NCBI GenBank assembly: GCA_963733055.1 | Contig: CAVTBR010000001.1 | Location: 224,001-288,000 of the forward strand | Direction of reading: 5' to 3' | DNA length: 64,000 bases | Source: Candidatus Bathyarchaeota archaeon | GTDB lineage: Archaea > Thermoproteota > Bathyarchaeia > 40CM-2-53-6 | Shown here: one piece after another, positions 1 through 64,000 of the stretch | Position numbering within the stretch: the first letter of the stretch is position 1 | Layout: every line of letters begins with the position of its first letter | Made by a program: the position numbers and the translations under genes | The notes under the pieces: model-generated | Seen by the model: only the letters and a program-made list of their open reading frames with translations | Database searches by the model: none | What the model was told of the DNA's origin: nothing

Positions 1-99
1 GCATGGGTTTCGAAGTGGTTCTGCATATGACTCAGTGATTTCAGAGTACAGACATTAATTGCATATTGTTAATTTCTGTGATGATGAACGGCCACTAAT

Positions 100-1147
100 T
101 TAGACGTTCATCGTTAGTGGCTTGCGATGATCGCTGAGGCATGGAAGATTTGAACTAATTAAATACGAAGATAGTTCAAATTTCCTAAGGAATTTTGGAA
201 TTCTGTGCGTATATCCATTGTGGGTGAGGTAATTGAACAAGGTAGGATATGAAGTGCGACCAACACATTGACTACCATCGATATGTTGATGATGGGTCAA
301 ATCGACCAATTGTTCGAGTTCGGCAGAGTCATTCAACACCCCCCAAGCTTGGCCGAGCAAGTCGTAGAAGAGACGCGGATCACACACTTCCTTAGGATAA
401 TTGTCGAAGTTGGCCATAGCCCCTAGAGATAGGATCACAAACCTCAAAGCGTCGAATAGGTCAGCTACTGTGCCGTCAAAGAGGCACTGTCTGGGAATTC
501 TCCTGCAGTTTAGCGACTTTAGAAGACCCTTAACCGCAACATAACCAAGGTCGTTAGGATTAACAGCCTTAGTGACCGTGTTCGCGAGCGGAAATCCACA
601 ACGTGCACATTTGCCTATATCGAAGGTCGGATTTTCATCAAAGGGGTCCAACTGATTGTGGCAGTGGCCACATTCGGAAGCTAGGAGTACGTTGTGCGAG
701 ACGCAGATAGGTGCAATCCTTAACCTCCAAAACAGACGCAGGTACGGCGTCCTGTCGTGCGCGAAACAGAGCGGACAGTACCATCTTCCATCCCGCCGAG
801 GAACGATCCAATGAAATGCGCAGATGGCAGTCCTCTTAGCTCCTTTCGTCTCGCTGCGAATTTTGATTACATGCTTGAATGAATGTAAGGTCATTTGTTG
901 AACAGCGTTCGGCGCCGAGGTAGCGTGCAACAACTTCGTAAGGTCCTCCGTTTGCTTCACTCAAGAAGTCAAGGTCGAACGTAACGCGCTCTTTTCGGCC
1001 CCAGTTGGATGTAGGGATTTTCAGATAGGTGGCCGCGAAATTCGCCGTAGAATAGCAGTTGCCATTGGCTAGCCTAGTAATCCATGATTCCAAGGATTCT
1101 CCGGCCAGAGGTTGCGGATGAATTGGCCCGAATTGATCTGATGCCAT
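100..1147 (-). CDS. tniQ: TniQ family target-selection protein, frameshifted at ~952
   Basis: N-term PIHPQPLAGESLESWITRLA (ORF 836-1159) joins ORF 100-960 containing CPLC..YLRLFWRL..CVSH..CGHC..CARC. Removing one base from the ttt at 951-953 fuses the frames (DFLSEATEDLTKL). Confidence 0.9.
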
Positions 1148-1186
1148 TTCTACCAACAAGGAAACTACGCCAACACTTGCTGGAGA

Positions 1187-2197
1187 TTATCGTATGGTCC
1201 GCAAGGCGTAACGCTCCGAGGCGATTTTCAGGTGGCGATCCATTATTTGCTCTGATTCATCTTTCAGGGCATTGATTGCCGCCGTTTTTACGAGCTTAAG
1301 AATGTTAACTAAGACACCACCTCTTCCACTCGCATCTAGAGACTTGGAGAGGTCGACAATGAGATGAGCCTTTTCCTTTTTGTATAAGCAACTTGCCTTC
1401 TTGAGTGACAGTGTGGATTCAAGTTCCCACAAGAAGTGGCTTAAGTGACGCCCCTCCGTCCACAGCGGTAGCTTCGACACTTCCAGTCTAGTAGTTAGCG
1501 ATTCTTCATCACCAAAAACGATCCCTGCTTCCTCGCTCCCAGCAAAGACTATTGGAATTCGGAGGTAGTTGGAAATATTCCTAATCGCGAATAAGGCTTC
1601 AGATTTCTTCTTTCCACCGTGCAACATGTTGTTTACGTCATCTATCATGAGAAGCCTCACGCGACAGGTGAAGAGTGCGGTAAGGACTCTTCTCTGCTTA
1701 GAGACGACGCTCCCCGCGTCCCAATCCGAATATCCGAACGGTTGAAGGATTGTAGACAATAATTTTCCTTCACCTCCGTTCACCGGAGCGGTCGTTCTAA
1801 GTATGGGTATGATCTCAACGCCGGGCTCGCTTTGTCGCGGGTGTCGGCGTTCGCATTCGTTCAACAGGGCGCTCTTGCCGTTCCCCGGTGCTCCTGTCAG
1901 AAGGACCTTCTGAGTCTCGCCTTGATTGTTGGCTAATTTTTTTCGTCGCGGGTTCCTTTTTTCAAATTCATGAAGCAGTGCGGTCTTTCCATTTCCTGGA
2001 ACGCCGGTAAGCAAAATGTTTTGCGGGCGTAGCGTTCGTGGACGCGACAACAGTTCTTCGAACAGAGAAAGGACAGCGTTCCCTTGTGGGTATGGAATGA
2101 AACTGTCTTCCCAGATCGCTCTAATTCGCTCTTTTAGAGACCAGTTCAGCGTCTTGGCTGTCTTGTCTAGGAGATGTTCATAACCCAATTTTAGCAC
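1187..2197 (-). CDS. tnsC: TnsC/TniB AAA+ transposition ATPase
   Basis: Walker A GVPGNGKT (duplicated as GAPGNGKS), Walker B-like LLMIDDVNN, LRIPIVFAG, LTTRL; overlaps the stop of the transposase gene. Confidence 0.92.
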   Translation of the reverse strand: MLKLGYEHLLDKTAKTLNWSLKERIRAIWEDSFIPYPQGNAVLSLFEELLSRPRTLRPQNILLTGVPGNGKTALLHEFEKRNPRRKKLANNQGETQKVLLTGAPGNGKSALLNECERRHPRQSEPGVEIIPILRTTAPVNGGEGKLLSTILQPFGYSDWDAGSVVSKQRRVLTALFTCRVRLLMIDDVNNMLHGGKKKSEALFAIRNISNYLRIPIVFAGSEEAGIVFGDEESLTTRLEVSKLPLWTEGRHLSHFLWELESTLSLKKASCLYKKEKAHLIVDLSKSLDASGRGGVLVNILKLVKTAAINALKDESEQIMDRHLKIASERYALRTIR

Positions 2198-4806
2198 TCC
2201 TTTGAGTGGAAGGAGGTTCGAATCTTGGCGTGTTGGTTTTTTGCCGGCGGTTGGTACTCGTCACCGTCGGTTTCCATTGATAGCTTAGGCTCGTTAGTTT
2301 GTGTGATCTTGAATTCATCCGCGATTTCGCGATTCCTTCGTGCGATTTCTGTTTCTTTTCGGACTTTCTTGGTTAAAGAAACCGCATTTTCAACTATCGC
2401 TTGACTTTCCTCATACTGAGAGAAGACGATGCTTGCGGAGGGGCCACGAATTCCCCTCTTTGCTAGGTTTCGTCTGGAAATTTCCCATCTTGTAAGGGGA
2501 ATCGGCTCGTGGTAAATTGTTGTTGAGGGAATTCTGTAGTGCACTTTTTCTTTGGTATCCAGAATCCAGATATGCCGAATGTCCCAGGGATCGTATTTGA
2601 TTGCATGAGCTAGGCTGTTGCCTCTATTGTCCTCACGCGAGAACCTAGCCAGTTTATCTGAATAGTACGTCAAACCTGCGAAATGCACGCCGTCTTTTTG
2701 TATTGTTCGATCTTCCGCGGGAAGAAAGTCTAAGCGGAATTTCTGTTGGTCTTCGAGGTCAAGTTGCCTGGGCATTCCATATTCTTCCACGCCATGTTGC
2801 CATTTCTCTAGTGGAGTCATTCCTCCAAGTTCTTTTTGCGGTGTATGATGATACTGGTCAATGGACTTGACGAAGAAGGTTTCAAACTCATCTTGAGTGA
2901 GGCAAGCTTCTTTTTCAGAATGATACTCACCTCTCTCTTTCACGCTAGACTTTGTTGTACCAGGAAGAGTATGGATGAATTCTCTTTGCAGCGTTCCAAT
3001 AACTCGCTCCACAAGCCCTCCAAATCTTGGATTCCTTAATGGCCTATGTATGATTTGGATGCCCCACGCCGCGCAGCCAGCCAATATGAGATTGGCTGTG
3101 AATTCTTTCGCATTATCGAAATGTAGACCTGCCGGGATGCCGTGGACCGGCCACTCAATTCCGTGTTTGAGAGCGATTTCATCTTTGGGCATGGCGCACA
3201 TCAAGAGAGCAATCCCAACCAGGTAAGCGCTGGGCCTTGCCAGGCTGAAATAGAATCCGGCTAGCATGTGACTGTAAACGTCTATCATTGGCATCACGAA
3301 GGGTCGCCCAACCGATTGCCGCGTTTCAGCGTCAACCAGTATTACGTCCCCAGGCGTGTGATCTACCATGACGGTCTCCAGCGGACGTTGACCCAGGGTA
3401 GATTTGCTCCCAAAAGTGCTGAACCTATTCTCGGCTGCCTGCGAACCTTCACGCGCCTGAGCTTTCGCGCGGGGCTCGATTTCGTTAATTCTATTGTAGA
3501 ACGTTTTCAGGTTAGGGAATTCTAGGTGGTCTTTCTCGGGAAGAACCTTGTTTATCTGTGCGATTGCTTGGGTCAAATGATTGTATGTAGCTACCTTACT
3601 CTTCTTCTGGAGGGTTAAGTAGTGGGTCTCAATTGTCTTGGACATTAATTCGTCTACACGGGGATGAATTCTATGTTTTCCTTTCCCGCCTCGCGTTTCC
3701 GAAGGAAGTAGTCCAGAAGGACCGTGCTCTCTGTAGCTTCGGACTAGTCTCTCAACCTGTCTAGTACTCAGGCGGAGGTACTCGCCGACGTCCGAGCCAA
3801 GTGAGCTTGGCATGCGACCGAGGCGAACTAGGCCCCCAATGATCTCAAGACGTTCTATGAACTTGACGTATTCTTCAGGATCTCGCTGTTGTAGAGCATA
3901 TGCACTTAGCCTTCCTCCTGGGGTGTAATAGGTGTCTGCGCTTACACGATACTCTTCGCCACTTTCCAAACTTTTGATCAGGATACTTTCGGGAATTGTG
4001 TCATCGAGGATTTCATACTTGTGACCTGAGAATTCTATGTCCTTCTGTCCATTTCTGTAGTTACCTCCTTCTTTACCCATATATCGTAGCGGATGAGTCT
4101 CGATCCGTTTCAATAGTTTTTCAAATGGTATTAGGAAGTTTAATGTGCCGACGTTACTTGATTTCAGGGAAACCGTCGCGTCGTCAAGATGTAATGTCGG
4201 CGTTTCCACTATTGATAATCTGTGATCGAAAAGCAGTTTGCAGACTAGCGACCTTCGATCGGACACGGCTAGCTTTGATGAGCATTTTGCCGTAAGTGTT
4301 CTTACCTTTGCTGACGTCGTCTCGTGCAGTGGGGACAGTATTTCCTCTGCTGCGCGGTGGTCGGGCTGATTGATTCTACCTCGGTCATTGACCAGCCTGA
4401 GTATTGCGAGGCGATTTCTCAGCTCGTTGCGCGTAGCGTCTGTGAAAAATGCGTAAACGAATCCGTTGTCGCGACATTCGTTATGAGTTGTGGAGAACAG
4501 TGGAAACCAAGCTGGCCAATTTCTTACCAATTCTAATTCGTACTTAACGTCCACGACGTAATTCGGCGCTATACTCCTCAACAATGTAGCATCGAGAACA
4601 TGTCTCCCGATTCTCGGAGATTGAGGAATTATCTTCTCGATTGTTGGATTATCATCGCATAGGAGGAGGTGGTCATATTCGAGCCAAGATTCATATGCGA
4701 ATGGAGTTTCCATCCGTGACATATAGTAACCTGTAACTGACCTTGTGTTTGGACGGATCCTTCTAAGTGTTTGATCATAGCGATTTACTACAGGGGCCAT
4801 ACACAT
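2191..4806 (-). CDS. TnsA-TnsB fusion transposase
   Basis: N-term TnsA endonuclease motifs (YESWLEYD, IIPQ, LD, VVDVKY); HTH (LSTRQVERLVRSY); DDE core (VDHT, FDNAKEF, GLVERVIG); Mu-transposase C-term (RTIQKDGV..KYDPWDI). One continuous 871-aa frame. Confidence 0.92.
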   Translation of the reverse strand: MCMAPVVNRYDQTLRRIRPNTRSVTGYYMSRMETPFAYESWLEYDHLLLCDDNPTIEKIIPQSPRIGRHVLDATLLRSIAPNYVVDVKYELELVRNWPAWFPLFSTTHNECRDNGFVYAFFTDATRNELRNRLAILRLVNDRGRINQPDHRAAEEILSPLHETTSAKVRTLTAKCSSKLAVSDRRSLVCKLLFDHRLSIVETPTLHLDDATVSLKSSNVGTLNFLIPFEKLLKRIETHPLRYMGKEGGNYRNGQKDIEFSGHKYEILDDTIPESILIKSLESGEEYRVSADTYYTPGGRLSAYALQQRDPEEYVKFIERLEIIGGLVRLGRMPSSLGSDVGEYLRLSTRQVERLVRSYREHGPSGLLPSETRGGKGKHRIHPRVDELMSKTIETHYLTLQKKSKVATYNHLTQAIAQINKVLPEKDHLEFPNLKTFYNRINEIEPRAKAQAREGSQAAENRFSTFGSKSTLGQRPLETVMVDHTPGDVILVDAETRQSVGRPFVMPMIDVYSHMLAGFYFSLARPSAYLVGIALLMCAMPKDEIALKHGIEWPVHGIPAGLHFDNAKEFTANLILAGCAAWGIQIIHRPLRNPRFGGLVERVIGTLQREFIHTLPGTTKSSVKERGEYHSEKEACLTQDEFETFFVKSIDQYHHTPQKELGGMTPLEKWQHGVEEYGMPRQLDLEDQQKFRLDFLPAEDRTIQKDGVHFAGLTYYSDKLARFSREDNRGNSLAHAIKYDPWDIRHIWILDTKEKVHYRIPSTTIYHEPIPLTRWEISRRNLAKRGIRGPSASIVFSQYEESQAIVENAVSLTKKVRKETEIARRNREIADEFKITQTNEPKLSMETDGDEYQPPAKNQHAKIRTSFHSKEC

Positions 4807-4816
4807 AGAGTATTTC

Positions 4817-4875
4817 TCACTCGCCTAGAGTGAATACCGCAACTATATAAGGTCTATTACACATTAAGTATGTGT
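4817..4875. promoter_or_regulatory. Divergent promoter with TATA box and two short inverted repeats
   Basis: TATATAA at 4844-4850; TCACTC-N5-GAGTGA at 4817-4833; ACACAT-N5-ATGTGT at 4859-4875; lies between tnsAB and the wHTH gene. Confidence 0.45.
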
Positions 4876-4889
4876 TGTGCACACAGAGT

Positions 4890-5648
4890 ATGACTGAAGA
4901 TTTATCCACGAGCCCATTGCTGGCGAGACTACTTCGCCTTGTAAGAACATCTCCTTCAGGAATAACATCAAGCCAAGCGGCAAAGCAATTGGGAAAACAA
5001 TTGGCCAGCGTCTATGCAGGCTTATCTCAGCTTCAAGAGAGAGGTTTGATCGATATAGGGGAGTCCATCGATAAACGTGAAACGGTTTTCGTGATATCCA
5101 GCGAATCTAAGAGACGCAAAGCTGACTCGATTCTCTCAGATCTAAAGTCAGTTAAATTAACTGGAAAATCGCTGCACTACGTAATGTCAGATTTTGAAGA
5201 GAGAATAACCAGCCGGCTCAACAAAACTCTGCCAGACAGCAAGGTGCAGCAATCAGGAAGAGATGACCTGCCCAACATTATCATATCCTGCGATAACAAA
5301 TTTCATGGCGTAGACCTTTACCCTGGATATCAATGGCACACAGCCCAGGCAGATCGCGCGTCTGGAAAACTCATGCGATTGGGTGCAACCCTCACATTCA
5401 GATCCCTGCACGGGGTGATTCTTGGTAAGCCTGAGGGAGAACCTGAGCCCGATTCACACTTCTCAAGCCTTCAGTACTTAAGACATTATGAATACGTAGG
5501 AAAGGAGTTGTCAACACGCTTCAACGTGATTATTGTTCCAGAAATCGATATCTTTGCTTTGCTGCCGGAAGACGAAGAGCTCGACAGAATAATTACAACC
5601 AAGATCGCAAAGCCTATTGCAGCGCGATGTAACGAATGGAACTCCTAG
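4890..5648 (+). CDS. Winged-helix (MarR-like) DNA-binding protein with unknown C-terminal domain
   Basis: ITSSQAAKQLGKQLASVYAGLSQLQERGLI..DKRETVF wHTH pattern. Confidence 0.7.
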   Translation: MTEDLSTSPLLARLLRLVRTSPSGITSSQAAKQLGKQLASVYAGLSQLQERGLIDIGESIDKRETVFVISSESKRRKADSILSDLKSVKLTGKSLHYVMSDFEERITSRLNKTLPDSKVQQSGRDDLPNIIISCDNKFHGVDLYPGYQWHTAQADRASGKLMRLGATLTFRSLHGVILGKPEGEPEPDSHFSSLQYLRHYEYVGKELSTRFNVIIVPEIDIFALLPEDEELDRIITTKIAKPIAARCNEWNS

Positions 5649-5688
5649 ACCATTTCAATTTCTTCGTTTAATAGCATCCTGCAATCGA

Positions 5689-6906
5689 CTACGTCCGGTT
5701 GCATTTCAGATATCGATGAGACCTTCCTAGATACGTTGCAATCGCCCCTACCGATGGATTGAGGCCCCTTTCCCGCAACATTCTGATGGCGTTTTGGATC
5801 TCCGCTTCTTTCCTAAGTCTGAACCTGCTCTGTCCCTCGAGTACTATCGCATTCACTCTTGCGTCGCTCTTCACACGCCCGAAACTGACTTCAGCAATTC
5901 TAGAGACAGCTCTCAGAGAGATAGGCGCATTCGTTTCCAGTAAATCTTGGACTGCCTGTCCTACTCTATCTTGGGGTGAACGATCTTTGACATTACGTGA
6001 ATTTTCGATCTTAGATTCAACGTTGATCCGTTCTTGTTCGATCCCATTGCGGATGAGATGGACTAGTTTCTTGGGCAAATGGATGCCATACTCAGCTTGT
6101 AGTCTTTTGAATCTAGCTTTGTTGGCACGCACAAACGTCTCTATATTTTTGGGCCAGTTTTCAACAAGACCAAGTGCTCTTTCAATCAATAGCGCCGCGA
6201 CAGCCTCATTCTCCCGCCAATCGAAAGGCGGTTTGGTAGGAAAACCGTGGGATTTCAGAGACTCAATCCAAGACGGTTCGCGTTGCAGGTAGAGATTCAG
6301 GTATCTCACTAGGGCAAGAAGGACAAGGAAACAATCCTGTGCACTCTCCGGCCAACCAAAGCTCTCGAAGAGAGCTTGCGATTCGAGAATTTGAATTCCC
6401 CAAGAACCGAGCCGTGACAACCGCGGGCAATTGATTGGCCTAACCAGGGGCCTTGCTGTCAGATCAGTCGTACCTCTCGCAGAGCTCCTTTGCAGGACTA
6501 CCCCGTGACGACTGCAGACAGGAAGGAACAAAAGTCGCCACACAAGCCTCGGGTAGGATCCTTCCGTTTGTAAGCAGGCCGGACAGTACCTGATTACCTC
6601 TCGCGAAGAAACCCAACCTTTTCGATCCATTACATTATAGGGCTCAGAGATTACGTCCCTCCATGGCGTTAATGCCATCCTCCACAACTTGTCGATTCCA
6701 CCTTGGACATGTGCCACGTTGGCGAGTATGTTCAGGTCACCTCGTTTCAGGAAATCGAGATCTCTGTATCTCCAGTCAGCCTCATTGAGGTACCATGACA
6801 GCAGCTGTCGAATCGTGATGCCGTTAGATATTGCAATCCGGTTGATCCACGATGTGATCGACTCACCTTCACGAGGTTGCGGGTGTATAGGGAGGCGCCC
6901 ATCCAC
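5689..6906 (-). CDS. tniQ: Second TniQ/TnsD-like protein with C-terminal HTH repeats
   Basis: LPIHPQPREGESITSWINRIA; YCPAC..PRLVWRL..CSRH; two C-terminal HTH-like units (ISLRAVSRIAEVS, PSVGAIATYLGRS). Confidence 0.9.
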   Translation of the reverse strand: MDGRLPIHPQPREGESITSWINRIAISNGITIRQLLSWYLNEADWRYRDLDFLKRGDLNILANVAHVQGGIDKLWRMALTPWRDVISEPYNVMDRKGWVSSREVIRYCPACLQTEGSYPRLVWRLLFLPVCSRHGVVLQRSSARGTTDLTARPLVRPINCPRLSRLGSWGIQILESQALFESFGWPESAQDCFLVLLALVRYLNLYLQREPSWIESLKSHGFPTKPPFDWRENEAVAALLIERALGLVENWPKNIETFVRANKARFKRLQAEYGIHLPKKLVHLIRNGIEQERINVESKIENSRNVKDRSPQDRVGQAVQDLLETNAPISLRAVSRIAEVSFGRVKSDARVNAIVLEGQSRFRLRKEAEIQNAIRMLRERGLNPSVGAIATYLGRSHRYLKCNRT

Positions 6907-7603
6907 TCAGGCCTTCCCTCCCTTGGCTGGGCAAATTTGAACGAATGGGCAGTACCTGCACCAAGTGGAAGGCTCAGGTTCAGGAATGACAGATGCCTGG
7001 AATGCTCGATGAAGGGTCGTCGCTCGCTTGATCATCCATTCCTTGCGGTTCCCGAGTGGGACTTCTTTAGGAATAATTTCCTTGTCGTCCGCGTAAATCA
7101 ATACCAGCCGATTAACCGCGATCCCATATCGTTCGAGTAGTGTGGCGTAACATTGAACCTGCTCGATGTGGTTCTCGCGTGGGATGTGCCCTTTCTCTGC
7201 TTGCCACCGTGCAAATCGAGTTGTCTTTAGGTCGTAGACGGTCGCGGTCTCAGGCTCGAATGCGTCAACGTATCCGACGACAGTGATGGTCGCATCGCCG
7301 AGTTGGAACGACATTTTGACACGTAGCTCGCTCCAGCCGAGAGACCTGACCGTGTAATGGAGTAGAGTGCCACGAAGTTTAGCCCATGCAGACCCGACGG
7401 GTTCGTTCACGGGGGAGGTTGTTGCGAAGTATGCTTTCGCTGGGCAGTTCGTGAGAGTTGAAACGTGATAGGTGTTAGGTTGCGGTGGAAATCGTTGCCA
7501 TGTCATTCGACTCCAGAACGAGGCTGGAAGCAGTTCGTTGCAGTAGGGACAGTTGAGTACGTCACGATTATGAGAACATGTCAGTGAAATTGCGAGATTT
7601 CAT
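6907..7603 (-). CDS. Cas4-family (RecB-like PD-(D/E)xK, Fe-S) nuclease with N-terminal Cys/His motif
   Basis: NCPAKAYF, GTLLH, GYVD, YDLKT, QVQCY, C-term WCRYCPFVQIC. The frame stays open upstream of 7506 (CSHNRDVLNCPYC) toward an ATG at 7603 preceded by GGAGGA, with one extra A after the ATG. Confidence 0.85.
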
Positions 7604-7627
7604 ATCCTCCTATCTCTCTAACCTAAG

Positions 7628-7762
7628 CTATAGTTCGATGACCTTCGCCCGTACACCGAGTATAACCCGGATCTCTTCGGCAACTTCCCAGGCATTACGC
7701 TTCTTTACTTCGACAATTACAATTGCTGTCCCGTGCGTTGTTTCAATACCATCAGTTACCAA
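7628..7762 (-). CDS. Small 44-aa hypothetical protein, first gene of the Cas4-TniQ operon
   Basis: My translation: (M)VTDGIETTHGTAIVIVEVKKRNAWEVAEEIRVILGVRAKVIEL; TTG start; too short for the ORF track. Confidence 0.5.
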   Translation of the reverse strand: MVTDGIETTHGTAIVIVEVKKRNAWEVAEEIRVILGVRAKVIEL

Positions 7763-7840
7763 TCGTTACCATCCTTCACCACATTCTATCAGGCAACCTC
7801 TATAAGTCTTATGGTGATTACATCATGTGGATGGTGAACT

Positions 7841-8020
7841 GTGGTGGCCGGAGAAGTAGAGGTCGCATTTGTCAAGGTTCAGCCGCAAGCCAGAGGCAAC
7901 TATATGGTAACGGTCCCTAGCGAAGCAGTCAAAATGCTTGGAATCAAGGACAACGAGAGGACCAAGGTGTACGTTGACAAGGAAAAGAAGAGAATCATAT
8001 TCGAACTGGTTAAACCCTGA
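7841..8020 (+). CDS. AbrB/MazE/SpoVT-family DNA-binding protein
   Basis: My translation: VKVQPQARGNYMVTVPSEAVKMLGIKDNERTKVYVDKEKKRIIFELVKP; GGTGA RBS at 7833-7837. Confidence 0.8.
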   Translation: MVAGEVEVAFVKVQPQARGNYMVTVPSEAVKMLGIKDNERTKVYVDKEKKRIIFELVKP

Positions 8021-8139
8021 CTGTCACTAAGGAGTGTGTGCAACGGCAACGGTGGTTGACAAATGCACTTTGTTTTATCCTAACGCTAGCTCTACCACCT
8101 TTTTTCATTTAGAAGCTGTCTTCCTTAACTGTACTCGTA

Positions 8140-9303
8140 TCAGACGTTGGTCTTCGAACGGGTCAACAATTCGAAATCGTGCTTGCTTATCCGACGCGTT
8201 CCGATTACAAACCATCCCCAAGCCTGATTCGGGTCTCTATCCCTGAAAGCTTCTAACTGATTTCGGAGCGCAGCATCGATGACTACTGGATTCTGAATGT
8301 AGAGCTGCGGGCCACTAAGAGCAAACGAGTATGGATATTCTTCCGGATGTCGCACTTTTGGATGCGCTTTCTTCTCAGGTTTCGTTAAGACTTTGGCATG
8401 AGCAACAACGCCGATCGCACTAGCATAGAAGCAAATCCAATCATCCGGCTTCAGGTCTTTTCTTCCCGGAGTTCTTTCACCGAAGGCGAACACCTTGTGT
8501 TCACCCACCAGTTCCTTGATCTCACCCTCCGCTGATTGCGCCTCATAGGATTTCACAGGAGAGAGCCAGTACGAGGCTTCACCAGCTTCCGACGGAATAG
8601 TCGGTGAAGCTTGAGGTAATTCGGCTGGTTCGGCAATTAGACCCTTCATTATGTCGACTGCGGGGTCGATTCGGGGAGTAGGACGCAGCAACTCTAGGAT
8701 TTTTTCATCGTCAAGTTCGTACTCCTCCTTTAGCTCGGCGAGAGACAGCAGAGACTCGACGGAGATGATTCGCAACCTATCTGAGTTCTTCTCAGCAAGT
8801 ATATTCTTTTCAATTTGACGAACTTCCGGGTCGGGACGCCCGACTACGTACAAACCCAACGCATCATTCGAGCTGGAAATCTTCTTTTCGGAAATGAGGT
8901 CGTTCATGTAGTTTAGAAGGGAAGCGGTCTTAATTGGGTGCGACTCGCTAGTCTTCACTTCTAGGACAATGGCGAACCCTGATGCGGACCTCCAAAGTCC
9001 GTCGTAACCAATTTGTCCTGGAACGCCCATGTAGCGTCCAAATTCAACTTCTTTGAATCCCAGAAATTGTCCGGCGTGTGTTACGAGGTCTTGAAGTGCA
9101 CGATTGAATCGAGTGTGAGTTCTCTTGTCTTTCTCCGCGGCGCTGAGTCTAAGGCATTCGTCGATGTAATCTCGAACTTGACCGACCTCCACAACGCTTC
9201 CCTTTAGGAAATTCAGAAATCGTCCACGGGCAGTGTCCTCACCTGAGGAATCGTCGAGTGTTCCAAGCAGTTCTAGAATGACCTTTAGACTGGTCGAACT
9301 CAT
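8140..9303 (-). CDS. PD-(D/E)xK restriction-like nuclease fused to a C-terminal EVE-like domain
   Basis: GYDGLW..IVLEVKTS nuclease motif; EVE-like YWLSP..LKPDDWICFYAS..GVVAHAKV..RRISKHDFELL. Confidence 0.7.
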   Translation of the reverse strand: MSSTSLKVILELLGTLDDSSGEDTARGRFLNFLKGSVVEVGQVRDYIDECLRLSAAEKDKRTHTRFNRALQDLVTHAGQFLGFKEVEFGRYMGVPGQIGYDGLWRSASGFAIVLEVKTSESHPIKTASLLNYMNDLISEKKISSSNDALGLYVVGRPDPEVRQIEKNILAEKNSDRLRIISVESLLSLAELKEEYELDDEKILELLRPTPRIDPAVDIMKGLIAEPAELPQASPTIPSEAGEASYWLSPVKSYEAQSAEGEIKELVGEHKVFAFGERTPGRKDLKPDDWICFYASAIGVVAHAKVLTKPEKKAHPKVRHPEEYPYSFALSGPQLYIQNPVVIDAALRNQLEAFRDRDPNQAWGWFVIGTRRISKHDFELLTRSKTNV

Positions 9304-9622
9304 ACTTTCACTTCGAGTATGACCGCTCTCATATATCGTAAGGATTGAGTTAACCGTTTTGACAGATATCTGGCTCTGTTAACGTTCAGGCCAACTTGGT
9401 TCGAGCGATCGACCGAGCCGACTTAGAAGCGCATAACCTACGATGGTTCCTCAATTCTGCCTAACCGTCACCGTCACCACTTCAAACGCCTTTTGTATTC
9501 GTCCCAAGACCGTAGCGCTAACGCGAGTAGTTCTCCGTGTAGTAGCCGCGAGTATGATAACAACACTAGGCACCCGCGTCGAATCAAAAGACACAACTCC
9601 ATGCGCGACTGATAGTAGGAGC

Positions 9623-10099
9623 ATGGATTCTGCACCCACCCTAGACGATGCGATTCTCTTTGCCGCGCAGAAGCATCATGGCAAGAGAGACAAGGTCGGA
9701 CCCTACATACTTCACGTGCTTTCTGTCATGTTTCGGCTGGGGTCTGATGAAGAACGCATGGCCGGTGTCTTGCATGACATCGTTGAAGAGACGGATGTTA
9801 CTCTCGAGCAATTGAAGGAACTTGGGTATCCAGATCGTATCGTTGAGGCCATTGATCTTCTCACGTGGCGCAAGGAGCAGGAATCCTATGAGCAGCATAT
9901 TCAGAGATTGAAACCGAATCCACTCGCGGCAAGCGTGAAGAGAGCTGACCTCGAAGATCATCTCACACCCATTATCGGTGGTGGAGGGACTTGGCTCGAA
10001 GAGAACTATCCTAACCTCTACGAGAGATACCAGAAAGCCCTGCAAGAACTAGGCCAAAGGTCTTCCAACCCTACCCGAAGTGCCGAAGTCTGGTACTGA
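9623..10099 (+). CDS. HD-domain hydrolase, Mesh1/SpoT-like small alarmone hydrolase type
   Basis: AILFAAQKHHG..PYILH..AGVLHDIVEE..VKRADLEDH; AGGAG RBS before the ATG at 9623. Confidence 0.8.
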   Translation: MDSAPTLDDAILFAAQKHHGKRDKVGPYILHVLSVMFRLGSDEERMAGVLHDIVEETDVTLEQLKELGYPDRIVEAIDLLTWRKEQESYEQHIQRLKPNPLAASVKRADLEDHLTPIIGGGGTWLEENYPNLYERYQKALQELGQRSSNPTRSAEVWY

Positions 10100-10148
10100 A
10101 ATACAGAATGCGAGATTCTATAGGGAAGCGTGCCAGAAGAACGAACCG

Positions 10149-10818
10149 TCAATCTTCGCTACTGTTTTGCCTCATCCCAGCAGGATCGAATCTTGTGTTT
10201 CGGAGAATAGAGTACAGCGACTTGCTTTGCAGTGGGCCTCTCAACTCGTAAATGTCGGGGTTATGAGGGGATACAGTGAAGCCGTATTCGATCAAGATGT
10301 GGCGAACGGCATCTTCATCAAGCGTCCATGGCTCCTTCCGATTGTTGAAAATTACCTTGAAGTTGAGGACGGTCACTTTGTTAGTGCCGGGCGTTAGAAG
10401 GCTAATGGTGACAAGCTCATGCAGTCCATTCTTCAAGTACTTGACATCTTCAATAGCGCCGGCCAGCAGGCTACCTTGGTTAGCCTTCGCATACTCTTCC
10501 ATCTGCCTTGATGGCTCATCATTTTTCCCGCTGAAGAAGAACGCGTGGGTTTTCCCTTGCTGAGCTTCCTCGGATGGAGGCATGACGCGTCTAATTTCAC
10601 CGCTAGGGCTCTTGATGTACACTCTGTCCTGTATTCCACCTGGACCTTGTCCCCCGGAGTCAGAGGAGGGCTGCAACTCCTCGAGCCTCTTGAGTTTCCT
10701 GTAAGCTGCATGGGCAGCTGCGTATTCGCTGAAATACCCGCCCAGTCGAACCATTTGCGCGTCAATATCGAAAGCGTCCTTGCTGAAGACTTCCCATTGC
10801 TTCTTGATTAGTTACCAT
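10149..10818 (-). CDS. Hypothetical protein (start probably at 10818, with a 1-nt frameshift)
   Basis: 201-aa ORF; the frame is open upstream (LIKKQWEVFSKDAFDIDAQ) to an ATG one base out of frame. Confidence 0.55.
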
Positions 10819-11003
10819 AAGAATTCTATCAATAGGCTTGAAAGCAAAGAAACAGATTACCGGAATAATCAGTGAAGTCAGGTTTGCCCTGCTGTTTTCG
10901 TGAGATTTTAGTTGATTAATGGCTTAGGGCTTGCATCATCACTAGTCTTTGGTGAATCATTCTCAGATAGATAGGATTCTTATTTGCATGATAAAGAGTA
11001 GAT

Positions 11004-12338
11004 GTGGACGCGCTGCCTTTGGTCAGTCTAACATTCTACGGCGGAGTTGGAGAGATCGGCGGCAACAAGATCCTCCTAGAAGATAAGGATACGAAGATCC
11101 TCCTCGATTTCGGAATGAACTTTGCTGGACGCTCGAAATTCTACTCAGAGCCTTTCCTAGCGCCACGCAACGAGAGAGGACTCGTTGAATTAGGTCTATT
11201 ACCAAACATACCTGGAGCGTACAGATTCGAGGAAACTCAACCCGACATAGACGCCGTCTTCCTATCCCATTCTCACACAGATCATTCATCCTACATCACA
11301 TTCCTCAACCGGCAAATTCCAATCTACTGCGGCGAAACTACGGCAACAATCATACAAGGATTCAATGAGATCACGCCGAAAAGCTTCGACAACGACCTCG
11401 AAGGACTACAATTCAGAACATTCCGCACCGGAGACAAAGTCAAAGTTGGATCAGTGGAAGTTGAACCAATCCACGTCGACCATTCAGTCCCAGGCGCGTA
11501 TGGATTCATTATTCACACAACTGAAGGCGCAGTAATCTACTCCGGAGACTTCCGAATACATGGCACCAAATCTGAAATGACCCATGACTTCGTAAACGCC
11601 GCTGCTGAAAGCAGACCCATAGCTATGCTCTGCGAAGGAACGAACCTAATCGGAGCCGATTTCTCAACTGAGAAGGAAGTCAACGAAAAGATAGACAAAG
11701 TGGTCAGCACGTCACAGAATCTAGTGCTTGCCAGCTTTCGTCACACGGACGTTGATCGTACCAGGACTCTTTATGAAGTCGCCAAACGTAACCAACGTAA
11801 ACTCGCCATTTCTCTTAGACAGGCGTACATGCTGAACAAACTTAAGGAAGATAAGCATCTGGACCTACCGTCAGTTGCCTCGAACGATTTTCTAATCTTC
11901 AAACGAGAGAAGAAGTCGTACTACAAGTGGGAGAAGACCATTCTAGATTTCCCAAACGTAGTAGACGCGCAAGAGGTAAAACGAATGCAAAGTCACTTAA
12001 TCCTTGCAACCGGCTTCTCTGATCTGAAGGAGTTGGTGGATATGAAGCCCAAATCTGGGAGCACTTTCATCTTATCCACATCCGAACCCTTCAACGAGGA
12101 GATGGAGATCGAGTATGACAAGTTCGTGAATTGGCTCGACCACTTCGGCCTTCCCATGTTTCATATTCATTGCTCTGGTCACATAATGCCAACCGAGATG
12201 AGACAGGCGGTCGCCGAGATTGCTCCGCGCAAATTACATCCCATCCACACTGAACATCCAGAATTATTCGCACGATTCGTATCCGGCCTGACTGACGTGG
12301 AATTGCCTGTAAAAGGTAGGCCACAACAGATTCAATAA
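11004..12338 (+). CDS. MBL-fold beta-CASP nuclease (RNase J-like)
   Basis: FYGGVGEIGGNKI, LSHSHTDH, VDHSVPG, YSGDFR, HCSGH, PIHTE. Confidence 0.9.
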   Translation: MDALPLVSLTFYGGVGEIGGNKILLEDKDTKILLDFGMNFAGRSKFYSEPFLAPRNERGLVELGLLPNIPGAYRFEETQPDIDAVFLSHSHTDHSSYITFLNRQIPIYCGETTATIIQGFNEITPKSFDNDLEGLQFRTFRTGDKVKVGSVEVEPIHVDHSVPGAYGFIIHTTEGAVIYSGDFRIHGTKSEMTHDFVNAAAESRPIAMLCEGTNLIGADFSTEKEVNEKIDKVVSTSQNLVLASFRHTDVDRTRTLYEVAKRNQRKLAISLRQAYMLNKLKEDKHLDLPSVASNDFLIFKREKKSYYKWEKTILDFPNVVDAQEVKRMQSHLILATGFSDLKELVDMKPKSGSTFILSTSEPFNEEMEIEYDKFVNWLDHFGLPMFHIHCSGHIMPTEMRQAVAEIAPRKLHPIHTEHPELFARFVSGLTDVELPVKGRPQQIQ

Positions 12339-12537
12339 TGTGGGAAAAAACTCCACTATGAAAACGCCTACTCATCCAGAATATAGGAGATCAACCAACC
12401 TAGTGATGGTGATGAAGCAAGGCGAGAAGGAAACCTATGCTCGCTGGGGTTTAGCACCTGCAAGGTGTTAGTTGGCTCTCTCGGTTTGTAAGCAATTCGT
12501 TTCGTAGTTTCATCTAAGACCCCCTGTCAAGGATGGA

Positions 12538-12639
12538 TGGCACAACACCCTTTTCTACGGCGACAACATCGACATCCTTGAAGCGGTTCATCCCCGGTTT
12601 CGTAGTAGCCAAGTTCTCTGGAAAGGGACTCGATTGTGA
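12538..12639 (+). pseudogene. N-terminal remnant of an N4/N6 DNA methyltransferase
   Basis: Translates WHNTLFYGDNIDILE, then diverges; its stop overlaps the GTG start of the next gene. Confidence 0.5.
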
Positions 12640-14828
12640 ATGAAAAAGAGCTGTCGATGAAGATCAGGGATTACTTGAACAAGACTTCAATGGACATGCA
12701 TCTAAAGTTCATAGACGATTTCTGCGATATCGCGGATGAGAAGAACAGAATCTATATCGAAGTCAAACCCGACCACTTCGCCCCTGCCCAACTACTACAC
12801 GCGATTGCGAGAGAGGGAATCAAGGACGCAGTGTATCTTGGAGTTGCAGATAGCAGCGAAGTTAGATTGTTTGTCCCGCCGCCCTATGTCAAGATTCTTG
12901 CTTTTGCCAATAGCTTCGACCCGACACTTGTTTTCTCAGCCAGTCAAGTCGACAAGCCAGAATTGAACTCTCAAGCTGAGAGAATTCTAGGAAACCCTGA
13001 CAGGGTCATCAAACTCGAATTTTCGTCTGAACAATATCTCTTCATCAACAAGGATAACATGAGCTCTGTCAGGCCAATAACGGACAAGTACAAAATACAT
13101 CTCGATCTTTTAGTTGACTGGCTCGACGGAGTCGGCGAGAAAGATTCCATCAAGGTTAACACCGAAGGCTGGCTTGTGAATATAGACAAGGGAGAAATCT
13201 ATACCAACGAATATACGCAAGAAATAAGGGAACTCACGGAGTTCGGTCGTGGTTATCGCAGACCGAAGTACAATCCGATAAGACCAATTGACAAGTCTTG
13301 GTTTGAATCCCTACGCGTTAAGCACGAAGACCTTGCAGACGTTCTTCATGAGGTGGACCGACTTCTCTCCCGTAAGAAACGACGTGAAAGTGGCGTCTTC
13401 TGGACTGAGGTCGAGATTGGTGATATGCTGGCCGATGAAATATTGAACTTGACAAGACCCGATTACGTCGTTGAGCCTTGTGTGGGCGGCGGGTCTTTGG
13501 TGAAGAACATTGTCCCGCGCGTCAAGGGAACAATGAATGACATTAGTGTTGGGCACGTGGAAAACTGTAGAAGAATATTCGATGGCTACGATTGGAAGTT
13601 CACTACTCTTGATATCGTGCGTCGAGATACTGGCGAGCTAATGAAGGCTTGGGGAGTCCCGTCAGGTAAAACCCTGCTTCTTTACACGAACCCGCCATTT
13701 GGCACAGTATCGACGGGCCAGATTGTATCTAAGAAGAATGAAATGGACGGCAAACCATCGAGACAGCAATCAATCGAGTACCCGCCTGCACTGTTGAAGT
13801 ACGGTAAGGGTGACTTGTTTCTGCCCCTCATTGGACGTCTGATTGAAATTGCCAAGACCCAAGAGAAATGCTACCTGGCATTCTTCTCTCCTTTTGGCCT
13901 ATTCTGCGGCAGGAAGCGTTACCTGAAACTCTTTGGTGCGTTGATGAAGGATTTCAAGTTCCTAAAGGGGCATGTTTTTGCGGGCTACAACTTTCATGAC
14001 ATCAACAAGACTCTGCCAATATCACTAACCATTTGGAAATACTCACCGAACGCCAACACTAAGCACCTTGATCTCGTCTTTGAGTTTCTTGACAAGAGTG
14101 GGGATAGAAAGACTCTGCGTTTCAAGCAGATGACATTGTTGAAGGATGGGTGGAGATACAGGGACGGTAGTAAGTACGTGAAAATCAAGACGAAAGACGC
14201 GATAGGTGCGCCACGTTGTGACAGGTTCAACGCTCCGGAGCCAAAAATATTTGGTGTCGACTTAAAGGAAGGGAGCGGCGCAGAACTCTCGCCTGACAAT
14301 CTCAAGCTCGATAAGATTGCCCTGAAGATTCCAAACGTACCATCAGAGATTGTATACGGACTCTGGAGTGTATCTGTAGGCAAACATGCTTTCGGGACGT
14401 CGTTATCGGTGTCATTGCATCCCATATATTTCGAACAGGCCTACGTTCATCTACCAGACTTCAATAGGAAAGAGACCCTTGAGATTCTGGCATACGCCGC
14501 CTTAGGGGTACTCCTGAAGAACTATGCCGAAGACAGGATTGGCTTCTTCGGAACTAATCGCGTTTTCAGGTTCGGCAACGAGCGGTTGACCAAGGGCGTT
14601 GAACATCTCTTCAAATATTGCAAAGATGCGCCTACATATGACGGTAACACTATTGGCGATGCCTTGGAACTAATCAAACATTCGAAAGTTGACGCTACAA
14701 AACTAAGGAAGAGTCTGAAAGAGGAAGTGTCGAAGCGTCTGATTGCTATTGGCTACTGGGACTTCGTACCTATTCCGCAAGTCACCCTAGATGAATCAAA
14801 TTCCGAGTCCGCACAACAACGACTCTAG
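12636..14828 (+). CDS. Type IIG-like fused restriction endonuclease / adenine methyltransferase
   Basis: N-term CD..IYIEVK nuclease motif; motif X ESGVFWT; motif I VEPCVGGGSL; motif IV TNPPF; long C-terminal specificity region. Confidence 0.8.
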   Translation: MNEKELSMKIRDYLNKTSMDMHLKFIDDFCDIADEKNRIYIEVKPDHFAPAQLLHAIAREGIKDAVYLGVADSSEVRLFVPPPYVKILAFANSFDPTLVFSASQVDKPELNSQAERILGNPDRVIKLEFSSEQYLFINKDNMSSVRPITDKYKIHLDLLVDWLDGVGEKDSIKVNTEGWLVNIDKGEIYTNEYTQEIRELTEFGRGYRRPKYNPIRPIDKSWFESLRVKHEDLADVLHEVDRLLSRKKRRESGVFWTEVEIGDMLADEILNLTRPDYVVEPCVGGGSLVKNIVPRVKGTMNDISVGHVENCRRIFDGYDWKFTTLDIVRRDTGELMKAWGVPSGKTLLLYTNPPFGTVSTGQIVSKKNEMDGKPSRQQSIEYPPALLKYGKGDLFLPLIGRLIEIAKTQEKCYLAFFSPFGLFCGRKRYLKLFGALMKDFKFLKGHVFAGYNFHDINKTLPISLTIWKYSPNANTKHLDLVFEFLDKSGDRKTLRFKQMTLLKDGWRYRDGSKYVKIKTKDAIGAPRCDRFNAPEPKIFGVDLKEGSGAELSPDNLKLDKIALKIPNVPSEIVYGLWSVSVGKHAFGTSLSVSLHPIYFEQAYVHLPDFNRKETLEILAYAALGVLLKNYAEDRIGFFGTNRVFRFGNERLTKGVEHLFKYCKDAPTYDGNTIGDALELIKHSKVDATKLRKSLKEEVSKRLIAIGYWDFVPIPQVTLDESNSESAQQRL

Positions 14829-15030
14829 TCGGGTAGGCGTTGCCCTCTTCGTCGGCGGACTTCTGCTGCTTTGGTCTTGAACTGAGTGGTAGTACGCACC
14901 AGCAATAACACATACTTCCAGGCCGAATTGTTGTTTAATTCGGTTCGCATAGACCAGAACTCCCGTTCGACGCAACGAACTCTATACTATCTCGGGAACA
15001 ATCGATCATCGAACATTTCAGAGAAGGCGA

Positions 15031-15597
15031 CTACCTCTGAATCATTTTCTCTTTCCGTTGCATGCGAAACGCTTTGTTTGCTGTTCCGACGATTGTTCTC
15101 ATAGATCGAGCCGTTGCCGCGCAGTCTACTATGCTACTAACTGTTCCCCATGGGATCCGATTCTTAGCATCCAGCTTGGATCCTACCATGTTCTCCTTCT
15201 TGAGCACAGCGGAATAGAGCTCGTGTTTCTCCAGCACTTTCACCCATTTGCACGCGTTCATTTCATCGGACGAGGGTGGGCGCTCATGAAACAAAGCACC
15301 TATGGTAAAGATATCACCATTAGAACGCACTCTAAACTCCGATTGTTGCACAAACGCTTGGTTGCCTAAAAAGACGCGTTGCGATTCAAGCTCATAAATT
15401 ATCGATCTCAAGTCTTGAGAGCTGACGAGAGCAACGTAGCCTCTTCTGTTAGTCTTGAATCGTCGAGCATCATCAAGGTTTGAAAAAATGTAGTTTCCAG
15501 AAATTCCGAATTTCGCTACAGCTCTCGGAGGCAGCGTGGATCTCTCTTGAACATTCGTTCCGAAATTTCCCACGGCTTGCACAAATGCCACGTACAT
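15031..15597 (-). CDS. Divergent DUF1697-like protein
   Basis: YVAFVQAVGNFG..GISGNYIF..ATARSMRTI resembles the DUF1697 N- and C-terminal motifs. Confidence 0.45.
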   Translation of the reverse strand: MYVAFVQAVGNFGTNVQERSTLPPRAVAKFGISGNYIFSNLDDARRFKTNRRGYVALVSSQDLRSIIYELESQRVFLGNQAFVQQSEFRVRSNGDIFTIGALFHERPPSSDEMNACKWVKVLEKHELYSAVLKKENMVGSKLDAKNRIPWGTVSSIVDCAATARSMRTIVGTANKAFRMQRKEKMIQR

Positions 15598-15757
15598 GCT
15601 AAGACATTGTTGTGTGGTCTATTATTCTATATCGGACTTTTGTTCGGAGCCCTCACATCTTATAAGACAAAGCCGTGTCGTCGCCGTCGTCGAGGCCAAA
15701 TGAAGAAAGGTTTCGATATCCACGACTTCAACCGCAGCTGGGACCTTGCCTCGCAAT

Positions 15758-17539
15758 CTACGAATACACTATTCGCGCCAGTTTCTCCACAATATCTGGA
15801 ATGGTAGTATCTCCGTCATACTTCTCCACAGCTGCATAGGGCTTTCCCAACTTATCCACACTATTTTGAGAGATTCCCAACAACGTTTCGAATTCAGGCG
15901 AGATAGCTTCTATAGCGCCGATATTCGCATCCAATCTTGAACGGATGTTTTGATTCTCATTGAAAAGTCGAGTTGCGTCATGTAGCTTTTGTGAATCTTC
16001 CCTAGCGCCCCCGGGTCGTAGTTCCAGATCAATCGGGTCTTCATCATGAATGACTAAGTACGGTAATTTGAATGCGTTCATAACCCTCATGTAGAGGACA
16101 AGATTGTATTTTGAGTTGCAATCGATGATGCTAATCTTGTAGTCGTAAACCCCAATTCTCTTCGCTAAGAGTGGAAAAACAGCTTTCTCTGTAGCGCCCT
16201 CAACAAGAACGGTCTTTCTTGAGAAAAATAACTCATTGCGGTCGGGATTAAAAAACTGAATCATTTGAAAGCGCTTTTTCTCCTCAACTTCACCTGCCGC
16301 AAATAGGTCCTCTCTTGCACGAAAGCACTTGGTGCCTTCGGTTGGGTTTGTCTTACGAATTAGCACAATATTCCTATAATCCTCTAAACTCACGAAGTGA
16401 GGTGAGTGGCTGCACAGGAAAATTTGGTCGACGGTAGAGATCTGTTTCAGTGCCTGGTAAGTCATTCTACACACTTGCGGATGCAAGAAAAGTTCTGGCT
16501 CCTCAAACGCGAATATGTTGCTTCTTCTCCTGACTTCCGTTTCGGGAGAAATTACCGCCGCCCAAATTCTCATAAGAGCAAACATCAGAGCCCTCTGGAG
16601 ACCATGGCCCTTCTGCGAGATGTCTGATTCGAAACCGTCATCAATCGTGATTCTTGTCGCTAAGGCTAAAACACTCTTGGGGTCTGGCGGTTCAACTCCG
16701 ATCTTAACATTTACGGCCCATCCTGAAAGTTCTTGTACGATATCGCGCTCTAGTTCACGAATCTCATGCATCTTCTGTTCCGGCGTCGGTCCTTCAATTG
16801 CGGATTTCAGGTTCAGTAATGATCGCACGACTTCTTGGTATGATGGATTGTGTTCTGAAATTCGTTCGATTAAAGCACTGACTAAACGTCCCAACAAAGT
16901 AGTGGCCGAAGACGTCTTCGTTTCATCTGCAACATCTCTTACGGCGGGAACTAAATACAGCTCTGGTAAATACCCATCAAGGACTTGCTTGAAACCTGCC
17001 GGGTTCTTCCTAGTTTCGGTGTGATAGGCGACGGTGGCCCGGTTGGCTTCAATATACTGTGTTATCGCATTGGAGTAAGCTTCCTTCGAAATTCTGCCCG
17101 TCGCTGGCAGGTAATTATATAGAGGTAATTGCGACACGGCATCCCGATCATTGTAATGTTCGAAATCTTCACTTAGCCATGACTCATTTGGTACTTGCAT
17201 TAGCGCAGAGTAGTTCGTGGTTGACTTTCCGTCTGCTGCGAGTACATATTCTTTGAGCACGGTGAGCTTACCATTGACGGTCCACGGCCTTAGTTTTTCC
17301 ATCTCCGGTTCGGTGAGGTTCTCGAACAGTGCACTCATTTCGATGGGTTCACTAGTCTCTCTGTTGAAAAAATCATTCGGCTCTACTTTGGACGAACTGC
17401 TAAGGAAAAGATCCAAGGCGTAAAAGAAGTTAGATTTCCCGTGGTTATTTGGCCCGATAAGAACAAGAAAATCTTCAGTGTCTAGTCCCACCGACTTGAT
17501 CGACCTGTATCTTTTGATTTCAAATCGACGAAGTTTCAA
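15758..17539 (-). CDS. OLD-family ATP-dependent nuclease (ABC ATPase + TOPRIM)
   Basis: GPNNHGKS, QKGHGLQRA, FEEPELFLHPQ, SHSPHF, TOPRIM LVEGATE and IHDED. Confidence 0.92.
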   Translation of the reverse strand: MKLRRFEIKRYRSIKSVGLDTEDFLVLIGPNNHGKSNFFYALDLFLSSSSKVEPNDFFNRETSEPIEMSALFENLTEPEMEKLRPWTVNGKLTVLKEYVLAADGKSTTNYSALMQVPNESWLSEDFEHYNDRDAVSQLPLYNYLPATGRISKEAYSNAITQYIEANRATVAYHTETRKNPAGFKQVLDGYLPELYLVPAVRDVADETKTSSATTLLGRLVSALIERISEHNPSYQEVVRSLLNLKSAIEGPTPEQKMHEIRELERDIVQELSGWAVNVKIGVEPPDPKSVLALATRITIDDGFESDISQKGHGLQRALMFALMRIWAAVISPETEVRRRSNIFAFEEPELFLHPQVCRMTYQALKQISTVDQIFLCSHSPHFVSLEDYRNIVLIRKTNPTEGTKCFRAREDLFAAGEVEEKKRFQMIQFFNPDRNELFFSRKTVLVEGATEKAVFPLLAKRIGVYDYKISIIDCNSKYNLVLYMRVMNAFKLPYLVIHDEDPIDLELRPGGAREDSQKLHDATRLFNENQNIRSRLDANIGAIEAISPEFETLLGISQNSVDKLGKPYAAVEKYDGDTTIPDIVEKLARIVYS

Positions 17540-17570
17540 ATGATAAACCTACCAAAATCAAGCAATCTAC

Positions 17571-19154
17571 TCATTTGATTTCTTTCACGATTCTTTCAGC
17601 ATTCGTTGCGATTTTCCTGATTTCTTCGCTTGTCATGCGTTTTGTTTCCGTACTCCTGAGCATGGCTTCTATCTTCGCGTAGTCCAGAACGTCGATCACA
17701 GTGGGCACCCTCACTGCGTCACCTACAATGAGTGCCGTCCGCATTGGAATTGACTGAGCAATGTTAGTCCAGACCTTGGCTTTCGGAACACCAGCCAAAG
17801 CGGCGGTTAAATCCTTAGGATCTTTGAGCGAGAGGATTATTCGATTTCCAAGTTGGCTCATAACTTCGTCGTCGATCTTGCTCGGGCGTTGGTCAATTAT
17901 TGAGACTACAAGATTGAACTTTCGCATCTCCCTCGCTAAGACGCTGAAAATGGTGAGTTCAGCAACTTCTGGGGCGAGGAACTTGTGAGCCTCTTCAAGG
18001 AATACGACTAGTCTCGGAAGTTCTTCGCCTTTGTCGCTGTAGATTTCGTGGAGTCTCCGTGATATTACGTTGGCCACGAACAGGTAGACCATGGATTCTT
18101 TGCCGTACTTACCGAAGTCCAAGACAATCGACTTGCCCTCCTTGACTTTTCTGAGCATTACGGTGAAGGAGTCTTCCTTTGCGGACTTAGGCTTCGGTCT
18201 TAGAAATTGCAGGCGATCCAGACGGCCGATTCTAGCCTGAAGACCCATCAGGGTGGAATCCGGTATCGTCTTGATACTTCCTGGCTGAGTGCTCTTAATT
18301 GCCGCGAGCAAGTCATCACGTGTTCGTGTCCCATTTATCGTCCAGATGGCGTCCTGCATCCGTGTTGTAAGGTCAGTGATCGCGAGAATCAGGTCTTCTG
18401 GAGTTATGGAGCTGGGATCTATGAAGAATGGTGTAGCCTCCCGGTTCCTGTCTGGATCAAGGGTGAGCCATTCGATTTTTTCCGGAAAATAGAATTTTAG
18501 TCCCCGCGAATTGTCAGTCGCAGAATATGTACCGTATTCGTTATGCATATCGAAGAGGAATACTGAAGCTGCTTCAGTCTTTAAGATGAAGTTGCAGATT
18601 ATCTTGTTAAGGAAGGACTTGCCAGCACCCGTCCGCCCAAGTAGAGCGAAGGCCTTCTGCGTGAGTTTGTCAAAATCTATTGGGATAGCGAAGTCAGGTA
18701 TTCCTCTAAGATTTCCAATGGGCATCGAGGTCTTGGTGGGCTGATAGATCACTTTGACGTCTTCAGCGGTGGCGAATCTCACTTTGGTAAAGTATTGAGG
18801 AATAGTCTCCACGTCAGTGAGTGTTCCGTCCTTTTTGTCGATCAACTGAATTGGTTCTAGTAGAACCTTTGAGTAGAATATGCTACCGAAGTATCCTTTT
18901 TGCATTCCCGGTGAAACGGCCGGGATTGCTCTTTTTCCTAGGTCTGAGGTAGCTAGTGTATCCACAATTTCAAGAGGAGGGTTGAATACATCCATCACGA
19001 CGCAGTAGAAGTCATATTTGTCACCTTCAGCGATAACGGGGTAACCTGTTTTAATGTTCTCTGGACTTGTAAGGCTAAGTTTGACGTTTATCCCGCCGGA
19101 AACCGATGCATCGACAACTTCTCCCACTGCACGTTTCTCATCGCCTTCTGTCAT
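17571..19154 (-). CDS. herA: HerA DNA translocase/helicase
   Basis: N-term HAS barrel; LLGRTGAGKS; FDMHNEY; FLEEAH; AREMRKF; DQRPS. Confidence 0.92.
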   Translation of the reverse strand: MTEGDEKRAVGEVVDASVSGGINVKLSLTSPENIKTGYPVIAEGDKYDFYCVVMDVFNPPLEIVDTLATSDLGKRAIPAVSPGMQKGYFGSIFYSKVLLEPIQLIDKKDGTLTDVETIPQYFTKVRFATAEDVKVIYQPTKTSMPIGNLRGIPDFAIPIDFDKLTQKAFALLGRTGAGKSFLNKIICNFILKTEAASVFLFDMHNEYGTYSATDNSRGLKFYFPEKIEWLTLDPDRNREATPFFIDPSSITPEDLILAITDLTTRMQDAIWTINGTRTRDDLLAAIKSTQPGSIKTIPDSTLMGLQARIGRLDRLQFLRPKPKSAKEDSFTVMLRKVKEGKSIVLDFGKYGKESMVYLFVANVISRRLHEIYSDKGEELPRLVVFLEEAHKFLAPEVAELTIFSVLAREMRKFNLVVSIIDQRPSKIDDEVMSQLGNRIILSLKDPKDLTAALAGVPKAKVWTNIAQSIPMRTALIVGDAVRVPTVIDVLDYAKIEAMLRSTETKRMTSEEIRKIATNAERIVKEIK

Positions 19155-20173
19155 CTTCCCCTACCTCCGGATTTGGTCATAATATCCAAATACTCATGAA
19201 AGGCGTCGCGTCTTCTGCCGTCAATGTTGGTTCTTCCCCATACCGCTTCCGCAGGAGAAATTCCGTTCTCCGTCGCAACTCTGAACAAGAGATCGTCGTA
19301 GAGCTGGGAAAATCTTCTCAATTCTACTGCCGCCTTATGTGCTTCCGCAAGCGGGTAGATATATCCAAGGCAGAGTTGAGATCGAGCGAATTGGGCCAAT
19401 CCTCCAAAGATTTCGGCGGGGTTAGAGTCTTTTGAAATAACATCGGTTCTGAACCATTTCGGAGCGTCCGGATGATACTTTACGAAATAGATTACTCCTT
19501 TCGGGCCGAGAGTTGTCACGCGAGGTTGGGGTGGTACCGCATAAACTAGCCCTTCAGCCTTTGTATATTGTAGAAGCTCCTCATCTGCCATGGAGAGTCC
19601 GAAAAGGTTCACATTGGAATCTTTTGAAATACCTACCAATGTGTTTCCATTTGTGGCGCATGCGTCAATCAATTCTTCCACCTTGGACTTGATTTTCCGC
19701 AAGGGAGGGGCAGTCAAGGTTCCATCAAGGACTATTGTCACACCGGTTCTTCTCTTAGCTACCCAAGCTGCGAGTTCGAGCTCGCGAAGAATGCGGGCGT
19801 ATGCTGCCATGCGCTTCGGCGCTTCGCTGCGTCTCTTGGCGGTCAGGCTTTGCAATTCTAATGCAAATTCATCTATTTGTGAGGCTAGTTTCCTCTCCGT
19901 TGTTACAAGTTGAGCGGCCTCGTTCACATTACATGCTTCAATGTTGTAGCTTTGATCATGTCCAAATTCGTAAGTGAGAGCCACGGCGCGAATTGCGATC
20001 ACCCATAGGCTTGACATTCTGTAGATGGGAGCATACGAGCCATCTATGGCGACAACCTTAGTTGGGTGGTCGCTCAGGGAGAACGGAATTACATCTATCC
20101 GTGGCAGTTGTCCTTCTGCCTCCTCTCTGGACCGCGTCCAATGATTCGAAATGATGGCGAAGGCTTTTCTCAC
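19151..20173 (-). CDS. nurA: NurA 5'-3' nuclease
   Basis: VAIDGS, IVLDGTL, GISKDS, GYIYPLAEAH; ATGA overlap with herA. Confidence 0.9.
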   Translation of the reverse strand: MRKAFAIISNHWTRSREEAEGQLPRIDVIPFSLSDHPTKVVAIDGSYAPIYRMSSLWVIAIRAVALTYEFGHDQSYNIEACNVNEAAQLVTTERKLASQIDEFALELQSLTAKRRSEAPKRMAAYARILRELELAAWVAKRRTGVTIVLDGTLTAPPLRKIKSKVEELIDACATNGNTLVGISKDSNVNLFGLSMADEELLQYTKAEGLVYAVPPQPRVTTLGPKGVIYFVKYHPDAPKWFRTDVISKDSNPAEIFGGLAQFARSQLCLGYIYPLAEAHKAAVELRRFSQLYDDLLFRVATENGISPAEAVWGRTNIDGRRRDAFHEYLDIMTKSGGRGR

Positions 20174-20207
20174 GTCGTCTTCGATATCGCTTAGGTGGAT
20201 GATGTCG

Positions 20208-22565
20208 CTAGACGTTCCGCGGCGCCTCCAAAATCATGCTGTGCTGCTCGGGCGTCATGTAAACTCTGATGCGTGATGGAAATTGATCAGCAACTTCCGT
20301 GATATGTGTGATTAGAATCACTTTCTCGAACATGTCACCTAGTGTGAATAGTTTCTTAATGAAGAGTGTTCTACTCTGTTCGTTGTCGAGGGAACCTAGA
20401 TCGCCTTCGTCTATAAACAGCGTCCTCATGTTTCCATATGACTTTCCAACTTGAGGCATGCTAGCTAACTCTTTCGCAATCGAAAATCGGAGGGCTGCAT
20501 TCACCTGTGTCTTTTCGCCGCCACTGAAAATGGAAACATCATGAAACAATCCATCAACCCCTTCAACTTCGATTCTGACGCCTCCTCCTCTCGTGTCGGT
20601 GTAGGGCGTTAGACGGATATTGTTGAGTCGGTTGTCAGTGAGTTCGCCTAAGATGAATGAGGATTCCCGACCAATACCCTGAAGCAGCTGATTGATCGCA
20701 TAGATTAGAATGCCTTTTCGGTGGAATACTTCCTCTTTCAGGATCGTGTATATCTCTTGTTTTGCGGTAAGCTCCTTTACTGACTTTTCTAGCTTTGTGA
20801 TTTCCGGTTTAAGCTTCTCTAACTCTATCACTTGTTCTTTCAGCTGTTTTTGTTTTCCTTGCGCCTCTCTGGTATCCCCAACCGCTTTGTCAACCCTCTT
20901 GCGTATTTCATCCAATTCGTCGGACAGGATCTTGTAGTTCTGCTCGTGCTCTCGTAACTTTTGTTCCTGGTCTTTCAGTCTTTGAAGGTCTTTTGTTAAT
21001 TGTGATGTTTTGAGGCGGAGTTCAATTATCAATGCTCGTTGATCTGGGAGGCTGTCGAGTCTGTCACGCCTTTTCTCGTAGGTTAAAGCTTCACGTTTAA
21101 TTGAGTTTAGTCTTGACCGAACTTGGCTCAGTCTTTCCTTTGTCTTTGTTGAGAAACCGATAGTCCGTTTGCTTGCCTCCAGCCGAGTAATCTGGGCTTG
21201 TTCTGTCCTTACTTGCGCAGCGTTCTTGGTCCGAACTTTGCTTAGATCTTCATCTAGTCGTCGCATCGACGAGTCTATTTCTGTCTTGATGAAGACGTCC
21301 CCCGTGATTAGTGCAGTTCGTTTTGAGAGTGAGGGGAGTTGCTTGGAGACGGTGACCTTTTCCTTCTTCAACTGCGCGACTAGGTTATGGTTGTCTTTAA
21401 GCCAGTTGAGTTCCCTTTCTATTCTTTCTCTTCGCTCATTAAGGGCGCCTTCCAGTCTGAGTATGTTGAACGCCTCGTCCTTGCCTAAACTGGTCTTGAG
21501 AGGGTTCAGGCGTCTCTGGTATTCGTCGAGTCTCTTGCGATAAGTCTGGGCCTGAGCTCGAAAGGAAGCATTGAATTTCGTGATGTTGTCAGCGTGGATT
21601 TCAATTTTCTGATCTATAGTTAGTATCTTCTGTTCCAGGCCCTGGAGTCGGTTTTCTTCCTTTGTAAGACCTGAGTACTCTTCTGAGGTTTTCTTTAGGT
21701 TCTTGACTTCCAGAGAAAGTTCGCTTCGTTCTTTATCGTTTCTTTCCGCTTCGTGCAGTTTTTGAGCCGCCTCACCGAGATCGCCATCCAAAGTCTTAAT
21801 GCCGTCGGAAACCTTGCCGTAAGTATCGTGGAGCGCTTGAAGTTTCGCAACTGTCCCTTTCTTTTCAGATTCTTGCTTCTTGAGTTCGTTAGCACTTTCC
21901 TTCAGCCCTTTAGCTTGTAACTCGGCCGTCTGTAGTTGCTTCCTCTTTTCAGGGAGGATATGTTCGTATGATTTCTCCATCTCTTCCATTCGAGTGGAGG
22001 CACGTAATGCGGTGTCTCTGGATTCTTTGAGACGTTCATCTGCTATCTTCTGAGCTCTCTCGAAAGCTTCCAGCCGAAATAACCGTTGGAAAATATCAAG
22101 CCGTTGTGCGCCGGTTTCGGAACCAATAGCTTTCATTTCGTCTTGACGGATAAATGTGGAATTTCTAAATCCGATGTAGTCGAGACCAACTATGTTGATG
22201 ATTTCACGTTGGATCTCTGTTGTGCTACCTCCTATTGCTTTGATGTTCTGATTGAGCGCTAGATAGTTGCGGCCAGCTTTGCGACCGCGTACGATCTCAA
22301 ACTTATTTCCGCTTTGATAGAACTCGAGGCGAACGTGTCCGTTCTTGTCAACAAAATCTTCGATTTTCAGCTTCTCATCGGTGCGGGAGGAATCGCCGTA
22401 CAATGCGAAGGTTATTGCATCCAAGATTGAGGACTTGCCGGATCCTGTGGGACCCGTAATCACCGTGAATTGTTCTTGGAAGGGTATCCTTGTAGGGTTT
22501 TTGTAGCGCATGAAGCCCTCTAATTCGATCGAATCTATCACGAAGCCAGAGGGGGGTTGACTCAT
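20208..22565 (-). CDS. rad50: Rad50/SbcC ABC ATPase with coiled coil, no Zn hook
   Basis: GPTGSGKSS, FIRQDE, FSGGE, LFIDEG..GSLD, LITH; no cysteine in the protein. Confidence 0.92.
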   Translation of the reverse strand: MSQPPSGFVIDSIELEGFMRYKNPTRIPFQEQFTVITGPTGSGKSSILDAITFALYGDSSRTDEKLKIEDFVDKNGHVRLEFYQSGNKFEIVRGRKAGRNYLALNQNIKAIGGSTTEIQREIINIVGLDYIGFRNSTFIRQDEMKAIGSETGAQRLDIFQRLFRLEAFERAQKIADERLKESRDTALRASTRMEEMEKSYEHILPEKRKQLQTAELQAKGLKESANELKKQESEKKGTVAKLQALHDTYGKVSDGIKTLDGDLGEAAQKLHEAERNDKERSELSLEVKNLKKTSEEYSGLTKEENRLQGLEQKILTIDQKIEIHADNITKFNASFRAQAQTYRKRLDEYQRRLNPLKTSLGKDEAFNILRLEGALNERRERIERELNWLKDNHNLVAQLKKEKVTVSKQLPSLSKRTALITGDVFIKTEIDSSMRRLDEDLSKVRTKNAAQVRTEQAQITRLEASKRTIGFSTKTKERLSQVRSRLNSIKREALTYEKRRDRLDSLPDQRALIIELRLKTSQLTKDLQRLKDQEQKLREHEQNYKILSDELDEIRKRVDKAVGDTREAQGKQKQLKEQVIELEKLKPEITKLEKSVKELTAKQEIYTILKEEVFHRKGILIYAINQLLQGIGRESSFILGELTDNRLNNIRLTPYTDTRGGGVRIEVEGVDGLFHDVSIFSGGEKTQVNAALRFSIAKELASMPQVGKSYGNMRTLFIDEGDLGSLDNEQSRTLFIKKLFTLGDMFEKVILITHITEVADQFPSRIRVYMTPEQHSMILEAPRNV

Positions 22566-23768
22566 TCTTCAAGCGCCTCCTTCAGAATCTCAATCCCTTT
22601 AGCAAGTAACTCGTCTCTTTGCCTATGCTTCGCGTAGTTCACTTCAATGAACGATTCGAGGAGGACCTGAGGCGTCATTATGCCAGCCTCAGGGAAGCCA
22701 CCGATGGGTTTCGTCAGAATTGGTACCCATTTGACTTTGTAATCGAAAGTTGGTCGGAGGGCCTCTGCAAGTCGAGTTTCTTGTATCAGTCTGCGAATCC
22801 CTTCGGGAAGTACGATCTCGACTCTCACCATCTTGTCCTTAATGTCAGGTGGTATTTGGTTGATGATTGTTTGCGTGGGGTTTGTATCTCCTGAATCAAT
22901 CCTCACGAGGATACGAACCATTTCTCGTGTCGGGAAATTATGAAACTCCCATTTCATGTCGACTGGGTCAATCGTTAGGAAGTGTTTCTCGCCCTCACGT
23001 TCACCCCAATCAATCCTCTCCACTGCGCCAACGAAAAGGATAGGGATACCTCGCACTTCTTTCGTTTGGCTTAGGTGGACATGGCCGAAAATCCCCATGT
23101 CGATATTGTCAGGTATCATTGAGGCGTTGAATTCAATCTCTCCCGGGTCGATTTCAGGAGTGACGGACGAGCTTAGGTCGGTGCCCTCGAAGTAATAGTG
23201 CGCCAGTAAAATCCTTGAATCAGCTTGCTGTCTTGAATACTTCTGAAGCAACTCCGCAATAATCTCGCGCCCAACCTCCTGTCTCTGATCCTCTGAGACT
23301 CCTGCCAATCCGCGATCAGTTTGCCCTATCAGGCTGTCGGGGTACAGGAAAGGCATGATCAAGAAGGAAATTTCCCTGCCCGCGACTCTTTCTATCCTAC
23401 ACTCTGGCTTCCTAAAGACGTGAACATTCGAATACCCTCGAAAATCGTCGATGGACGTCCCTCTACGAAACTCCCGCGGTTGGTCATGATTTCCGGCAAG
23501 AATGAAGACTGCTACTCCAGCTCGTGCAAGCGGTTCAATCACATCGTTTCTTACGTATTCGCGAAAGATTGGTGCGACGTGAGTTCTGTCGAAGAGATCA
23601 CCGAGGATGACAAATATCGAGGCCCGGTTCTCAATTGCATAGGCAGCAGCTCGTACTAGGTTGTGGTGCATATCGAGAGCGCGTTTCAGAGACGCCTGTC
23701 TGGGGATCAATTCTGATGTCGAAGTTGATTCCCTCATGAACATCTCCCACTACTACGATTTCGTTCAA
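22562..23768 (-). CDS. mre11: Mre11/SbcD nuclease, frameshifted at ~23685
   Basis: GDLFD, AGNHD, LAHY, FGHVH. The missing first motif (VVVGDVHEG) lies in another frame starting at TTG 23768; removing one base at ttt 23684-23686 restores it. Confidence 0.9.
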
Positions 23769-24030
23769 GGTATTCGCTTGATTTAATTGCTCTTCATTGT
23801 ATCTCTAGGTTATTATTAAAAACTAAAGGCTAGAGTGGTTATTGAATCAAAGTAAGCGACTTACCATTGATTATCAATCTCGATGACGCCTGAGAGATAA
23901 CCAAACTATCGTGCTTGTCATAGTTTCATTCATCTCTGAGCCACCCCAAAATTCCAGTTTCTGAAGACTCAGAGACATCTCATCCAACTCTCCGGGCGTT
24001 ATTTGGTAACATCAGTCTTGTCAAAAATTC

Positions 24031-24198
24031 ATGCAAACAGTAAACTGTCCAATTTGCGGAACCGAATTGCTCGGCCAGCAAGGTTACCCATTGCTACGTT
24101 GCCTTCCCTGCGATTGTTGGTTTGAGCGTCAACCAAACGGTTCGGTGGTTTCTCTTCATGTTGCAGCGCTTTTAGCCGCTGGCCGGGTTGCGGTATGA
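24031..24198 (+). CDS. Small Zn-ribbon protein (55 aa)
   Basis: My translation: MQTVNCPICGTELLGQQGYPLLRCLPCDCWF...; ATGA overlap with the next ORF. Confidence 0.65.
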   Translation: MQTVNCPICGTELLGQQGYPLLRCLPCDCWFERQPNGSVVSLHVAALLAAGRVAV

Positions 24199-24605
24199 TA
24201 TTCGAAGACAAGTCCACAGAGTGCCAGCACTGCCACAAGAAGAAGCTGATACTGATCAGCCATGTCAGGACGACGGAGCGGGACACGAAGACATTCATCT
24301 CCACGCTTCAATGCGACCTCTGCCACCGAGAATACACTCTAAGAGACGGCAAACTCGCGGAGAAACGAGAGGAACGAGACCCGGTCGCCGAAAGCATCGC
24401 CATGCATAAGGCCGAAGTAGACGCGGTCCGGAACCGACGTTGTCCTCATTGTGGCGGACCAATCGATGATTTCCTTACTTGCGATTGGTGCCATGAAAAA
24501 TACGCGGTGAAGAGCGGAGAACTCGTACGTAGAATCGAAGACTTGCTGTCCAGACAGCGTAAGCCCAGGATAAACGAGTTCTATGTCATCAGCACGAAGC
24601 AGTAG
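24195..24605 (+). CDS. Double Zn-ribbon protein
   Basis: CQHC..CDLC and CPHC..CDWC. Confidence 0.7.
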   Translation: MIFEDKSTECQHCHKKKLILISHVRTTERDTKTFISTLQCDLCHREYTLRDGKLAEKREERDPVAESIAMHKAEVDAVRNRRCPHCGGPIDDFLTCDWCHEKYAVKSGELVRRIEDLLSRQRKPRINEFYVISTKQ

Positions 24606-25041
24606 TCGTTATACTATTCACGCTCAGCGGTCATGCACCAGTTGCCACCAGATCACCGACCAGACTTCGGTAGGATGCCGATACAGTGACGTCGAAGTTC
24701 CTAAGGTTCCAAAGGCTTACCTGAAGCACGTCGAGTGGGTTTGTGATTGGTGCGGTAATTGTGAGGAGGAGGTCAAAGAGGTTCTTGAGCCCACTGATAG
24801 GATGAAGCTAGTGAAGAGGTTGTTGAGTATTCAGGAAGACAATGACGTATTGGGCTTCACTAAGTTCGGATCCGAACGTGATCTCGATCAGAATTCGTCT
24901 GATCCTCAACATTACGCTGAACATCAGAATGACTCCGGCGTGGGAAAAAGCAGATTACTCTATCCTGAGGTTAGTAATGTGCTCTTAATTTCCTTCTTCT
25001 CTATAGCGACCAAGACTCCGCTGAGTATGCCATCCGTATAA
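24583..25041 (+). CDS. Zn-ribbon protein
   Basis: CTSC..CDWC; overlaps the previous ORF; the 3' end overlaps the convergent gene, so the end is uncertain. Confidence 0.55.
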   Translation: MSSARSSSRYTIHAQRSCTSCHQITDQTSVGCRYSDVEVPKVPKAYLKHVEWVCDWCGNCEEEVKEVLEPTDRMKLVKRLLSIQEDNDVLGFTKFGSERDLDQNSSDPQHYAEHQNDSGVGKSRLLYPEVSNVLLISFFSIATKTPLSMPSV

Positions 25042-25898
25042 TTACTACCGGGATTAATGCAAAGAGTCTTTCCTATCTTATGCATGCCCATTGCTTCGTG
25101 AATATGCCCGTGTAGGCTGAGAAGCGGTTGATATCGTTGAATCAAATCTAAGACTGCTTTGCTGCCTACGTGCTCAGTTTCTCCACGCGCAGACACTTGC
25201 AGGCCGTTCTTTAGCTTCGGAGCGACATCCAATCCCGAGCCGAAGGGGGGATCATGGAGATTGAAGACAGAGCTCTGCAAATCCCGTATTTTGGCAACCA
25301 TCGTTTCGATTTTTTTCGCTAATTCCTCTTCGCTGCATTCCCTTGGGGTGTGCCAGGGTGTGGGGTTAGACCATCCGCAGCTCAACATCTCATGATCAGC
25401 GTCCAAATCTAATATCTTGCCTTCGGAATTCACGAGAACGTCGCTTTTCTGAAGAACTTCGTCGATGAACTCATAGTCATCATTTCCCGGACATACAATA
25501 ATTCTCTTACCGGTGGCCTTGAATTCGGTTTGAGCAATCTCGCTCCATTCCTTCAGTCTTTCAGTTATTTTTTCTTTGAAGATAGTCTCAGCCACTTTCT
25601 TTTCTCCAAGATCCTCCATCTGCCCGGCTTCGGTGGAATATGCATACAGTCCTGAATCAGCTATAAGCGCCTCATGCGCTTGCAGTTCCTGCCGGTTCTT
25701 TAATGTCCATTTTCTTCCCAAGAAACTTGAAGTGAAGGTTCCGTCGCTCTGATGAACAATCGGAACAATCGCCTTGCCGGTTATGTCTCCCCCTACAATT
25801 ACAACATCGGCTTTGTAGAATTTCCTCGCCTTTACAACTTTGTTCCAACATCTTGTGGAGCCATGAATGTCGGTACAAAAGAACACCTTCGTGATCAA
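24960..25898 (-). CDS. Icc-like metallophosphoesterase
   Basis: TDIHGS, GGDITG, PGNDD, LHDPP, HGHIHE, INPGS. Confidence 0.9.
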   Translation of the reverse strand: MITKVFFCTDIHGSTRCWNKVVKARKFYKADVVIVGGDITGKAIVPIVHQSDGTFTSSFLGRKWTLKNRQELQAHEALIADSGLYAYSTEAGQMEDLGEKKVAETIFKEKITERLKEWSEIAQTEFKATGKRIIVCPGNDDYEFIDEVLQKSDVLVNSEGKILDLDADHEMLSCGWSNPTPWHTPRECSEEELAKKIETMVAKIRDLQSSVFNLHDPPFGSGLDVAPKLKNGLQVSARGETEHVGSKAVLDLIQRYQPLLSLHGHIHEAMGMHKIGKTLCINPGSNYTDGILSGVLVAIEKKEIKSTLLTSG

Positions 25899-25967
25899 AC
25901 GTTACTCAACACCATTCAACTTGCGAATCATTGCGCGTTACATTAAACCGTGCAAGGTACTGAACGG

Positions 25968-26783
25968 TTAGGTTCCTCGCTTGTTTAGCGCCTCTTGCCA
26001 CTTTTGAGCGCTGACTGTTTTCTCAGATTGTTCCTCAACTTCGTTGTACCATTTCTTTCTCGGCCCGATGGAGGCCCGCAATTTCCATGAGGAAGACTTT
26101 GGCTCTCTTTCCAATCTTGAAGAGATATTTTCTATCTTGGACTGAAGGAAGTCGACTTCGTCGTGGGAAAGAACATCATCTAATTTTTTGGGAGCGACAT
26201 TATTGATCTTGTTAAGGTTTGTACGGACGGTATAGTAGAATCCCCAGTCATTTGAAAGGAGCCTTGCAATATAGTTGACATCGATGTTCTCTCTGTCTTC
26301 CTCTTCTGCTAGGGAATGTTCGAGGATTAGTACAGTGATATCGTCAATATCTCGTTCATCAATTCTCACAATTTGCAGTTTTTGCAAGAGTATGTCAGCG
26401 AGGCTGATCGTTGGATAGTCCAATTCGAGCCTATCTTCAAGGTGGATCGTATGGCACATGGCAATTTTGCCGAAGAAGACATCCAAGGTTAGCTGCCCAT
26501 TGTAGTATATGTCACGACTCAGCCCCGTGATCGTCTTTCTCTCGTAACCTCGTTTCTCAAGGAACTCTCTAAGAGGTCTTTGATGATGTGCTACAGTTAC
26601 AAGATCTATATCGTGGAGTTTTCTTCTCATCTTGTTCTCATGTAGTTCATTATACCTAGTACAATGGATCCTCACTGCACATCCGCTCGTTACTCGAGCA
26701 ACAACCCCTAACTCTCGAACCTTCTCGACTATGCTTATCGCTTCACGGACGAACTCCTGATCGCCGGGAACAGTTGAAGTCAA
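25968..26783 (-). CDS. Nucleotidyltransferase-fold protein
   Basis: VTSGCAV..HDIDL..LDVF, a pol-beta-like signature; LLQKLQI..ERDIDD. Confidence 0.65.
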   Translation of the reverse strand: MTSTVPGDQEFVREAISIVEKVRELGVVARVTSGCAVRIHCTRYNELHENKMRRKLHDIDLVTVAHHQRPLREFLEKRGYERKTITGLSRDIYYNGQLTLDVFFGKIAMCHTIHLEDRLELDYPTISLADILLQKLQIVRIDERDIDDITVLILEHSLAEEEDRENIDVNYIARLLSNDWGFYYTVRTNLNKINNVAPKKLDDVLSHDEVDFLQSKIENISSRLEREPKSSSWKLRASIGPRKKWYNEVEEQSEKTVSAQKWQEALNKRGT

Positions 26784-26900
26784 TCGGGAAACTCCCTAAG
26801 AGTCACCAGCTTATCGGTGACTTTCAGCAGATAACCACATGTCAGACATGCGCGATTGGCCGTGCCGGTCTGGCTACGATGCATTTGTCTGGGAATGTTT

Positions 26901-28511
26901 TCATGAAGGTGGGATCTGTCGGAAGGCCAGATCTATGTCAAGTCCCTTCCGTTTCCAATAGGCTCTCGATATGTAATAGAGAGCGACCGCCATCGCGTAA
27001 ACTAATATTGAGAGAACTATGGTTGGTGGTGAAATGCCAAATGATGCGTAGAAGGGGGCATTAGTAAAGTAGGCCGTCGTTACCCAGAGCGTAAGAGCTA
27101 ACGCCAACGCGGATATAATTGATAGAAGCGGAATCCCTGCTACCCTGGCCTTCAGAGGCATCAATTCGTACATGTCTTTCCGAATATACGGGAACATGAT
27201 GCCTGCTGCAGAGACAATCATCAGACCTATGAGAATCCAAAAGCCTTCGGCGGCAATGTAAACGTAAAGGTTCGCAAAAACTGCCAACACCAAAAGGGGA
27301 ATACTCACAATTAACAAAATCACGTGCCCGAAGGTCGGTGTTCTAAATCGGTCGCTCACGTGTGCCATTTTCGCTGGAAACATGCGGTCGAACGACCATG
27401 CAAGCCAGATCCTAGGAATGATTACTGCAAAGTTCATTAGAGCAACCGTCTCGGAGAGGAATATCACAAGTAATGCAAACGCATTAGCCCAACTTGGCAA
27501 CATTACTTGATACCATGACCAAGAAACCAGCACGCTAACAAACGGGTTGCCGATTGGAAGGCCGCTTACGCTACCCAACGAGCCAATCGCTGCTAAGAAT
27601 TTTAGGCCAGTCATGTTAATGAATGTCCAACCCAACAAAACATAGAGAACGATAAATCCCACCACAGCACCAGACATCATGATGTGCTGTCTTATTCCAC
27701 TATCAGCCTGTTTGACCTCACCTGCAATGTATGATGTCATGAATACGAACGGACAGATGAAAGCCACAACCTGAGACGCGAAGCTTAACGTCTGTTCCAT
27801 AGCTGGGCTCTCAGGAGGAAGCATGGCGAACCCAGCGCGTGTTGCATTACTAATGACCGTGTTGTACATGTCGGACTGAGTGGGAACGAACCTTAGAGAC
27901 CAAGCGTTGAAGGTAGCGGGGAAATTACCTGTCGCTGCTATAAACGCATAAGCCATAATCGCTACCGCAGGAATGGCGAGGATCCACACGACATTTTGCA
28001 TCCTCAGATACCATTTCATGCCTACAGCGCAGACCACCGTGACGATAATCGAAATTGCCGTACCGGTAAGAACGATGCCTAAAGGTTGCCATATCCAAGC
28101 GATAGCGCTGGCTGGGAAGACGGTACCTAAGAACATCCCCAGCAACGGAACCTCAAAGAATGCGTTACCGAAGACAAAGAAGAATAGGAAGCCGGCGGTT
28201 ACAGACCAGCTTATCAGGATCCCCACCAACGGATGCATGGCTCTGCTCAAGAATACGTATTCTCCTCCTGAACGAGGCATAGCGGACATAAAGTGAGCAT
28301 AAATGGAACTCAGCAGAATTGATGCGGTTCCTCCAATGAGCAACGCGAGTAACATGTTACCTCCGTTCGCGTATGATATGAAGTAGGGATTCAGAATGCC
28401 GAAGGCAAGTAAGCTTCCACCCTGGCAAAGGTTGAAAATAATTCCGCTTACCAGGCCTACTTCTCTAACTAATCCAGTCGATTGTCTGACGAACACTTGT
28501 TGCGATTTCAT
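26901..28511 (-). CDS. APC-family amino acid/polyamine permease
   Basis: FVRQSTGLVRE, MPRSGGEYVF, AGEVK, RIWLAWSFDRMFP; many TM segments. Confidence 0.9.
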   Translation of the reverse strand: MKSQQVFVRQSTGLVREVGLVSGIIFNLCQGGSLLAFGILNPYFISYANGGNMLLALLIGGTASILLSSIYAHFMSAMPRSGGEYVFLSRAMHPLVGILISWSVTAGFLFFFVFGNAFFEVPLLGMFLGTVFPASAIAWIWQPLGIVLTGTAISIIVTVVCAVGMKWYLRMQNVVWILAIPAVAIMAYAFIAATGNFPATFNAWSLRFVPTQSDMYNTVISNATRAGFAMLPPESPAMEQTLSFASQVVAFICPFVFMTSYIAGEVKQADSGIRQHIMMSGAVVGFIVLYVLLGWTFINMTGLKFLAAIGSLGSVSGLPIGNPFVSVLVSWSWYQVMLPSWANAFALLVIFLSETVALMNFAVIIPRIWLAWSFDRMFPAKMAHVSDRFRTPTFGHVILLIVSIPLLVLAVFANLYVYIAAEGFWILIGLMIVSAAGIMFPYIRKDMYELMPLKARVAGIPLLSIISALALALTLWVTTAYFTNAPFYASFGISPPTIVLSILVYAMAVALYYISRAYWKRKGLDIDLAFRQIPPS

Positions 28512-28727
28512 TTAGGAAAAACTTCTCAACTTTGAAATTTCTTCCGTTTTGGATAAAAGGCTTATGGGCTCAATCAGTTCGCGTACAAGCATTCAAAAGC
28601 TGAGAAATGGAGCTGAACGGGCGCGGGTGCGATTACGGCTGAATCCGTTGCAACCCGTTGCGGCGTTCCACCAATTGAACCCCAACCTTTTATCGACAGA
28701 CAAGATTAGCTGCTCAGAAGGCATGAA

Positions 28728-29600
28728 CTATAAACCGGCGCCGTCTTCATAGACTGTGATTATTGAAGACTGATCTTTTTCAGAAAGCCCCTTCTTCTCG
28801 GCAATTCGGTACACCTTCTCGGCCGCTTCAGCAACGAAAAGCGGCACGCACATCTCTTTTCCCAGGTCTGTCACCAATCGGATATCCTTGGAGGCAAGTC
28901 TGACTGGAAATACTGGCTGGTCGAATTCCCTGGTCAGCGCAGGCGGGAAATCGAGCGTTAGGATCGCGCTGTTAGCGGCGCCTGTCTTAAGCACTGCAAA
29001 TGCGACTCTCGGGTCTATTCCGCACTTCTTAGCGAGGACTACAGATTCGCTTATGGCAGCCAACTCGACTGTGGTTATGAGTTGATTCACAAGTTTCATT
29101 TGCATTCCCTTTCCATGACCTCCTAAGTAGAATGGTTCCCCGATGTCTCTGAGGAGAGGCAGCGCTTTCTCGTAAGCGTCCGTATCACCGCCTACCATAA
29201 TCGCCAAACTTCCAGCCTCAGCCCTAGCTTGTCCGCCACTTACCGGGGCGTCCAAGAACATCGCTCCTTTTTCCGAGGCATGACGTGCAATTCTTCTTGC
29301 GAGCTTTGGTGAACTTGTGCTCGTGTCCATCAAGACCGATCCTTTCGAGACACCATTCAACAAGCCGTCTCTATCAAAATAGACCTCTTCAATTTGAACC
29401 GGGCCCGGGAGTGATGTTATCACATATTCTGATATCTCTGCCAACTCCTTTGGAGTTCGTGCTACTCGGGCACCCGCATCAGCCAATGGATTGATCGCAT
29501 CTTTCCGAGTGTCGTAGACGGCTAGAAAATGCCCCCGTCTGAGTAGATTACGTGAAATTGCGGAGCCCATATGCCCGAGACCGACGATTCCAATTTTCAT
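28728..29600 (-). CDS. NAD(P)-dependent beta-hydroxyacid dehydrogenase (GarR/3-hydroxyisobutyrate DH family)
   Basis: IGIVGLGHMG, LDAPVSGG, MKLVNQ, KDIRL. Confidence 0.92.
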   Translation of the reverse strand: MKIGIVGLGHMGSAISRNLLRRGHFLAVYDTRKDAINPLADAGARVARTPKELAEISEYVITSLPGPVQIEEVYFDRDGLLNGVSKGSVLMDTSTSSPKLARRIARHASEKGAMFLDAPVSGGQARAEAGSLAIMVGGDTDAYEKALPLLRDIGEPFYLGGHGKGMQMKLVNQLITTVELAAISESVVLAKKCGIDPRVAFAVLKTGAANSAILTLDFPPALTREFDQPVFPVRLASKDIRLVTDLGKEMCVPLFVAEAAEKVYRIAEKKGLSEKDQSSIITVYEDGAGL

Positions 29601-29774
29601 AGTGACAAACTCCACCCTGCCTTACGACGTAGCGTGCCTAAAGCTTTTGGAAAACATTTTCTGAAAAATAACCCTTCTCGACTCCTCTAGACTGAATTCG
29701 AGGGGGCGCGTATCATCGTGAAAGAAGTGCAAAGCAGCGCTATGATCCTATGTTCTCTTCTGTAACCTTTCCCG

Positions 29775-31049
29775 CTAACTCTTGAGAACTGACTTGATTA
29801 TTGTGGCAACTTCTTCTTCCGTAGCAAAGCCGCGACTGCTATCTTTGATTTTCGCGCGGATCTTGTCGAGAATAACATCAAACTGCTGGTCATTGGCTTT
29901 CAATCCCATCATTGCAATCTTAACTCCGACAGCGGACAGGTTTCCCTTGCTTAAGGCAGCTTGTCCAAATTCCAGGCTCATCTCTGATCCGATCAGTTCG
30001 GGATGAATAACATTGTACGCGTACCAGAGTCCAGATAGAAGCGCCGCAATGTGAATGTCTGTCTCGTGTCGATAGATGTTTTCACCAACGACGCCCTTTA
30101 AGGGGCTGTTCTTAATTCCCCAAACCTCCTCGGCCAGTTTAGACAATGAGCCAAGTTTTTCCAGCTTGATTCCAGTCCTGACGTCGTAAAGAATCTCAAG
30201 CGCCGCGACAACTTCCTCAGTGGAGGCTACACCTGCTCTATCGCCCAGACCATTTACAGATACGTCGACCACCTCCGCCCCAGCTGTTACCGCTGCAAGC
30301 GCGTTTGCGCTTGCAAGTCCAAAGTCGTTATGATTATGGATAGCGAGTTGTGGCCTTGGGCCAACCAAATCTCTGAGCCACGTGAAGAAGTATTTCACGG
30401 CTTCCGGATTCGAACATCCGTAACCATCGGCGAAGTATATTCGGTCTGCACCCGCCTCCGCTGCTGCGGTGTAACAGTGATAATTGATATCGGGTCTCGT
30501 GATATTAGTACTCAACATAAACGCGGTAAAAGCGCCGCGATTCTTTGCATATTCGACTTCCTTTCTCACCAGACTTGCGAATTCCTCCTTTCTGATTCCG
30601 GGCACAACAAATTTCTCGGTCTCGGCCGTCCCGAAACCAATTAGGTTAACGATGTCCGCTCCAGCCGCGATTACTCCATCTATTTCTTTCTTCCAGTCTT
30701 CGGCCCACGTGCGCGTGTGAGCGCTCTGCTTAATGGAAACACCGCTCTTCTTCATTGCTACTGCGAATTCTCGGTGTTCGGCAACTGCTGCGGTGTAACC
30801 TACCTCTAACTCTTTGAAGCCGGCGTCTTCCAGAGCTTTTGCGACTCTTACAACTTGCTCTACACCTATGTGTTTCCGTCCTGGCACTGTGAGCCCCTCC
30901 CGAAGGGTTTCATCTTTCATGATGACATGTTTCGGCAAATTCATTGTAGACCTAACTTGATGGAGCAAATTCGAGTAGGTGTTCCACCATAGTTTGTTCG
31001 GTCCGAAAATCATCTCCTTTGACAACTCGTCGTTATCGATTGAGAACAT
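29775..31049 (-). CDS. DRE-TIM metallolyase (LeuA/homocitrate synthase-like)
   Basis: DETLREG, HNHNDFGLASANALAA, SVNGLGDRAG. Confidence 0.85.
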   Translation of the reverse strand: MFSIDNDELSKEMIFGPNKLWWNTYSNLLHQVRSTMNLPKHVIMKDETLREGLTVPGRKHIGVEQVVRVAKALEDAGFKELEVGYTAAVAEHREFAVAMKKSGVSIKQSAHTRTWAEDWKKEIDGVIAAGADIVNLIGFGTAETEKFVVPGIRKEEFASLVRKEVEYAKNRGAFTAFMLSTNITRPDINYHCYTAAAEAGADRIYFADGYGCSNPEAVKYFFTWLRDLVGPRPQLAIHNHNDFGLASANALAAVTAGAEVVDVSVNGLGDRAGVASTEEVVAALEILYDVRTGIKLEKLGSLSKLAEEVWGIKNSPLKGVVGENIYRHETDIHIAALLSGLWYAYNVIHPELIGSEMSLEFGQAALSKGNLSAVGVKIAMMGLKANDQQFDVILDKIRAKIKDSSRGFATEEEVATIIKSVLKS

Positions 31050-31176
31050 GTGCTATCAATCTCACTTCATCCGGCTGAGATAGCTTAGATAAAACTTGTG
31101 ACGCGTTCTACCGATTCCTGTACCTTTTCGTGATGGTTTGCGAAAGAGACGGCTGCGGCACAACAGGACGGAGAAC

Positions 31177-32127
31177 CTATGCTATGTATCTCCTAGCGAT
31201 CCTCGCGGTGCAACTATACCAATTCGGGTCAAAACCTTGATTTACACGTATTTCGCCGACCGCGCTGAGGAGTTGGTAGGCATCAATGAGATCGAAACCA
31301 TAAAACCTTACGAGTCTTAGCGTAAGGTCGCAATAAGCAGCTCTGTACGCATCGTCCAACGAACCGCCAAACGGGCAGGAGACTGACCCAATGCCATCAG
31401 GAAAATCTATTTGCGGCCAATCTACATATTGTGCGTCCTTCTTTTTGATTAGTGAGATATCCAATGTTACTTGAGCTTCCGTATCCACGTGCGCACTGGA
31501 CAGTTCCCCGTCGCCGGTTACAGCGGCGACATCGCCTAACGAGAGCAGGCCGCCCCTTACATTAGTACGAAGAATTATTTTGTTGCCGACTCTTGCGTCA
31601 GGGCTATCGATGTTTCCGCCAAACTCTTGGCCGTGGTAGACCGTTCCAATGCGTTCTGCCCGCGGAGCTACTCCAATGGTTCCGACTACTGGATTCAGCG
31701 GGATCCGAATGGTTTTCTTGTGCTTAAGCGGGAAGAGGACCTCGTTGCCTTCGATAGGGCATATTTTCGATATTTGTTGAAGTGGAGGCAGAATAGAATA
31801 GGGCCCCGATAGACCTCCAAAGCCAGGAACGACTTCTGTAAATCCTTGATGAAGTGTACCACCACATTTGATCTCTTTGATGTGGACCACCAAGTTGTCT
31901 CCCGGCTCTGCACCTTCAACGAATATCGGACCCGATACCGGGTTTGCACCTCCGATCCCTCTCCTTTCCATTTCTTCGGGAGTGCAGATATCTCCCTCGG
32001 TTCTAATGATTCCCGCCGCCGCGTCCAGAGTATCGACTATCACAGTTTCCGGTGGAATGATTGAGATAACCGGTTTTACGTCTGGAGAGAAGAAGTATTG
32101 CACGTTATCTGCGGTCAGCTTCTTCAT
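31177..32127 (-). CDS. Acetamidase/formamidase family protein
   Basis: NPVSGPIFVEGAEPGD, GTIGVAP, GGNIDS, LSLGD..GDGE. Confidence 0.9.
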   Translation of the reverse strand: MKKLTADNVQYFFSPDVKPVISIIPPETVIVDTLDAAAGIIRTEGDICTPEEMERRGIGGANPVSGPIFVEGAEPGDNLVVHIKEIKCGGTLHQGFTEVVPGFGGLSGPYSILPPLQQISKICPIEGNEVLFPLKHKKTIRIPLNPVVGTIGVAPRAERIGTVYHGQEFGGNIDSPDARVGNKIILRTNVRGGLLSLGDVAAVTGDGELSSAHVDTEAQVTLDISLIKKKDAQYVDWPQIDFPDGIGSVSCPFGGSLDDAYRAAYCDLTLRLVRFYGFDLIDAYQLLSAVGEIRVNQGFDPNWYSCTARIARRYIA

Positions 32128-32172
32128 TTAAGAAATCGGCTGGACTCACGTAAACAAACATTTAACGCTTGT

Positions 32173-33012
32173 CTATAATACCATTGATTTTCGCACGTGC
32201 GAAGCTGATCTCGTAGCGCTGACCCTTGCGCGGGAGTAATTCTTGGAAACTGACCAGAGCCTTTCGAATAAAGCATAAATTCCTCCTATGAACCGAGGGT
32301 TGTTAGTGAAGAGATCTAATTCCTTCAGTCTCGGATTGCTATCCTCGTCGATTCGATCAAAGATGGGGCCAAAGAACATTTGCTCTTTGTCTATAATGTC
32401 AGCATAAAACAAGACATTCTTTGAAAGTCGAACCTGCGCATATCTAGACAAGATATTTGCAGCCTTGATGTTGGATTTATCGATCTCAGTGATCAAACGA
32501 ACGTTGACGTTTCTCTTCCTTGCAGATATGATTGCCTCAGCTATTCCGCGTTCTACAGACTTCGAAAAACCATATTTGCCCGAAATGCCTGCATAATCGT
32601 TTTTTGCTAGGGCTAGCGTTTTGATGAATCGTTGGTCTAATTGAACCCTATTAATCAGACTTATGTGATTGAACTTTGGATTAACTTGAACATTCCGCGA
32701 TAAAGATCTAATCAAATCATCCTTACTTGTCTCTAGGCTAGCACAGGTATCCCGCAATTGCTTGATCATTAGAGGTAACGCTACCGCTGGTAGAGTCGCA
32801 GTGAAAGTTGAAGGCCACGATAGGTTACGCTGCACCAGACCCTTCGTCGAAAGTTCACGGAGGACCCGATAAACTTCGGGCCTAGCAATTCCTAACGCAG
32901 TGCCAATTTGAGGTGCCTTGAGCGTTCCGAAGCGGATAAGCGCAAGGTAAATTCTAGCTTGTAGTAATGTTAGTCCGAACTTCATTATTTCTTGTGCTTC
33001 TTCGTGGGACAA
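32173..33012 (-). CDS. TrmB-family transcriptional regulator
   Basis: FGLTLLQARIYLAL..IARPEVYRVLRELSTKGLV; C-terminal effector domain. Confidence 0.85.
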   Translation of the reverse strand: MSHEEAQEIMKFGLTLLQARIYLALIRFGTLKAPQIGTALGIARPEVYRVLRELSTKGLVQRNLSWPSTFTATLPAVALPLMIKQLRDTCASLETSKDDLIRSLSRNVQVNPKFNHISLINRVQLDQRFIKTLALAKNDYAGISGKYGFSKSVERGIAEAIISARKRNVNVRLITEIDKSNIKAANILSRYAQVRLSKNVLFYADIIDKEQMFFGPIFDRIDEDSNPRLKELDLFTNNPRFIGGIYALFERLWSVSKNYSRARVSATRSASHVRKSMVL

Positions 33013-33102
33013 GTAGTAACGGCTCCTGCTAACAAGTGCTTATGTGTGGATTGTAACTTACAATCCTATTTATACGGTGGTCGCTAAGATACGCAGGGTG
33101 CA

Positions 33103-33903
33103 GTGCAGGAAGACCAAAGTATTGTAGCTCTCCAACTTGACCAACTCAAGTTTCCGTCCATTACCTTAAGGCCGGTAAATGAGAAACTGGTTGTCGAGCT
33201 AGCTAGGTCTATTGAAAACACAGGACTTCTACAACCAATTGTTGTGCGAAGACAAAATGCGGATTACGAAGTCGTATTCGGAAATCATCGGGTTGAAGCG
33301 TGTAAACGCTTAGGAATGAAATGGATAAACTCACTAATTATCTCATTCACCGACGAGGATGCTTTCTTAGCGCGTATATCGGAGAACATTCTCAAGAATA
33401 CGCATGTGGATCCCTTGGAGGAGGCGAGAGGATACAGGATGCTAATTGAAAAGGGATGGACGGTCAACTCGATTGGTAAAAAAGTAGGGAAATGTGACAG
33501 CTACATCAGCGAGAGGTTGGCCCTACTGGACAATCTCCCTCGAAAAATCCGGTCAGATGTTAGAAGTGGTTTCTTGACTCCAAGTCATGCAGAGCTACTT
33601 TCGAGGATTCATGATGCAGATAGGCAAAGCGCTATCGCCGAGTTGGTCAAGAACAAAAAGTTGAGCGTACGATCGCTAGAGAACTTACTGAAAAAAACAC
33701 CGCACCCTGTCAAGACAGAGGTGTGTTGTTTGCCGAACGAGTGCACTCTAAAAATTCCTCCACAGTTTGCGGAAGCCATGGGCTTAGGAATGGGTAAGGG
33801 AGTCTTCATGTACATGCAGGGACGAAAATTAGTAATTGAGGCCACGCGTGCAACACGGGGTGGCAACAGCCAGTTCGAACACAGAAACCAACCGTACGAA
33901 TAG
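33103..33903 (+). CDS. ParB/Spo0J-family protein with C-terminal AbrB-like domain
   Basis: LARSIENTGLLQPIVVR, VFGNHRVEA, DPLEEA, HTH; C-term LKIPPQFAEAMGL..GRKLVIE. Confidence 0.85.
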   Translation: MQEDQSIVALQLDQLKFPSITLRPVNEKLVVELARSIENTGLLQPIVVRRQNADYEVVFGNHRVEACKRLGMKWINSLIISFTDEDAFLARISENILKNTHVDPLEEARGYRMLIEKGWTVNSIGKKVGKCDSYISERLALLDNLPRKIRSDVRSGFLTPSHAELLSRIHDADRQSAIAELVKNKKLSVRSLENLLKKTPHPVKTEVCCLPNECTLKIPPQFAEAMGLGMGKGVFMYMQGRKLVIEATRATRGGNSQFEHRNQPYE

Positions 33904-34067
33904 AACCCTTCAACTGGGAAACCAACAACATAAACGATTGCACATACACGAGGGAATTTGCCAGTGCTCCCTCAGGTTTCTGTCAGATAGGAGCGCGACA
34001 GGCTTCGAACTAGTTCGTTTGAGTTAGATTTTTCATATAAGGACATCGAAGGGTGGAGGTAGGACTG

Positions 34068-34189
34068 CGACATTTAGTAACGGAAAAACCTGGCAGTTTC
34101 GCGATGCTCCGACGACATTCAGTAATGGCAATTACCCACAAATCGCCGACAGGGAGTCTTGGACACGACAGTTACTAATGTGGATGAAA
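34068..34189 (-). repeat. Four imperfect 16-bp direct repeats; candidate TnsB-binding sites and transposon end
   Basis: CGACATTTAGTAACGG (34068), CGACATTCAGTAATGG (34113), CGACAGGGAGTCTTGG (34147), CGACAGTTACTAATGT (34166). Confidence 0.6.
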
Positions 34190-34233
34190 GCGTAGTCTGA
34201 ATTTAATATTCAAGATAGAGGAAAAGAGTTCCT

Positions 34234-34642
34234 ATGGCCTCTGTTCAAGTCAGATATATTGTGCACAACGTAGACTCTGCAATAGACTTCTATTGTAAAC
34301 ACCTTGGCTTCAATGAGGTTATGCATCCCGCTCCAGCATTTGCCATGCTCTCCAGGGGTGACCTTCGACTTGTGCTTAGCGCCCCGAACCCCCGGATCAG
34401 GTGGAGGCCAACCCATGCCGGATGGCAGGAAACAGGAGCCCGGCGGTTGGAATCGTTTCGCGGTCGAAGTCGATGATCTCGCGGCCACGGTCGAAATTAT
34501 GCGGAAGGCCGGCGTCCATTTCAGAAATGACATCATAACCGGCGTGGGCGGAAAACAGATCCTGGCCGAGGACCCTTCAGGTAATCCCGTCGAGCTGTTC
34601 GAACCGATCCTTCCTGAGGCTCGGCTACAACCGAAAAAGTGA
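34234..34642 (+). CDS. VOC/glyoxalase family protein, frameshift in C run at ~34390
   Basis: VRYIVHNVDSAIDFY joined to GGWNRFAVEVDDL..EDPSGNPVELFEP. Confidence 0.88.
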
Positions 34643-34762
34643 CGGACAACCCTCTTCACCCGGCAAAGTCGTTGGCTCAATAGAAGAGGCTCTTGTTAAT
34701 GGGAAGCCTGTCACTCTTCCCATGAGTGTTCGGATTACGGAGTAACGTGTCGAGGCAGGAAC

Positions 34763-35173
34763 ATGAAAGAATATGCAGTAAAGCCCATCGGGTTCATTCG
34801 ATCGCCGATTAAGAACCGAAAGGACGCACCACGATTCTACACGGAGGGAGCGCCCAACGCCGTTTTGGAGTTGATTCCTAAATACAGAGACGGTTTGGAT
34901 CAAATGAAAGTTGGAGACGAAGTCATCGTGATTACATGGCTTCATCGCGCCCACAGGAGGATTCTAAAGGTCCACCCTAGAGGCGACTCGTCTCGCCCGC
35001 TTACGGGCGTCTTCATGACTAGATCACCTGATCGCCCGAACCCGCTGGGTCTTCATCGAGCAAAAGTATTGGAGATAAACGCAAATAGTCTCCTTATCGG
35101 CCCCATCGAGGCTATCGACGGAACCCCAGTCGTCGACATAAAGCCCGTAGTCGAACACGCAAGCGATTCTTAG
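34763..35173 (+). CDS. tsaA: TrmO/TsaA tRNA (t6A37) methyltransferase family
   Basis: KPIGFIRSP, GVFMTRSPDRPNPLGL, IDGTPVVDIKP. Confidence 0.9.
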   Translation: MKEYAVKPIGFIRSPIKNRKDAPRFYTEGAPNAVLELIPKYRDGLDQMKVGDEVIVITWLHRAHRRILKVHPRGDSSRPLTGVFMTRSPDRPNPLGLHRAKVLEINANSLLIGPIEAIDGTPVVDIKPVVEHASDS

Positions 35174-35480
35174 CCTAATTGTAGGTCTTTCACCAAAAGT
35201 GGTATGCAGGGCGGAAACGATCTCCGCCCACGGCGAGCTTAAGCTACCTGTTCCTCTTGTCTAACGTTCTTGTCGTGCTCAGAATCTAACCTCATCCGAA
35301 CTTTGCGTTTCTTACCCAAACCTCAAACACCTCCGTTCTTGTCCTGGGAATAAGTTGTGTCCTAAGTGCATTTAACCTGGCTTGGAGAGAAAGTCGGAAA
35401 GCGTAATTATACCGCATTTCTACTCAGTAGAATCTCTGCTTAGTGGAACAGTAGACGGTGGATGATTTTTATGGGCATCA

Positions 35481-36346
35481 TCAGCCGCTTACAAGGGAAC
35501 GCGCGAGCAAGAATACGTTGCTCTTGTGCTCGCGGATTCTCCGAACGGAGTATCCCCACCATCCTTTTCCAAAGGGTATGTAATCGCTGACCCTGTATCC
35601 AGCAGTTGTGCGAGTTCAATCTTCTTCTTGTCCCTAATCCCCATCAACATCTCAAACTCGAAATCTACTTGCCGAGCCTTACTCAGTTCCGCTGCTTCCT
35701 CAATCAATTTCTCATGATGCGTGGCAATAGCGAAACCTTGCCCTCGTTCAAACATCACTCGCATCAGCTTTGAGAAATTCTCGTTAATCTGATTCTTCCG
35801 TTTGAAAGCGATCGTTGGGCTCTCGTTGTAGGCGCCTTTAACTAATCTTATCATTCCCTTGGCGTCAAGGATTCGGTTGACGTCTTCTTCGCTTCTCTTC
35901 AAGTACGCTTGGATTGCGACCCCGACATTGTCAAATTTCTTCCTAAATTCCAGGTACGAATCGATGGTATTCGTTGTGTATGGGGATCCTTCGATATCGA
36001 TCCATACGAAGTTCCCGAGTGATTTCGCGGCCACCAGAATATTGCTCAAATTTTCCTCGTAGAGCTTCCTGTTGATACTCAGACCGAGCTGAGTTGGTTT
36101 GATTGAAATGCAGCTTCGAATCTTCCGTGCTTCGATTGCTTTCAGGATCTCTAGATACTCTGTTGTGGCTGCAGCAGTTTCCTCCCTTGTCTCATGCTCC
36201 TCTCCAAGAAGATTTATGATTCCCAGCATCTTCTCGGCGTTCGCTTGTTCAGCGCGCTCCAATGCCTCCTGGTAGGTCTCACCGGCTATCCAATGTTTGG
36301 CAATTTGGAATAACAGACCACTCCACAGAGTTGCCAAATTAGTCAC
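35481..36346 (-). CDS. Proline dehydrogenase, frameshift at ~35603
   Basis: WIAGET, ISIKPTQLG, IQAYL, RLVKGAY, IATH, EMLMGI; the expected tail GYRVSDYIPFGKGWWGYSVRRIRE lies in another frame ending at 35481. Confidence 0.88.
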
Positions 36347-36560
36347 CGCTCAGGCCCATGAGGCCGTCCCGAATAAAGTTGATTAGCATTTCTTGCCGCA
36401 GACAACATCCATTCTATGTGAAGCAGACCAGTGTGTGAAGAGGCAAAGTAGGTTCTCCCAACGGTTGAACCTTTCAGGGTTCTTGGCGAATAGATAACGC
36501 GTCGCCTATGTCCGTACGCCGCCAAAGAAATTATAACTCCCAATTGCGCATTCGAGAAAC

Positions 36561-37955
36561 GTGGATCCGAACGCGTTTTCTGAAGCTGACGTATCAGACC
36601 TGAAAGCGAATTTGCGCGGAGAAGTCGTTCTCCCTCAAGACGCAAGCTACGATCAAGTGAGGAAGATCTGGAACGGAATGATCGACAGACGCCCCCTAGC
36701 TATTGTAAGAGCGTTCGGCGCCAGCGACGTGATGAAGGCCGTCAAGTTTGCACGTCAACATCAACTCCCCTTGTCCGTGCGTGGCGGCGGGCACAACGTT
36801 GCCGGCAACGCTGTGTGCGACAATGGATTGATGATCGATCTGTCCCGGATGAGGAGCATAAGAGTCGAGCCGAAGAAGAGTCGGGTTCGAGTGGAGCCGG
36901 GGCTCACGTGGGGAGAATTCGACCGCGAGACTCAGACTTTCGGCCTCGCAACGACTGGGGGGTTAGTTTCCACAACCGGAGTCGCAGGGTTCACGCTCGG
37001 CGGTGGAGTAGGATGGCTCGTACGCAAATATGGCCTCGCAGCGGACAACTTAACCTCAGTGGACGTAGTGACCGCAGACGGCGAGCTTCTGACCGCAAGC
37101 ACAACTGGAAACTCTGATCTTTTCTGGGGAGTACGAGGCGGTGGCGGCAACTTTGGAGTTGTGACTTCTTTCGAATTGCAACTGCACCCTGTCGGTCCAA
37201 TTGTGTTAGGCGGGTTGCTTGCGCACCATGCTAGGGATGGACGCGAACTGTTGAGATTCTACAGAGAGTTCATCAAAGACACGCCAAACGAACTTACGAC
37301 GTTGGCGGTCTATCTTACAGCGCCCCCAGCTCCATTTCTCCCAACCGAGGTTCATGGCAAGCATTTGATGGCCATAGCCCTGTGTTATGCTGGGAAGATC
37401 GAGGAAGGAGAGAAACTGCTGGACCCGCTGAGGAAATTCGGTAAGCCCGTAGTCGACCATATCCAACCCATGCCCTATACTGTCCTCCAGTCGATGTTCG
37501 ACCAGTCGGCTCCACCAGGTGTTCAGAATTACTGGAAGTCTTCCTACATCAACGGCCTTACGGACACGGCGATCGACACGCTTCTGGAATGCGGCGCAAA
37601 GATAACGTCTCCTATGTCCGCCATTCACATCCACCAGCTAGGAGGAGCAATAACGTCGATTGCAGAAGACGCTACAGCCTTCAGTCACCGCAACGCGCCA
37701 TTCATAGTCAACCTTGTGTCGACGTGGCAGGACCCACGAGAGAACCAGAAGCATATCGCTTGGACGAGAAACTCCTTTGCCGCGATAGAGCCATTCGCAA
37801 TGGGAGCCTACGTGAACTTCATGGGCGAAGAGGGTGATGAGAGGGTGGTGGCGGCGTACGGAGAAAAGAAGTTCAAACAGCTTGCCTCACTCAAGAAGAA
37901 GTATGACCCGACCAACCTATTCCGTTTGAATCAGAACATCAAACCACTCAACTGA
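36561..37955 (+). CDS. FAD-binding oxidoreductase (berberine-bridge/VAO family)
   Basis: VRGGGHNVAG, TGVAGFTLGGG, WGVRGGGGNFG, KYDPTNLFRLNQNI. Confidence 0.93.
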   Translation: MDPNAFSEADVSDLKANLRGEVVLPQDASYDQVRKIWNGMIDRRPLAIVRAFGASDVMKAVKFARQHQLPLSVRGGGHNVAGNAVCDNGLMIDLSRMRSIRVEPKKSRVRVEPGLTWGEFDRETQTFGLATTGGLVSTTGVAGFTLGGGVGWLVRKYGLAADNLTSVDVVTADGELLTASTTGNSDLFWGVRGGGGNFGVVTSFELQLHPVGPIVLGGLLAHHARDGRELLRFYREFIKDTPNELTTLAVYLTAPPAPFLPTEVHGKHLMAIALCYAGKIEEGEKLLDPLRKFGKPVVDHIQPMPYTVLQSMFDQSAPPGVQNYWKSSYINGLTDTAIDTLLECGAKITSPMSAIHIHQLGGAITSIAEDATAFSHRNAPFIVNLVSTWQDPRENQKHIAWTRNSFAAIEPFAMGAYVNFMGEEGDERVVAAYGEKKFKQLASLKKKYDPTNLFRLNQNIKPLN

Positions 37956-37999
37956 CATCTGCTAGCATGAACCGGGACGAATAGGTATCCTCAGACAAT

Positions 38000-38710
38000 C
38001 TAGCCTGGCACGGGCGTAGGTGTCCCGGTCTGGTGGACATGTAATACTTTGAATCCAAATTGGACCGCTGGCCCAATCGCAATCGCGGCGATCAGGGTTC
38101 CCAGCCAGGCAGGTCCGCCCAAAAGCCAACCTACTGCAACAACTGTGATCTCTATGCATGTTCGGGCCACGCGCACGCTAATCTTCCCGACGCACGACAG
38201 GGCGAGCATTAGAGTGTCTCGGGGGCCCGCGCCCGCGTCTACTCCGATGTATATGGCGGTTGCAAACCCCATGGCCAATGTCCCAAGGAGTAGGTACAGC
38301 AATTGGACGGGAAGTAGGTGTGGGATTGATGGGACGTAGGGTTTCATGGCATCTACCCACAGGCCAATGAAGATCATGTTTGCGACAGTGCCCCACCCGA
38401 GCGGTTCTCTGAAAGCAATATCGACTAAAATGACTAGGAAAGCCACGACGATGCTTGACTCTCCGAGAGTGAGAGGCGCATGGTATGTTAGGGCCATTTG
38501 AAGAACGTCCCAAGAGTCAAGGCCTGTGCTTGCTTGAACTATGATGTCGATAGCTATGCCGAAGAGCAGGAAGCCTACCTGGATGACGAGGAAATCGCGA
38601 GCAAGTCTTCTCCAACCCTTCCATTGACCCCTAATGAATAGCGTGCTCAATGGCTCGTTCCCCAGTAAGACACTCGGTATGGGCGCCCTAATGGGGTCGC
38701 GTGATATCAA
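38000..38710 (-). CDS. YczE/YyaS/YitT-family membrane protein (start uncertain)
   Basis: GLDSWDVL, GWGTVAN, GAGPRDTLM, GTLI..GP. Confidence 0.8.
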   Translation of the reverse strand: MISRDPIRAPIPSVLLGNEPLSTLFIRGQWKGWRRLARDFLVIQVGFLLFGIAIDIIVQASTGLDSWDVLQMALTYHAPLTLGESSIVVAFLVILVDIAFREPLGWGTVANMIFIGLWVDAMKPYVPSIPHLLPVQLLYLLLGTLAMGFATAIYIGVDAGAGPRDTLMLALSCVGKISVRVARTCIEITVVAVGWLLGGPAWLGTLIAAIAIGPAVQFGFKVLHVHQTGTPTPVPG

Positions 38711-38728
38711 GCTGAGAAATTCAACGTT

Positions 38729-39223
38729 TTATGCGCGTACTTTGGGCAACCATTTGCCCGTTTGCCGCTCATACATTTTGTATCGGTCACCGAATTTGGT
38801 CTCTAACAGTCGTTCCTCGTATGTTGCTATGTGGTCGTAGAAAACGAAAATTCCAACTACCAAGCATAGTGAGACGAGTGAAGCGGTGGCTATCGATAGG
38901 GCGAGGTAGAATAGAACACTAGCTAGGTAGATGGGATGGCGTACATACCTGAAAGCTCCGGCCGTCATGACGTTAGTGGGCCGCTGTTCTTGGCTGACAA
39001 TAACGTGGGCCGACTTCAGTAGCAACAGGGCGGCTACAAAGATTGAGGCGAATGCAAGGATCCGAATGGATAGGGGCGTGTAGTTGGATGGGAATGTCGA
39101 TGCGTGCAGGATGAAGGAGTCGGTGACCCAAACGACGAGAAAAACTACGAGGGAGATCTTCTGTCCACTATGACTCAGTGGGTGTTCCCCCTCGTCGTTC
39201 GCGTGGGAGGTGTGGTCATGCAA
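38729..39223 (-). CDS. Isoprenylcysteine carboxylmethyltransferase/PEMT family protein
   Basis: TAGAFRYVRHPIY, EERLLETKFGDRY. Confidence 0.88.
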   Translation of the reverse strand: MHDHTSHANDEGEHPLSHSGQKISLVVFLVVWVTDSFILHASTFPSNYTPLSIRILAFASIFVAALLLLKSAHVIVSQEQRPTNVMTAGAFRYVRHPIYLASVLFYLALSIATASLVSLCLVVGIFVFYDHIATYEERLLETKFGDRYKMYERQTGKWLPKVRA

Positions 39224-39352
39224 GGTTGGCGATCCTCGACAATTTTGATTTTGAGTTACTCAGTGCTTCAAGAAAGCGCTCGCAAGCTGGGCAGATGAAT
39301 GTGCCCTCGAACCCAGCCGCCAAGCTAAGTTGATCGAGGCCCTTGTGTGCGG

Positions 39353-39949
39353 TTAATCTTGATCCGCTCCTTTCTGCAGCTTTTTCGTGATCTCTCGGAT
39401 TTGTTTCGCCACTTCATCCAGATCTCTCTTAGTTGAGTCGAGTAGTTTTTTCGAATGTTGCTTTCTCAGTTCGTGGTGCAGGCCCCTTGTAGCTTTGAAT
39501 AGTTCTCTGGGGGTTCTGCCTGTTTCTCCGGCGTATTCTCGGTGGTGGCCGTACCAGGCTCCTCCGAAGTGTTCGAGGTGTTTGTTGATTTCTTCTCTGG
39601 ATTTTGTCTCGGTTTCCAGGAACGTTTTACCTTCTTCGGTCAAAGTATAGCGTCTAATGCCGGGTTCTTCCTGTTCCGCCTCCTTGATGTACTTCTGATC
39701 CTGCAGCCACGATAGCAGGGGGTAGATGGATCCTGGGCTTGGTTTCCAGTAACCTTCGGTTTCACTTTCCAGTTCGGTCATGATTTCGGAACCCGACATG
39801 GGTTTCTGGCTGACTTTTTTCAGGAGTTCGTATCGGAGGAATCCCTTCGGCACCATAGCCGAGTGTTGCATCCACCGCCTCCTCCATGGCCCGTGCCTGT
39901 GGTGCATCCTTCCCCCGGTTGGGGTTTCCGTTTCGTATTCTTCATCCAT
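39353..39949 (-). CDS. PadR-family regulator
   Basis: PKGFLRY..PMSGSEI..WKPSPGSIYPLL..RYTLTEEG. Confidence 0.92.
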   Translation of the reverse strand: MDEEYETETPTGGRMHHRHGPWRRRWMQHSAMVPKGFLRYELLKKVSQKPMSGSEIMTELESETEGYWKPSPGSIYPLLSWLQDQKYIKEAEQEEPGIRRYTLTEEGKTFLETETKSREEINKHLEHFGGAWYGHHREYAGETGRTPRELFKATRGLHHELRKQHSKKLLDSTKRDLDEVAKQIREITKKLQKGADQD

Positions 39950-39963
39950 TCCTTATCGCCTAC

Positions 39964-39981
39964 GATATCGTTAACGATATC
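39964..39981. promoter_or_regulatory. Perfect 18-bp palindrome, probable PadR operator
   Basis: GATATCGTTAACGATATC, 14 bp upstream of the padR start. Confidence 0.6.
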
Positions 39982-40188
39982 ACTTACGATACATAAACAT
40001 TACCACCCCAACCCAAAACATGAACAAGCAAACCACCCCGGCCCGCCCGCGCCATAGAAAACTACGCCCCCCAAGGGGTCACCGGCGGAAAAAGTCACAC
40101 ACAACCAACCCTAATCCAAAGAACATCCTCACTCCGAACCTTCACGCAAGCTCTATTTGGAAGCGGAAACTTGCGTTGCTAGAACACA

Positions 40189-41106
40189 ATGAAACGAAAC
40201 CATCCCCCGCTGACTCTCAGGGCACTTTCCTTTGAGGCCGGAGCCCTAGCCATCATCGCCGTCATCATCCTCGCAGCCGCATTCTCCCTCGCATATCGCC
40301 CACTCGCCCCGAACATTTCACAAGCAACCACAACATCCCAGCCGAACACCGAACCCAGCCAACTCCCAGCCATGAACCAACAACCAACCAGCCGTGAGGT
40401 ATGGGTTCAGTGGACGAAAGGCCAGTCAGGGCAAGACAGGTTCAGCGGGAACTACATAATCGTCAACCAAGGGGACACGGTAAAGCTCACTTTCACCAAC
40501 AACGACACGGTGATCCACAACTTCGTCATAGGGGCACCCTACAACATAGAAGTGAACGCTTCAGTTCCAGGCTTATACAACGACCTAACCGGCGCGAAAG
40601 TTACAGGTCCAGCAACCAACAACTCGCCTGGAGTAGCGGTGACCGGTAGCCCCGGGAGCGTTACCGCGCGCTATACCTTCATAGCCCAATACGCAGGAAT
40701 ATACGAGTTCGTCTGCACCTACCACGTCACAATCGGAATGTTTGGCTACCTAGTCGTACTACCCAACGCTGCCTACCAATCAACAAACACAACTCTATCG
40801 ACAACACCCACAAGCCCCGCAACCTCTCAAGTGAGCATCCTCCCAGGCGCAGCCTACCCCAACTCAACCGGGTTCTCACCGCCCACCATAACCGTCGTCG
40901 TTGGGGTGAACAACACGGTACGATGGACGAACAACGACACCGCACCACACACTGTCACCGCCTCCGACCATAGCTTCGACTCAGGCAACCTCAACCCTGG
41001 TGACACTTGGACCTACACGTTCAACACACCGGGCACGTACACTTACGTCTGCACTTATCATCCGTGGATGAAAGGCACAGTAATTGTCGTATCCCCAACA
41101 ACCTAA
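40189..41106 (+). CDS. Membrane-anchored protein with two cupredoxin domains
   Basis: HNF..CTYHVTIGM and PHTV..CTYHPWM type-1 Cu ligand sets; N-terminal TM helix. Confidence 0.88.
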   Translation: MKRNHPPLTLRALSFEAGALAIIAVIILAAAFSLAYRPLAPNISQATTTSQPNTEPSQLPAMNQQPTSREVWVQWTKGQSGQDRFSGNYIIVNQGDTVKLTFTNNDTVIHNFVIGAPYNIEVNASVPGLYNDLTGAKVTGPATNNSPGVAVTGSPGSVTARYTFIAQYAGIYEFVCTYHVTIGMFGYLVVLPNAAYQSTNTTLSTTPTSPATSQVSILPGAAYPNSTGFSPPTITVVVGVNNTVRWTNNDTAPHTVTASDHSFDSGNLNPGDTWTYTFNTPGTYTYVCTYHPWMKGTVIVVSPTT

Positions 41107-41124
41107 CAACATAGAAGAATCCGA

Positions 41125-42195
41125 CTAATCGGCCTTCAGTCTATCGCGCAATTCCAACTCATCAAACCGCCTATACTTCCAAATCAACACCGAGATTCCC
41201 CAAGACCCAAGGAAGATCAGTATGATCACGAACCCGACTGTTTCGAAGTCAAGTCCGTTAAGCCCGCTCCAAAATCCACCGGTTAAACGTAGTTCGCTGG
41301 ATAAGACCTGGAGCAACTCAACTGTTCCAATCGCAAGGGCAACTAGAACGGAGATCACGGTTACCGTTAAGTTGTAGTATATTTTGCGGATAGGATTGAG
41401 GAACGCCCACCCGTACGCGGCACGCATCGTCACGCCGTCCGTTGTATCTATGAGTACCATCCCACAGGTGAACATGAACGGTAGCACAAGAATCATCCAG
41501 ATTGGTACGGATGAGGATACGCCGATTCCGACGCTGATCGCGATCAATGCTACTTCGGTAGCAGTATCGAAGCCTAACCCAAACAGGACCCCGATTGGAT
41601 AAATCTGCCAGGGCCGATTGACGATTCTGAAGAGCGGCCGGAAATAGCGGTTTAGAAAACCGCGCTTATCGAGAAGCGCTTCGAGTTCGACCCCACTGAC
41701 CTTGCCCTTCTTCATCTCTACGAAGAAGCGATAAATATTCAGCACAATGACAACGTTCACGAGTCCCATTAGGATTAGGAATGTTCCCGATACCGTCGTC
41801 CCGATAATTGCTCCACCACTCTCCAGTGCCGGAATTTGTCCAATAACCGTTCGAGTCGCGATGATCAACGCGACGATGAGGGCAACCACAACTGTGGAGT
41901 GCCCAAGCGAGAACCACAACCCTACGGTGAACGGCCGTTGCTTATCCTGCATCAGTTTTCTAGTCGTATTATCGATCGCCGCAATGTGATCGACATCAAC
42001 CCCATGCCGCAACCCAAACACGTATGCGATTACGCCGAGGCCGGCGAGTAGCACCGAAAGCCGACCAACGATTGCGGAGGCCAGAAAACCCAGTATCGTC
42101 GCGAGAATTATGAGCGCATATACTGTGGCGATCTTTGCCTTCTCGCTACCTGAAAGTCCAACTGCCAACTCGATGCCTCCGCTGATCTTACCCAC
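41125..42195 (-). CDS. HoxN/HupN/NixA nickel-cobalt transporter (NiCoT)
   Basis: GLRHGVDVDHIAAIDN, FSLGHSTVV, LFGLGFDTATE. Confidence 0.95.
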   Translation of the reverse strand: MGKISGGIELAVGLSGSEKAKIATVYALIILATILGFLASAIVGRLSVLLAGLGVIAYVFGLRHGVDVDHIAAIDNTTRKLMQDKQRPFTVGLWFSLGHSTVVVALIVALIIATRTVIGQIPALESGGAIIGTTVSGTFLILMGLVNVVIVLNIYRFFVEMKKGKVSGVELEALLDKRGFLNRYFRPLFRIVNRPWQIYPIGVLFGLGFDTATEVALIAISVGIGVSSSVPIWMILVLPFMFTCGMVLIDTTDGVTMRAAYGWAFLNPIRKIYYNLTVTVISVLVALAIGTVELLQVLSSELRLTGGFWSGLNGLDFETVGFVIILIFLGSWGISVLIWKYRRFDELELRDRLKAD

Positions 42196-42395
42196 CGTCG
42201 GGTAACCTTAGACGGACTTTTTTGGACTATGGAGTAATAAGAAGCGTTCACCCGGAAATCCGATTCAGGAAAATGAGTACAGCCAACATGGTTATTTCTT
42301 GCAAATCGAATTTCCACTTGCCCAAGAGCACTTCTACTTTGTAGAGACGATTTTAACATCACTTACGCGAATCTTTGTTCGACTAGTGCTTGAGT

Positions 42396-43025
42396 ATGAG
42401 CCAGCCTATCGAAGCGGATCAATCTTCGCCGAGGAGTCGAATGGGTACGCTCATGGTAGTACTCGGGCTAATTGTGATAGCGGTTCTAAGTTTGGGCTTC
42501 GTGGCCTATGCTTCATTGAATCCCCACACCCTAATGATCACACAGCAACAATTCCTGACGAACACCCAGAACCAGTACGTCACTCAAACGGTCACTAGCG
42601 TAAGCACGGTGACGAATCTCGCAACAGTAACCACGGCCGCGAATGGCTTGTATACTGTGAATAATGGAGCTGGGTATATTGGCTCTGGATCCTATAACTG
42701 CGGGAATTACGGGTGCACCCCTCCTAGTCTTGGCGCGTATGGCAATTTATGCAGCTCATCGAGCGGAAATGGTACGGTTCAATGTTCAGGCATACTCTCT
42801 GAGCCTTCAGATGGATGCGTCGAACTCGCGATTCCATACACCAACCCCGATCTTCTGGACTCCACCGCCTATCAATGGTACACACTTAGAAATGCCCCGT
42901 CCACACTTCCGTCCCCTGGCACATGGGTCACGGTGACTGGTCAACTGTCTCAGGGCTACACCCAAGGCACAAACGGAGCCGCGTGTCCAGGAACCTACAT
43001 CAACGTGAACTCAATATCCCACTGA
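42396..43025 (+). CDS. Membrane-anchored Cys/Thr-rich hypothetical protein
   Basis: One N-terminal TM helix, Thr-rich linker, six Cys. Confidence 0.65.
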   Translation: MSQPIEADQSSPRSRMGTLMVVLGLIVIAVLSLGFVAYASLNPHTLMITQQQFLTNTQNQYVTQTVTSVSTVTNLATVTTAANGLYTVNNGAGYIGSGSYNCGNYGCTPPSLGAYGNLCSSSSGNGTVQCSGILSEPSDGCVELAIPYTNPDLLDSTAYQWYTLRNAPSTLPSPGTWVTVTGQLSQGYTQGTNGAACPGTYINVNSISH

Positions 43026-43066
43026 ACGCGAAAGTAGGTCGCTCTATCCCGGGATCATACAACGCA

Positions 43067-43525
43067 TCAATACTTGCGTGATTGTTTAAGGAGAACAGCG
43101 CACAGGACGATTAGTAGGATCTGGCCGAGTAGGACTTGAACCGTGCCAAGGGGAAACCAACCCCAAGACCAAGGTATGATTCTCCCCAAGAAGATGTTGA
43201 TCATCGTTCTAGTGTAAATCAATAGCACGTTATCCACAACAGCAAGTATAATCAAACCAACATTTGCCAACTTGAAGAGCTTACCAGAACCGACGAATAG
43301 GCCTCCCAGAATGTACACGACCGTTGCGATGAGGAAATAGGCGCCTATCGCGGAGAATGGGAAGACCGGATGAAAGATAACCTGGCTTGTAGGCGGAGGC
43401 GGCGGTGGCCGGCCACCCGATGGTCTGAAAAGGAAGGAGAGGCCTAGCGAGAGCGTAACATGCCCATACGCCATAAGGAACGAATCCAAGGCAACAATAA
43501 TCCGCAGAGACTTCGAAGCGGTCAT
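43067..43525 (-). CDS. Small multi-TM hypothetical protein (paralog 2)
   Basis: Highly similar to 43616-43993, with a Pro-rich insert. Confidence 0.75.
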   Translation of the reverse strand: MTASKSLRIIVALDSFLMAYGHVTLSLGLSFLFRPSGGRPPPPPPTSQVIFHPVFPFSAIGAYFLIATVVYILGGLFVGSGKLFKLANVGLIILAVVDNVLLIYTRTMINIFLGRIIPWSWGWFPLGTVQVLLGQILLIVLCAVLLKQSRKY

Positions 43526-43615
43526 TCGATATCGCCTTGGACCTTATGAACGCACTCGACAGTCCTTACCGTGTATCAACTGCACCTTAGGAGCAACGTA
43601 GGCCACCGTCTTGAT

Positions 43616-43993
43616 CTACTTTTTGCGGAGCAGGGCCGCGCAGAGGACTATGATGATAATCTGACCGATGAAGATTTGAACCGTACCGAGCGGGTACCAA
43701 CCCGTAGACCAGGATAAGATTCTTCCGAAGAAGACGTTGGGCATCGTTCGCGTGTAGATCAGAAGCAAGTTATCGATTAGGGCAAGAAATATCAAACCTG
43801 CGTTCGCTAACTTGAAGAGTTTACCCGATGCAACAAAAACTCCTCCGAGGACGTACACGATCGTCGCAATGAGAAAGTATAGCGGTATCTCGGCGAATGA
43901 AGCGGAAATATGCATAGCGATCGGCGCATGGCCGAGCGCCATTAGAAACGCGTCCAACGCAACAATAACCCGAAGAAGTCTGGAAGCAGCCAC
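43616..43993 (-). CDS. Small multi-TM hypothetical protein (paralog 1)
   Basis: Shares YFLIAT.VY.LGG, SGKLFKLAN, LIYTRTM and PLGTVQ with its neighbour. Confidence 0.75.
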   Translation of the reverse strand: MAASRLLRVIVALDAFLMALGHAPIAMHISASFAEIPLYFLIATIVYVLGGVFVASGKLFKLANAGLIFLALIDNLLLIYTRTMPNVFFGRILSWSTGWYPLGTVQIFIGQIIIIVLCAALLRKK

Positions 43994-44063
43994 TCAACAC
44001 ACCGACTACAACACGTAGTTAAACTTCGAATTAATAAGACCTTCGCGTTTCTCAGGGGTTCAA

Positions 44064-44378
44064 TTACTCTCGTACGTTTCCTTCCTCGAACAATGCGATT
44101 CGATAGGGGAATATTTCACCCTTGAAGACGTTGTTCATCACCGCTGGATCTTCAATAAGGATCCGATGGGCCGCTTCTGCCGACTCCGAATTGAAGATAA
44201 CGATTCCGAAACTGCTGGTGTCGGTATTTAGGGTTCTTCCAGCGAGAATGACGATTCCCTCATCCACCAACCTCTTCAAGTATGAGAAGTGTTGGGCAAT
44301 TATCTCCTTCTCGTCCGCAGTTGGCCCTATCGTAAGTACCTCTGGGCGCACGGGTTGAATTTTGTAAAGAAACTGCAC
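44064..44378 (-). CDS. YciI family protein
   Basis: HFSYLKRL..ILAGRT..EDPAV. Confidence 0.85.
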   Translation of the reverse strand: MQFLYKIQPVRPEVLTIGPTADEKEIIAQHFSYLKRLVDEGIVILAGRTLNTDTSSFGIVIFNSESAEAAHRILIEDPAVMNNVFKGEIFPYRIALFEEGNVRE

Positions 44379-44382
44379 TTAC

Positions 44383-44961
44383 CTACCCACCCTCTGATCT
44401 GGGCTCATATTCCATTAGTTCCATCACCTGGGTTCTGACCTTCTCACCAAAGAAGTCGCGCACGATTGCGAGAGCCAAGTCTATGCCCGCGCTAATCCCT
44501 GCCGATGTACTCACTCGTTCCTCCCTTGTGTATCTGACCCCCGGCAAGACTTGGATGTTTGGGTATTCCCGAAGTGACTCAATCGCTGAATGATGCGTCG
44601 TCGCTCGATGGCCTGCGAGGATTCCGGCCTCGGCGAGAATGAGAGCTCCTGTACACACACTGACGATCTGAGCATTGGAACTCTGTTGGCGAAGAAATGA
44701 GATGGTTTCGGAATCGTCCTTAACCTCACGGGCGCCCCTACCGCCTGGCACTATGAGCAAATCGAGCGCCGGACAATCACCGAAGCTGCAGTTGGGCTGT
44801 ACCTGCAGTCCATACCTGCACCGAACCTGCCGGCCTTGCCGCGAGACCGTCACTATCTCGATTTGTTCTGTAAGCCCTGCAGCGGCGCCGAATACCTCCA
44901 AGGGACCAGCAAAATCTAATTCCTCGACATCATCGAACAGCAGTATCCCTACTCGCATCAT
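44383..44961 (-). CDS. DJ-1/PfpI family protein
   Basis: EELDFAGPLEVF, IVPGG, SVCTG, SAGISAGID. Confidence 0.92.
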   Translation of the reverse strand: MMRVGILLFDDVEELDFAGPLEVFGAAAGLTEQIEIVTVSRQGRQVRCRYGLQVQPNCSFGDCPALDLLIVPGGRGAREVKDDSETISFLRQQSSNAQIVSVCTGALILAEAGILAGHRATTHHSAIESLREYPNIQVLPGVRYTREERVSTSAGISAGIDLALAIVRDFFGEKVRTQVMELMEYEPRSEGG

Positions 44962-45339
44962 CTTGGACACTAACATTGTCAACAAATCGTCGGGCGACAT
45001 AACAAACTTTCTAGCGTCCAGGAACGGCAAAAAAAGCCTTGGAAATTAATGGAGAGATTCAGAAAGTCTCGAACCTATTGCCGTCAAATGCCGGCGATTT
45101 CAACATCAAAATGATCCGACCTGAACGCATATCCCAAATTTTCCTCCAATAAGAGAATAGGTTTACCGTCAGATCACGGTCATCGCCTAATACGGCTATT
45201 CGGAAACGGGCACAGACAAAAAGGCTTCCACAAACGTCCCGTGAAAAACTTGTGGATAACAATCGCGAAACCACTTTCGAAAATTTTGTGGAAATGATTA
45301 AACGAAAAGTTCACGATTCGACTTGACTGTGACTAGGAA

Positions 45340-47754
45340 ATGTCACAGAAAATATTCAAAGAAATAACAACAGGCATAGCCTTAGCACTTCTAATCTACG
45401 TCACCGCGTCCACTGCAATTCCAGTGTTATTCAGTAATGCGTACGCCCAAACGCCACCTCTCTTTTCCGCCACTTTGATTGCTCCGACAGGTGGAAACTC
45501 CGCGAGGAGACAATACGCGAGCATCATCACCAGTAACATGATATCCGTGGGAATCGATGCGAAGCTGTTCTACGTAAACTTCGACCAGCTCTCAAATCGA
45601 CTCTTCGCACTCTCCGCCGCCCCGGGTTCATCGTTTGCCCAGGGTGGGTATGATATCGGATTTATCGGATGGGGCCAAACGGCCTACGTGCCCGATTTTA
45701 GGTCAAACTTCGATGGCAGACCATCATTCCTTCCACCCACCGGAAACAATTACGCGTATTACAACAGCCCAACAGTTAACGGAATCTTCGACAAGCTCTA
45801 CAGCACCACAGACACCGCGACACAGCTTCAATTGACGCACCAGTTTGAGGATCAACTCTTCAATGATGCTCCATACAATTACATATTCGACCCCGTTCAG
45901 ATAGTTCCGAGAGCATCAAAGTTTACAGAATGGGGTAACTCTACTCTCTACAGCGACGTCACGTTCCCCGGAGGAGACCTTCAGCACTGGGGAGGCGCTA
46001 ATAGCCTCATTTTGGCAGAATCAGCTAACATCTTCCCAGGCAACAACCTAAACCCAGCCGTCACGGCCTCATCGAACAGCCAATATGCGTACTACGTATT
46101 CCAACCCATCATCGGCGCAGCACTACAGGAGTCAGATCCTCGTTGCAGTTGCTTCGTGCAGGGCACAGCGCAGAATATCACCTCAAGCCCCGACGGAACG
46201 ACTTGGACCGTTAACATCAGACCTGGTGTAATGTTCCAGGATGGCGTTGAAGTTACAGCTGACGACTTCGTCTTCACATCATACGCGGAGACGAACCCGA
46301 GCACTGCCAGCGTGAGTCTGGGCGGCAACGTCCAATATCTTGGCAGCAAAGTCACCTTCACCTTCCTGAACGGAACCTCTAGGGTTGATGACAATACTGG
46401 CCCAGGTGTTCCGGAGACTGATGGTTGGTGGAAGTCAACTGGCAAGTACCAATTCCAGTTCCACATCCCTGCAATCTACGCATTCACAAGCGACGTCTAC
46501 GCGGCCTTTGCTCCGCTACCCATGCACATTATGGAGAAGTTCCCCTTCTCGACGTGGGACAGTCAACCGTTCAGCACCGCGTCTGGCCCGTACACCTACA
46601 CTTGGAATACGCAGCAGTACGGTGGGTCAGGTAGTTACACTGCCGTCGGTCCGGTAGGTGCGGGACCGTATGAGCTACAGAGCTACGACTTCACAAACAA
46701 CATAGCAACCCTAACCAAGTTCCCAGGCTACTGGAACGCCTCCGGGTTGGAGTCGATGGGGCAGTTCTCGGTTGACACGTACAAGGTTCAGTGGATCAGC
46801 AGCAAAGACGCAGCCATCGCAGCCCTCAAGAACGGACAAGTGGACATGCTCGATTCACAGTACGGCCTCGGCAAAGACAGGGCAACGCTTCAAGCAATCC
46901 CCAACGTCAATGTCATCCGAGCGGTTGAGCTGGGTTGGCAGGAGATGGGATTCAACATGAACAACCCCGTCTTCGGCACCGGAACAGCGACACCGGCAGG
47001 AACGAGCGACCCAACCAAAGCAGCCGAAGCAGCCCGCGACATCCGCAAAGCAATCAGCCACATGATTCCACGTGACCTGATCATCAACTCACTCCTGAAC
47101 GGAGGGGGAGAGCCAATCGCAGTAGCTCCCGGGCCAGGTTGGGGTGTATGGTACGACTCAAGCCTAACACCTGATTCCTACGACCTCAACGCAGCCGCAT
47201 CACTCCTACAACAAGCCGGCTATACTGTCAGCGTTACACCCCCAGCGCCAATAGCGTACGTGGGAAGCCCGATGCTGGGTAGTGGTTCCGTAACTATATC
47301 CGGCACAGGACCAGCTGCAGATATGTTGGTTATGGTTCAACAGAGCACTGATGGCGGAAATACATGGACTGATTTCGCTCCGCTCCTGACCGACAATTCG
47401 AGCCGCTATCAAACTGCAGCGTCAGCACCACCAGCCTTCGGCACCGTATGGTACCGAGCGAACTTTACCGGCATCGTCCCAACACCCGGCATCGTAGCTG
47501 GAATCCAGAACGGCACTGTAAAACTTGACGAGATGGAATACCAAACACTGAGCACCACCAGTGCTGACTGGCTTAACGGCCGAGTGCTATGGACACCGCT
47601 ACCCGGTCAATCGCAGACCACAGACCCAATCGCCGTATCGTCTTCGTCTACGGACGCAATGGTTGTCGCCGTACCGATCGTCGTAATCATTGCAATCGTA
47701 GGCGCAGCCCTCTGGATGCGAGCTCGCAAAAAGAAATCAACCAAGGCAGCCTGA
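45340..47754 (+). CDS. ABC transporter substrate-binding protein, family 5 (peptide/nickel), with C-terminal membrane anchor
   Basis: Signal peptide; SPDGTTWTVNIRPGVMFQDG.EVTADD; GAGPY; ALKNGQVD; IRKAISH; C-terminal TM plus basic tail. Confidence 0.88.
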   Translation: MSQKIFKEITTGIALALLIYVTASTAIPVLFSNAYAQTPPLFSATLIAPTGGNSARRQYASIITSNMISVGIDAKLFYVNFDQLSNRLFALSAAPGSSFAQGGYDIGFIGWGQTAYVPDFRSNFDGRPSFLPPTGNNYAYYNSPTVNGIFDKLYSTTDTATQLQLTHQFEDQLFNDAPYNYIFDPVQIVPRASKFTEWGNSTLYSDVTFPGGDLQHWGGANSLILAESANIFPGNNLNPAVTASSNSQYAYYVFQPIIGAALQESDPRCSCFVQGTAQNITSSPDGTTWTVNIRPGVMFQDGVEVTADDFVFTSYAETNPSTASVSLGGNVQYLGSKVTFTFLNGTSRVDDNTGPGVPETDGWWKSTGKYQFQFHIPAIYAFTSDVYAAFAPLPMHIMEKFPFSTWDSQPFSTASGPYTYTWNTQQYGGSGSYTAVGPVGAGPYELQSYDFTNNIATLTKFPGYWNASGLESMGQFSVDTYKVQWISSKDAAIAALKNGQVDMLDSQYGLGKDRATLQAIPNVNVIRAVELGWQEMGFNMNNPVFGTGTATPAGTSDPTKAAEAARDIRKAISHMIPRDLIINSLLNGGGEPIAVAPGPGWGVWYDSSLTPDSYDLNAAASLLQQAGYTVSVTPPAPIAYVGSPMLGSGSVTISGTGPAADMLVMVQQSTDGGNTWTDFAPLLTDNSSRYQTAASAPPAFGTVWYRANFTGIVPTPGIVAGIQNGTVKLDEMEYQTLSTTSADWLNGRVLWTPLPGQSQTTDPIAVSSSSTDAMVVAVPIVVIIAIVGAALWMRARKKKSTKAA

Positions 47755-47977
47755 TATTCCTACCAACGCGATAACGCATGGGTAACAGTAACACGCCCCA
47801 TGCGCTATCACTCCTTTTTTTGTATTCAGAAATGAAGCCTATATCCTCTCAATTAAGTCCAGCTTTTCTCTTTGTGTTCGACAGTTCTCCGAGTCATCAG
47901 CCGTCATGTGACGGCAATCGCGAAGTCTTTTGTGGGCAGCCTTTTGTGGCAACAAGGCTAGGATCAAGTGACCAGCC

Positions 47978-48685
47978 TTGTATGAGGTCGCGTATCGCAT
48001 CAAGCATCAAAATTGCCCCTATAGGGAGCTGTCGGCGAAACAGCCGAATGCGAAGATTTGGCAGTGGTGCAACTCCAAAGTCGACTTCTTCGAGATTCGA
48101 GGTGAGGGATCCTCTCAGGTCGCTAGAGACTTGAGGCGGATGATTAGGCAGGTGAAGAAAAAAATCAAGCTTGAAACATTCACAAAACGCCAGGGAGTGG
48201 CTATTATGGCGACGGTAACCTGCCCATGTAATTTTTTGTTACAAAGAGCCAATTCGCCAGTCATTCCCTTCCAAATTGATCGTTTCCATTGCGCTTCGAT
48301 AGGTCCAGTGGTTTACGAGGATGGTTGGGAGTACCATCGAATCGCGGCCCCACATCCAGTTGAGCTAAAGGGGTTACTCGAGGCTCTAAGCCAGATGGGC
48401 GAGATGGACGTTCTCTTGAAAAAACAGTACCATGGCGATTTCGCACAAAACACATACACACTCTCTATCGCAGAATTGTTTCGTACGTTGACTGAGAAAC
48501 AGAGGCGAGCACTTGTAAACGCGTTAGAAAACGGCTACTACACGATTCCTAGACGCACAACGGTGGGTAAGCTCGCGGGTGCGGAGGGTGTCCCGCGAAC
48601 GACGCTTGAAGAACACCTCCACAAAGCGGAAAGCAAAGTCTTGCGATCTCTTAGTCCATACCTACGCGTCTTTGACTCAACTTAG
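47978..48685 (+). CDS. HTH_10 (bacterio-opsin activator-like) regulator
   Basis: LTEKQRRAL..GYYTIPRR..TLEEHLHKAESK. Confidence 0.9.
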   Translation: MYEVAYRIKHQNCPYRELSAKQPNAKIWQWCNSKVDFFEIRGEGSSQVARDLRRMIRQVKKKIKLETFTKRQGVAIMATVTCPCNFLLQRANSPVIPFQIDRFHCASIGPVVYEDGWEYHRIAAPHPVELKGLLEALSQMGEMDVLLKKQYHGDFAQNTYTLSIAELFRTLTEKQRRALVNALENGYYTIPRRTTVGKLAGAEGVPRTTLEEHLHKAESKVLRSLSPYLRVFDST

Positions 48686-48780
48686 CAGCCCACCAGCAAT
48701 CGAGCCGGCAGCGAGAGACCTGTTCAACCCGTATTCCACTATTACCGACCAACCTCACCTTAAATCAAACAAAAATCGCT

Positions 48781-49536
48781 ATGCTCTGGACATCCACTTT
48801 GAGGTTAGCTGTATTCTCGGACGTTCACGGGAACTGCGTGGCGCTCGACGCAGTTCTTTCGGACATCGGTAAGGAGTCTGTTGATGGGATGGTCTGTCTC
48901 GGTGATGCAATCCAGGGAGGCGCTCAACCCGCTGAAACCGTGTCCCGCTTGCGGGAACTACGCGTGCCGACGGTTATGGGAAACTCAGACGCGTGGCTGC
49001 TCACCGGAGAGGACCCGTCTGCAAAGGAAACCGTTTCTGACGCCCAGAAGGAAGTTAGAGCTTGGTCGCTTTCAAGGCTGATGAAGAAGGATCTCGATTT
49101 CATCAGACAATTCAAGAACATCATAACGTTGTCTCTTGGTGATGAAAAGCTTGTATGCTTTCATGGGTCCCCTGCATCCTTCGACGATCTAATCTGGCCC
49201 ACGACCGCTGAGGAGGAGTTCGTGCGAGTGGTAAGCGGATTCGGAAGTTCAATACTTTGTGGGGGTCATACGCACTTGCAACATTTGCGTAGGTTCAAAG
49301 GCTCTTTCTATTTCAACCCCGGTAGCGTCGGCTTTTCATACGATCACTCCAAGAGTCCCGAGGAGCTTAGCGCCGATAACTGGGCTGAGTATGCAATAGT
49401 CTCTTCGGAGAAAGGATGCTCAGGCGTGGAGTTCAGAAGAATACCATTCGACACAGAAGAGTGGATAAAGGTAACAACTAGAAGCGGGAGGCCCGGCGCA
49501 GACAAAGTATCGCGGGCATATTCGGCGAGAGCTTGA
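48781..49536 (+). CDS. Metallophosphoesterase
   Basis: SDVHGN, CLGD, MGNSD, FHGSP, GHTH, NPGSVG. Confidence 0.92.
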   Translation: MLWTSTLRLAVFSDVHGNCVALDAVLSDIGKESVDGMVCLGDAIQGGAQPAETVSRLRELRVPTVMGNSDAWLLTGEDPSAKETVSDAQKEVRAWSLSRLMKKDLDFIRQFKNIITLSLGDEKLVCFHGSPASFDDLIWPTTAEEEFVRVVSGFGSSILCGGHTHLQHLRRFKGSFYFNPGSVGFSYDHSKSPEELSADNWAEYAIVSSEKGCSGVEFRRIPFDTEEWIKVTTRSGRPGADKVSRAYSARA

Positions 49537-49760
49537 AAACCGTAGAATTTAAAGCAGTTGTGACAAGGCCACGTGGTTATTTCATTTACACATCGAACTG
49601 CGCTCTAGACCACTAGGTTTCTGGAGCAGATCACTAGGGTGAACATGTCAAAGCTTATCGAATTCAACGATATCGTCCTAGAGTTCCTAAAGAATCAGGA
49701 GAATCAAGGCTGAATAAAGTAGGTTTTTCCTTGAAAACAAACCTCGCTAGAACCTGTTCG

Positions 49761-50417
49761 CTAATTCGCGAATACTTGAGGATAAGATGTATGGACTTCC
49801 GTTATCAGGAGGTCTCTCGACGACGGGCGCCCGAACCTAATCCGGTCAAAGTCTGTTTGGGGAAGTTCAAGAATATCCAGCATGTCCACGTTCTTTCGGA
49901 GCGCTATTCGCCATTCAGGGTCCGCTGGTTTAGGTGAGGAAATCAGTTTCTTTACGGCGTGCATCAAAAGATCCTTTTTGATAATGGTACCGCACATAGG
50001 TTCCTTGAGACATATCCCATACTCACCGCTGCGAAAATCAACCCAAATCTTCTGAACAAGGTCTTCGATTCCTTCATTCGATATCCCTTCAAGATTTACG
50101 ACGATGCTGAAGCTGTCCTTATCCCTTCGTTTGAGGTTCTCTAAGGCTCTCCTTAGCTGGTTACGGAACATTTCAGCGAACGACGCCCCTGCATCCTTTG
50201 CTTGTAGCATGAGCGCTGAATAGGTTGGAGGATACCATTCAGTGCCGTCTTCAAAGACGTAGGTCGGTTTCGGGAAAAGCTCCGACTCGACAAGTATCCT
50301 TAGTTGCCCAACCGAAAGACTTGTTCTGGAAGCCAATTCTTCCGCCGTTATGAAGTTGCGGCGTACGTAGGCTTTGTCACTCCAACTCATTTGTTGCCTA
50401 ACGTTATCATCTACCAA
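49761..50417 (-). CDS. Hypothetical protein, DUF6058-like
   Basis: PKPTYV..DGTEWYP, SGEYGICL, FDRIRFGRPSSRD; family call from memory. Confidence 0.55.
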   Translation of the reverse strand: MVDDNVRQQMSWSDKAYVRRNFITAEELASRTSLSVGQLRILVESELFPKPTYVFEDGTEWYPPTYSALMLQAKDAGASFAEMFRNQLRRALENLKRRDKDSFSIVVNLEGISNEGIEDLVQKIWVDFRSGEYGICLKEPMCGTIIKKDLLMHAVKKLISSPKPADPEWRIALRKNVDMLDILELPQTDFDRIRFGRPSSRDLLITEVHTSYPQVFAN

Positions 50418-50433
50418 TTACTCTATCTCCTCG

Positions 50434-50859
50434 TCAGTACCCGTCGCGGACTCTGTCGTCTTGCGGTCTTGGGCTGAGATAAAGCCCAATCCAATTTCCG
50501 TCCGGGTCTTTGACGCAAGCTATCCAACCATCCGTAGCGCTAGGGGTTACTTCGGTAGGCTGAACGCCTTTCCTGAGGAGATTGTCGTATGTTTCAGTCA
50601 GATTATCGACTGAAAAGGCGATATGGTCAAGGCCTTCACCGGGTTCATATGGGGTTGCAAAAGTCGAACCCTCTGGATACCAATTTAATTCAAGTTTTTG
50701 TCCGGACTTCAGATCTCTGAGGAGAATGTACAGGCCGGCGCCATGTTTTCGACTTCTTGCATCACCTCTTGCAATCTCCTTCAAGCCGAAGAGTCCCGTG
50801 TAGAACTTCACCGATTTTTCGAGGTCAGTGACTCTGATTCCAACATAGCTCATATACAT
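50434..50859 (-). CDS. VOC family protein (lactoylglutathione lyase-like)
   Basis: GIRVTDLEKSVKFY, LDHIAF, KDPDGNWI. Confidence 0.88.
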   Translation of the reverse strand: MYMSYVGIRVTDLEKSVKFYTGLFGLKEIARGDARSRKHGAGLYILLRDLKSGQKLELNWYPEGSTFATPYEPGEGLDHIAFSVDNLTETYDNLLRKGVQPTEVTPSATDGWIACVKDPDGNWIGLYLSPRPQDDRVRDGY

Positions 50860-50910
50860 TCAGCGAACACCAACAGACATCCCATGGTCACAGTTCTTGA
50901 AATAAATCGG

Positions 50911-51693
50911 TCAGTATCCTCCGCTTCGTGATATCACACTACATGCAGGATTGGGACAGTCGGGAAGTCCGGGAATGGTCGCGTTCAACACGTTAAAGCC
51001 GCTTGTGCCAACAATTGTTGACGGCACCGTGTCCTCAGCAGACATCATTACTCCAGTGTACCCCCAAATACTGAGTGTAGACATGTTAAGATCCTTTGAG
51101 TCAGATCCGATGTCTAGGGCGGGGTAGATTCCGAAATAGTACGGTGGCGTGATAGCATAGTAACCTGTCGAGTCAACCGATGAGTTTACTGTGTATCTGT
51201 AGATGATCCATCCGTTATCTTGATAGACAACCACACCCTCAGAGAATCTAACTCGGCTCGTGTTCACCGTCGCGGAAGCGACTGAAAGTGCGAAGGGCAC
51301 AAGGCTAGGTGGCACCGTCGGAAGCGGCCCTACGTGGCCTATGGTACTGGCGGATAGGTGGTAAAGAATATCCATCGTGCCAGTTTCCCCTGGTTTCAGA
51401 ACCAACACAGGAACATAAAATTCTGGAACATGGTTCACTAATCCCCCTCTACCTCCCCCCAAAAGAACAAAATTCGAGTTCGAAACCACAATGTTCAGCG
51501 ATCGCAGGCAAAGCTGTCCCGCAGGGGCGCCAATTTGGCTTGCGAGGAGAGTATCACAGGCAGGCGCGTGTGGGCTTGCGCTTGAGAGAAAGTAAGTAGT
51601 AGCCCCCATCACAAGGACAAGAATGAAAATGAGCCCAGCGGCCGACATCAGAGCATCAGACTGGGGAGGTTTATGGATGCTCTCGCGAGACAT
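50911..51693 (-). CDS. Membrane-anchored hypothetical protein
   Basis: N-terminal TM helix after the ATG at 51693; beta-rich extracellular part with paired Cys. Confidence 0.6.
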   Translation of the reverse strand: MSRESIHKPPQSDALMSAAGLIFILVLVMGATTYFLSSASPHAPACDTLLASQIGAPAGQLCLRSLNIVVSNSNFVLLGGGRGGLVNHVPEFYVPVLVLKPGETGTMDILYHLSASTIGHVGPLPTVPPSLVPFALSVASATVNTSRVRFSEGVVVYQDNGWIIYRYTVNSSVDSTGYYAITPPYYFGIYPALDIGSDSKDLNMSTLSIWGYTGVMMSAEDTVPSTIVGTSGFNVLNATIPGLPDCPNPACSVISRSGGY

Positions 51694-52205
51694 TCGTGAA
51701 GAATCGTGCAAGATGATCGACGTCAGATAAGTTCGCGCTTCGAACGTCAGATAAAGTTTCTGCCACCAGATGACGGCAGTCTTGATTCGGAACGTGATTT
51801 TTCGATATCCCACGATCGCTAGTCGGCAACTCTACATTCCAACTACGAACCGCACAGGAGTGAATCAGAAAATCACTCTAGCGAACAGTTCAGCCAAGTG
51901 ATGATGGCTGTAGAAACCAATTCTTGCTTAGGGGAAGAAAAACGGGTTTTCCCGCGACTTCCCCTTCATCGCGTTTAGGCAGCACAGTTCTGGTCTGACT
52001 TTACGCTATTTATCAACTATCTAGATGAATGCAATTAAGCAGGTGAAGAGTAGGTGAGACACGCGATACACCTGACCGGAGGATGCTTGGAGACGATTCG
52101 AATGCGAATCTCTCGATTTTGCAATCGACTTCCATTGCAACCGAAAAGCCGAATCATTATTCTAGGGCTCTAAAGCATGGAACCTTAACGAGGGAGATTG
52201 TTCAG

Positions 52206-52904
52206 TTGACAAAGAAACTCTTTTGGGAGGACATGTACACGAAAGAGTTCAAGGCTAAGATAGCCTCGGTCGCAGACAACAAAGTCGTGCTCGATCAGAC
52301 CGCGTTCAATCCCCAAGGCGGTGGCCTTGTTGGCGATATTGGATGGTTGGATACTGCGAAGGTCGTCGACACCGTCAAGGGCAATGACGATTCCATCGTA
52401 CATCTGTTAGACTCGCCGGCAAATTTCTCCGTTGGAGCAGAAGTTCAAGGGAAACTTGACTGGGACAGGCGCTATAGAATCATGCGAATGCACACCTCTG
52501 CACACCTCCTCAGTTCAATCTTCCATAAACAAACCGGCGCGCTAATCACAGGAAATCAAATTCAACCCGATAAGTCCAGGCTTGATTTCAGCCTTGAAGA
52601 CTTTAACAGGGAAAGAATGCTCACCTACTGCAGCCAGGCGAACGAAGCCATCACCAAGAATCCCGCCGTGAAGACCTACTTCATGAAGAGGGAGGAAGCG
52701 ATGAAGATCCCGGGTATCACGAAATTAGCTACCGCTGCACCACCAGACGTGCAAGAGCTGCGCATCGTGGAGATTGAAGGTTACGATATTCAAGCGGATG
52801 GAGGCGTCCACGTCAAGAACTTGGGCGAGGTCGTTAAGATAGACCCTATGAAATTCGAGAACAAAGGCAAGAGCAACAGAAGACTATACTTCACCATCCC
52901 ATGA
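52206..52904 (+). CDS. alaX: AlaX-M alanyl-tRNA editing protein
   Basis: LDQTAFNPQGGG, MRMHTSAHLL, QADGGVHV, NKGKSNRR. Confidence 0.9.
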   Translation: MTKKLFWEDMYTKEFKAKIASVADNKVVLDQTAFNPQGGGLVGDIGWLDTAKVVDTVKGNDDSIVHLLDSPANFSVGAEVQGKLDWDRRYRIMRMHTSAHLLSSIFHKQTGALITGNQIQPDKSRLDFSLEDFNRERMLTYCSQANEAITKNPAVKTYFMKREEAMKIPGITKLATAAPPDVQELRIVEIEGYDIQADGGVHVKNLGEVVKIDPMKFENKGKSNRRLYFTIP

Positions 52905-52942
52905 CGGCGTCGGCCCGAATATCGTTCGCTTTGAAGACTCCG

Positions 52943-53197
52943 TTAACTGAAGACGGCGCGCCTCAAGACCATCTCAAGAGTATTCTGATCCGAAAGTGTT
53001 GAACCCCCAAGCCTAATGTTACCATTCACCTCGACAACTGGGATCACGTTCTTGTAACGTTCGTACAGCTCCGGACTCTCCGTTATGTCTCTCGTGAATA
53101 TTTCCAGAGGACCCTCAATAGCGAGTTCCCTTAGAGTGGATATTACGTTCTCGCATAGGTGGCAACCCTCTTTCGTGTAGACAACGACACTGGTCAT
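52943..53197 (-). CDS. Glutaredoxin-like protein (DUF836 type)
   Basis: YTKEGCHLC..YERYKNVIPVV. Confidence 0.85.
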   Translation of the reverse strand: MTSVVVYTKEGCHLCENVISTLRELAIEGPLEIFTRDITESPELYERYKNVIPVVEVNGNIRLGGSTLSDQNTLEMVLRRAVFS

Positions 53198-53297
53198 TCC
53201 ATTCACCGGCGGGCGCGTTTTAAACAATGATTTTCGGACATTGAACCGGAAAAGAAGGAGTAGAAAAAAGGTTTCGTTGGCCCAACCATCAAGTGTT

Positions 53298-53504
53298 TTA
53301 CTTGACGAGTTCGCCAGTTGCGAATCGTGGACCAACAGTGTTGATCTTGACCTTCACCTTATCGCCAGGCTTGGTTTGGGGGACAAAGACTACGAAGCCT
53401 TCGATCCTAGCGACTCCGTCGCCACGGCGACTGGTCTCCTTGATTTCAACTTCGTATTCCTTCCCTTCCTCGACTGGCTTATGGAAGGAGCGTTCATAGC
53501 TCAT
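53298..53504 (-). CDS. Single TRAM-domain RNA chaperone
   Basis: KPVEEGKEYEVEI..RGDGVARIEGFVVFVP..GDKVKVKI. Confidence 0.93.
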   Translation of the reverse strand: MSYERSFHKPVEEGKEYEVEIKETSRRGDGVARIEGFVVFVPQTKPGDKVKVKINTVGPRFATGELVK

Positions 53505-53843
53505 GCGTTTCACCTCGACTTTTCGTTCGTTCAGCTAGTTCGTCGGGAGAAAACTGGCGCGTCGGAACGTTTCATTACGTATAAGACGGTCGGCTTCAGC
53601 CCGTACATCATAGCTTACAACACACTGACTTTGGTGAACTTAATAATCCTACCTGACCAATGGATGGTTCATTGCGCACGAGATTCGCCAACCATTGTTG
53701 ATGTGCACCACATCGTACACATTTTCTATCCACGTTTCGTTTTTTGAATCAGTCGATTCACGTAAGAAGGCTTTTATTGGCTGTCGAGCTTCTGCCGACG
53801 TTACCAACACTACCAGTATACTTTCACCGGAGGTGAACTACGC

Positions 53844-54170
53844 TTGACAGAACAAAAAACAGTAACAGAAAGACCCCCTTCCACCCGAGGCAATATTCCA
53901 TCCAACACAGTCCTTATTGGCCAAAAACCACTCATGAGTTATGCTACTGCTATCGTGATGCAAATCAACAGTGGCAGTAAGGAACTTTCCGTAAAGGCGC
54001 GCGGCCGCGTCATCTCCAAGGCAGTCGATGTGGTTGAGGTCTGCCGCAGACGCTTCTTCGAGGGCAAACTCGAAATTACGGGAGTCAACATTGGGACTGA
54101 AGTGCTAGGTGAAGAGGGCCAAACGAGAAACGTCTCCACGATTGAAATTAAGCTCGCGAAGAAGGCTTAG
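53844..54170 (+). CDS. albA: Alba chromatin/nucleic acid-binding protein
   Basis: VLIGQKPLMSY, VKARGRVISKAVDV, RNVSTIEI. Confidence 0.95.
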   Translation: MTEQKTVTERPPSTRGNIPSNTVLIGQKPLMSYATAIVMQINSGSKELSVKARGRVISKAVDVVEVCRRRFFEGKLEITGVNIGTEVLGEEGQTRNVSTIEIKLAKKA

Positions 54171-54211
54171 CCTTTTTGATTGTGGAAATCTAAAATCCTT
54201 TTTTCTTAACT

Positions 54212-56178
54212 TTATTTTTGAAGTTCAGGTCGAATCGCTTCGAAGTAGTCGAGCGATTCTGGGTTGCTTAGCGCGTCCCGGTTTGAGATGGGTTTGCCGT
54301 TGATGATATTTCTGACGGCGCTCTCTACCTTCTTCATGTTGAACGTGTACGGGATTGCTGGCGCATCGAGTATGAACGCCGGCACATGACGTGGTGAGGC
54401 GTTCTCACGGAGAGCTTTGCTTATCCTTGCCTTCAAGTCCTCTGTTAGATGTTGACCTGGCGACAGTTGAACGAAGAGTATGACACGTTGATCGTCTTTC
54501 CAGTTCTGCCCAATTACAAGGCTGTCAGCAATTTCGGGGAACTTTTCAACGATACTGTAGACCTCCGCTGTACCGATGCGAACTCCTGATGGCTTAAGAA
54601 CGCTATCTGAACGGCCTAGGAAGGTTACGCCTCCCGTATCGCTATGGATCACTACGTAATCGCCGTGTCTCCAAACATTCTTTCCCGCGGTAGCGTAATA
54701 GTTGAAGTAGGCTTCTTTGTACTTCTCATTGTTCGGGTCGTTCCAGAAGTAGAGCGGCATTGAGGGTGACGGAGCTTCGCAAACAAGTTCGCCCTCCCTG
54801 TCTAATACAGGGGTACCATCTTCATCATAGGCCTCGATTTTCATGGCCAGCCCGGGAGCCTGGAGTTCACCGGCATAGACTGGGAGCGTGGGGCTTCCTC
54901 CGGCGAAGCAGCCGTTGAGGTCTGTTCCGCCCGCTATCGAATTGAAATGCAAGTCTTGTTTAATTTCGTTGTACACCCACTCAAAACCCTCCTTGGAGAG
55001 AGGCGAACCTGTTTGCGAGATTTCTCTCAGAGAAGTGAGGTCGTAGGTTCGGCCGGGTTTAGCGTTCAAGCTTCGAAGATAGTTTATGTAACTTGCACTG
55101 CAACCAAAGATGGTTATCTTCTCCTCTTGGGTTAGCTGCCACATTCTTCCCCAGTCGGGATAATTCGGGTTGCCATCGTACAGAATTATGGTCGGCCCGA
55201 CCGCCAACGAACTCATGAGCCAGTTCCACATCATCCAGCTGGGAGAGGAGATGTACGTGATTCTGTCGCTTCGGGTGAGGTCGGAGTGAAGTAGGAGTTC
55301 CTTGAGATGGTTAAGCAGTACACCTGCACCTTGAACCATACACTTTGGTTTGCCGGTGGTGCCCGAAGAAAACATTACGTAAACCGGATGGTCGAAGGGC
55401 AGTTGCTCAAATTCAATATCAGTTGACTTTTTGCGGAGAGGAATTGATCGAACGGCACCGCACCTGGAATATGTTCAGCGGTTGATTCGCTGTCTACGTA
55501 TGATGCTACGACTACTTTTTCGATTGACGGAATCCCGTCGACAACTTTCTGGGCGTTCGAGATTGTGTCGAAGACTTGATTCTTGTAGAAGTATCCGTCA
55601 GCCGTGAAGAGAACCTTTGGTTCAATCTGAGCGAAACGGTCCAGAACAGCCATGGGTCCCAGCTCCGCACCGCAAGAACTCCAGAGAGCTCCCAGACTCG
55701 TAGCTGCGAGCATGGCGGTTGTTGTTTGAACAATATTAGGCATGTAAGCGCACACCCGATCTCCGCGCCGGACTCCCATCTCGCGGAGCGAAACCGCCAA
55801 ACGCGCAATCCGGTCGTAGAGTTCTGCGTACGTAACATGATCAGTCTTTCGCGTCTCTCCCCTAAATACGAAAGCTGTTCGTTCATCCTTGAATCGCAGC
55901 AGGTTCTCGGCGAAATTCAGTTGTGCACCGACGAACCATTTCGCACCAGGAAAGTTTGCAAGGTCATCGACGACCTGATCGTATCCCTTAGATGATCTAA
56001 TGCCTGCATACTCCCACATTGCGCCCCAGAAGTTTGGTATCGCCTCGATTGACCATTTGTAAAGGTCCCGATAAGACTCGAGCCTTACTCCGTATCTCTT
56101 GTTCACAAACTGAAGGAACGCAACCATGTTGGAACTATTAACACGTCCTCGCGAAGGAGTCCAAAGTAATTCTCCCAT
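54212..56178 (-). CDS. Acetoacetate-CoA ligase, frameshift in A run at ~55430
   Basis: LWTPS, LNFAENLL and MFSSGTTGKPKC, GRSD..GVRIG; one additional A joins the frames (KSTDIEFEQLPFDHPVYVMFSSG). Confidence 0.9.
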
Positions 56179-56427
56179 GAGACATCCCTCTACAGGCTTG
56201 AGGTTGCTTACCAACTAGAGAGTAGAGTATGGTACCGGTGTGTTAGACCCCGTTATGTTTCAACCAAGGTTTAAATGATAGTGTGGCTTGTCGGCTTACA
56301 CGAACGGAAACCGTGCGGACGATAGAGAAGTTCTGCACAGCGAAACTAGAACGCGGTTATCCCGTAGCGCGGAAGCTTAGCTGTTCTGTTTTCTGAAAGC
56401 GGTTTACGTAGGAAACAAGAAATCAGA

Positions 56428-57603
56428 ATGCAAAAATTCGAAGAACTCCCGATAGCGGGAGAAATAGTTCAGAGTCTGAACGAAATTGGTCTTCGGGAAA
56501 TGTTCCCGATTCAGTCTGCCGCAATCCTTCCACTATTACAACGCAGGGATGTGATTGGACAGGCAAAAACAGGCACAGGCAAGACCGCAGCCTTCGGCGT
56601 ACCCATGGTTCAGGGCGTCGACAAATCACTGGACGCGGTTCAGGGGCTTGTTTTAGTTCCCACCAGGGAATTGGCAGTTCAAGTTGCATCCGACCTCAAT
56701 AAGTTCGGGAAGCATCTTTCGGTCAAGGCGCTCGCCGTCTACGGTGGCCAACCGATCTACGGCCAGATGGAGGCGCTTCAAAGAACAGTTCACATAGTAG
56801 TCGGAACACCGGGTAGGATAATCGACCATCTCCGAAGGGGAACCCTACTCCTCGACAACGCGACCTTCGTTGTTCTGGATGAAGCCGACCGCATGCTCGA
56901 CATGGGTTTCATAGAAGATATCGAATTCATCCTAAGCCGAACATCTCCCGACAAACAAACTGCGATGTTCTCTGCAACCATGCCCGACGAAATATTGTCC
57001 CTAGCCTCAAGAAACATGTACAACCCTGAGAAGATTTTGGTCAGCAGGGACGAAATTGCAGTTGAGGAGATCGAACAACTCTACCGACAAGTAGACCCCG
57101 AACGCAAGTTTCAGGCACTCTGCGACATTATGGACCAGAAGGCCGTCGACCGTGCTTTGATCTTCTGTTCAACGAAGATCGGAGCGGACCGTCTCGGATA
57201 CAAGCTAAGCAGAGTACGAAGAGACGTGGCAGTAATACATGGGGACCTCACGCAACCTCAACGAGAAAGAGCTTTGGAGAATTTCCGTAGAGGCCGAGTT
57301 CGATTCCTAGTCGCCACAGACGTTGCATCACGCGGACTAGACATTAGCGGCATAACCCATGTCGTAAACTACGACGTGCCCAGCGACCCACTGCTCTATT
57401 TCCATAGAATAGGGAGAACAGGGCGCGCAGGTGCAAGCGGAGTCGCAGTAACACTGGTCTCTCGCCGAGAAATGATGGACTTAAGACGCATCCAGAGCAT
57501 GACCAACACTAGGATGCATGAGTTACCCGACCTGTGGAACCGGGCGCCAGCAAGAAACACATCGGACTTTCATCGAGTTCCATTTGCACAGGCCACACAC
57601 TAA
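56428..57603 (+). CDS. DEAD-box RNA helicase
   Basis: AKTGTGKT, PTRELA, DEAD, SAT, HRIGRTGRAG. Confidence 0.96.
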   Translation: MQKFEELPIAGEIVQSLNEIGLREMFPIQSAAILPLLQRRDVIGQAKTGTGKTAAFGVPMVQGVDKSLDAVQGLVLVPTRELAVQVASDLNKFGKHLSVKALAVYGGQPIYGQMEALQRTVHIVVGTPGRIIDHLRRGTLLLDNATFVVLDEADRMLDMGFIEDIEFILSRTSPDKQTAMFSATMPDEILSLASRNMYNPEKILVSRDEIAVEEIEQLYRQVDPERKFQALCDIMDQKAVDRALIFCSTKIGADRLGYKLSRVRRDVAVIHGDLTQPQRERALENFRRGRVRFLVATDVASRGLDISGITHVVNYDVPSDPLLYFHRIGRTGRAGASGVAVTLVSRREMMDLRRIQSMTNTRMHELPDLWNRAPARNTSDFHRVPFAQATH

Positions 57604-57693
57604 GGCTAACATTGAATAGACACAGCGTCAAACTGAAACCTGAGAGTGAAAAATACGCCAAGACAAATTAGAAACAGAAACGTTCGCTCCGAG

Positions 57694-57837
57694 ATGAAAA
57701 CCTTAGAGTGCTTACGCTGCCATAAAATGGTCAGACTAGACGAATACAAATCCCACTTGTCCACCTGCGGCGTCGCACAACCACCTGCTGCGGCCCCACC
57801 TGCCCCGGAAGTACCCCAAACAAAGCAAGAAAACTAG
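57694..57837 (+). CDS. Small Zn-finger protein
   Basis: CLRC..HLSTC. Confidence 0.5.
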   Translation: MKTLECLRCHKMVRLDEYKSHLSTCGVAQPPAAAPPAPEVPQTKQEN

Positions 57838-57852
57838 AAACGCTGTTTCCTC

Positions 57853-58815
57853 TCAACGTAGATACTCAAACTTACCCTGCTCGAAACCCAACGCAGTCTG
57901 AAGCCCCTCCATATCCGGACTATTCTCGTAATCGCCTCGAACCGATACGACTAGCGCCGCGCTGGTCGCCGCCGCGAGCAGGCTGTCTTTCAATTTCCAC
58001 CCCTTGAGTTGAGTCGCGAGAAAAGTTGCCGCAAACGAATCACCCGCCCCAGTCGCATCCTCTACATACGCTGGGATCATTGGTTGGGTTGCCACGTCCC
58101 CACCTGAACTAGCGTACGCGCCTCTTTCTCCGAGCTTCACGACCACTGTTTTGATCCCGGCTTTGTGAAGAATCCTCGCGATCTCCTCAGGCCTATCCTC
58201 GCCTAGAATAATCTTGGAATCGGGACCGCTTGTGAAAACGATGTCCGCAATCTTGCATAGCGGGAAGAGAGCTGAACGAGCTGCTTCAATGTTCCATAGC
58301 TTCAGACGCACATTGGTGTCTAAGGAAACCTGTACATTGTTTCTTTTCGCGGCCTTTACCGCAAAGAGCGTTGCCTCCCTAGCGCTGTCGCTGAGGGCAG
58401 GTGTGATGCCAGAAATGTGAAAGACCTTAGCAGACGAGACGAAATCCTCGTCAACATCGTTTGCGCTTAGTCTGCTTCCTGCAGAATTCCTTCGATAGTA
58501 GAATGCTTCGCTCTTGTCAAGTATTGGATAGCCGCGCTGAATGAAGAACAACCCCGTCGGGGCCCCTTCGTCAACCACCACATGTGATGTATCCACCCTC
58601 TCAGCCCTAAGTGCACCGAGCAAGAATCGACCAAATTCATCATTGCCAACTCTCGATATAATTCCGGAACTACACCCAAGCCTTGAAACACCGATCGCGA
58701 CGTTACCCTCAGCTCCTGCAGCATGCTTCTCAAACAACACCACGTCTCTAAGCGGCCCGCGAGTTAACGCATTCATTTGAACCATAATTTCGCCCATGCA
58801 CACCACTTCGGGCAA
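57853..58815 (-). CDS. PfkB-family sugar kinase (KDG kinase-like)
   Basis: GAEGNVAIGVSRLG, DTNVRLKLW, KLGERG, DATGAGDSF. Confidence 0.92.
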   Translation of the reverse strand: MPEVVCMGEIMVQMNALTRGPLRDVVLFEKHAAGAEGNVAIGVSRLGCSSGIISRVGNDEFGRFLLGALRAERVDTSHVVVDEGAPTGLFFIQRGYPILDKSEAFYYRRNSAGSRLSANDVDEDFVSSAKVFHISGITPALSDSAREATLFAVKAAKRNNVQVSLDTNVRLKLWNIEAARSALFPLCKIADIVFTSGPDSKIILGEDRPEEIARILHKAGIKTVVVKLGERGAYASSGGDVATQPMIPAYVEDATGAGDSFAATFLATQLKGWKLKDSLLAAATSAALVVSVRGDYENSPDMEGLQTALGFEQGKFEYLR

Positions 58816-58866
58816 AGCTTCAATCTCCTACGGAACGGCCTCTGAACGGAACCCACTATTCAAAAT

Positions 58867-59904
58867 ATGTATAATGAACAGAGAACTAGTAAACTAATTC
58901 CGGAGGGTTTCGGGTCGGGATCACTAAAACAGCTGGGCGAGCTTGAGGTAATCCGAGTCATAGAACGCTCTCTCGGTACGAGCCCACGAACTGTAGTTGG
59001 TTTCGGCGATGACGTCTCCGCCGTTAGCATCGCCAAGCATCAGGTCGCGGTACTGAAGACCGACATGCTGGTCGGCAGCACCGATGTCCCGCCTGGAATG
59101 AGTATGCGGCAGACGGCTCGCAAGGCCGTGGTCGCAAACGTCAGTGATCTGGCAGCAAAGGGCGTACGACCTTTTGCAGGAATTGTGGCCCTAGGATTAC
59201 CCGCGAGACTCACTCGGAGAGACGTGATGGAGATAGCTGCTGGGTTGGCCGGGTGTGCAAGGGAATATGGGTTCCCTTTGGTAGGCGGCGACACTAACGA
59301 ATCGAACGATCTTGTGATCTCGATCGCGTTGTTCGCACTCGCAGACGAGAGACGGATCATTCTGCGGTCCGGTGCTAGAATCGGCGATATTGTCGCGGTA
59401 ACCAATGACTTCGGAAATGCGTCCGCAGGTTTGAAAGCACTTCTGGAAAGGAGAATTCGCCCAGATAAGTTACCGCCCGCCTTGGCTAAAGCCGTTTACC
59501 ACCCTCGGGCGGAATTAGAATTGGGCCTGCGGCTCGCTTCCTCGAGAGCTGTGAGCGCGTCAATAGATTCTAGCGACGGCTTAGCCTGGAGCCTCCACGA
59601 ATTAGCGCAGATGAGTAAGGTGGGAATACAGGTTCAACACTTACCGATCAGTAAAGCCGCGAAACAGTTCGCGTTCGACTGCGGATACGACGCCGCTGAT
59701 CTAGCGCTATATGGGGGAGAGGAGTACAACCTCATAGTCACTGTCAGGCCCAACCAGCTTCGAATCGCTGAAAGGGCAGCTCGCGGAAGGTTGAAACCAA
59801 TCGGGGTTGTAACTCCGAGAGCTAGCGGTGTACGTCTCGTGATAAATGGACATGAAGTCAAGATTGCGATGAAGGGCTGGGAACACTTTCGACGACGGAA
59901 GTAA
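58867..59904 (+). CDS. thiL: Thiamine-monophosphate kinase
   Basis: GFGDDV, KTDML, NVSDLAAKG, VGGDT, IDSSDGL, GGEEY, GWEHF. Confidence 0.93.
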   Translation: MYNEQRTSKLIPEGFGSGSLKQLGELEVIRVIERSLGTSPRTVVGFGDDVSAVSIAKHQVAVLKTDMLVGSTDVPPGMSMRQTARKAVVANVSDLAAKGVRPFAGIVALGLPARLTRRDVMEIAAGLAGCAREYGFPLVGGDTNESNDLVISIALFALADERRIILRSGARIGDIVAVTNDFGNASAGLKALLERRIRPDKLPPALAKAVYHPRAELELGLRLASSRAVSASIDSSDGLAWSLHELAQMSKVGIQVQHLPISKAAKQFAFDCGYDAADLALYGGEEYNLIVTVRPNQLRIAERAARGRLKPIGVVTPRASGVRLVINGHEVKIAMKGWEHFRRRK

Positions 59905-59940
59905 GTTAGAACATTCAGATAGGAAGATCGAGAGAGCGCT

Positions 59941-60579
59941 ATGACGAGGTTCAGGGTTCCGTACTATCAACAAAGCTCCGAGTTTAGTTGTGGTCCGGCT
60001 TGCGTAGTAATGGTGATGAAGCATTTCGAACCGCGCCTCGAAATTGGGAGAGGCCTGGAGTTCGAGGTCTGGCGTCAATGCAACATGATTGGCATAAAGG
60101 GTGCAGACGCTTACGGACTTTCCGTTCCAATGATCGATGCCGGATACGAAGTTCGCTTGGTGACTCAGCGCAGGCGAGTCATCGATCCTGCGCCTTGGAG
60201 GAGAAGATTGCGCGGGCTTTTCCCCGCCGAGGATATCGAACTTAGCTTATTCGGAATGAAACAGAACCAGAAGCGGGCACTACGCCGGCATCTGCAGGTT
60301 GCTTTCAAGCGACCTACAGTTGCCGATATCGTGAGAGGTGTTGGAGAAGGCTTTGTTCCTATTGCCCTCGTTCACATGGGAGTCGTGCATTCTTTGAACA
60401 TCCCACACTGGGTCGTAGTTACTGATGCAGACGAGACCTCTGTAGTCTTCAACGACCCCTATCCACCCAAAGGACGAAAAGGGCTAAGATTGCCTCACGA
60501 AAAATTCCAGAAAATACTTGATGATATCGGAGTGAGGATAGGGCTCAGTCCTTCAATTCTCTTCGTTCGCCGAAAATGA
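59941..60579 (+). CDS. Peptidase C39-like protein
   Basis: VPYYQQSSEFSCGPAC, PHWVVV, FNDP. Confidence 0.85.
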   Translation: MTRFRVPYYQQSSEFSCGPACVVMVMKHFEPRLEIGRGLEFEVWRQCNMIGIKGADAYGLSVPMIDAGYEVRLVTQRRRVIDPAPWRRRLRGLFPAEDIELSLFGMKQNQKRALRRHLQVAFKRPTVADIVRGVGEGFVPIALVHMGVVHSLNIPHWVVVTDADETSVVFNDPYPPKGRKGLRLPHEKFQKILDDIGVRIGLSPSILFVRRK

Positions 60580-60674
60580 CCATTACCAAGCGGGGTTTTG
60601 GTAGACCCACCATCGGAAACCAACAGTGAACCTAAAACCCTCCTAAATCCCCCCGGCCGTTCAGCTGAGAACAT

Positions 60675-62378
60675 TTGGATTTAACCCTTCGACTTGCAGG
60701 GGAGTCAGGCGATGGAGTCATCCTGGCTGGAGAGGTTTTGACATACACGATCTCCCGCATGGGTTTGAAAGTCTTCACATTCAGAGCATATCCATCCTCG
60801 ATTCGAGGCGGTCAATGTATGTATCAGATTCGGGCGAGCGACTGGCACGCCTATTCTCAAGGAGACACATTGGACTTACTCGTAGCATTCGACACGGAGG
60901 CCGTTTCATCTAACATAAAGGACCTGAAACCCGAGGGAGGTGTGGTATTTGACCAAGACCGAACCCCCAAGAACTCACCGCCCCTTCCAAAGCGAGCGTT
61001 TGGCGCGCAGTTCACATCGATCGCCAGAAATCAGCTTGCATTCCCCAAGGCTAGAAACTTGATCATTGCTGGGTACGTTGCGGGAATCATCGGCGTCTCC
61101 GAGGCAATCATGAAGGAGGTCGTGAATGCAAAATTGGGATCGCGCGGAACCGCCATTCTTGATAAGAATATTTCAGCAATCACGTTGGGGTTCAGCCTTG
61201 TCCCCAAAGAAACAATTCGAGCTATACCAACCGGAGAGGCGAACAAGGTCATATTATCTGGGAACGAGGCCATTGCTCTCGGCGCGATCGTAGCTGGCTG
61301 TCGATTCTACGGAGGCTACCCGATTACCCCCGCTAGCGACATCTTCGAATCGCTTGGAGAGCTTCTACCCGGAGTAGGCGGACGCGTTTTTCAGGGTGAG
61401 GATGAGATGGCGTCAATAGGTGCCGCGATAGGCGCATCCTACGCTGGAGTAAAGTCCATGACTGCAACTTCCGGTCCCGGATTCTCACTCATGACCGAGA
61501 TGATAGGCATGGCGTCTATGGCTGAGATCCCTGTTGTAATCGTCGACGCGCAAAGAGGCGGCCCCTCTACTGGATTACCGACCAAGACTGAACAGTCAGA
61601 TCTTAACCATGCACTCTTCGGAGGTCACGGCGACGTGCCTAGGATAGTGCTTGCGCCCGGAACTGTCGAAGACTGTTTCTACCAGACAATCCGAGCCTTT
61701 AACCTGGCAGAGCTGTACCAACTCCCAGTCATTCTATTGACAGACCAATCGTTAGCTCAGTGCACGGAGGGGGTGCCTCTACCAGACCTTGATAAGCTGC
61801 AAATTGTGAACCGTGATAAGGCCAACCTGGTTGACGATGGCAAGTTTCGCAGATATGCATTCACGCCTAATGGTGTGTCTCCGATCTCAACCCCCGGTGA
61901 TTCCCGAGGCGAGTACGTCGCGGAGAGCGCAGAACACGACGAGCGGGGTCGAGTCAACTTCGGTACCAACGCTCACTCCCAAATGACCGCGAAGAGATTC
62001 AGAAAACTAGAGACAGCCGAAAATGACCTTGCGGATGACCCACTCAACTTCACGATAGTCGACGACGAAGCGAAGCTGGCTGTGATGGGCTGGGGTTCCA
62101 CCCAGGGAGCAATCCATGAAGCTGTACTCAAAGCAAAAAAGAAACTCATTCGGGTCAAATGGATGCAATGCAAAATGCTTAACCCACTCCCCAGAAAGCG
62201 GATAAACGCCTTCCTCGAAGGAGTAGACCACACGCTGGTCCCTGAACTGAACTATACTTCGCAATTCGCCAACCTCTTACGCATGAATTTCGCAATCGAC
62301 CCAATCACGATAACAAAGACAGAAGGCACCCCCTTCACCCCAGGCGAGATAACCCAGAAAATAGAGGAGCTGTCATAG
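60675..62378 (+). CDS. korA: 2-oxoacid:ferredoxin oxidoreductase alpha subunit
   Basis: AGESGDG, GYPITP, EDE, TSGPG, QRGGPSTGLPTKTEQ. Confidence 0.93.
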   Translation: MDLTLRLAGESGDGVILAGEVLTYTISRMGLKVFTFRAYPSSIRGGQCMYQIRASDWHAYSQGDTLDLLVAFDTEAVSSNIKDLKPEGGVVFDQDRTPKNSPPLPKRAFGAQFTSIARNQLAFPKARNLIIAGYVAGIIGVSEAIMKEVVNAKLGSRGTAILDKNISAITLGFSLVPKETIRAIPTGEANKVILSGNEAIALGAIVAGCRFYGGYPITPASDIFESLGELLPGVGGRVFQGEDEMASIGAAIGASYAGVKSMTATSGPGFSLMTEMIGMASMAEIPVVIVDAQRGGPSTGLPTKTEQSDLNHALFGGHGDVPRIVLAPGTVEDCFYQTIRAFNLAELYQLPVILLTDQSLAQCTEGVPLPDLDKLQIVNRDKANLVDDGKFRRYAFTPNGVSPISTPGDSRGEYVAESAEHDERGRVNFGTNAHSQMTAKRFRKLETAENDLADDPLNFTIVDDEAKLAVMGWGSTQGAIHEAVLKAKKKLIRVKWMQCKMLNPLPRKRINAFLEGVDHTLVPELNYTSQFANLLRMNFAIDPITITKTEGTPFTPGEITQKIEELS

Positions 62379-62379
62379 A

Positions 62380-63207
62380 TTGACGACACCAATACTCGGC
62401 GAATACAGGTCAGATTACAACCCTAGCTGGTGTCCGGGCTGCGGTGACTACGGGGTCCTCAAATCAATCGAGATGGCTTTCGCTGAACTTAGCTTGCGCC
62501 CCGAACAGGTGGTGGTCGTATCAGGAATCGGATGCAACGGCAGATTCCCACATGGCTTCAAGACATACGGATTTCACACACTTCACGGAAGAGTACTCCC
62601 TATAGCCCAAGGGATCAGCATGGCAAAGCCGGCGTTAAGCATAGTTGGAATTTCTGGAGACGGAGACGCGTTCGCAATAGGCGGAGGACACATTCCGCAC
62701 GCTGCCAGGAGAAACCCTGACCTAGCATACATAGTGTTGGATAATGGCATCTTTGCACAGACGAAGGGCCAACCGTCCCCCACAACCGCTCTAGGGGTGA
62801 GAACGAAGACGTCGCCCGCCGGAAGCACCGAAGACCCGATCGACATCAGCCAGCTAGCACTTGCGTATCACGTCTCATTCCTTGCAAGAGGTTTCCCAGG
62901 TAAACCAAACCACTTGGCACGTATCATCGCAGAGGGGATCAAACACAAAGGTTTCGCGCTCATACATGTGTTGAATCCGTGCCCCACGTTTCACGACACA
63001 TGGAAAGAGTACGCAGCGAAAGTATCTGAAATAGGTCCGGAACACGACCCTACCGACCTCGACGCGGCATGGAAATTGGTCGAAAGGGAGGACAAGCTCC
63101 CGATAGGCGTCATCCTCAAGCAGAACCGTCCAACACAGGAAGAAAGAGCAAGAATTCCAGCCGGGTCAAACTCGGACATCAATAGCATCTTGGCTTCCTT
63201 CCGATAA
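62380..63207 (+). CDS. korB: 2-oxoacid:ferredoxin oxidoreductase beta subunit
   Basis: WCPGCGD, SGIGC, GDGD, DNG..TKGQ.SPT, PCPTF. Confidence 0.93.
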   Translation: MTTPILGEYRSDYNPSWCPGCGDYGVLKSIEMAFAELSLRPEQVVVVSGIGCNGRFPHGFKTYGFHTLHGRVLPIAQGISMAKPALSIVGISGDGDAFAIGGGHIPHAARRNPDLAYIVLDNGIFAQTKGQPSPTTALGVRTKTSPAGSTEDPIDISQLALAYHVSFLARGFPGKPNHLARIIAEGIKHKGFALIHVLNPCPTFHDTWKEYAAKVSEIGPEHDPTDLDAAWKLVEREDKLPIGVILKQNRPTQEERARIPAGSNSDINSILASFR

Positions 63208-63234
63208 CCCGTAGGCTTCGGCAAGGCAGCAGAC

Positions 63235-64000
63235 TTGACCTTCGTGTATGCATGCATTGCACCACACGGCAGCGAAACCATCAAACAACTTGCCAGTAAA
63301 ACCGCGGCGAACAAGTTTCGCAAAACACGAGACGGACTACGTAGGCTCGCTGTAGAGATGGGTAAAGCGAGGCCAGACACTATTGTGATAGCGAGTCCGC
63401 ACAACCTAAGATTGTTTGGTAATATTGCGGTTGTACTTTCCGAAAATTCCTCTGGAACCTTGCAAGCATCACCGCGAAACAAGAAAACAGTTAGCCTCAA
63501 AACTAAATGCGACGTCAAATTCGCAAAGGACCTGCTTGAGCGTTCGGCGAGAAGCCAGTTACCTGTCGTGGGAGCGCATTATGGAACCACCGAAGGGATC
63601 ACGTCGGATATGCCTATGGATTGGGGAACTCTGGTTCCTCTATGGTTCATGATCCCTCGATGCAGAAAGAGACCTAGAATTGTTATCGTAACGCCATCGC
63701 GCGAGATCCCGTTGTCGAAGAACTTTGAGTTCGGTCGAATGATTGCGAGACAAGCCGAAGCCGACCCTTCAAAGAGAGTAGTATTTGTCGCGAGCGCTGA
63801 CCAAGCACACGCGCACAAACACACGGGGCCTTACGGTTTCAGCAAGCAAGCGAAGAACTACGATAAGATGGTCTTGAGCGCACTGATGAACAACCGATTC
63901 AGCAGCATCATGACTTTCAAAGAGGATTTAGTTAGGGCGGCAAAGCCGGATAGTTTGTGGCAAATGGCAATGCTCGCCGGAATATCTGATGAGATCCCGC
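63235..64000 (+). CDS. LigB/MEMO1-like extradiol dioxygenase-fold protein (truncated by window end)
   Basis: My translation from TTG 63235: FVYACIAPHG..IVIASPHN..MDWGTLVPLWF..VASADQAH. Confidence 0.8.
   Translation, partial: MTFVYACIAPHGSETIKQLASKTAANKFRKTRDGLRRLAVEMGKARPDTIVIASPHNLRLFGNIAVVLSENSSGTLQASPRNKKTVSLKTKCDVKFAKDLLERSARSQLPVVGAHYGTTEGITSDMPMDWGTLVPLWFMIPRCRKRPRIVIVTPSREIPLSKNFEFGRMIARQAEADPSKRVVFVASADQAHAHKHTGPYGFSKQAKNYDKMVLSALMNNRFSSIMTFKEDLVRAAKPDSLWQMAMLAGISDEIP

Follow-up and report, generated by a model that had tools for sequence, protein, structure and literature searches.

Extent and far end of a probable 34.5-kb Tn7-like transposon beside a tRNA-Thr gene in a Candidatus Bathyarchaeota archaeon

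Four short repeats in the genome of a Candidatus Bathyarchaeota archaeon raise the question whether they close off a mobile element and, if so, where that element starts, where it stops, and what it carries in between. They lie in a stretch of 64,000 nucleotides (assembly GCA_963733055.1, contig CAVTBR010000001.1, positions 224,001 to 288,000), hereafter called the window; plain coordinates refer to it, and those with the prefix C1 refer to the whole contig. The genome itself is denoted G000, and other genomes and loci carry G and L numbers. The original prediction described positions 34068-34194 as four repeats in the same orientation, spaced by 45, 34, and 19 bp, and read them as one end of a Tn7-like transposon of more than 34 kb with its interior to the left, toward the tns genes. 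The sequence is as described, including the minus-strand stretch quoted for 34166-34189. The assignment to a Tn7-like end is borne out as well (by inverted arrays, tns genes, and an end design common to a family of relatives), and so are the direction of the interior and the size; the exact tip and the target duplication turned out otherwise. Judging from sequence anatomy, the repeats at 34068-34170 are very likely the far end of one 34,467-bp Tn7-like transposon beside a tRNA-Thr(CGU) gene.

Two inverted arrays, one of them beside a tRNA-Thr gene

In the window sequence, the CGACA core is found four times in the same orientation, with starts at 34068, 34113, 34147, and 34166 and spacings of 45, 34, and 19 bp. 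The 2.88-Mb genome holds 3,029 CGACA pentamers in total, and this array is the sole spot where at least four of them fall inside 150 bp (C1:258068-258166). The 16-mer proposed as repeat consensus (CGACAkTTAGTAATGG) has four matches in the window with up to three mismatches, at 33823, 34068, 34113, and 34166, where shuffled sequence led us to expect 0.70; none of 100 shuffles gave four or more. The match at 33823, within a ParB-like gene, is probably a chance occurrence, and the copy at 34147 is absent from the four, having little beyond CGACA in common with the others. In the outermost repeat just the five bases CGACA belong to the element, and the remainder (GTTACTAATGT) is flanking DNA. An Rfam search of positions 33000-36000 with E values up to 1 returned no family. 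The parts of this end are as follows.

34059-34170, minus strand: terminal module of 112 bp that forms the far (distal, Tn7 left-end-like) end and has candidate transposase-site cores at wide spacing; recognized by the CGACA cores, the homology to a relic in genome G014, and the far-end layout of metagenome contig L076
34068-34083, minus strand: innermost well-conserved site (minus strand ...TTACTAAATGTCG), with an exact WTAYTRAATGTCG match and equivalents in L076 and in the G014 relic
34113-34128, minus strand: inner site, well conserved, of the candidate transposase-binding type (minus strand ...TTACTGAATGTCG), with an exact WTAYTRAATGTCG match
34147-34165, minus strand: second core with the 14-nt terminal spacer, diverged in G000 by comparison with the family consensus
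34166-34170, minus strand: terminal pentamer CGACA (minus strand 5'-TGTCG), with 34170 as last base of the element, placed by the family ends, the abutting duplication, and the limit of the G014 homology
34171-34175, plus strand: copy of the 5-bp duplication GTTAC next to the far tip; identical 5-mers abut both termini

Inverted copies of the motif were expected to the left of the window, beyond tniQ, and they are present there. Six TGTCG cores (C1:223704, 223723, 223743, 223765, 223790, and 223817) are packed 19-27 bp apart, in an array (C1:223704-223821) that lies 296 to 179 bases to the left of window base 1 and adjoins tniQ-tnsC-tnsAB. This sixfold cluster of TGTCG (C1:223704-223817) is again the only one in the 2.88-Mb genome. 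The far and near arrays are mutually inverted, and each begins, counted from its tip, with two cores at a distance of 19 bp. Exact copies of the 13-mer WTAYTRAATGTCG number four in the whole genome, two forward ones in the near end and two reverse ones, at 34068 and 34113. With the 16-mer, a genome-wide search allowing up to two mismatches yielded six forward and no reverse matches (controls: five and six); the reverse copies were missed because the sites of the near end deviate in the final bases of the 16-mer, and the shorter core pattern retrieved them. Between the tns genes and 34 kb there are no other clusters of at least four CGACA and no other exact 13-mer sites, and a screen for inverted 13-mers between the flanks gave scattered chance matches only. 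Position 7707, considered as an end owing to a 13-nt inverted match with CGACAATTA, was rejected; it has one motif-like copy only, with 10-bp repeats at 7747-7781.

The near terminus is situated 35 nt downstream of the CCA of an intron-bearing tRNA-Thr(CGU) gene. Rfam scores this tRNA (C1:223557-223665) at 40.7 bits, the threshold being 29, and shows two inserts in it; the anticodon loop CUCGUAA, read by hand, assigns it to Thr(CGU). ARAGORN missed the gene both with and without its intron option. In the gene, taken as C1:223557-223668, the inserts measure 28 nt (D-arm region) and 15 nt (anticodon loop), and they vary among the species of the genus.

Transposition genes and cargo

Between the two arrays, the window holds the following parts of the element.

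1-34170: in-window portion of the 34,467-bp element, which starts 296 bases to the left of base 1 (ends, duplication, composition)
100-1159, minus strand: tniQ_a, putative target selector adjoining tnsC, split in two frames near base 900 (Pfam TniQ)
1187-2197, minus strand: tnsC, TniB-type AAA+ ATPase of 336 aa (Pfam TniB, 1.3e-45)
2191-4806, minus strand: fused tnsAB, 871 aa, with a putative TnsA-like N-terminal part and a TnsB transposase (solved TnsB chains; family matches to PF08722)
4872-5648, plus strand: divergent winged-helix/HTH protein, 258 aa (weak HTH_IclR match)
5689-6906, minus strand: tniQ_b, second TniQ, intact, 405 aa (Pfam TniQ, 5.8e-20)
6907-7506, minus strand: accessory Cas4-like PD-(D/E)XK nuclease, 199 aa (Pfam PDDEXK_1/Cas4; PADLOC Cas4, 3.4e-17)
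7507-34058: cargo region (Pfam; PADLOC)

Residues 339-841 of the TnsAB protein match solved TnsB chains from I-F3, V-K, and Tn7 systems with E values from 1e-43 to 2e-29, and the family profile gives 5e-82; in Pfam, Mu-transpos_C is found at 5e-12 and rve weakly at 0.014. PF08722, the family of the TnsA-like N-terminal domain, has no match in the G000 protein itself at E up to 1, but it is detected in five of 14 aligned full-length relatives (best 4.4e-06) and in an N-terminal fragment from G013 (4.7e-07). The N-terminal third is thus putatively TnsA-like, by family-level evidence only. Both tnsAB and tnsC are as long as in the relatives, and TnsC is 55-67% identical to the copies in L076-L079. 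As for tniQ_a, positions 1-38 of the Pfam TniQ domain fall in one open reading frame (836-1159) and positions 61-142 in another (100-960), and an intact 455-aa protein in L076 is matched by both pieces, at its residues 18-83 and 80-235.

Farther upstream, tniQ_b is kept in front of tnsAB in G013, L076, L077, L078, and L080. Opposite-strand frames of 245-258 aa take the position of the HTH gene in G013, L060, and L077, a correspondence in placement and length only. The Cas4-like gene is limited to G000 and G013 among the loci compared and hence is not a core gene of the family. A paralogue of it, 78% identical, is found elsewhere on the contig (C1:1567642-1568226).

Pfam identifies in the cargo region a HerA-NurA-Rad50-Mre11 cluster and an OLD-family nuclease, beside genes for an MBL-fold protein, a phosphoesterase, a permease, a dehydrogenase, enzymes of the HMGL-like and formamidase-like types, a ParB-like protein, and a TrmB regulator. 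The OLD-family nuclease (15758-17539) is also recognized by PADLOC (Old, 3.9e-77). Several frames in the element have no Pfam match, among them 8140-9303 and 12636-14828. Positions 1-36000 contain no CRISPR-like repeat array (a single 33-bp tandem repeat was seen) and no Rfam family at threshold, and among the scanned reading frames there is no Cas effector, only the solo Cas4-like gene.

Two groups of cargo genes deserve a separate remark. The HerA-NurA-Rad50-Mre11 cluster (17571-23743), inside the transposon and beside the OLD nuclease, is the only one in the genome: no second copies of HerA, NurA, Rad50, or Mre11 are found at E below 1e-8. In the genus, HerA has weak matches (24-28% identity) in five of 22 relatives and no match in most. 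The TrmB and ParB-like genes have a paralogous pair at C1:1477772-1479498, 44% and 53% identical. HerA/NurA/Rad50/Mre11, TrmB-type regulators, and the intron-bearing tRNA give the genome as a whole an archaeal appearance.

In composition, the element stands apart from its host. Its GC content is 47.5% compared to 50.6 +/- 0.95% for the genome, a value that is equally low in just 0.5% of 558 windows of the same size, and its tetranucleotide distance ranks in the top 0.7% of 141 windows. The profile that had been suggested as a check across 34.2 kb shows a GC content that stays evenly low throughout 1-34 kb and climbs after 36 kb. This composition agrees with a foreign origin of the element.

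Just outside the far tip lies a glyoxalase/VOC-family gene in two overlapping frames (34234-34476 and 34304-34642), which suggests a frameshift. A sequence of about 200-230 bp at 35207-35433 recurs in at least eight other places in G000 and in several in G013 and G016, with 71-83% identity. It has no match in Rfam; a miniature mobile element and an uncharacterised RNA gene are both conceivable.

Relatives, exact termini, and competing readings

Among 105 genomes of the order, the TnsAB protein was found in two (G000 and G013). A word-based protein search with it returned six proteins at E <=1e-10, the best other one being 49% identical; HMMER returned 8,358 proteins at E <=0.001, with about a dozen full-length fused ones at 30-47% identity. 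A single-protein search of genome contigs found no locus, and a later search of genome contigs found 16, of which one is titled a Thaumarchaeota MAG (L060, 41%) and 15 are titled bacteria or 'bacterium'. Metagenome contigs provided five more loci (L076-L080, 44-54% identity). L060 ends 875 bp past tnsAB with no ends seen; a TGACA cluster considered as its end was dismissed, being located inside a coding frame.

The relatives with a shared end design come from metagenomes and have a TnsAB 46-54% identical to that of G000. All four metagenome loci that reach past tniQ_a (L076-L079, of which L077 and L079 have identical ends) show the same order of tnsAB-tnsC-tniQ_a, a packed TGTCG array, and then the 3' end of a tRNA, whose anticodon region is CTCGTAA in L076, L077, and L078 (where printed). 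Taken together, G000, G013, and L076-L079 all have their packed end next to a tRNA-Thr(CGU)-type gene, 20-35 nt downstream; the distance is 20-23 nt in the five relatives versus 35 nt in G000. In L076-L079 the arrays start with TGT(A/C)G followed by 14 nt and TGTCG, placing the terminal TGT exactly 19 nt before the next core. For the family overall, the ends read TGT(A/C)(G/A), with TGTAG or TGTCG in L076-L079 and TGTCA cores in G013. L076 is complete (124-15916, 15,793 bp, TGTAG...CTACA) with CCCCC on both flanks, which sits in C/G runs, and the spaced sites of its far end closely resemble those of G000. The 14-nt far terminal spacer agrees with the family consensus at 6/14 positions in G000, compared to 10-13 in six other ends and 5 in G013; the value for the G014 relic is 10/14.

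Two further traces of the family occur at the same tRNA-Thr in the genus. G013 (L049, G013:C32:33001-53000, 1791-13538) has a second, decayed member, with TGTCA-core sites 21 nt past the CCA and a C-5 DNA methylase as cargo. The identity to G000 is 62-65% for its Cas4-like protein and tniQ_b product but only ~30% for its tnsAB, which is spread over several frames. Its tns genes face away from the tRNA, and a far end was looked for and not found. G014 has a relic, namely a lone far-end module (L018 11857-11967, G014:C1) 4.7 kb downstream of the orthologous tRNA-Thr. It is 85% identical over 92 bp to 34059-34150, and the homology ends at ...GACA|G (34170/34171). No tns genes were found in G014, and its tRNA is not followed by a near end.

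These comparisons fix the termini. The pentamer GTTAC abuts both tips at offsets 0/0 (C1:223699-223703 and 34171-34175). The duplication scan covered 2,500 offset pairs and produced six 5-mer matches; the GTTAC match counts because it occurs at the offsets that the family alignment had independently picked. Those positions are supported independently by the 19-bp core spacing at both ends, the TGT(A/C)(G/A) starts in the family, and the stop of the G014 homology. The element accordingly runs from C1:223704 to window position 34170 (34,467 bp), with the tips 5'-TGTCG...CGACA-3'. Its ends are asymmetric, with six cores 19-27 bp apart on the tRNA side versus four cores 19, 34, and 45 bp apart on the other. 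It hence combines the traits of the Tn7 type: 5'-TGT...ACA-3' termini, a 5-bp duplication, inverted asymmetric arrays, and an att-adjacent position.

The surroundings of the tRNA are less regular. In G015, G018, and G033, 217-315 bp separate the orthologous pair of FAD oxidoreductase and tRNA from the Pro_dh region, compared to 35.8 kb in G000, and the Pro_dh region (35483-36416) is inverted in G000 with respect to these three (L037, L034, and L035); in G011 and G017, Pro_dh is on the 5' side of a tRNA copy. None of the relatives has, next to the tRNA, an equivalent of the 1.3 kb to the right of the tip (34171-35483), and five relatives lack a contiguous counterpart of the DNA at 20001-35400. 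In agreement with what the prediction implied, the genes of the 24-34 kb region are not kept contiguous with the VOC gene at the DNA level in the five relatives searched. Owing to the Pro_dh inversion and to the sequence downstream of tRNA-Thr, which differs in every relative examined, we regard the tRNA flank as a rearrangement hotspot. The empty site that was expected upstream of the VOC gene in relatives was not found in clean form. Its reconstruction failed: a post-tRNA sequence of ~125 bp, common to G032, G015, and G016, is missing from G000, and the TrmO homologue of G016 is in another core region. The FAD oxidoreductase to the left of the tRNA (L007 18548-19498, G000:C1:222548-223498) has 316 aa and lacks ~120 internal residues compared to its 455-aa counterpart in G014; as its C-terminus is intact and the deletion is internal, it is not a gene cut by the insertion.

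A few points speak against a single element, namely the 35-nt tRNA spacing, the 6/14 spacer, the want of a clean empty site, and the zero reverse 16-mers. One competing reading is that two unrelated remnants are involved, with the far end stemming from an older element at the tRNA hotspot and the near end with the tns genes representing a later, shorter insertion, so that the 34.5 kb never moved as one unit. Besides the diverged terminal spacer and the unusual tRNA-to-terminus distance, this would fit the lone far-end relic of G014, left 4.7 kb from the same tRNA without a near end, and the variability downstream of the tRNA in every relative examined. Nonetheless, we consider it improbable. 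Because GTTAC abuts both termini exactly, both ends are best assigned to one insertion event; moreover, an alternative end is missing between the tns genes and 34 kb (no other cluster of at least four CGACA or exact 13-mer site), and the GC content is uniformly low over 1-34 kb and up after 36 kb. Even less credit is due to the idea that the repeats serve the ParB-like protein (33103-33903) or another regulator as a centromere-like or operator array, without any part in transposition. It is true that the array begins 165 bp past the ParB-like gene and that a weak copy (33823) lies inside it. The same sites, however, recur in inverted orientation 34.5 kb away beside tniQ and the tRNA, the relatives carry arrays in loci that have no ParB match, and the paralogous TrmB-ParB pair is without such a cluster.

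The single transposon being preferred, its tip could still lie elsewhere, and the original prediction had put it at 34189, with TTT in place of the terminal TGT, GCGTA (34190-34194) as target duplication, and an end possibly immobilised by the TGT-to-TTT change. The quoted sequence is there, and the rule behind it, which sets the terminal TGT some 19 nt ahead of a TGTCG core, is valid throughout the family; the prediction missed the right core by one, in the outward direction. In the family alignment, the terminal TGT is part of the outermost core itself, so the minus-strand tip TGTCG retains its TGT and there is no change to TTT. The homology of the G014 relic likewise halts at 34170/34171, and the duplication that abuts the tip is GTTAC. 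GCGTA does not occur at the matching offset by the other end (its closest occurrence there, upstream of the tRNA, is 156 bp away from the terminus), and none of the six 5-mer matches is GCGTA. An end at 34189 is therefore hardly credible. The suspicion of immobility may nevertheless be right for other reasons: with its tniQ_a frameshifted and the 14-nt spacer of its far end diverged, the G000 copy may be unable to move on its own.

Place among Tn7-like elements

The transposon shares with Tn7 a TnsB-family transposase, a TniB/TnsC ATPase, and a TniQ/TnsD-type selector, as well as the 5-bp duplication and an insertion just downstream of a conserved gene that is left undisrupted. Deviating from Tn7 (TnsABCDE, attTn7 downstream of glmS), its TnsA and TnsB are fused, TnsE is absent, the target is a tRNA gene, and its sites have a TGTCG core that is unrelated to the Tn7 site sequence. 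In Tn7, the tns operon reads inward from the right end; in the family of the G000 element it is read toward the packed, att-proximal end, which is a contrast at the level of the family. The ends themselves are built alike, with a packed att-proximal end and a spaced other end: those of Tn7 are described as an 8-bp end sequence with 22-bp sites, of which four overlap at the right and three at the left are 42 and 31 bp apart (PMC9308760). Homing downstream of tRNA genes and TnsAB fusion are also features of CRISPR-associated transposons. As reported in the literature, the tRNA-targeting Tn7-like elements of bacteria include I-B2, I-D, and V-K CRISPR-associated transposons (bioRxiv 10.1101/2025.07.27.667033), and TnsAB fusions are found in some type I-B systems (PMC11915506). 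The G000 element differs from these in having no CRISPR array and no Cas effector among the reading frames scanned, and targeting is presumably achieved by protein alone.

In archaea, such elements have come into view only lately. Benler et al. (2021) stated that Tn7-like transposase homologues were not found in the archaeal genomes then available (PMC8649781), and Krupovic et al. (2019), in the part of their account of thaumarchaeal mobile elements considered here, mention Tn7 in the CRISPR context only (PMC6563490). More recently, Thesier et al. (2025; bioRxiv 10.1101/2025.07.27.667033) reported that, of 13,858 archaeal assemblies, 24 encode TniQ-domain proteins, every one a metagenome bin. 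Their candidate elements number 16, and for four of these both ends were defined (25.8, 15.8, 13.9, and 8.4 kb). An Asgard element was reconstituted in E. coli with a mate-out assay and gave a 5-bp duplication; the terms 'Nitroso' and 'Thaumarch' have zero occurrences in the main text. Their Clade V (15.8 kb, fused tnsAB, beside tRNA-Thr) resembles the G000 element by shared traits, as far as that main text describes it: an archaeal host, fused tnsAB, tnsC, tniQ, a tRNA-Thr att site, TGT ends, and cargo. L076 (15,793 bp) has the same size as Clade V and is likened to it by size alone. With 34.5 kb, the G000 element is larger than all four complete elements quoted there. It is further set apart from the elements as presented in that text by its two TniQ genes with a divergent HTH gene, and by the further traces that its host genus has at this tRNA, namely the decayed element of G013 and the relic of G014. 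In short, it is a large, well-delimited further example of the kind already described in the 2025 preprint, with fused tnsAB beside tRNA-Thr.

What we observe is sequence anatomy, and Tn7 serves as the model for binding, cleavage, and targeting. By that analogy, the TnsB part would bind ...TAYTRAATGTCG-type sites at both ends and pair the ends, after which it would cut and join each end at its terminal ...ACA-3', and the TnsA part would cut the other strand. A TniQ protein would recognize the tRNA-Thr gene and recruit TnsC, and the element would then insert downstream of that gene at a short, constant distance, its packed end toward the tRNA, and produce a 5-bp duplication (here GTTAC). A bolder proposal, which we find possible though rather unlikely, is that of a working two-pathway archaeal Tn7 family. 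In it, tniQ_a would direct insertion to tRNA-Thr, whereas tniQ_b and the divergent HTH gene (plus the Cas4-like gene in two genomes) would serve a second pathway, e.g., into mobile DNA, like TnsE; the element would ferry a complete HerA-NurA-Rad50-Mre11 cluster and an OLD nuclease into a genus otherwise without close copies.

For the annotation of this genome, the element explains a 34.5-kb low-GC island. As the G000 copy lies on a 1.57-Mb contig, with base-level positions for its ends, its duplication, and the att tRNA, and as several relatives share one end design, it gives a defined end sequence, a tRNA-Thr target, and intact orthologous proteins for reconstitution. More broadly, elements of this kind can move more than 25 kb of cargo between archaea, which here includes genes of both the defence type (OLD, Cas4-like) and the DNA-repair type (HerA-NurA-Rad50-Mre11).
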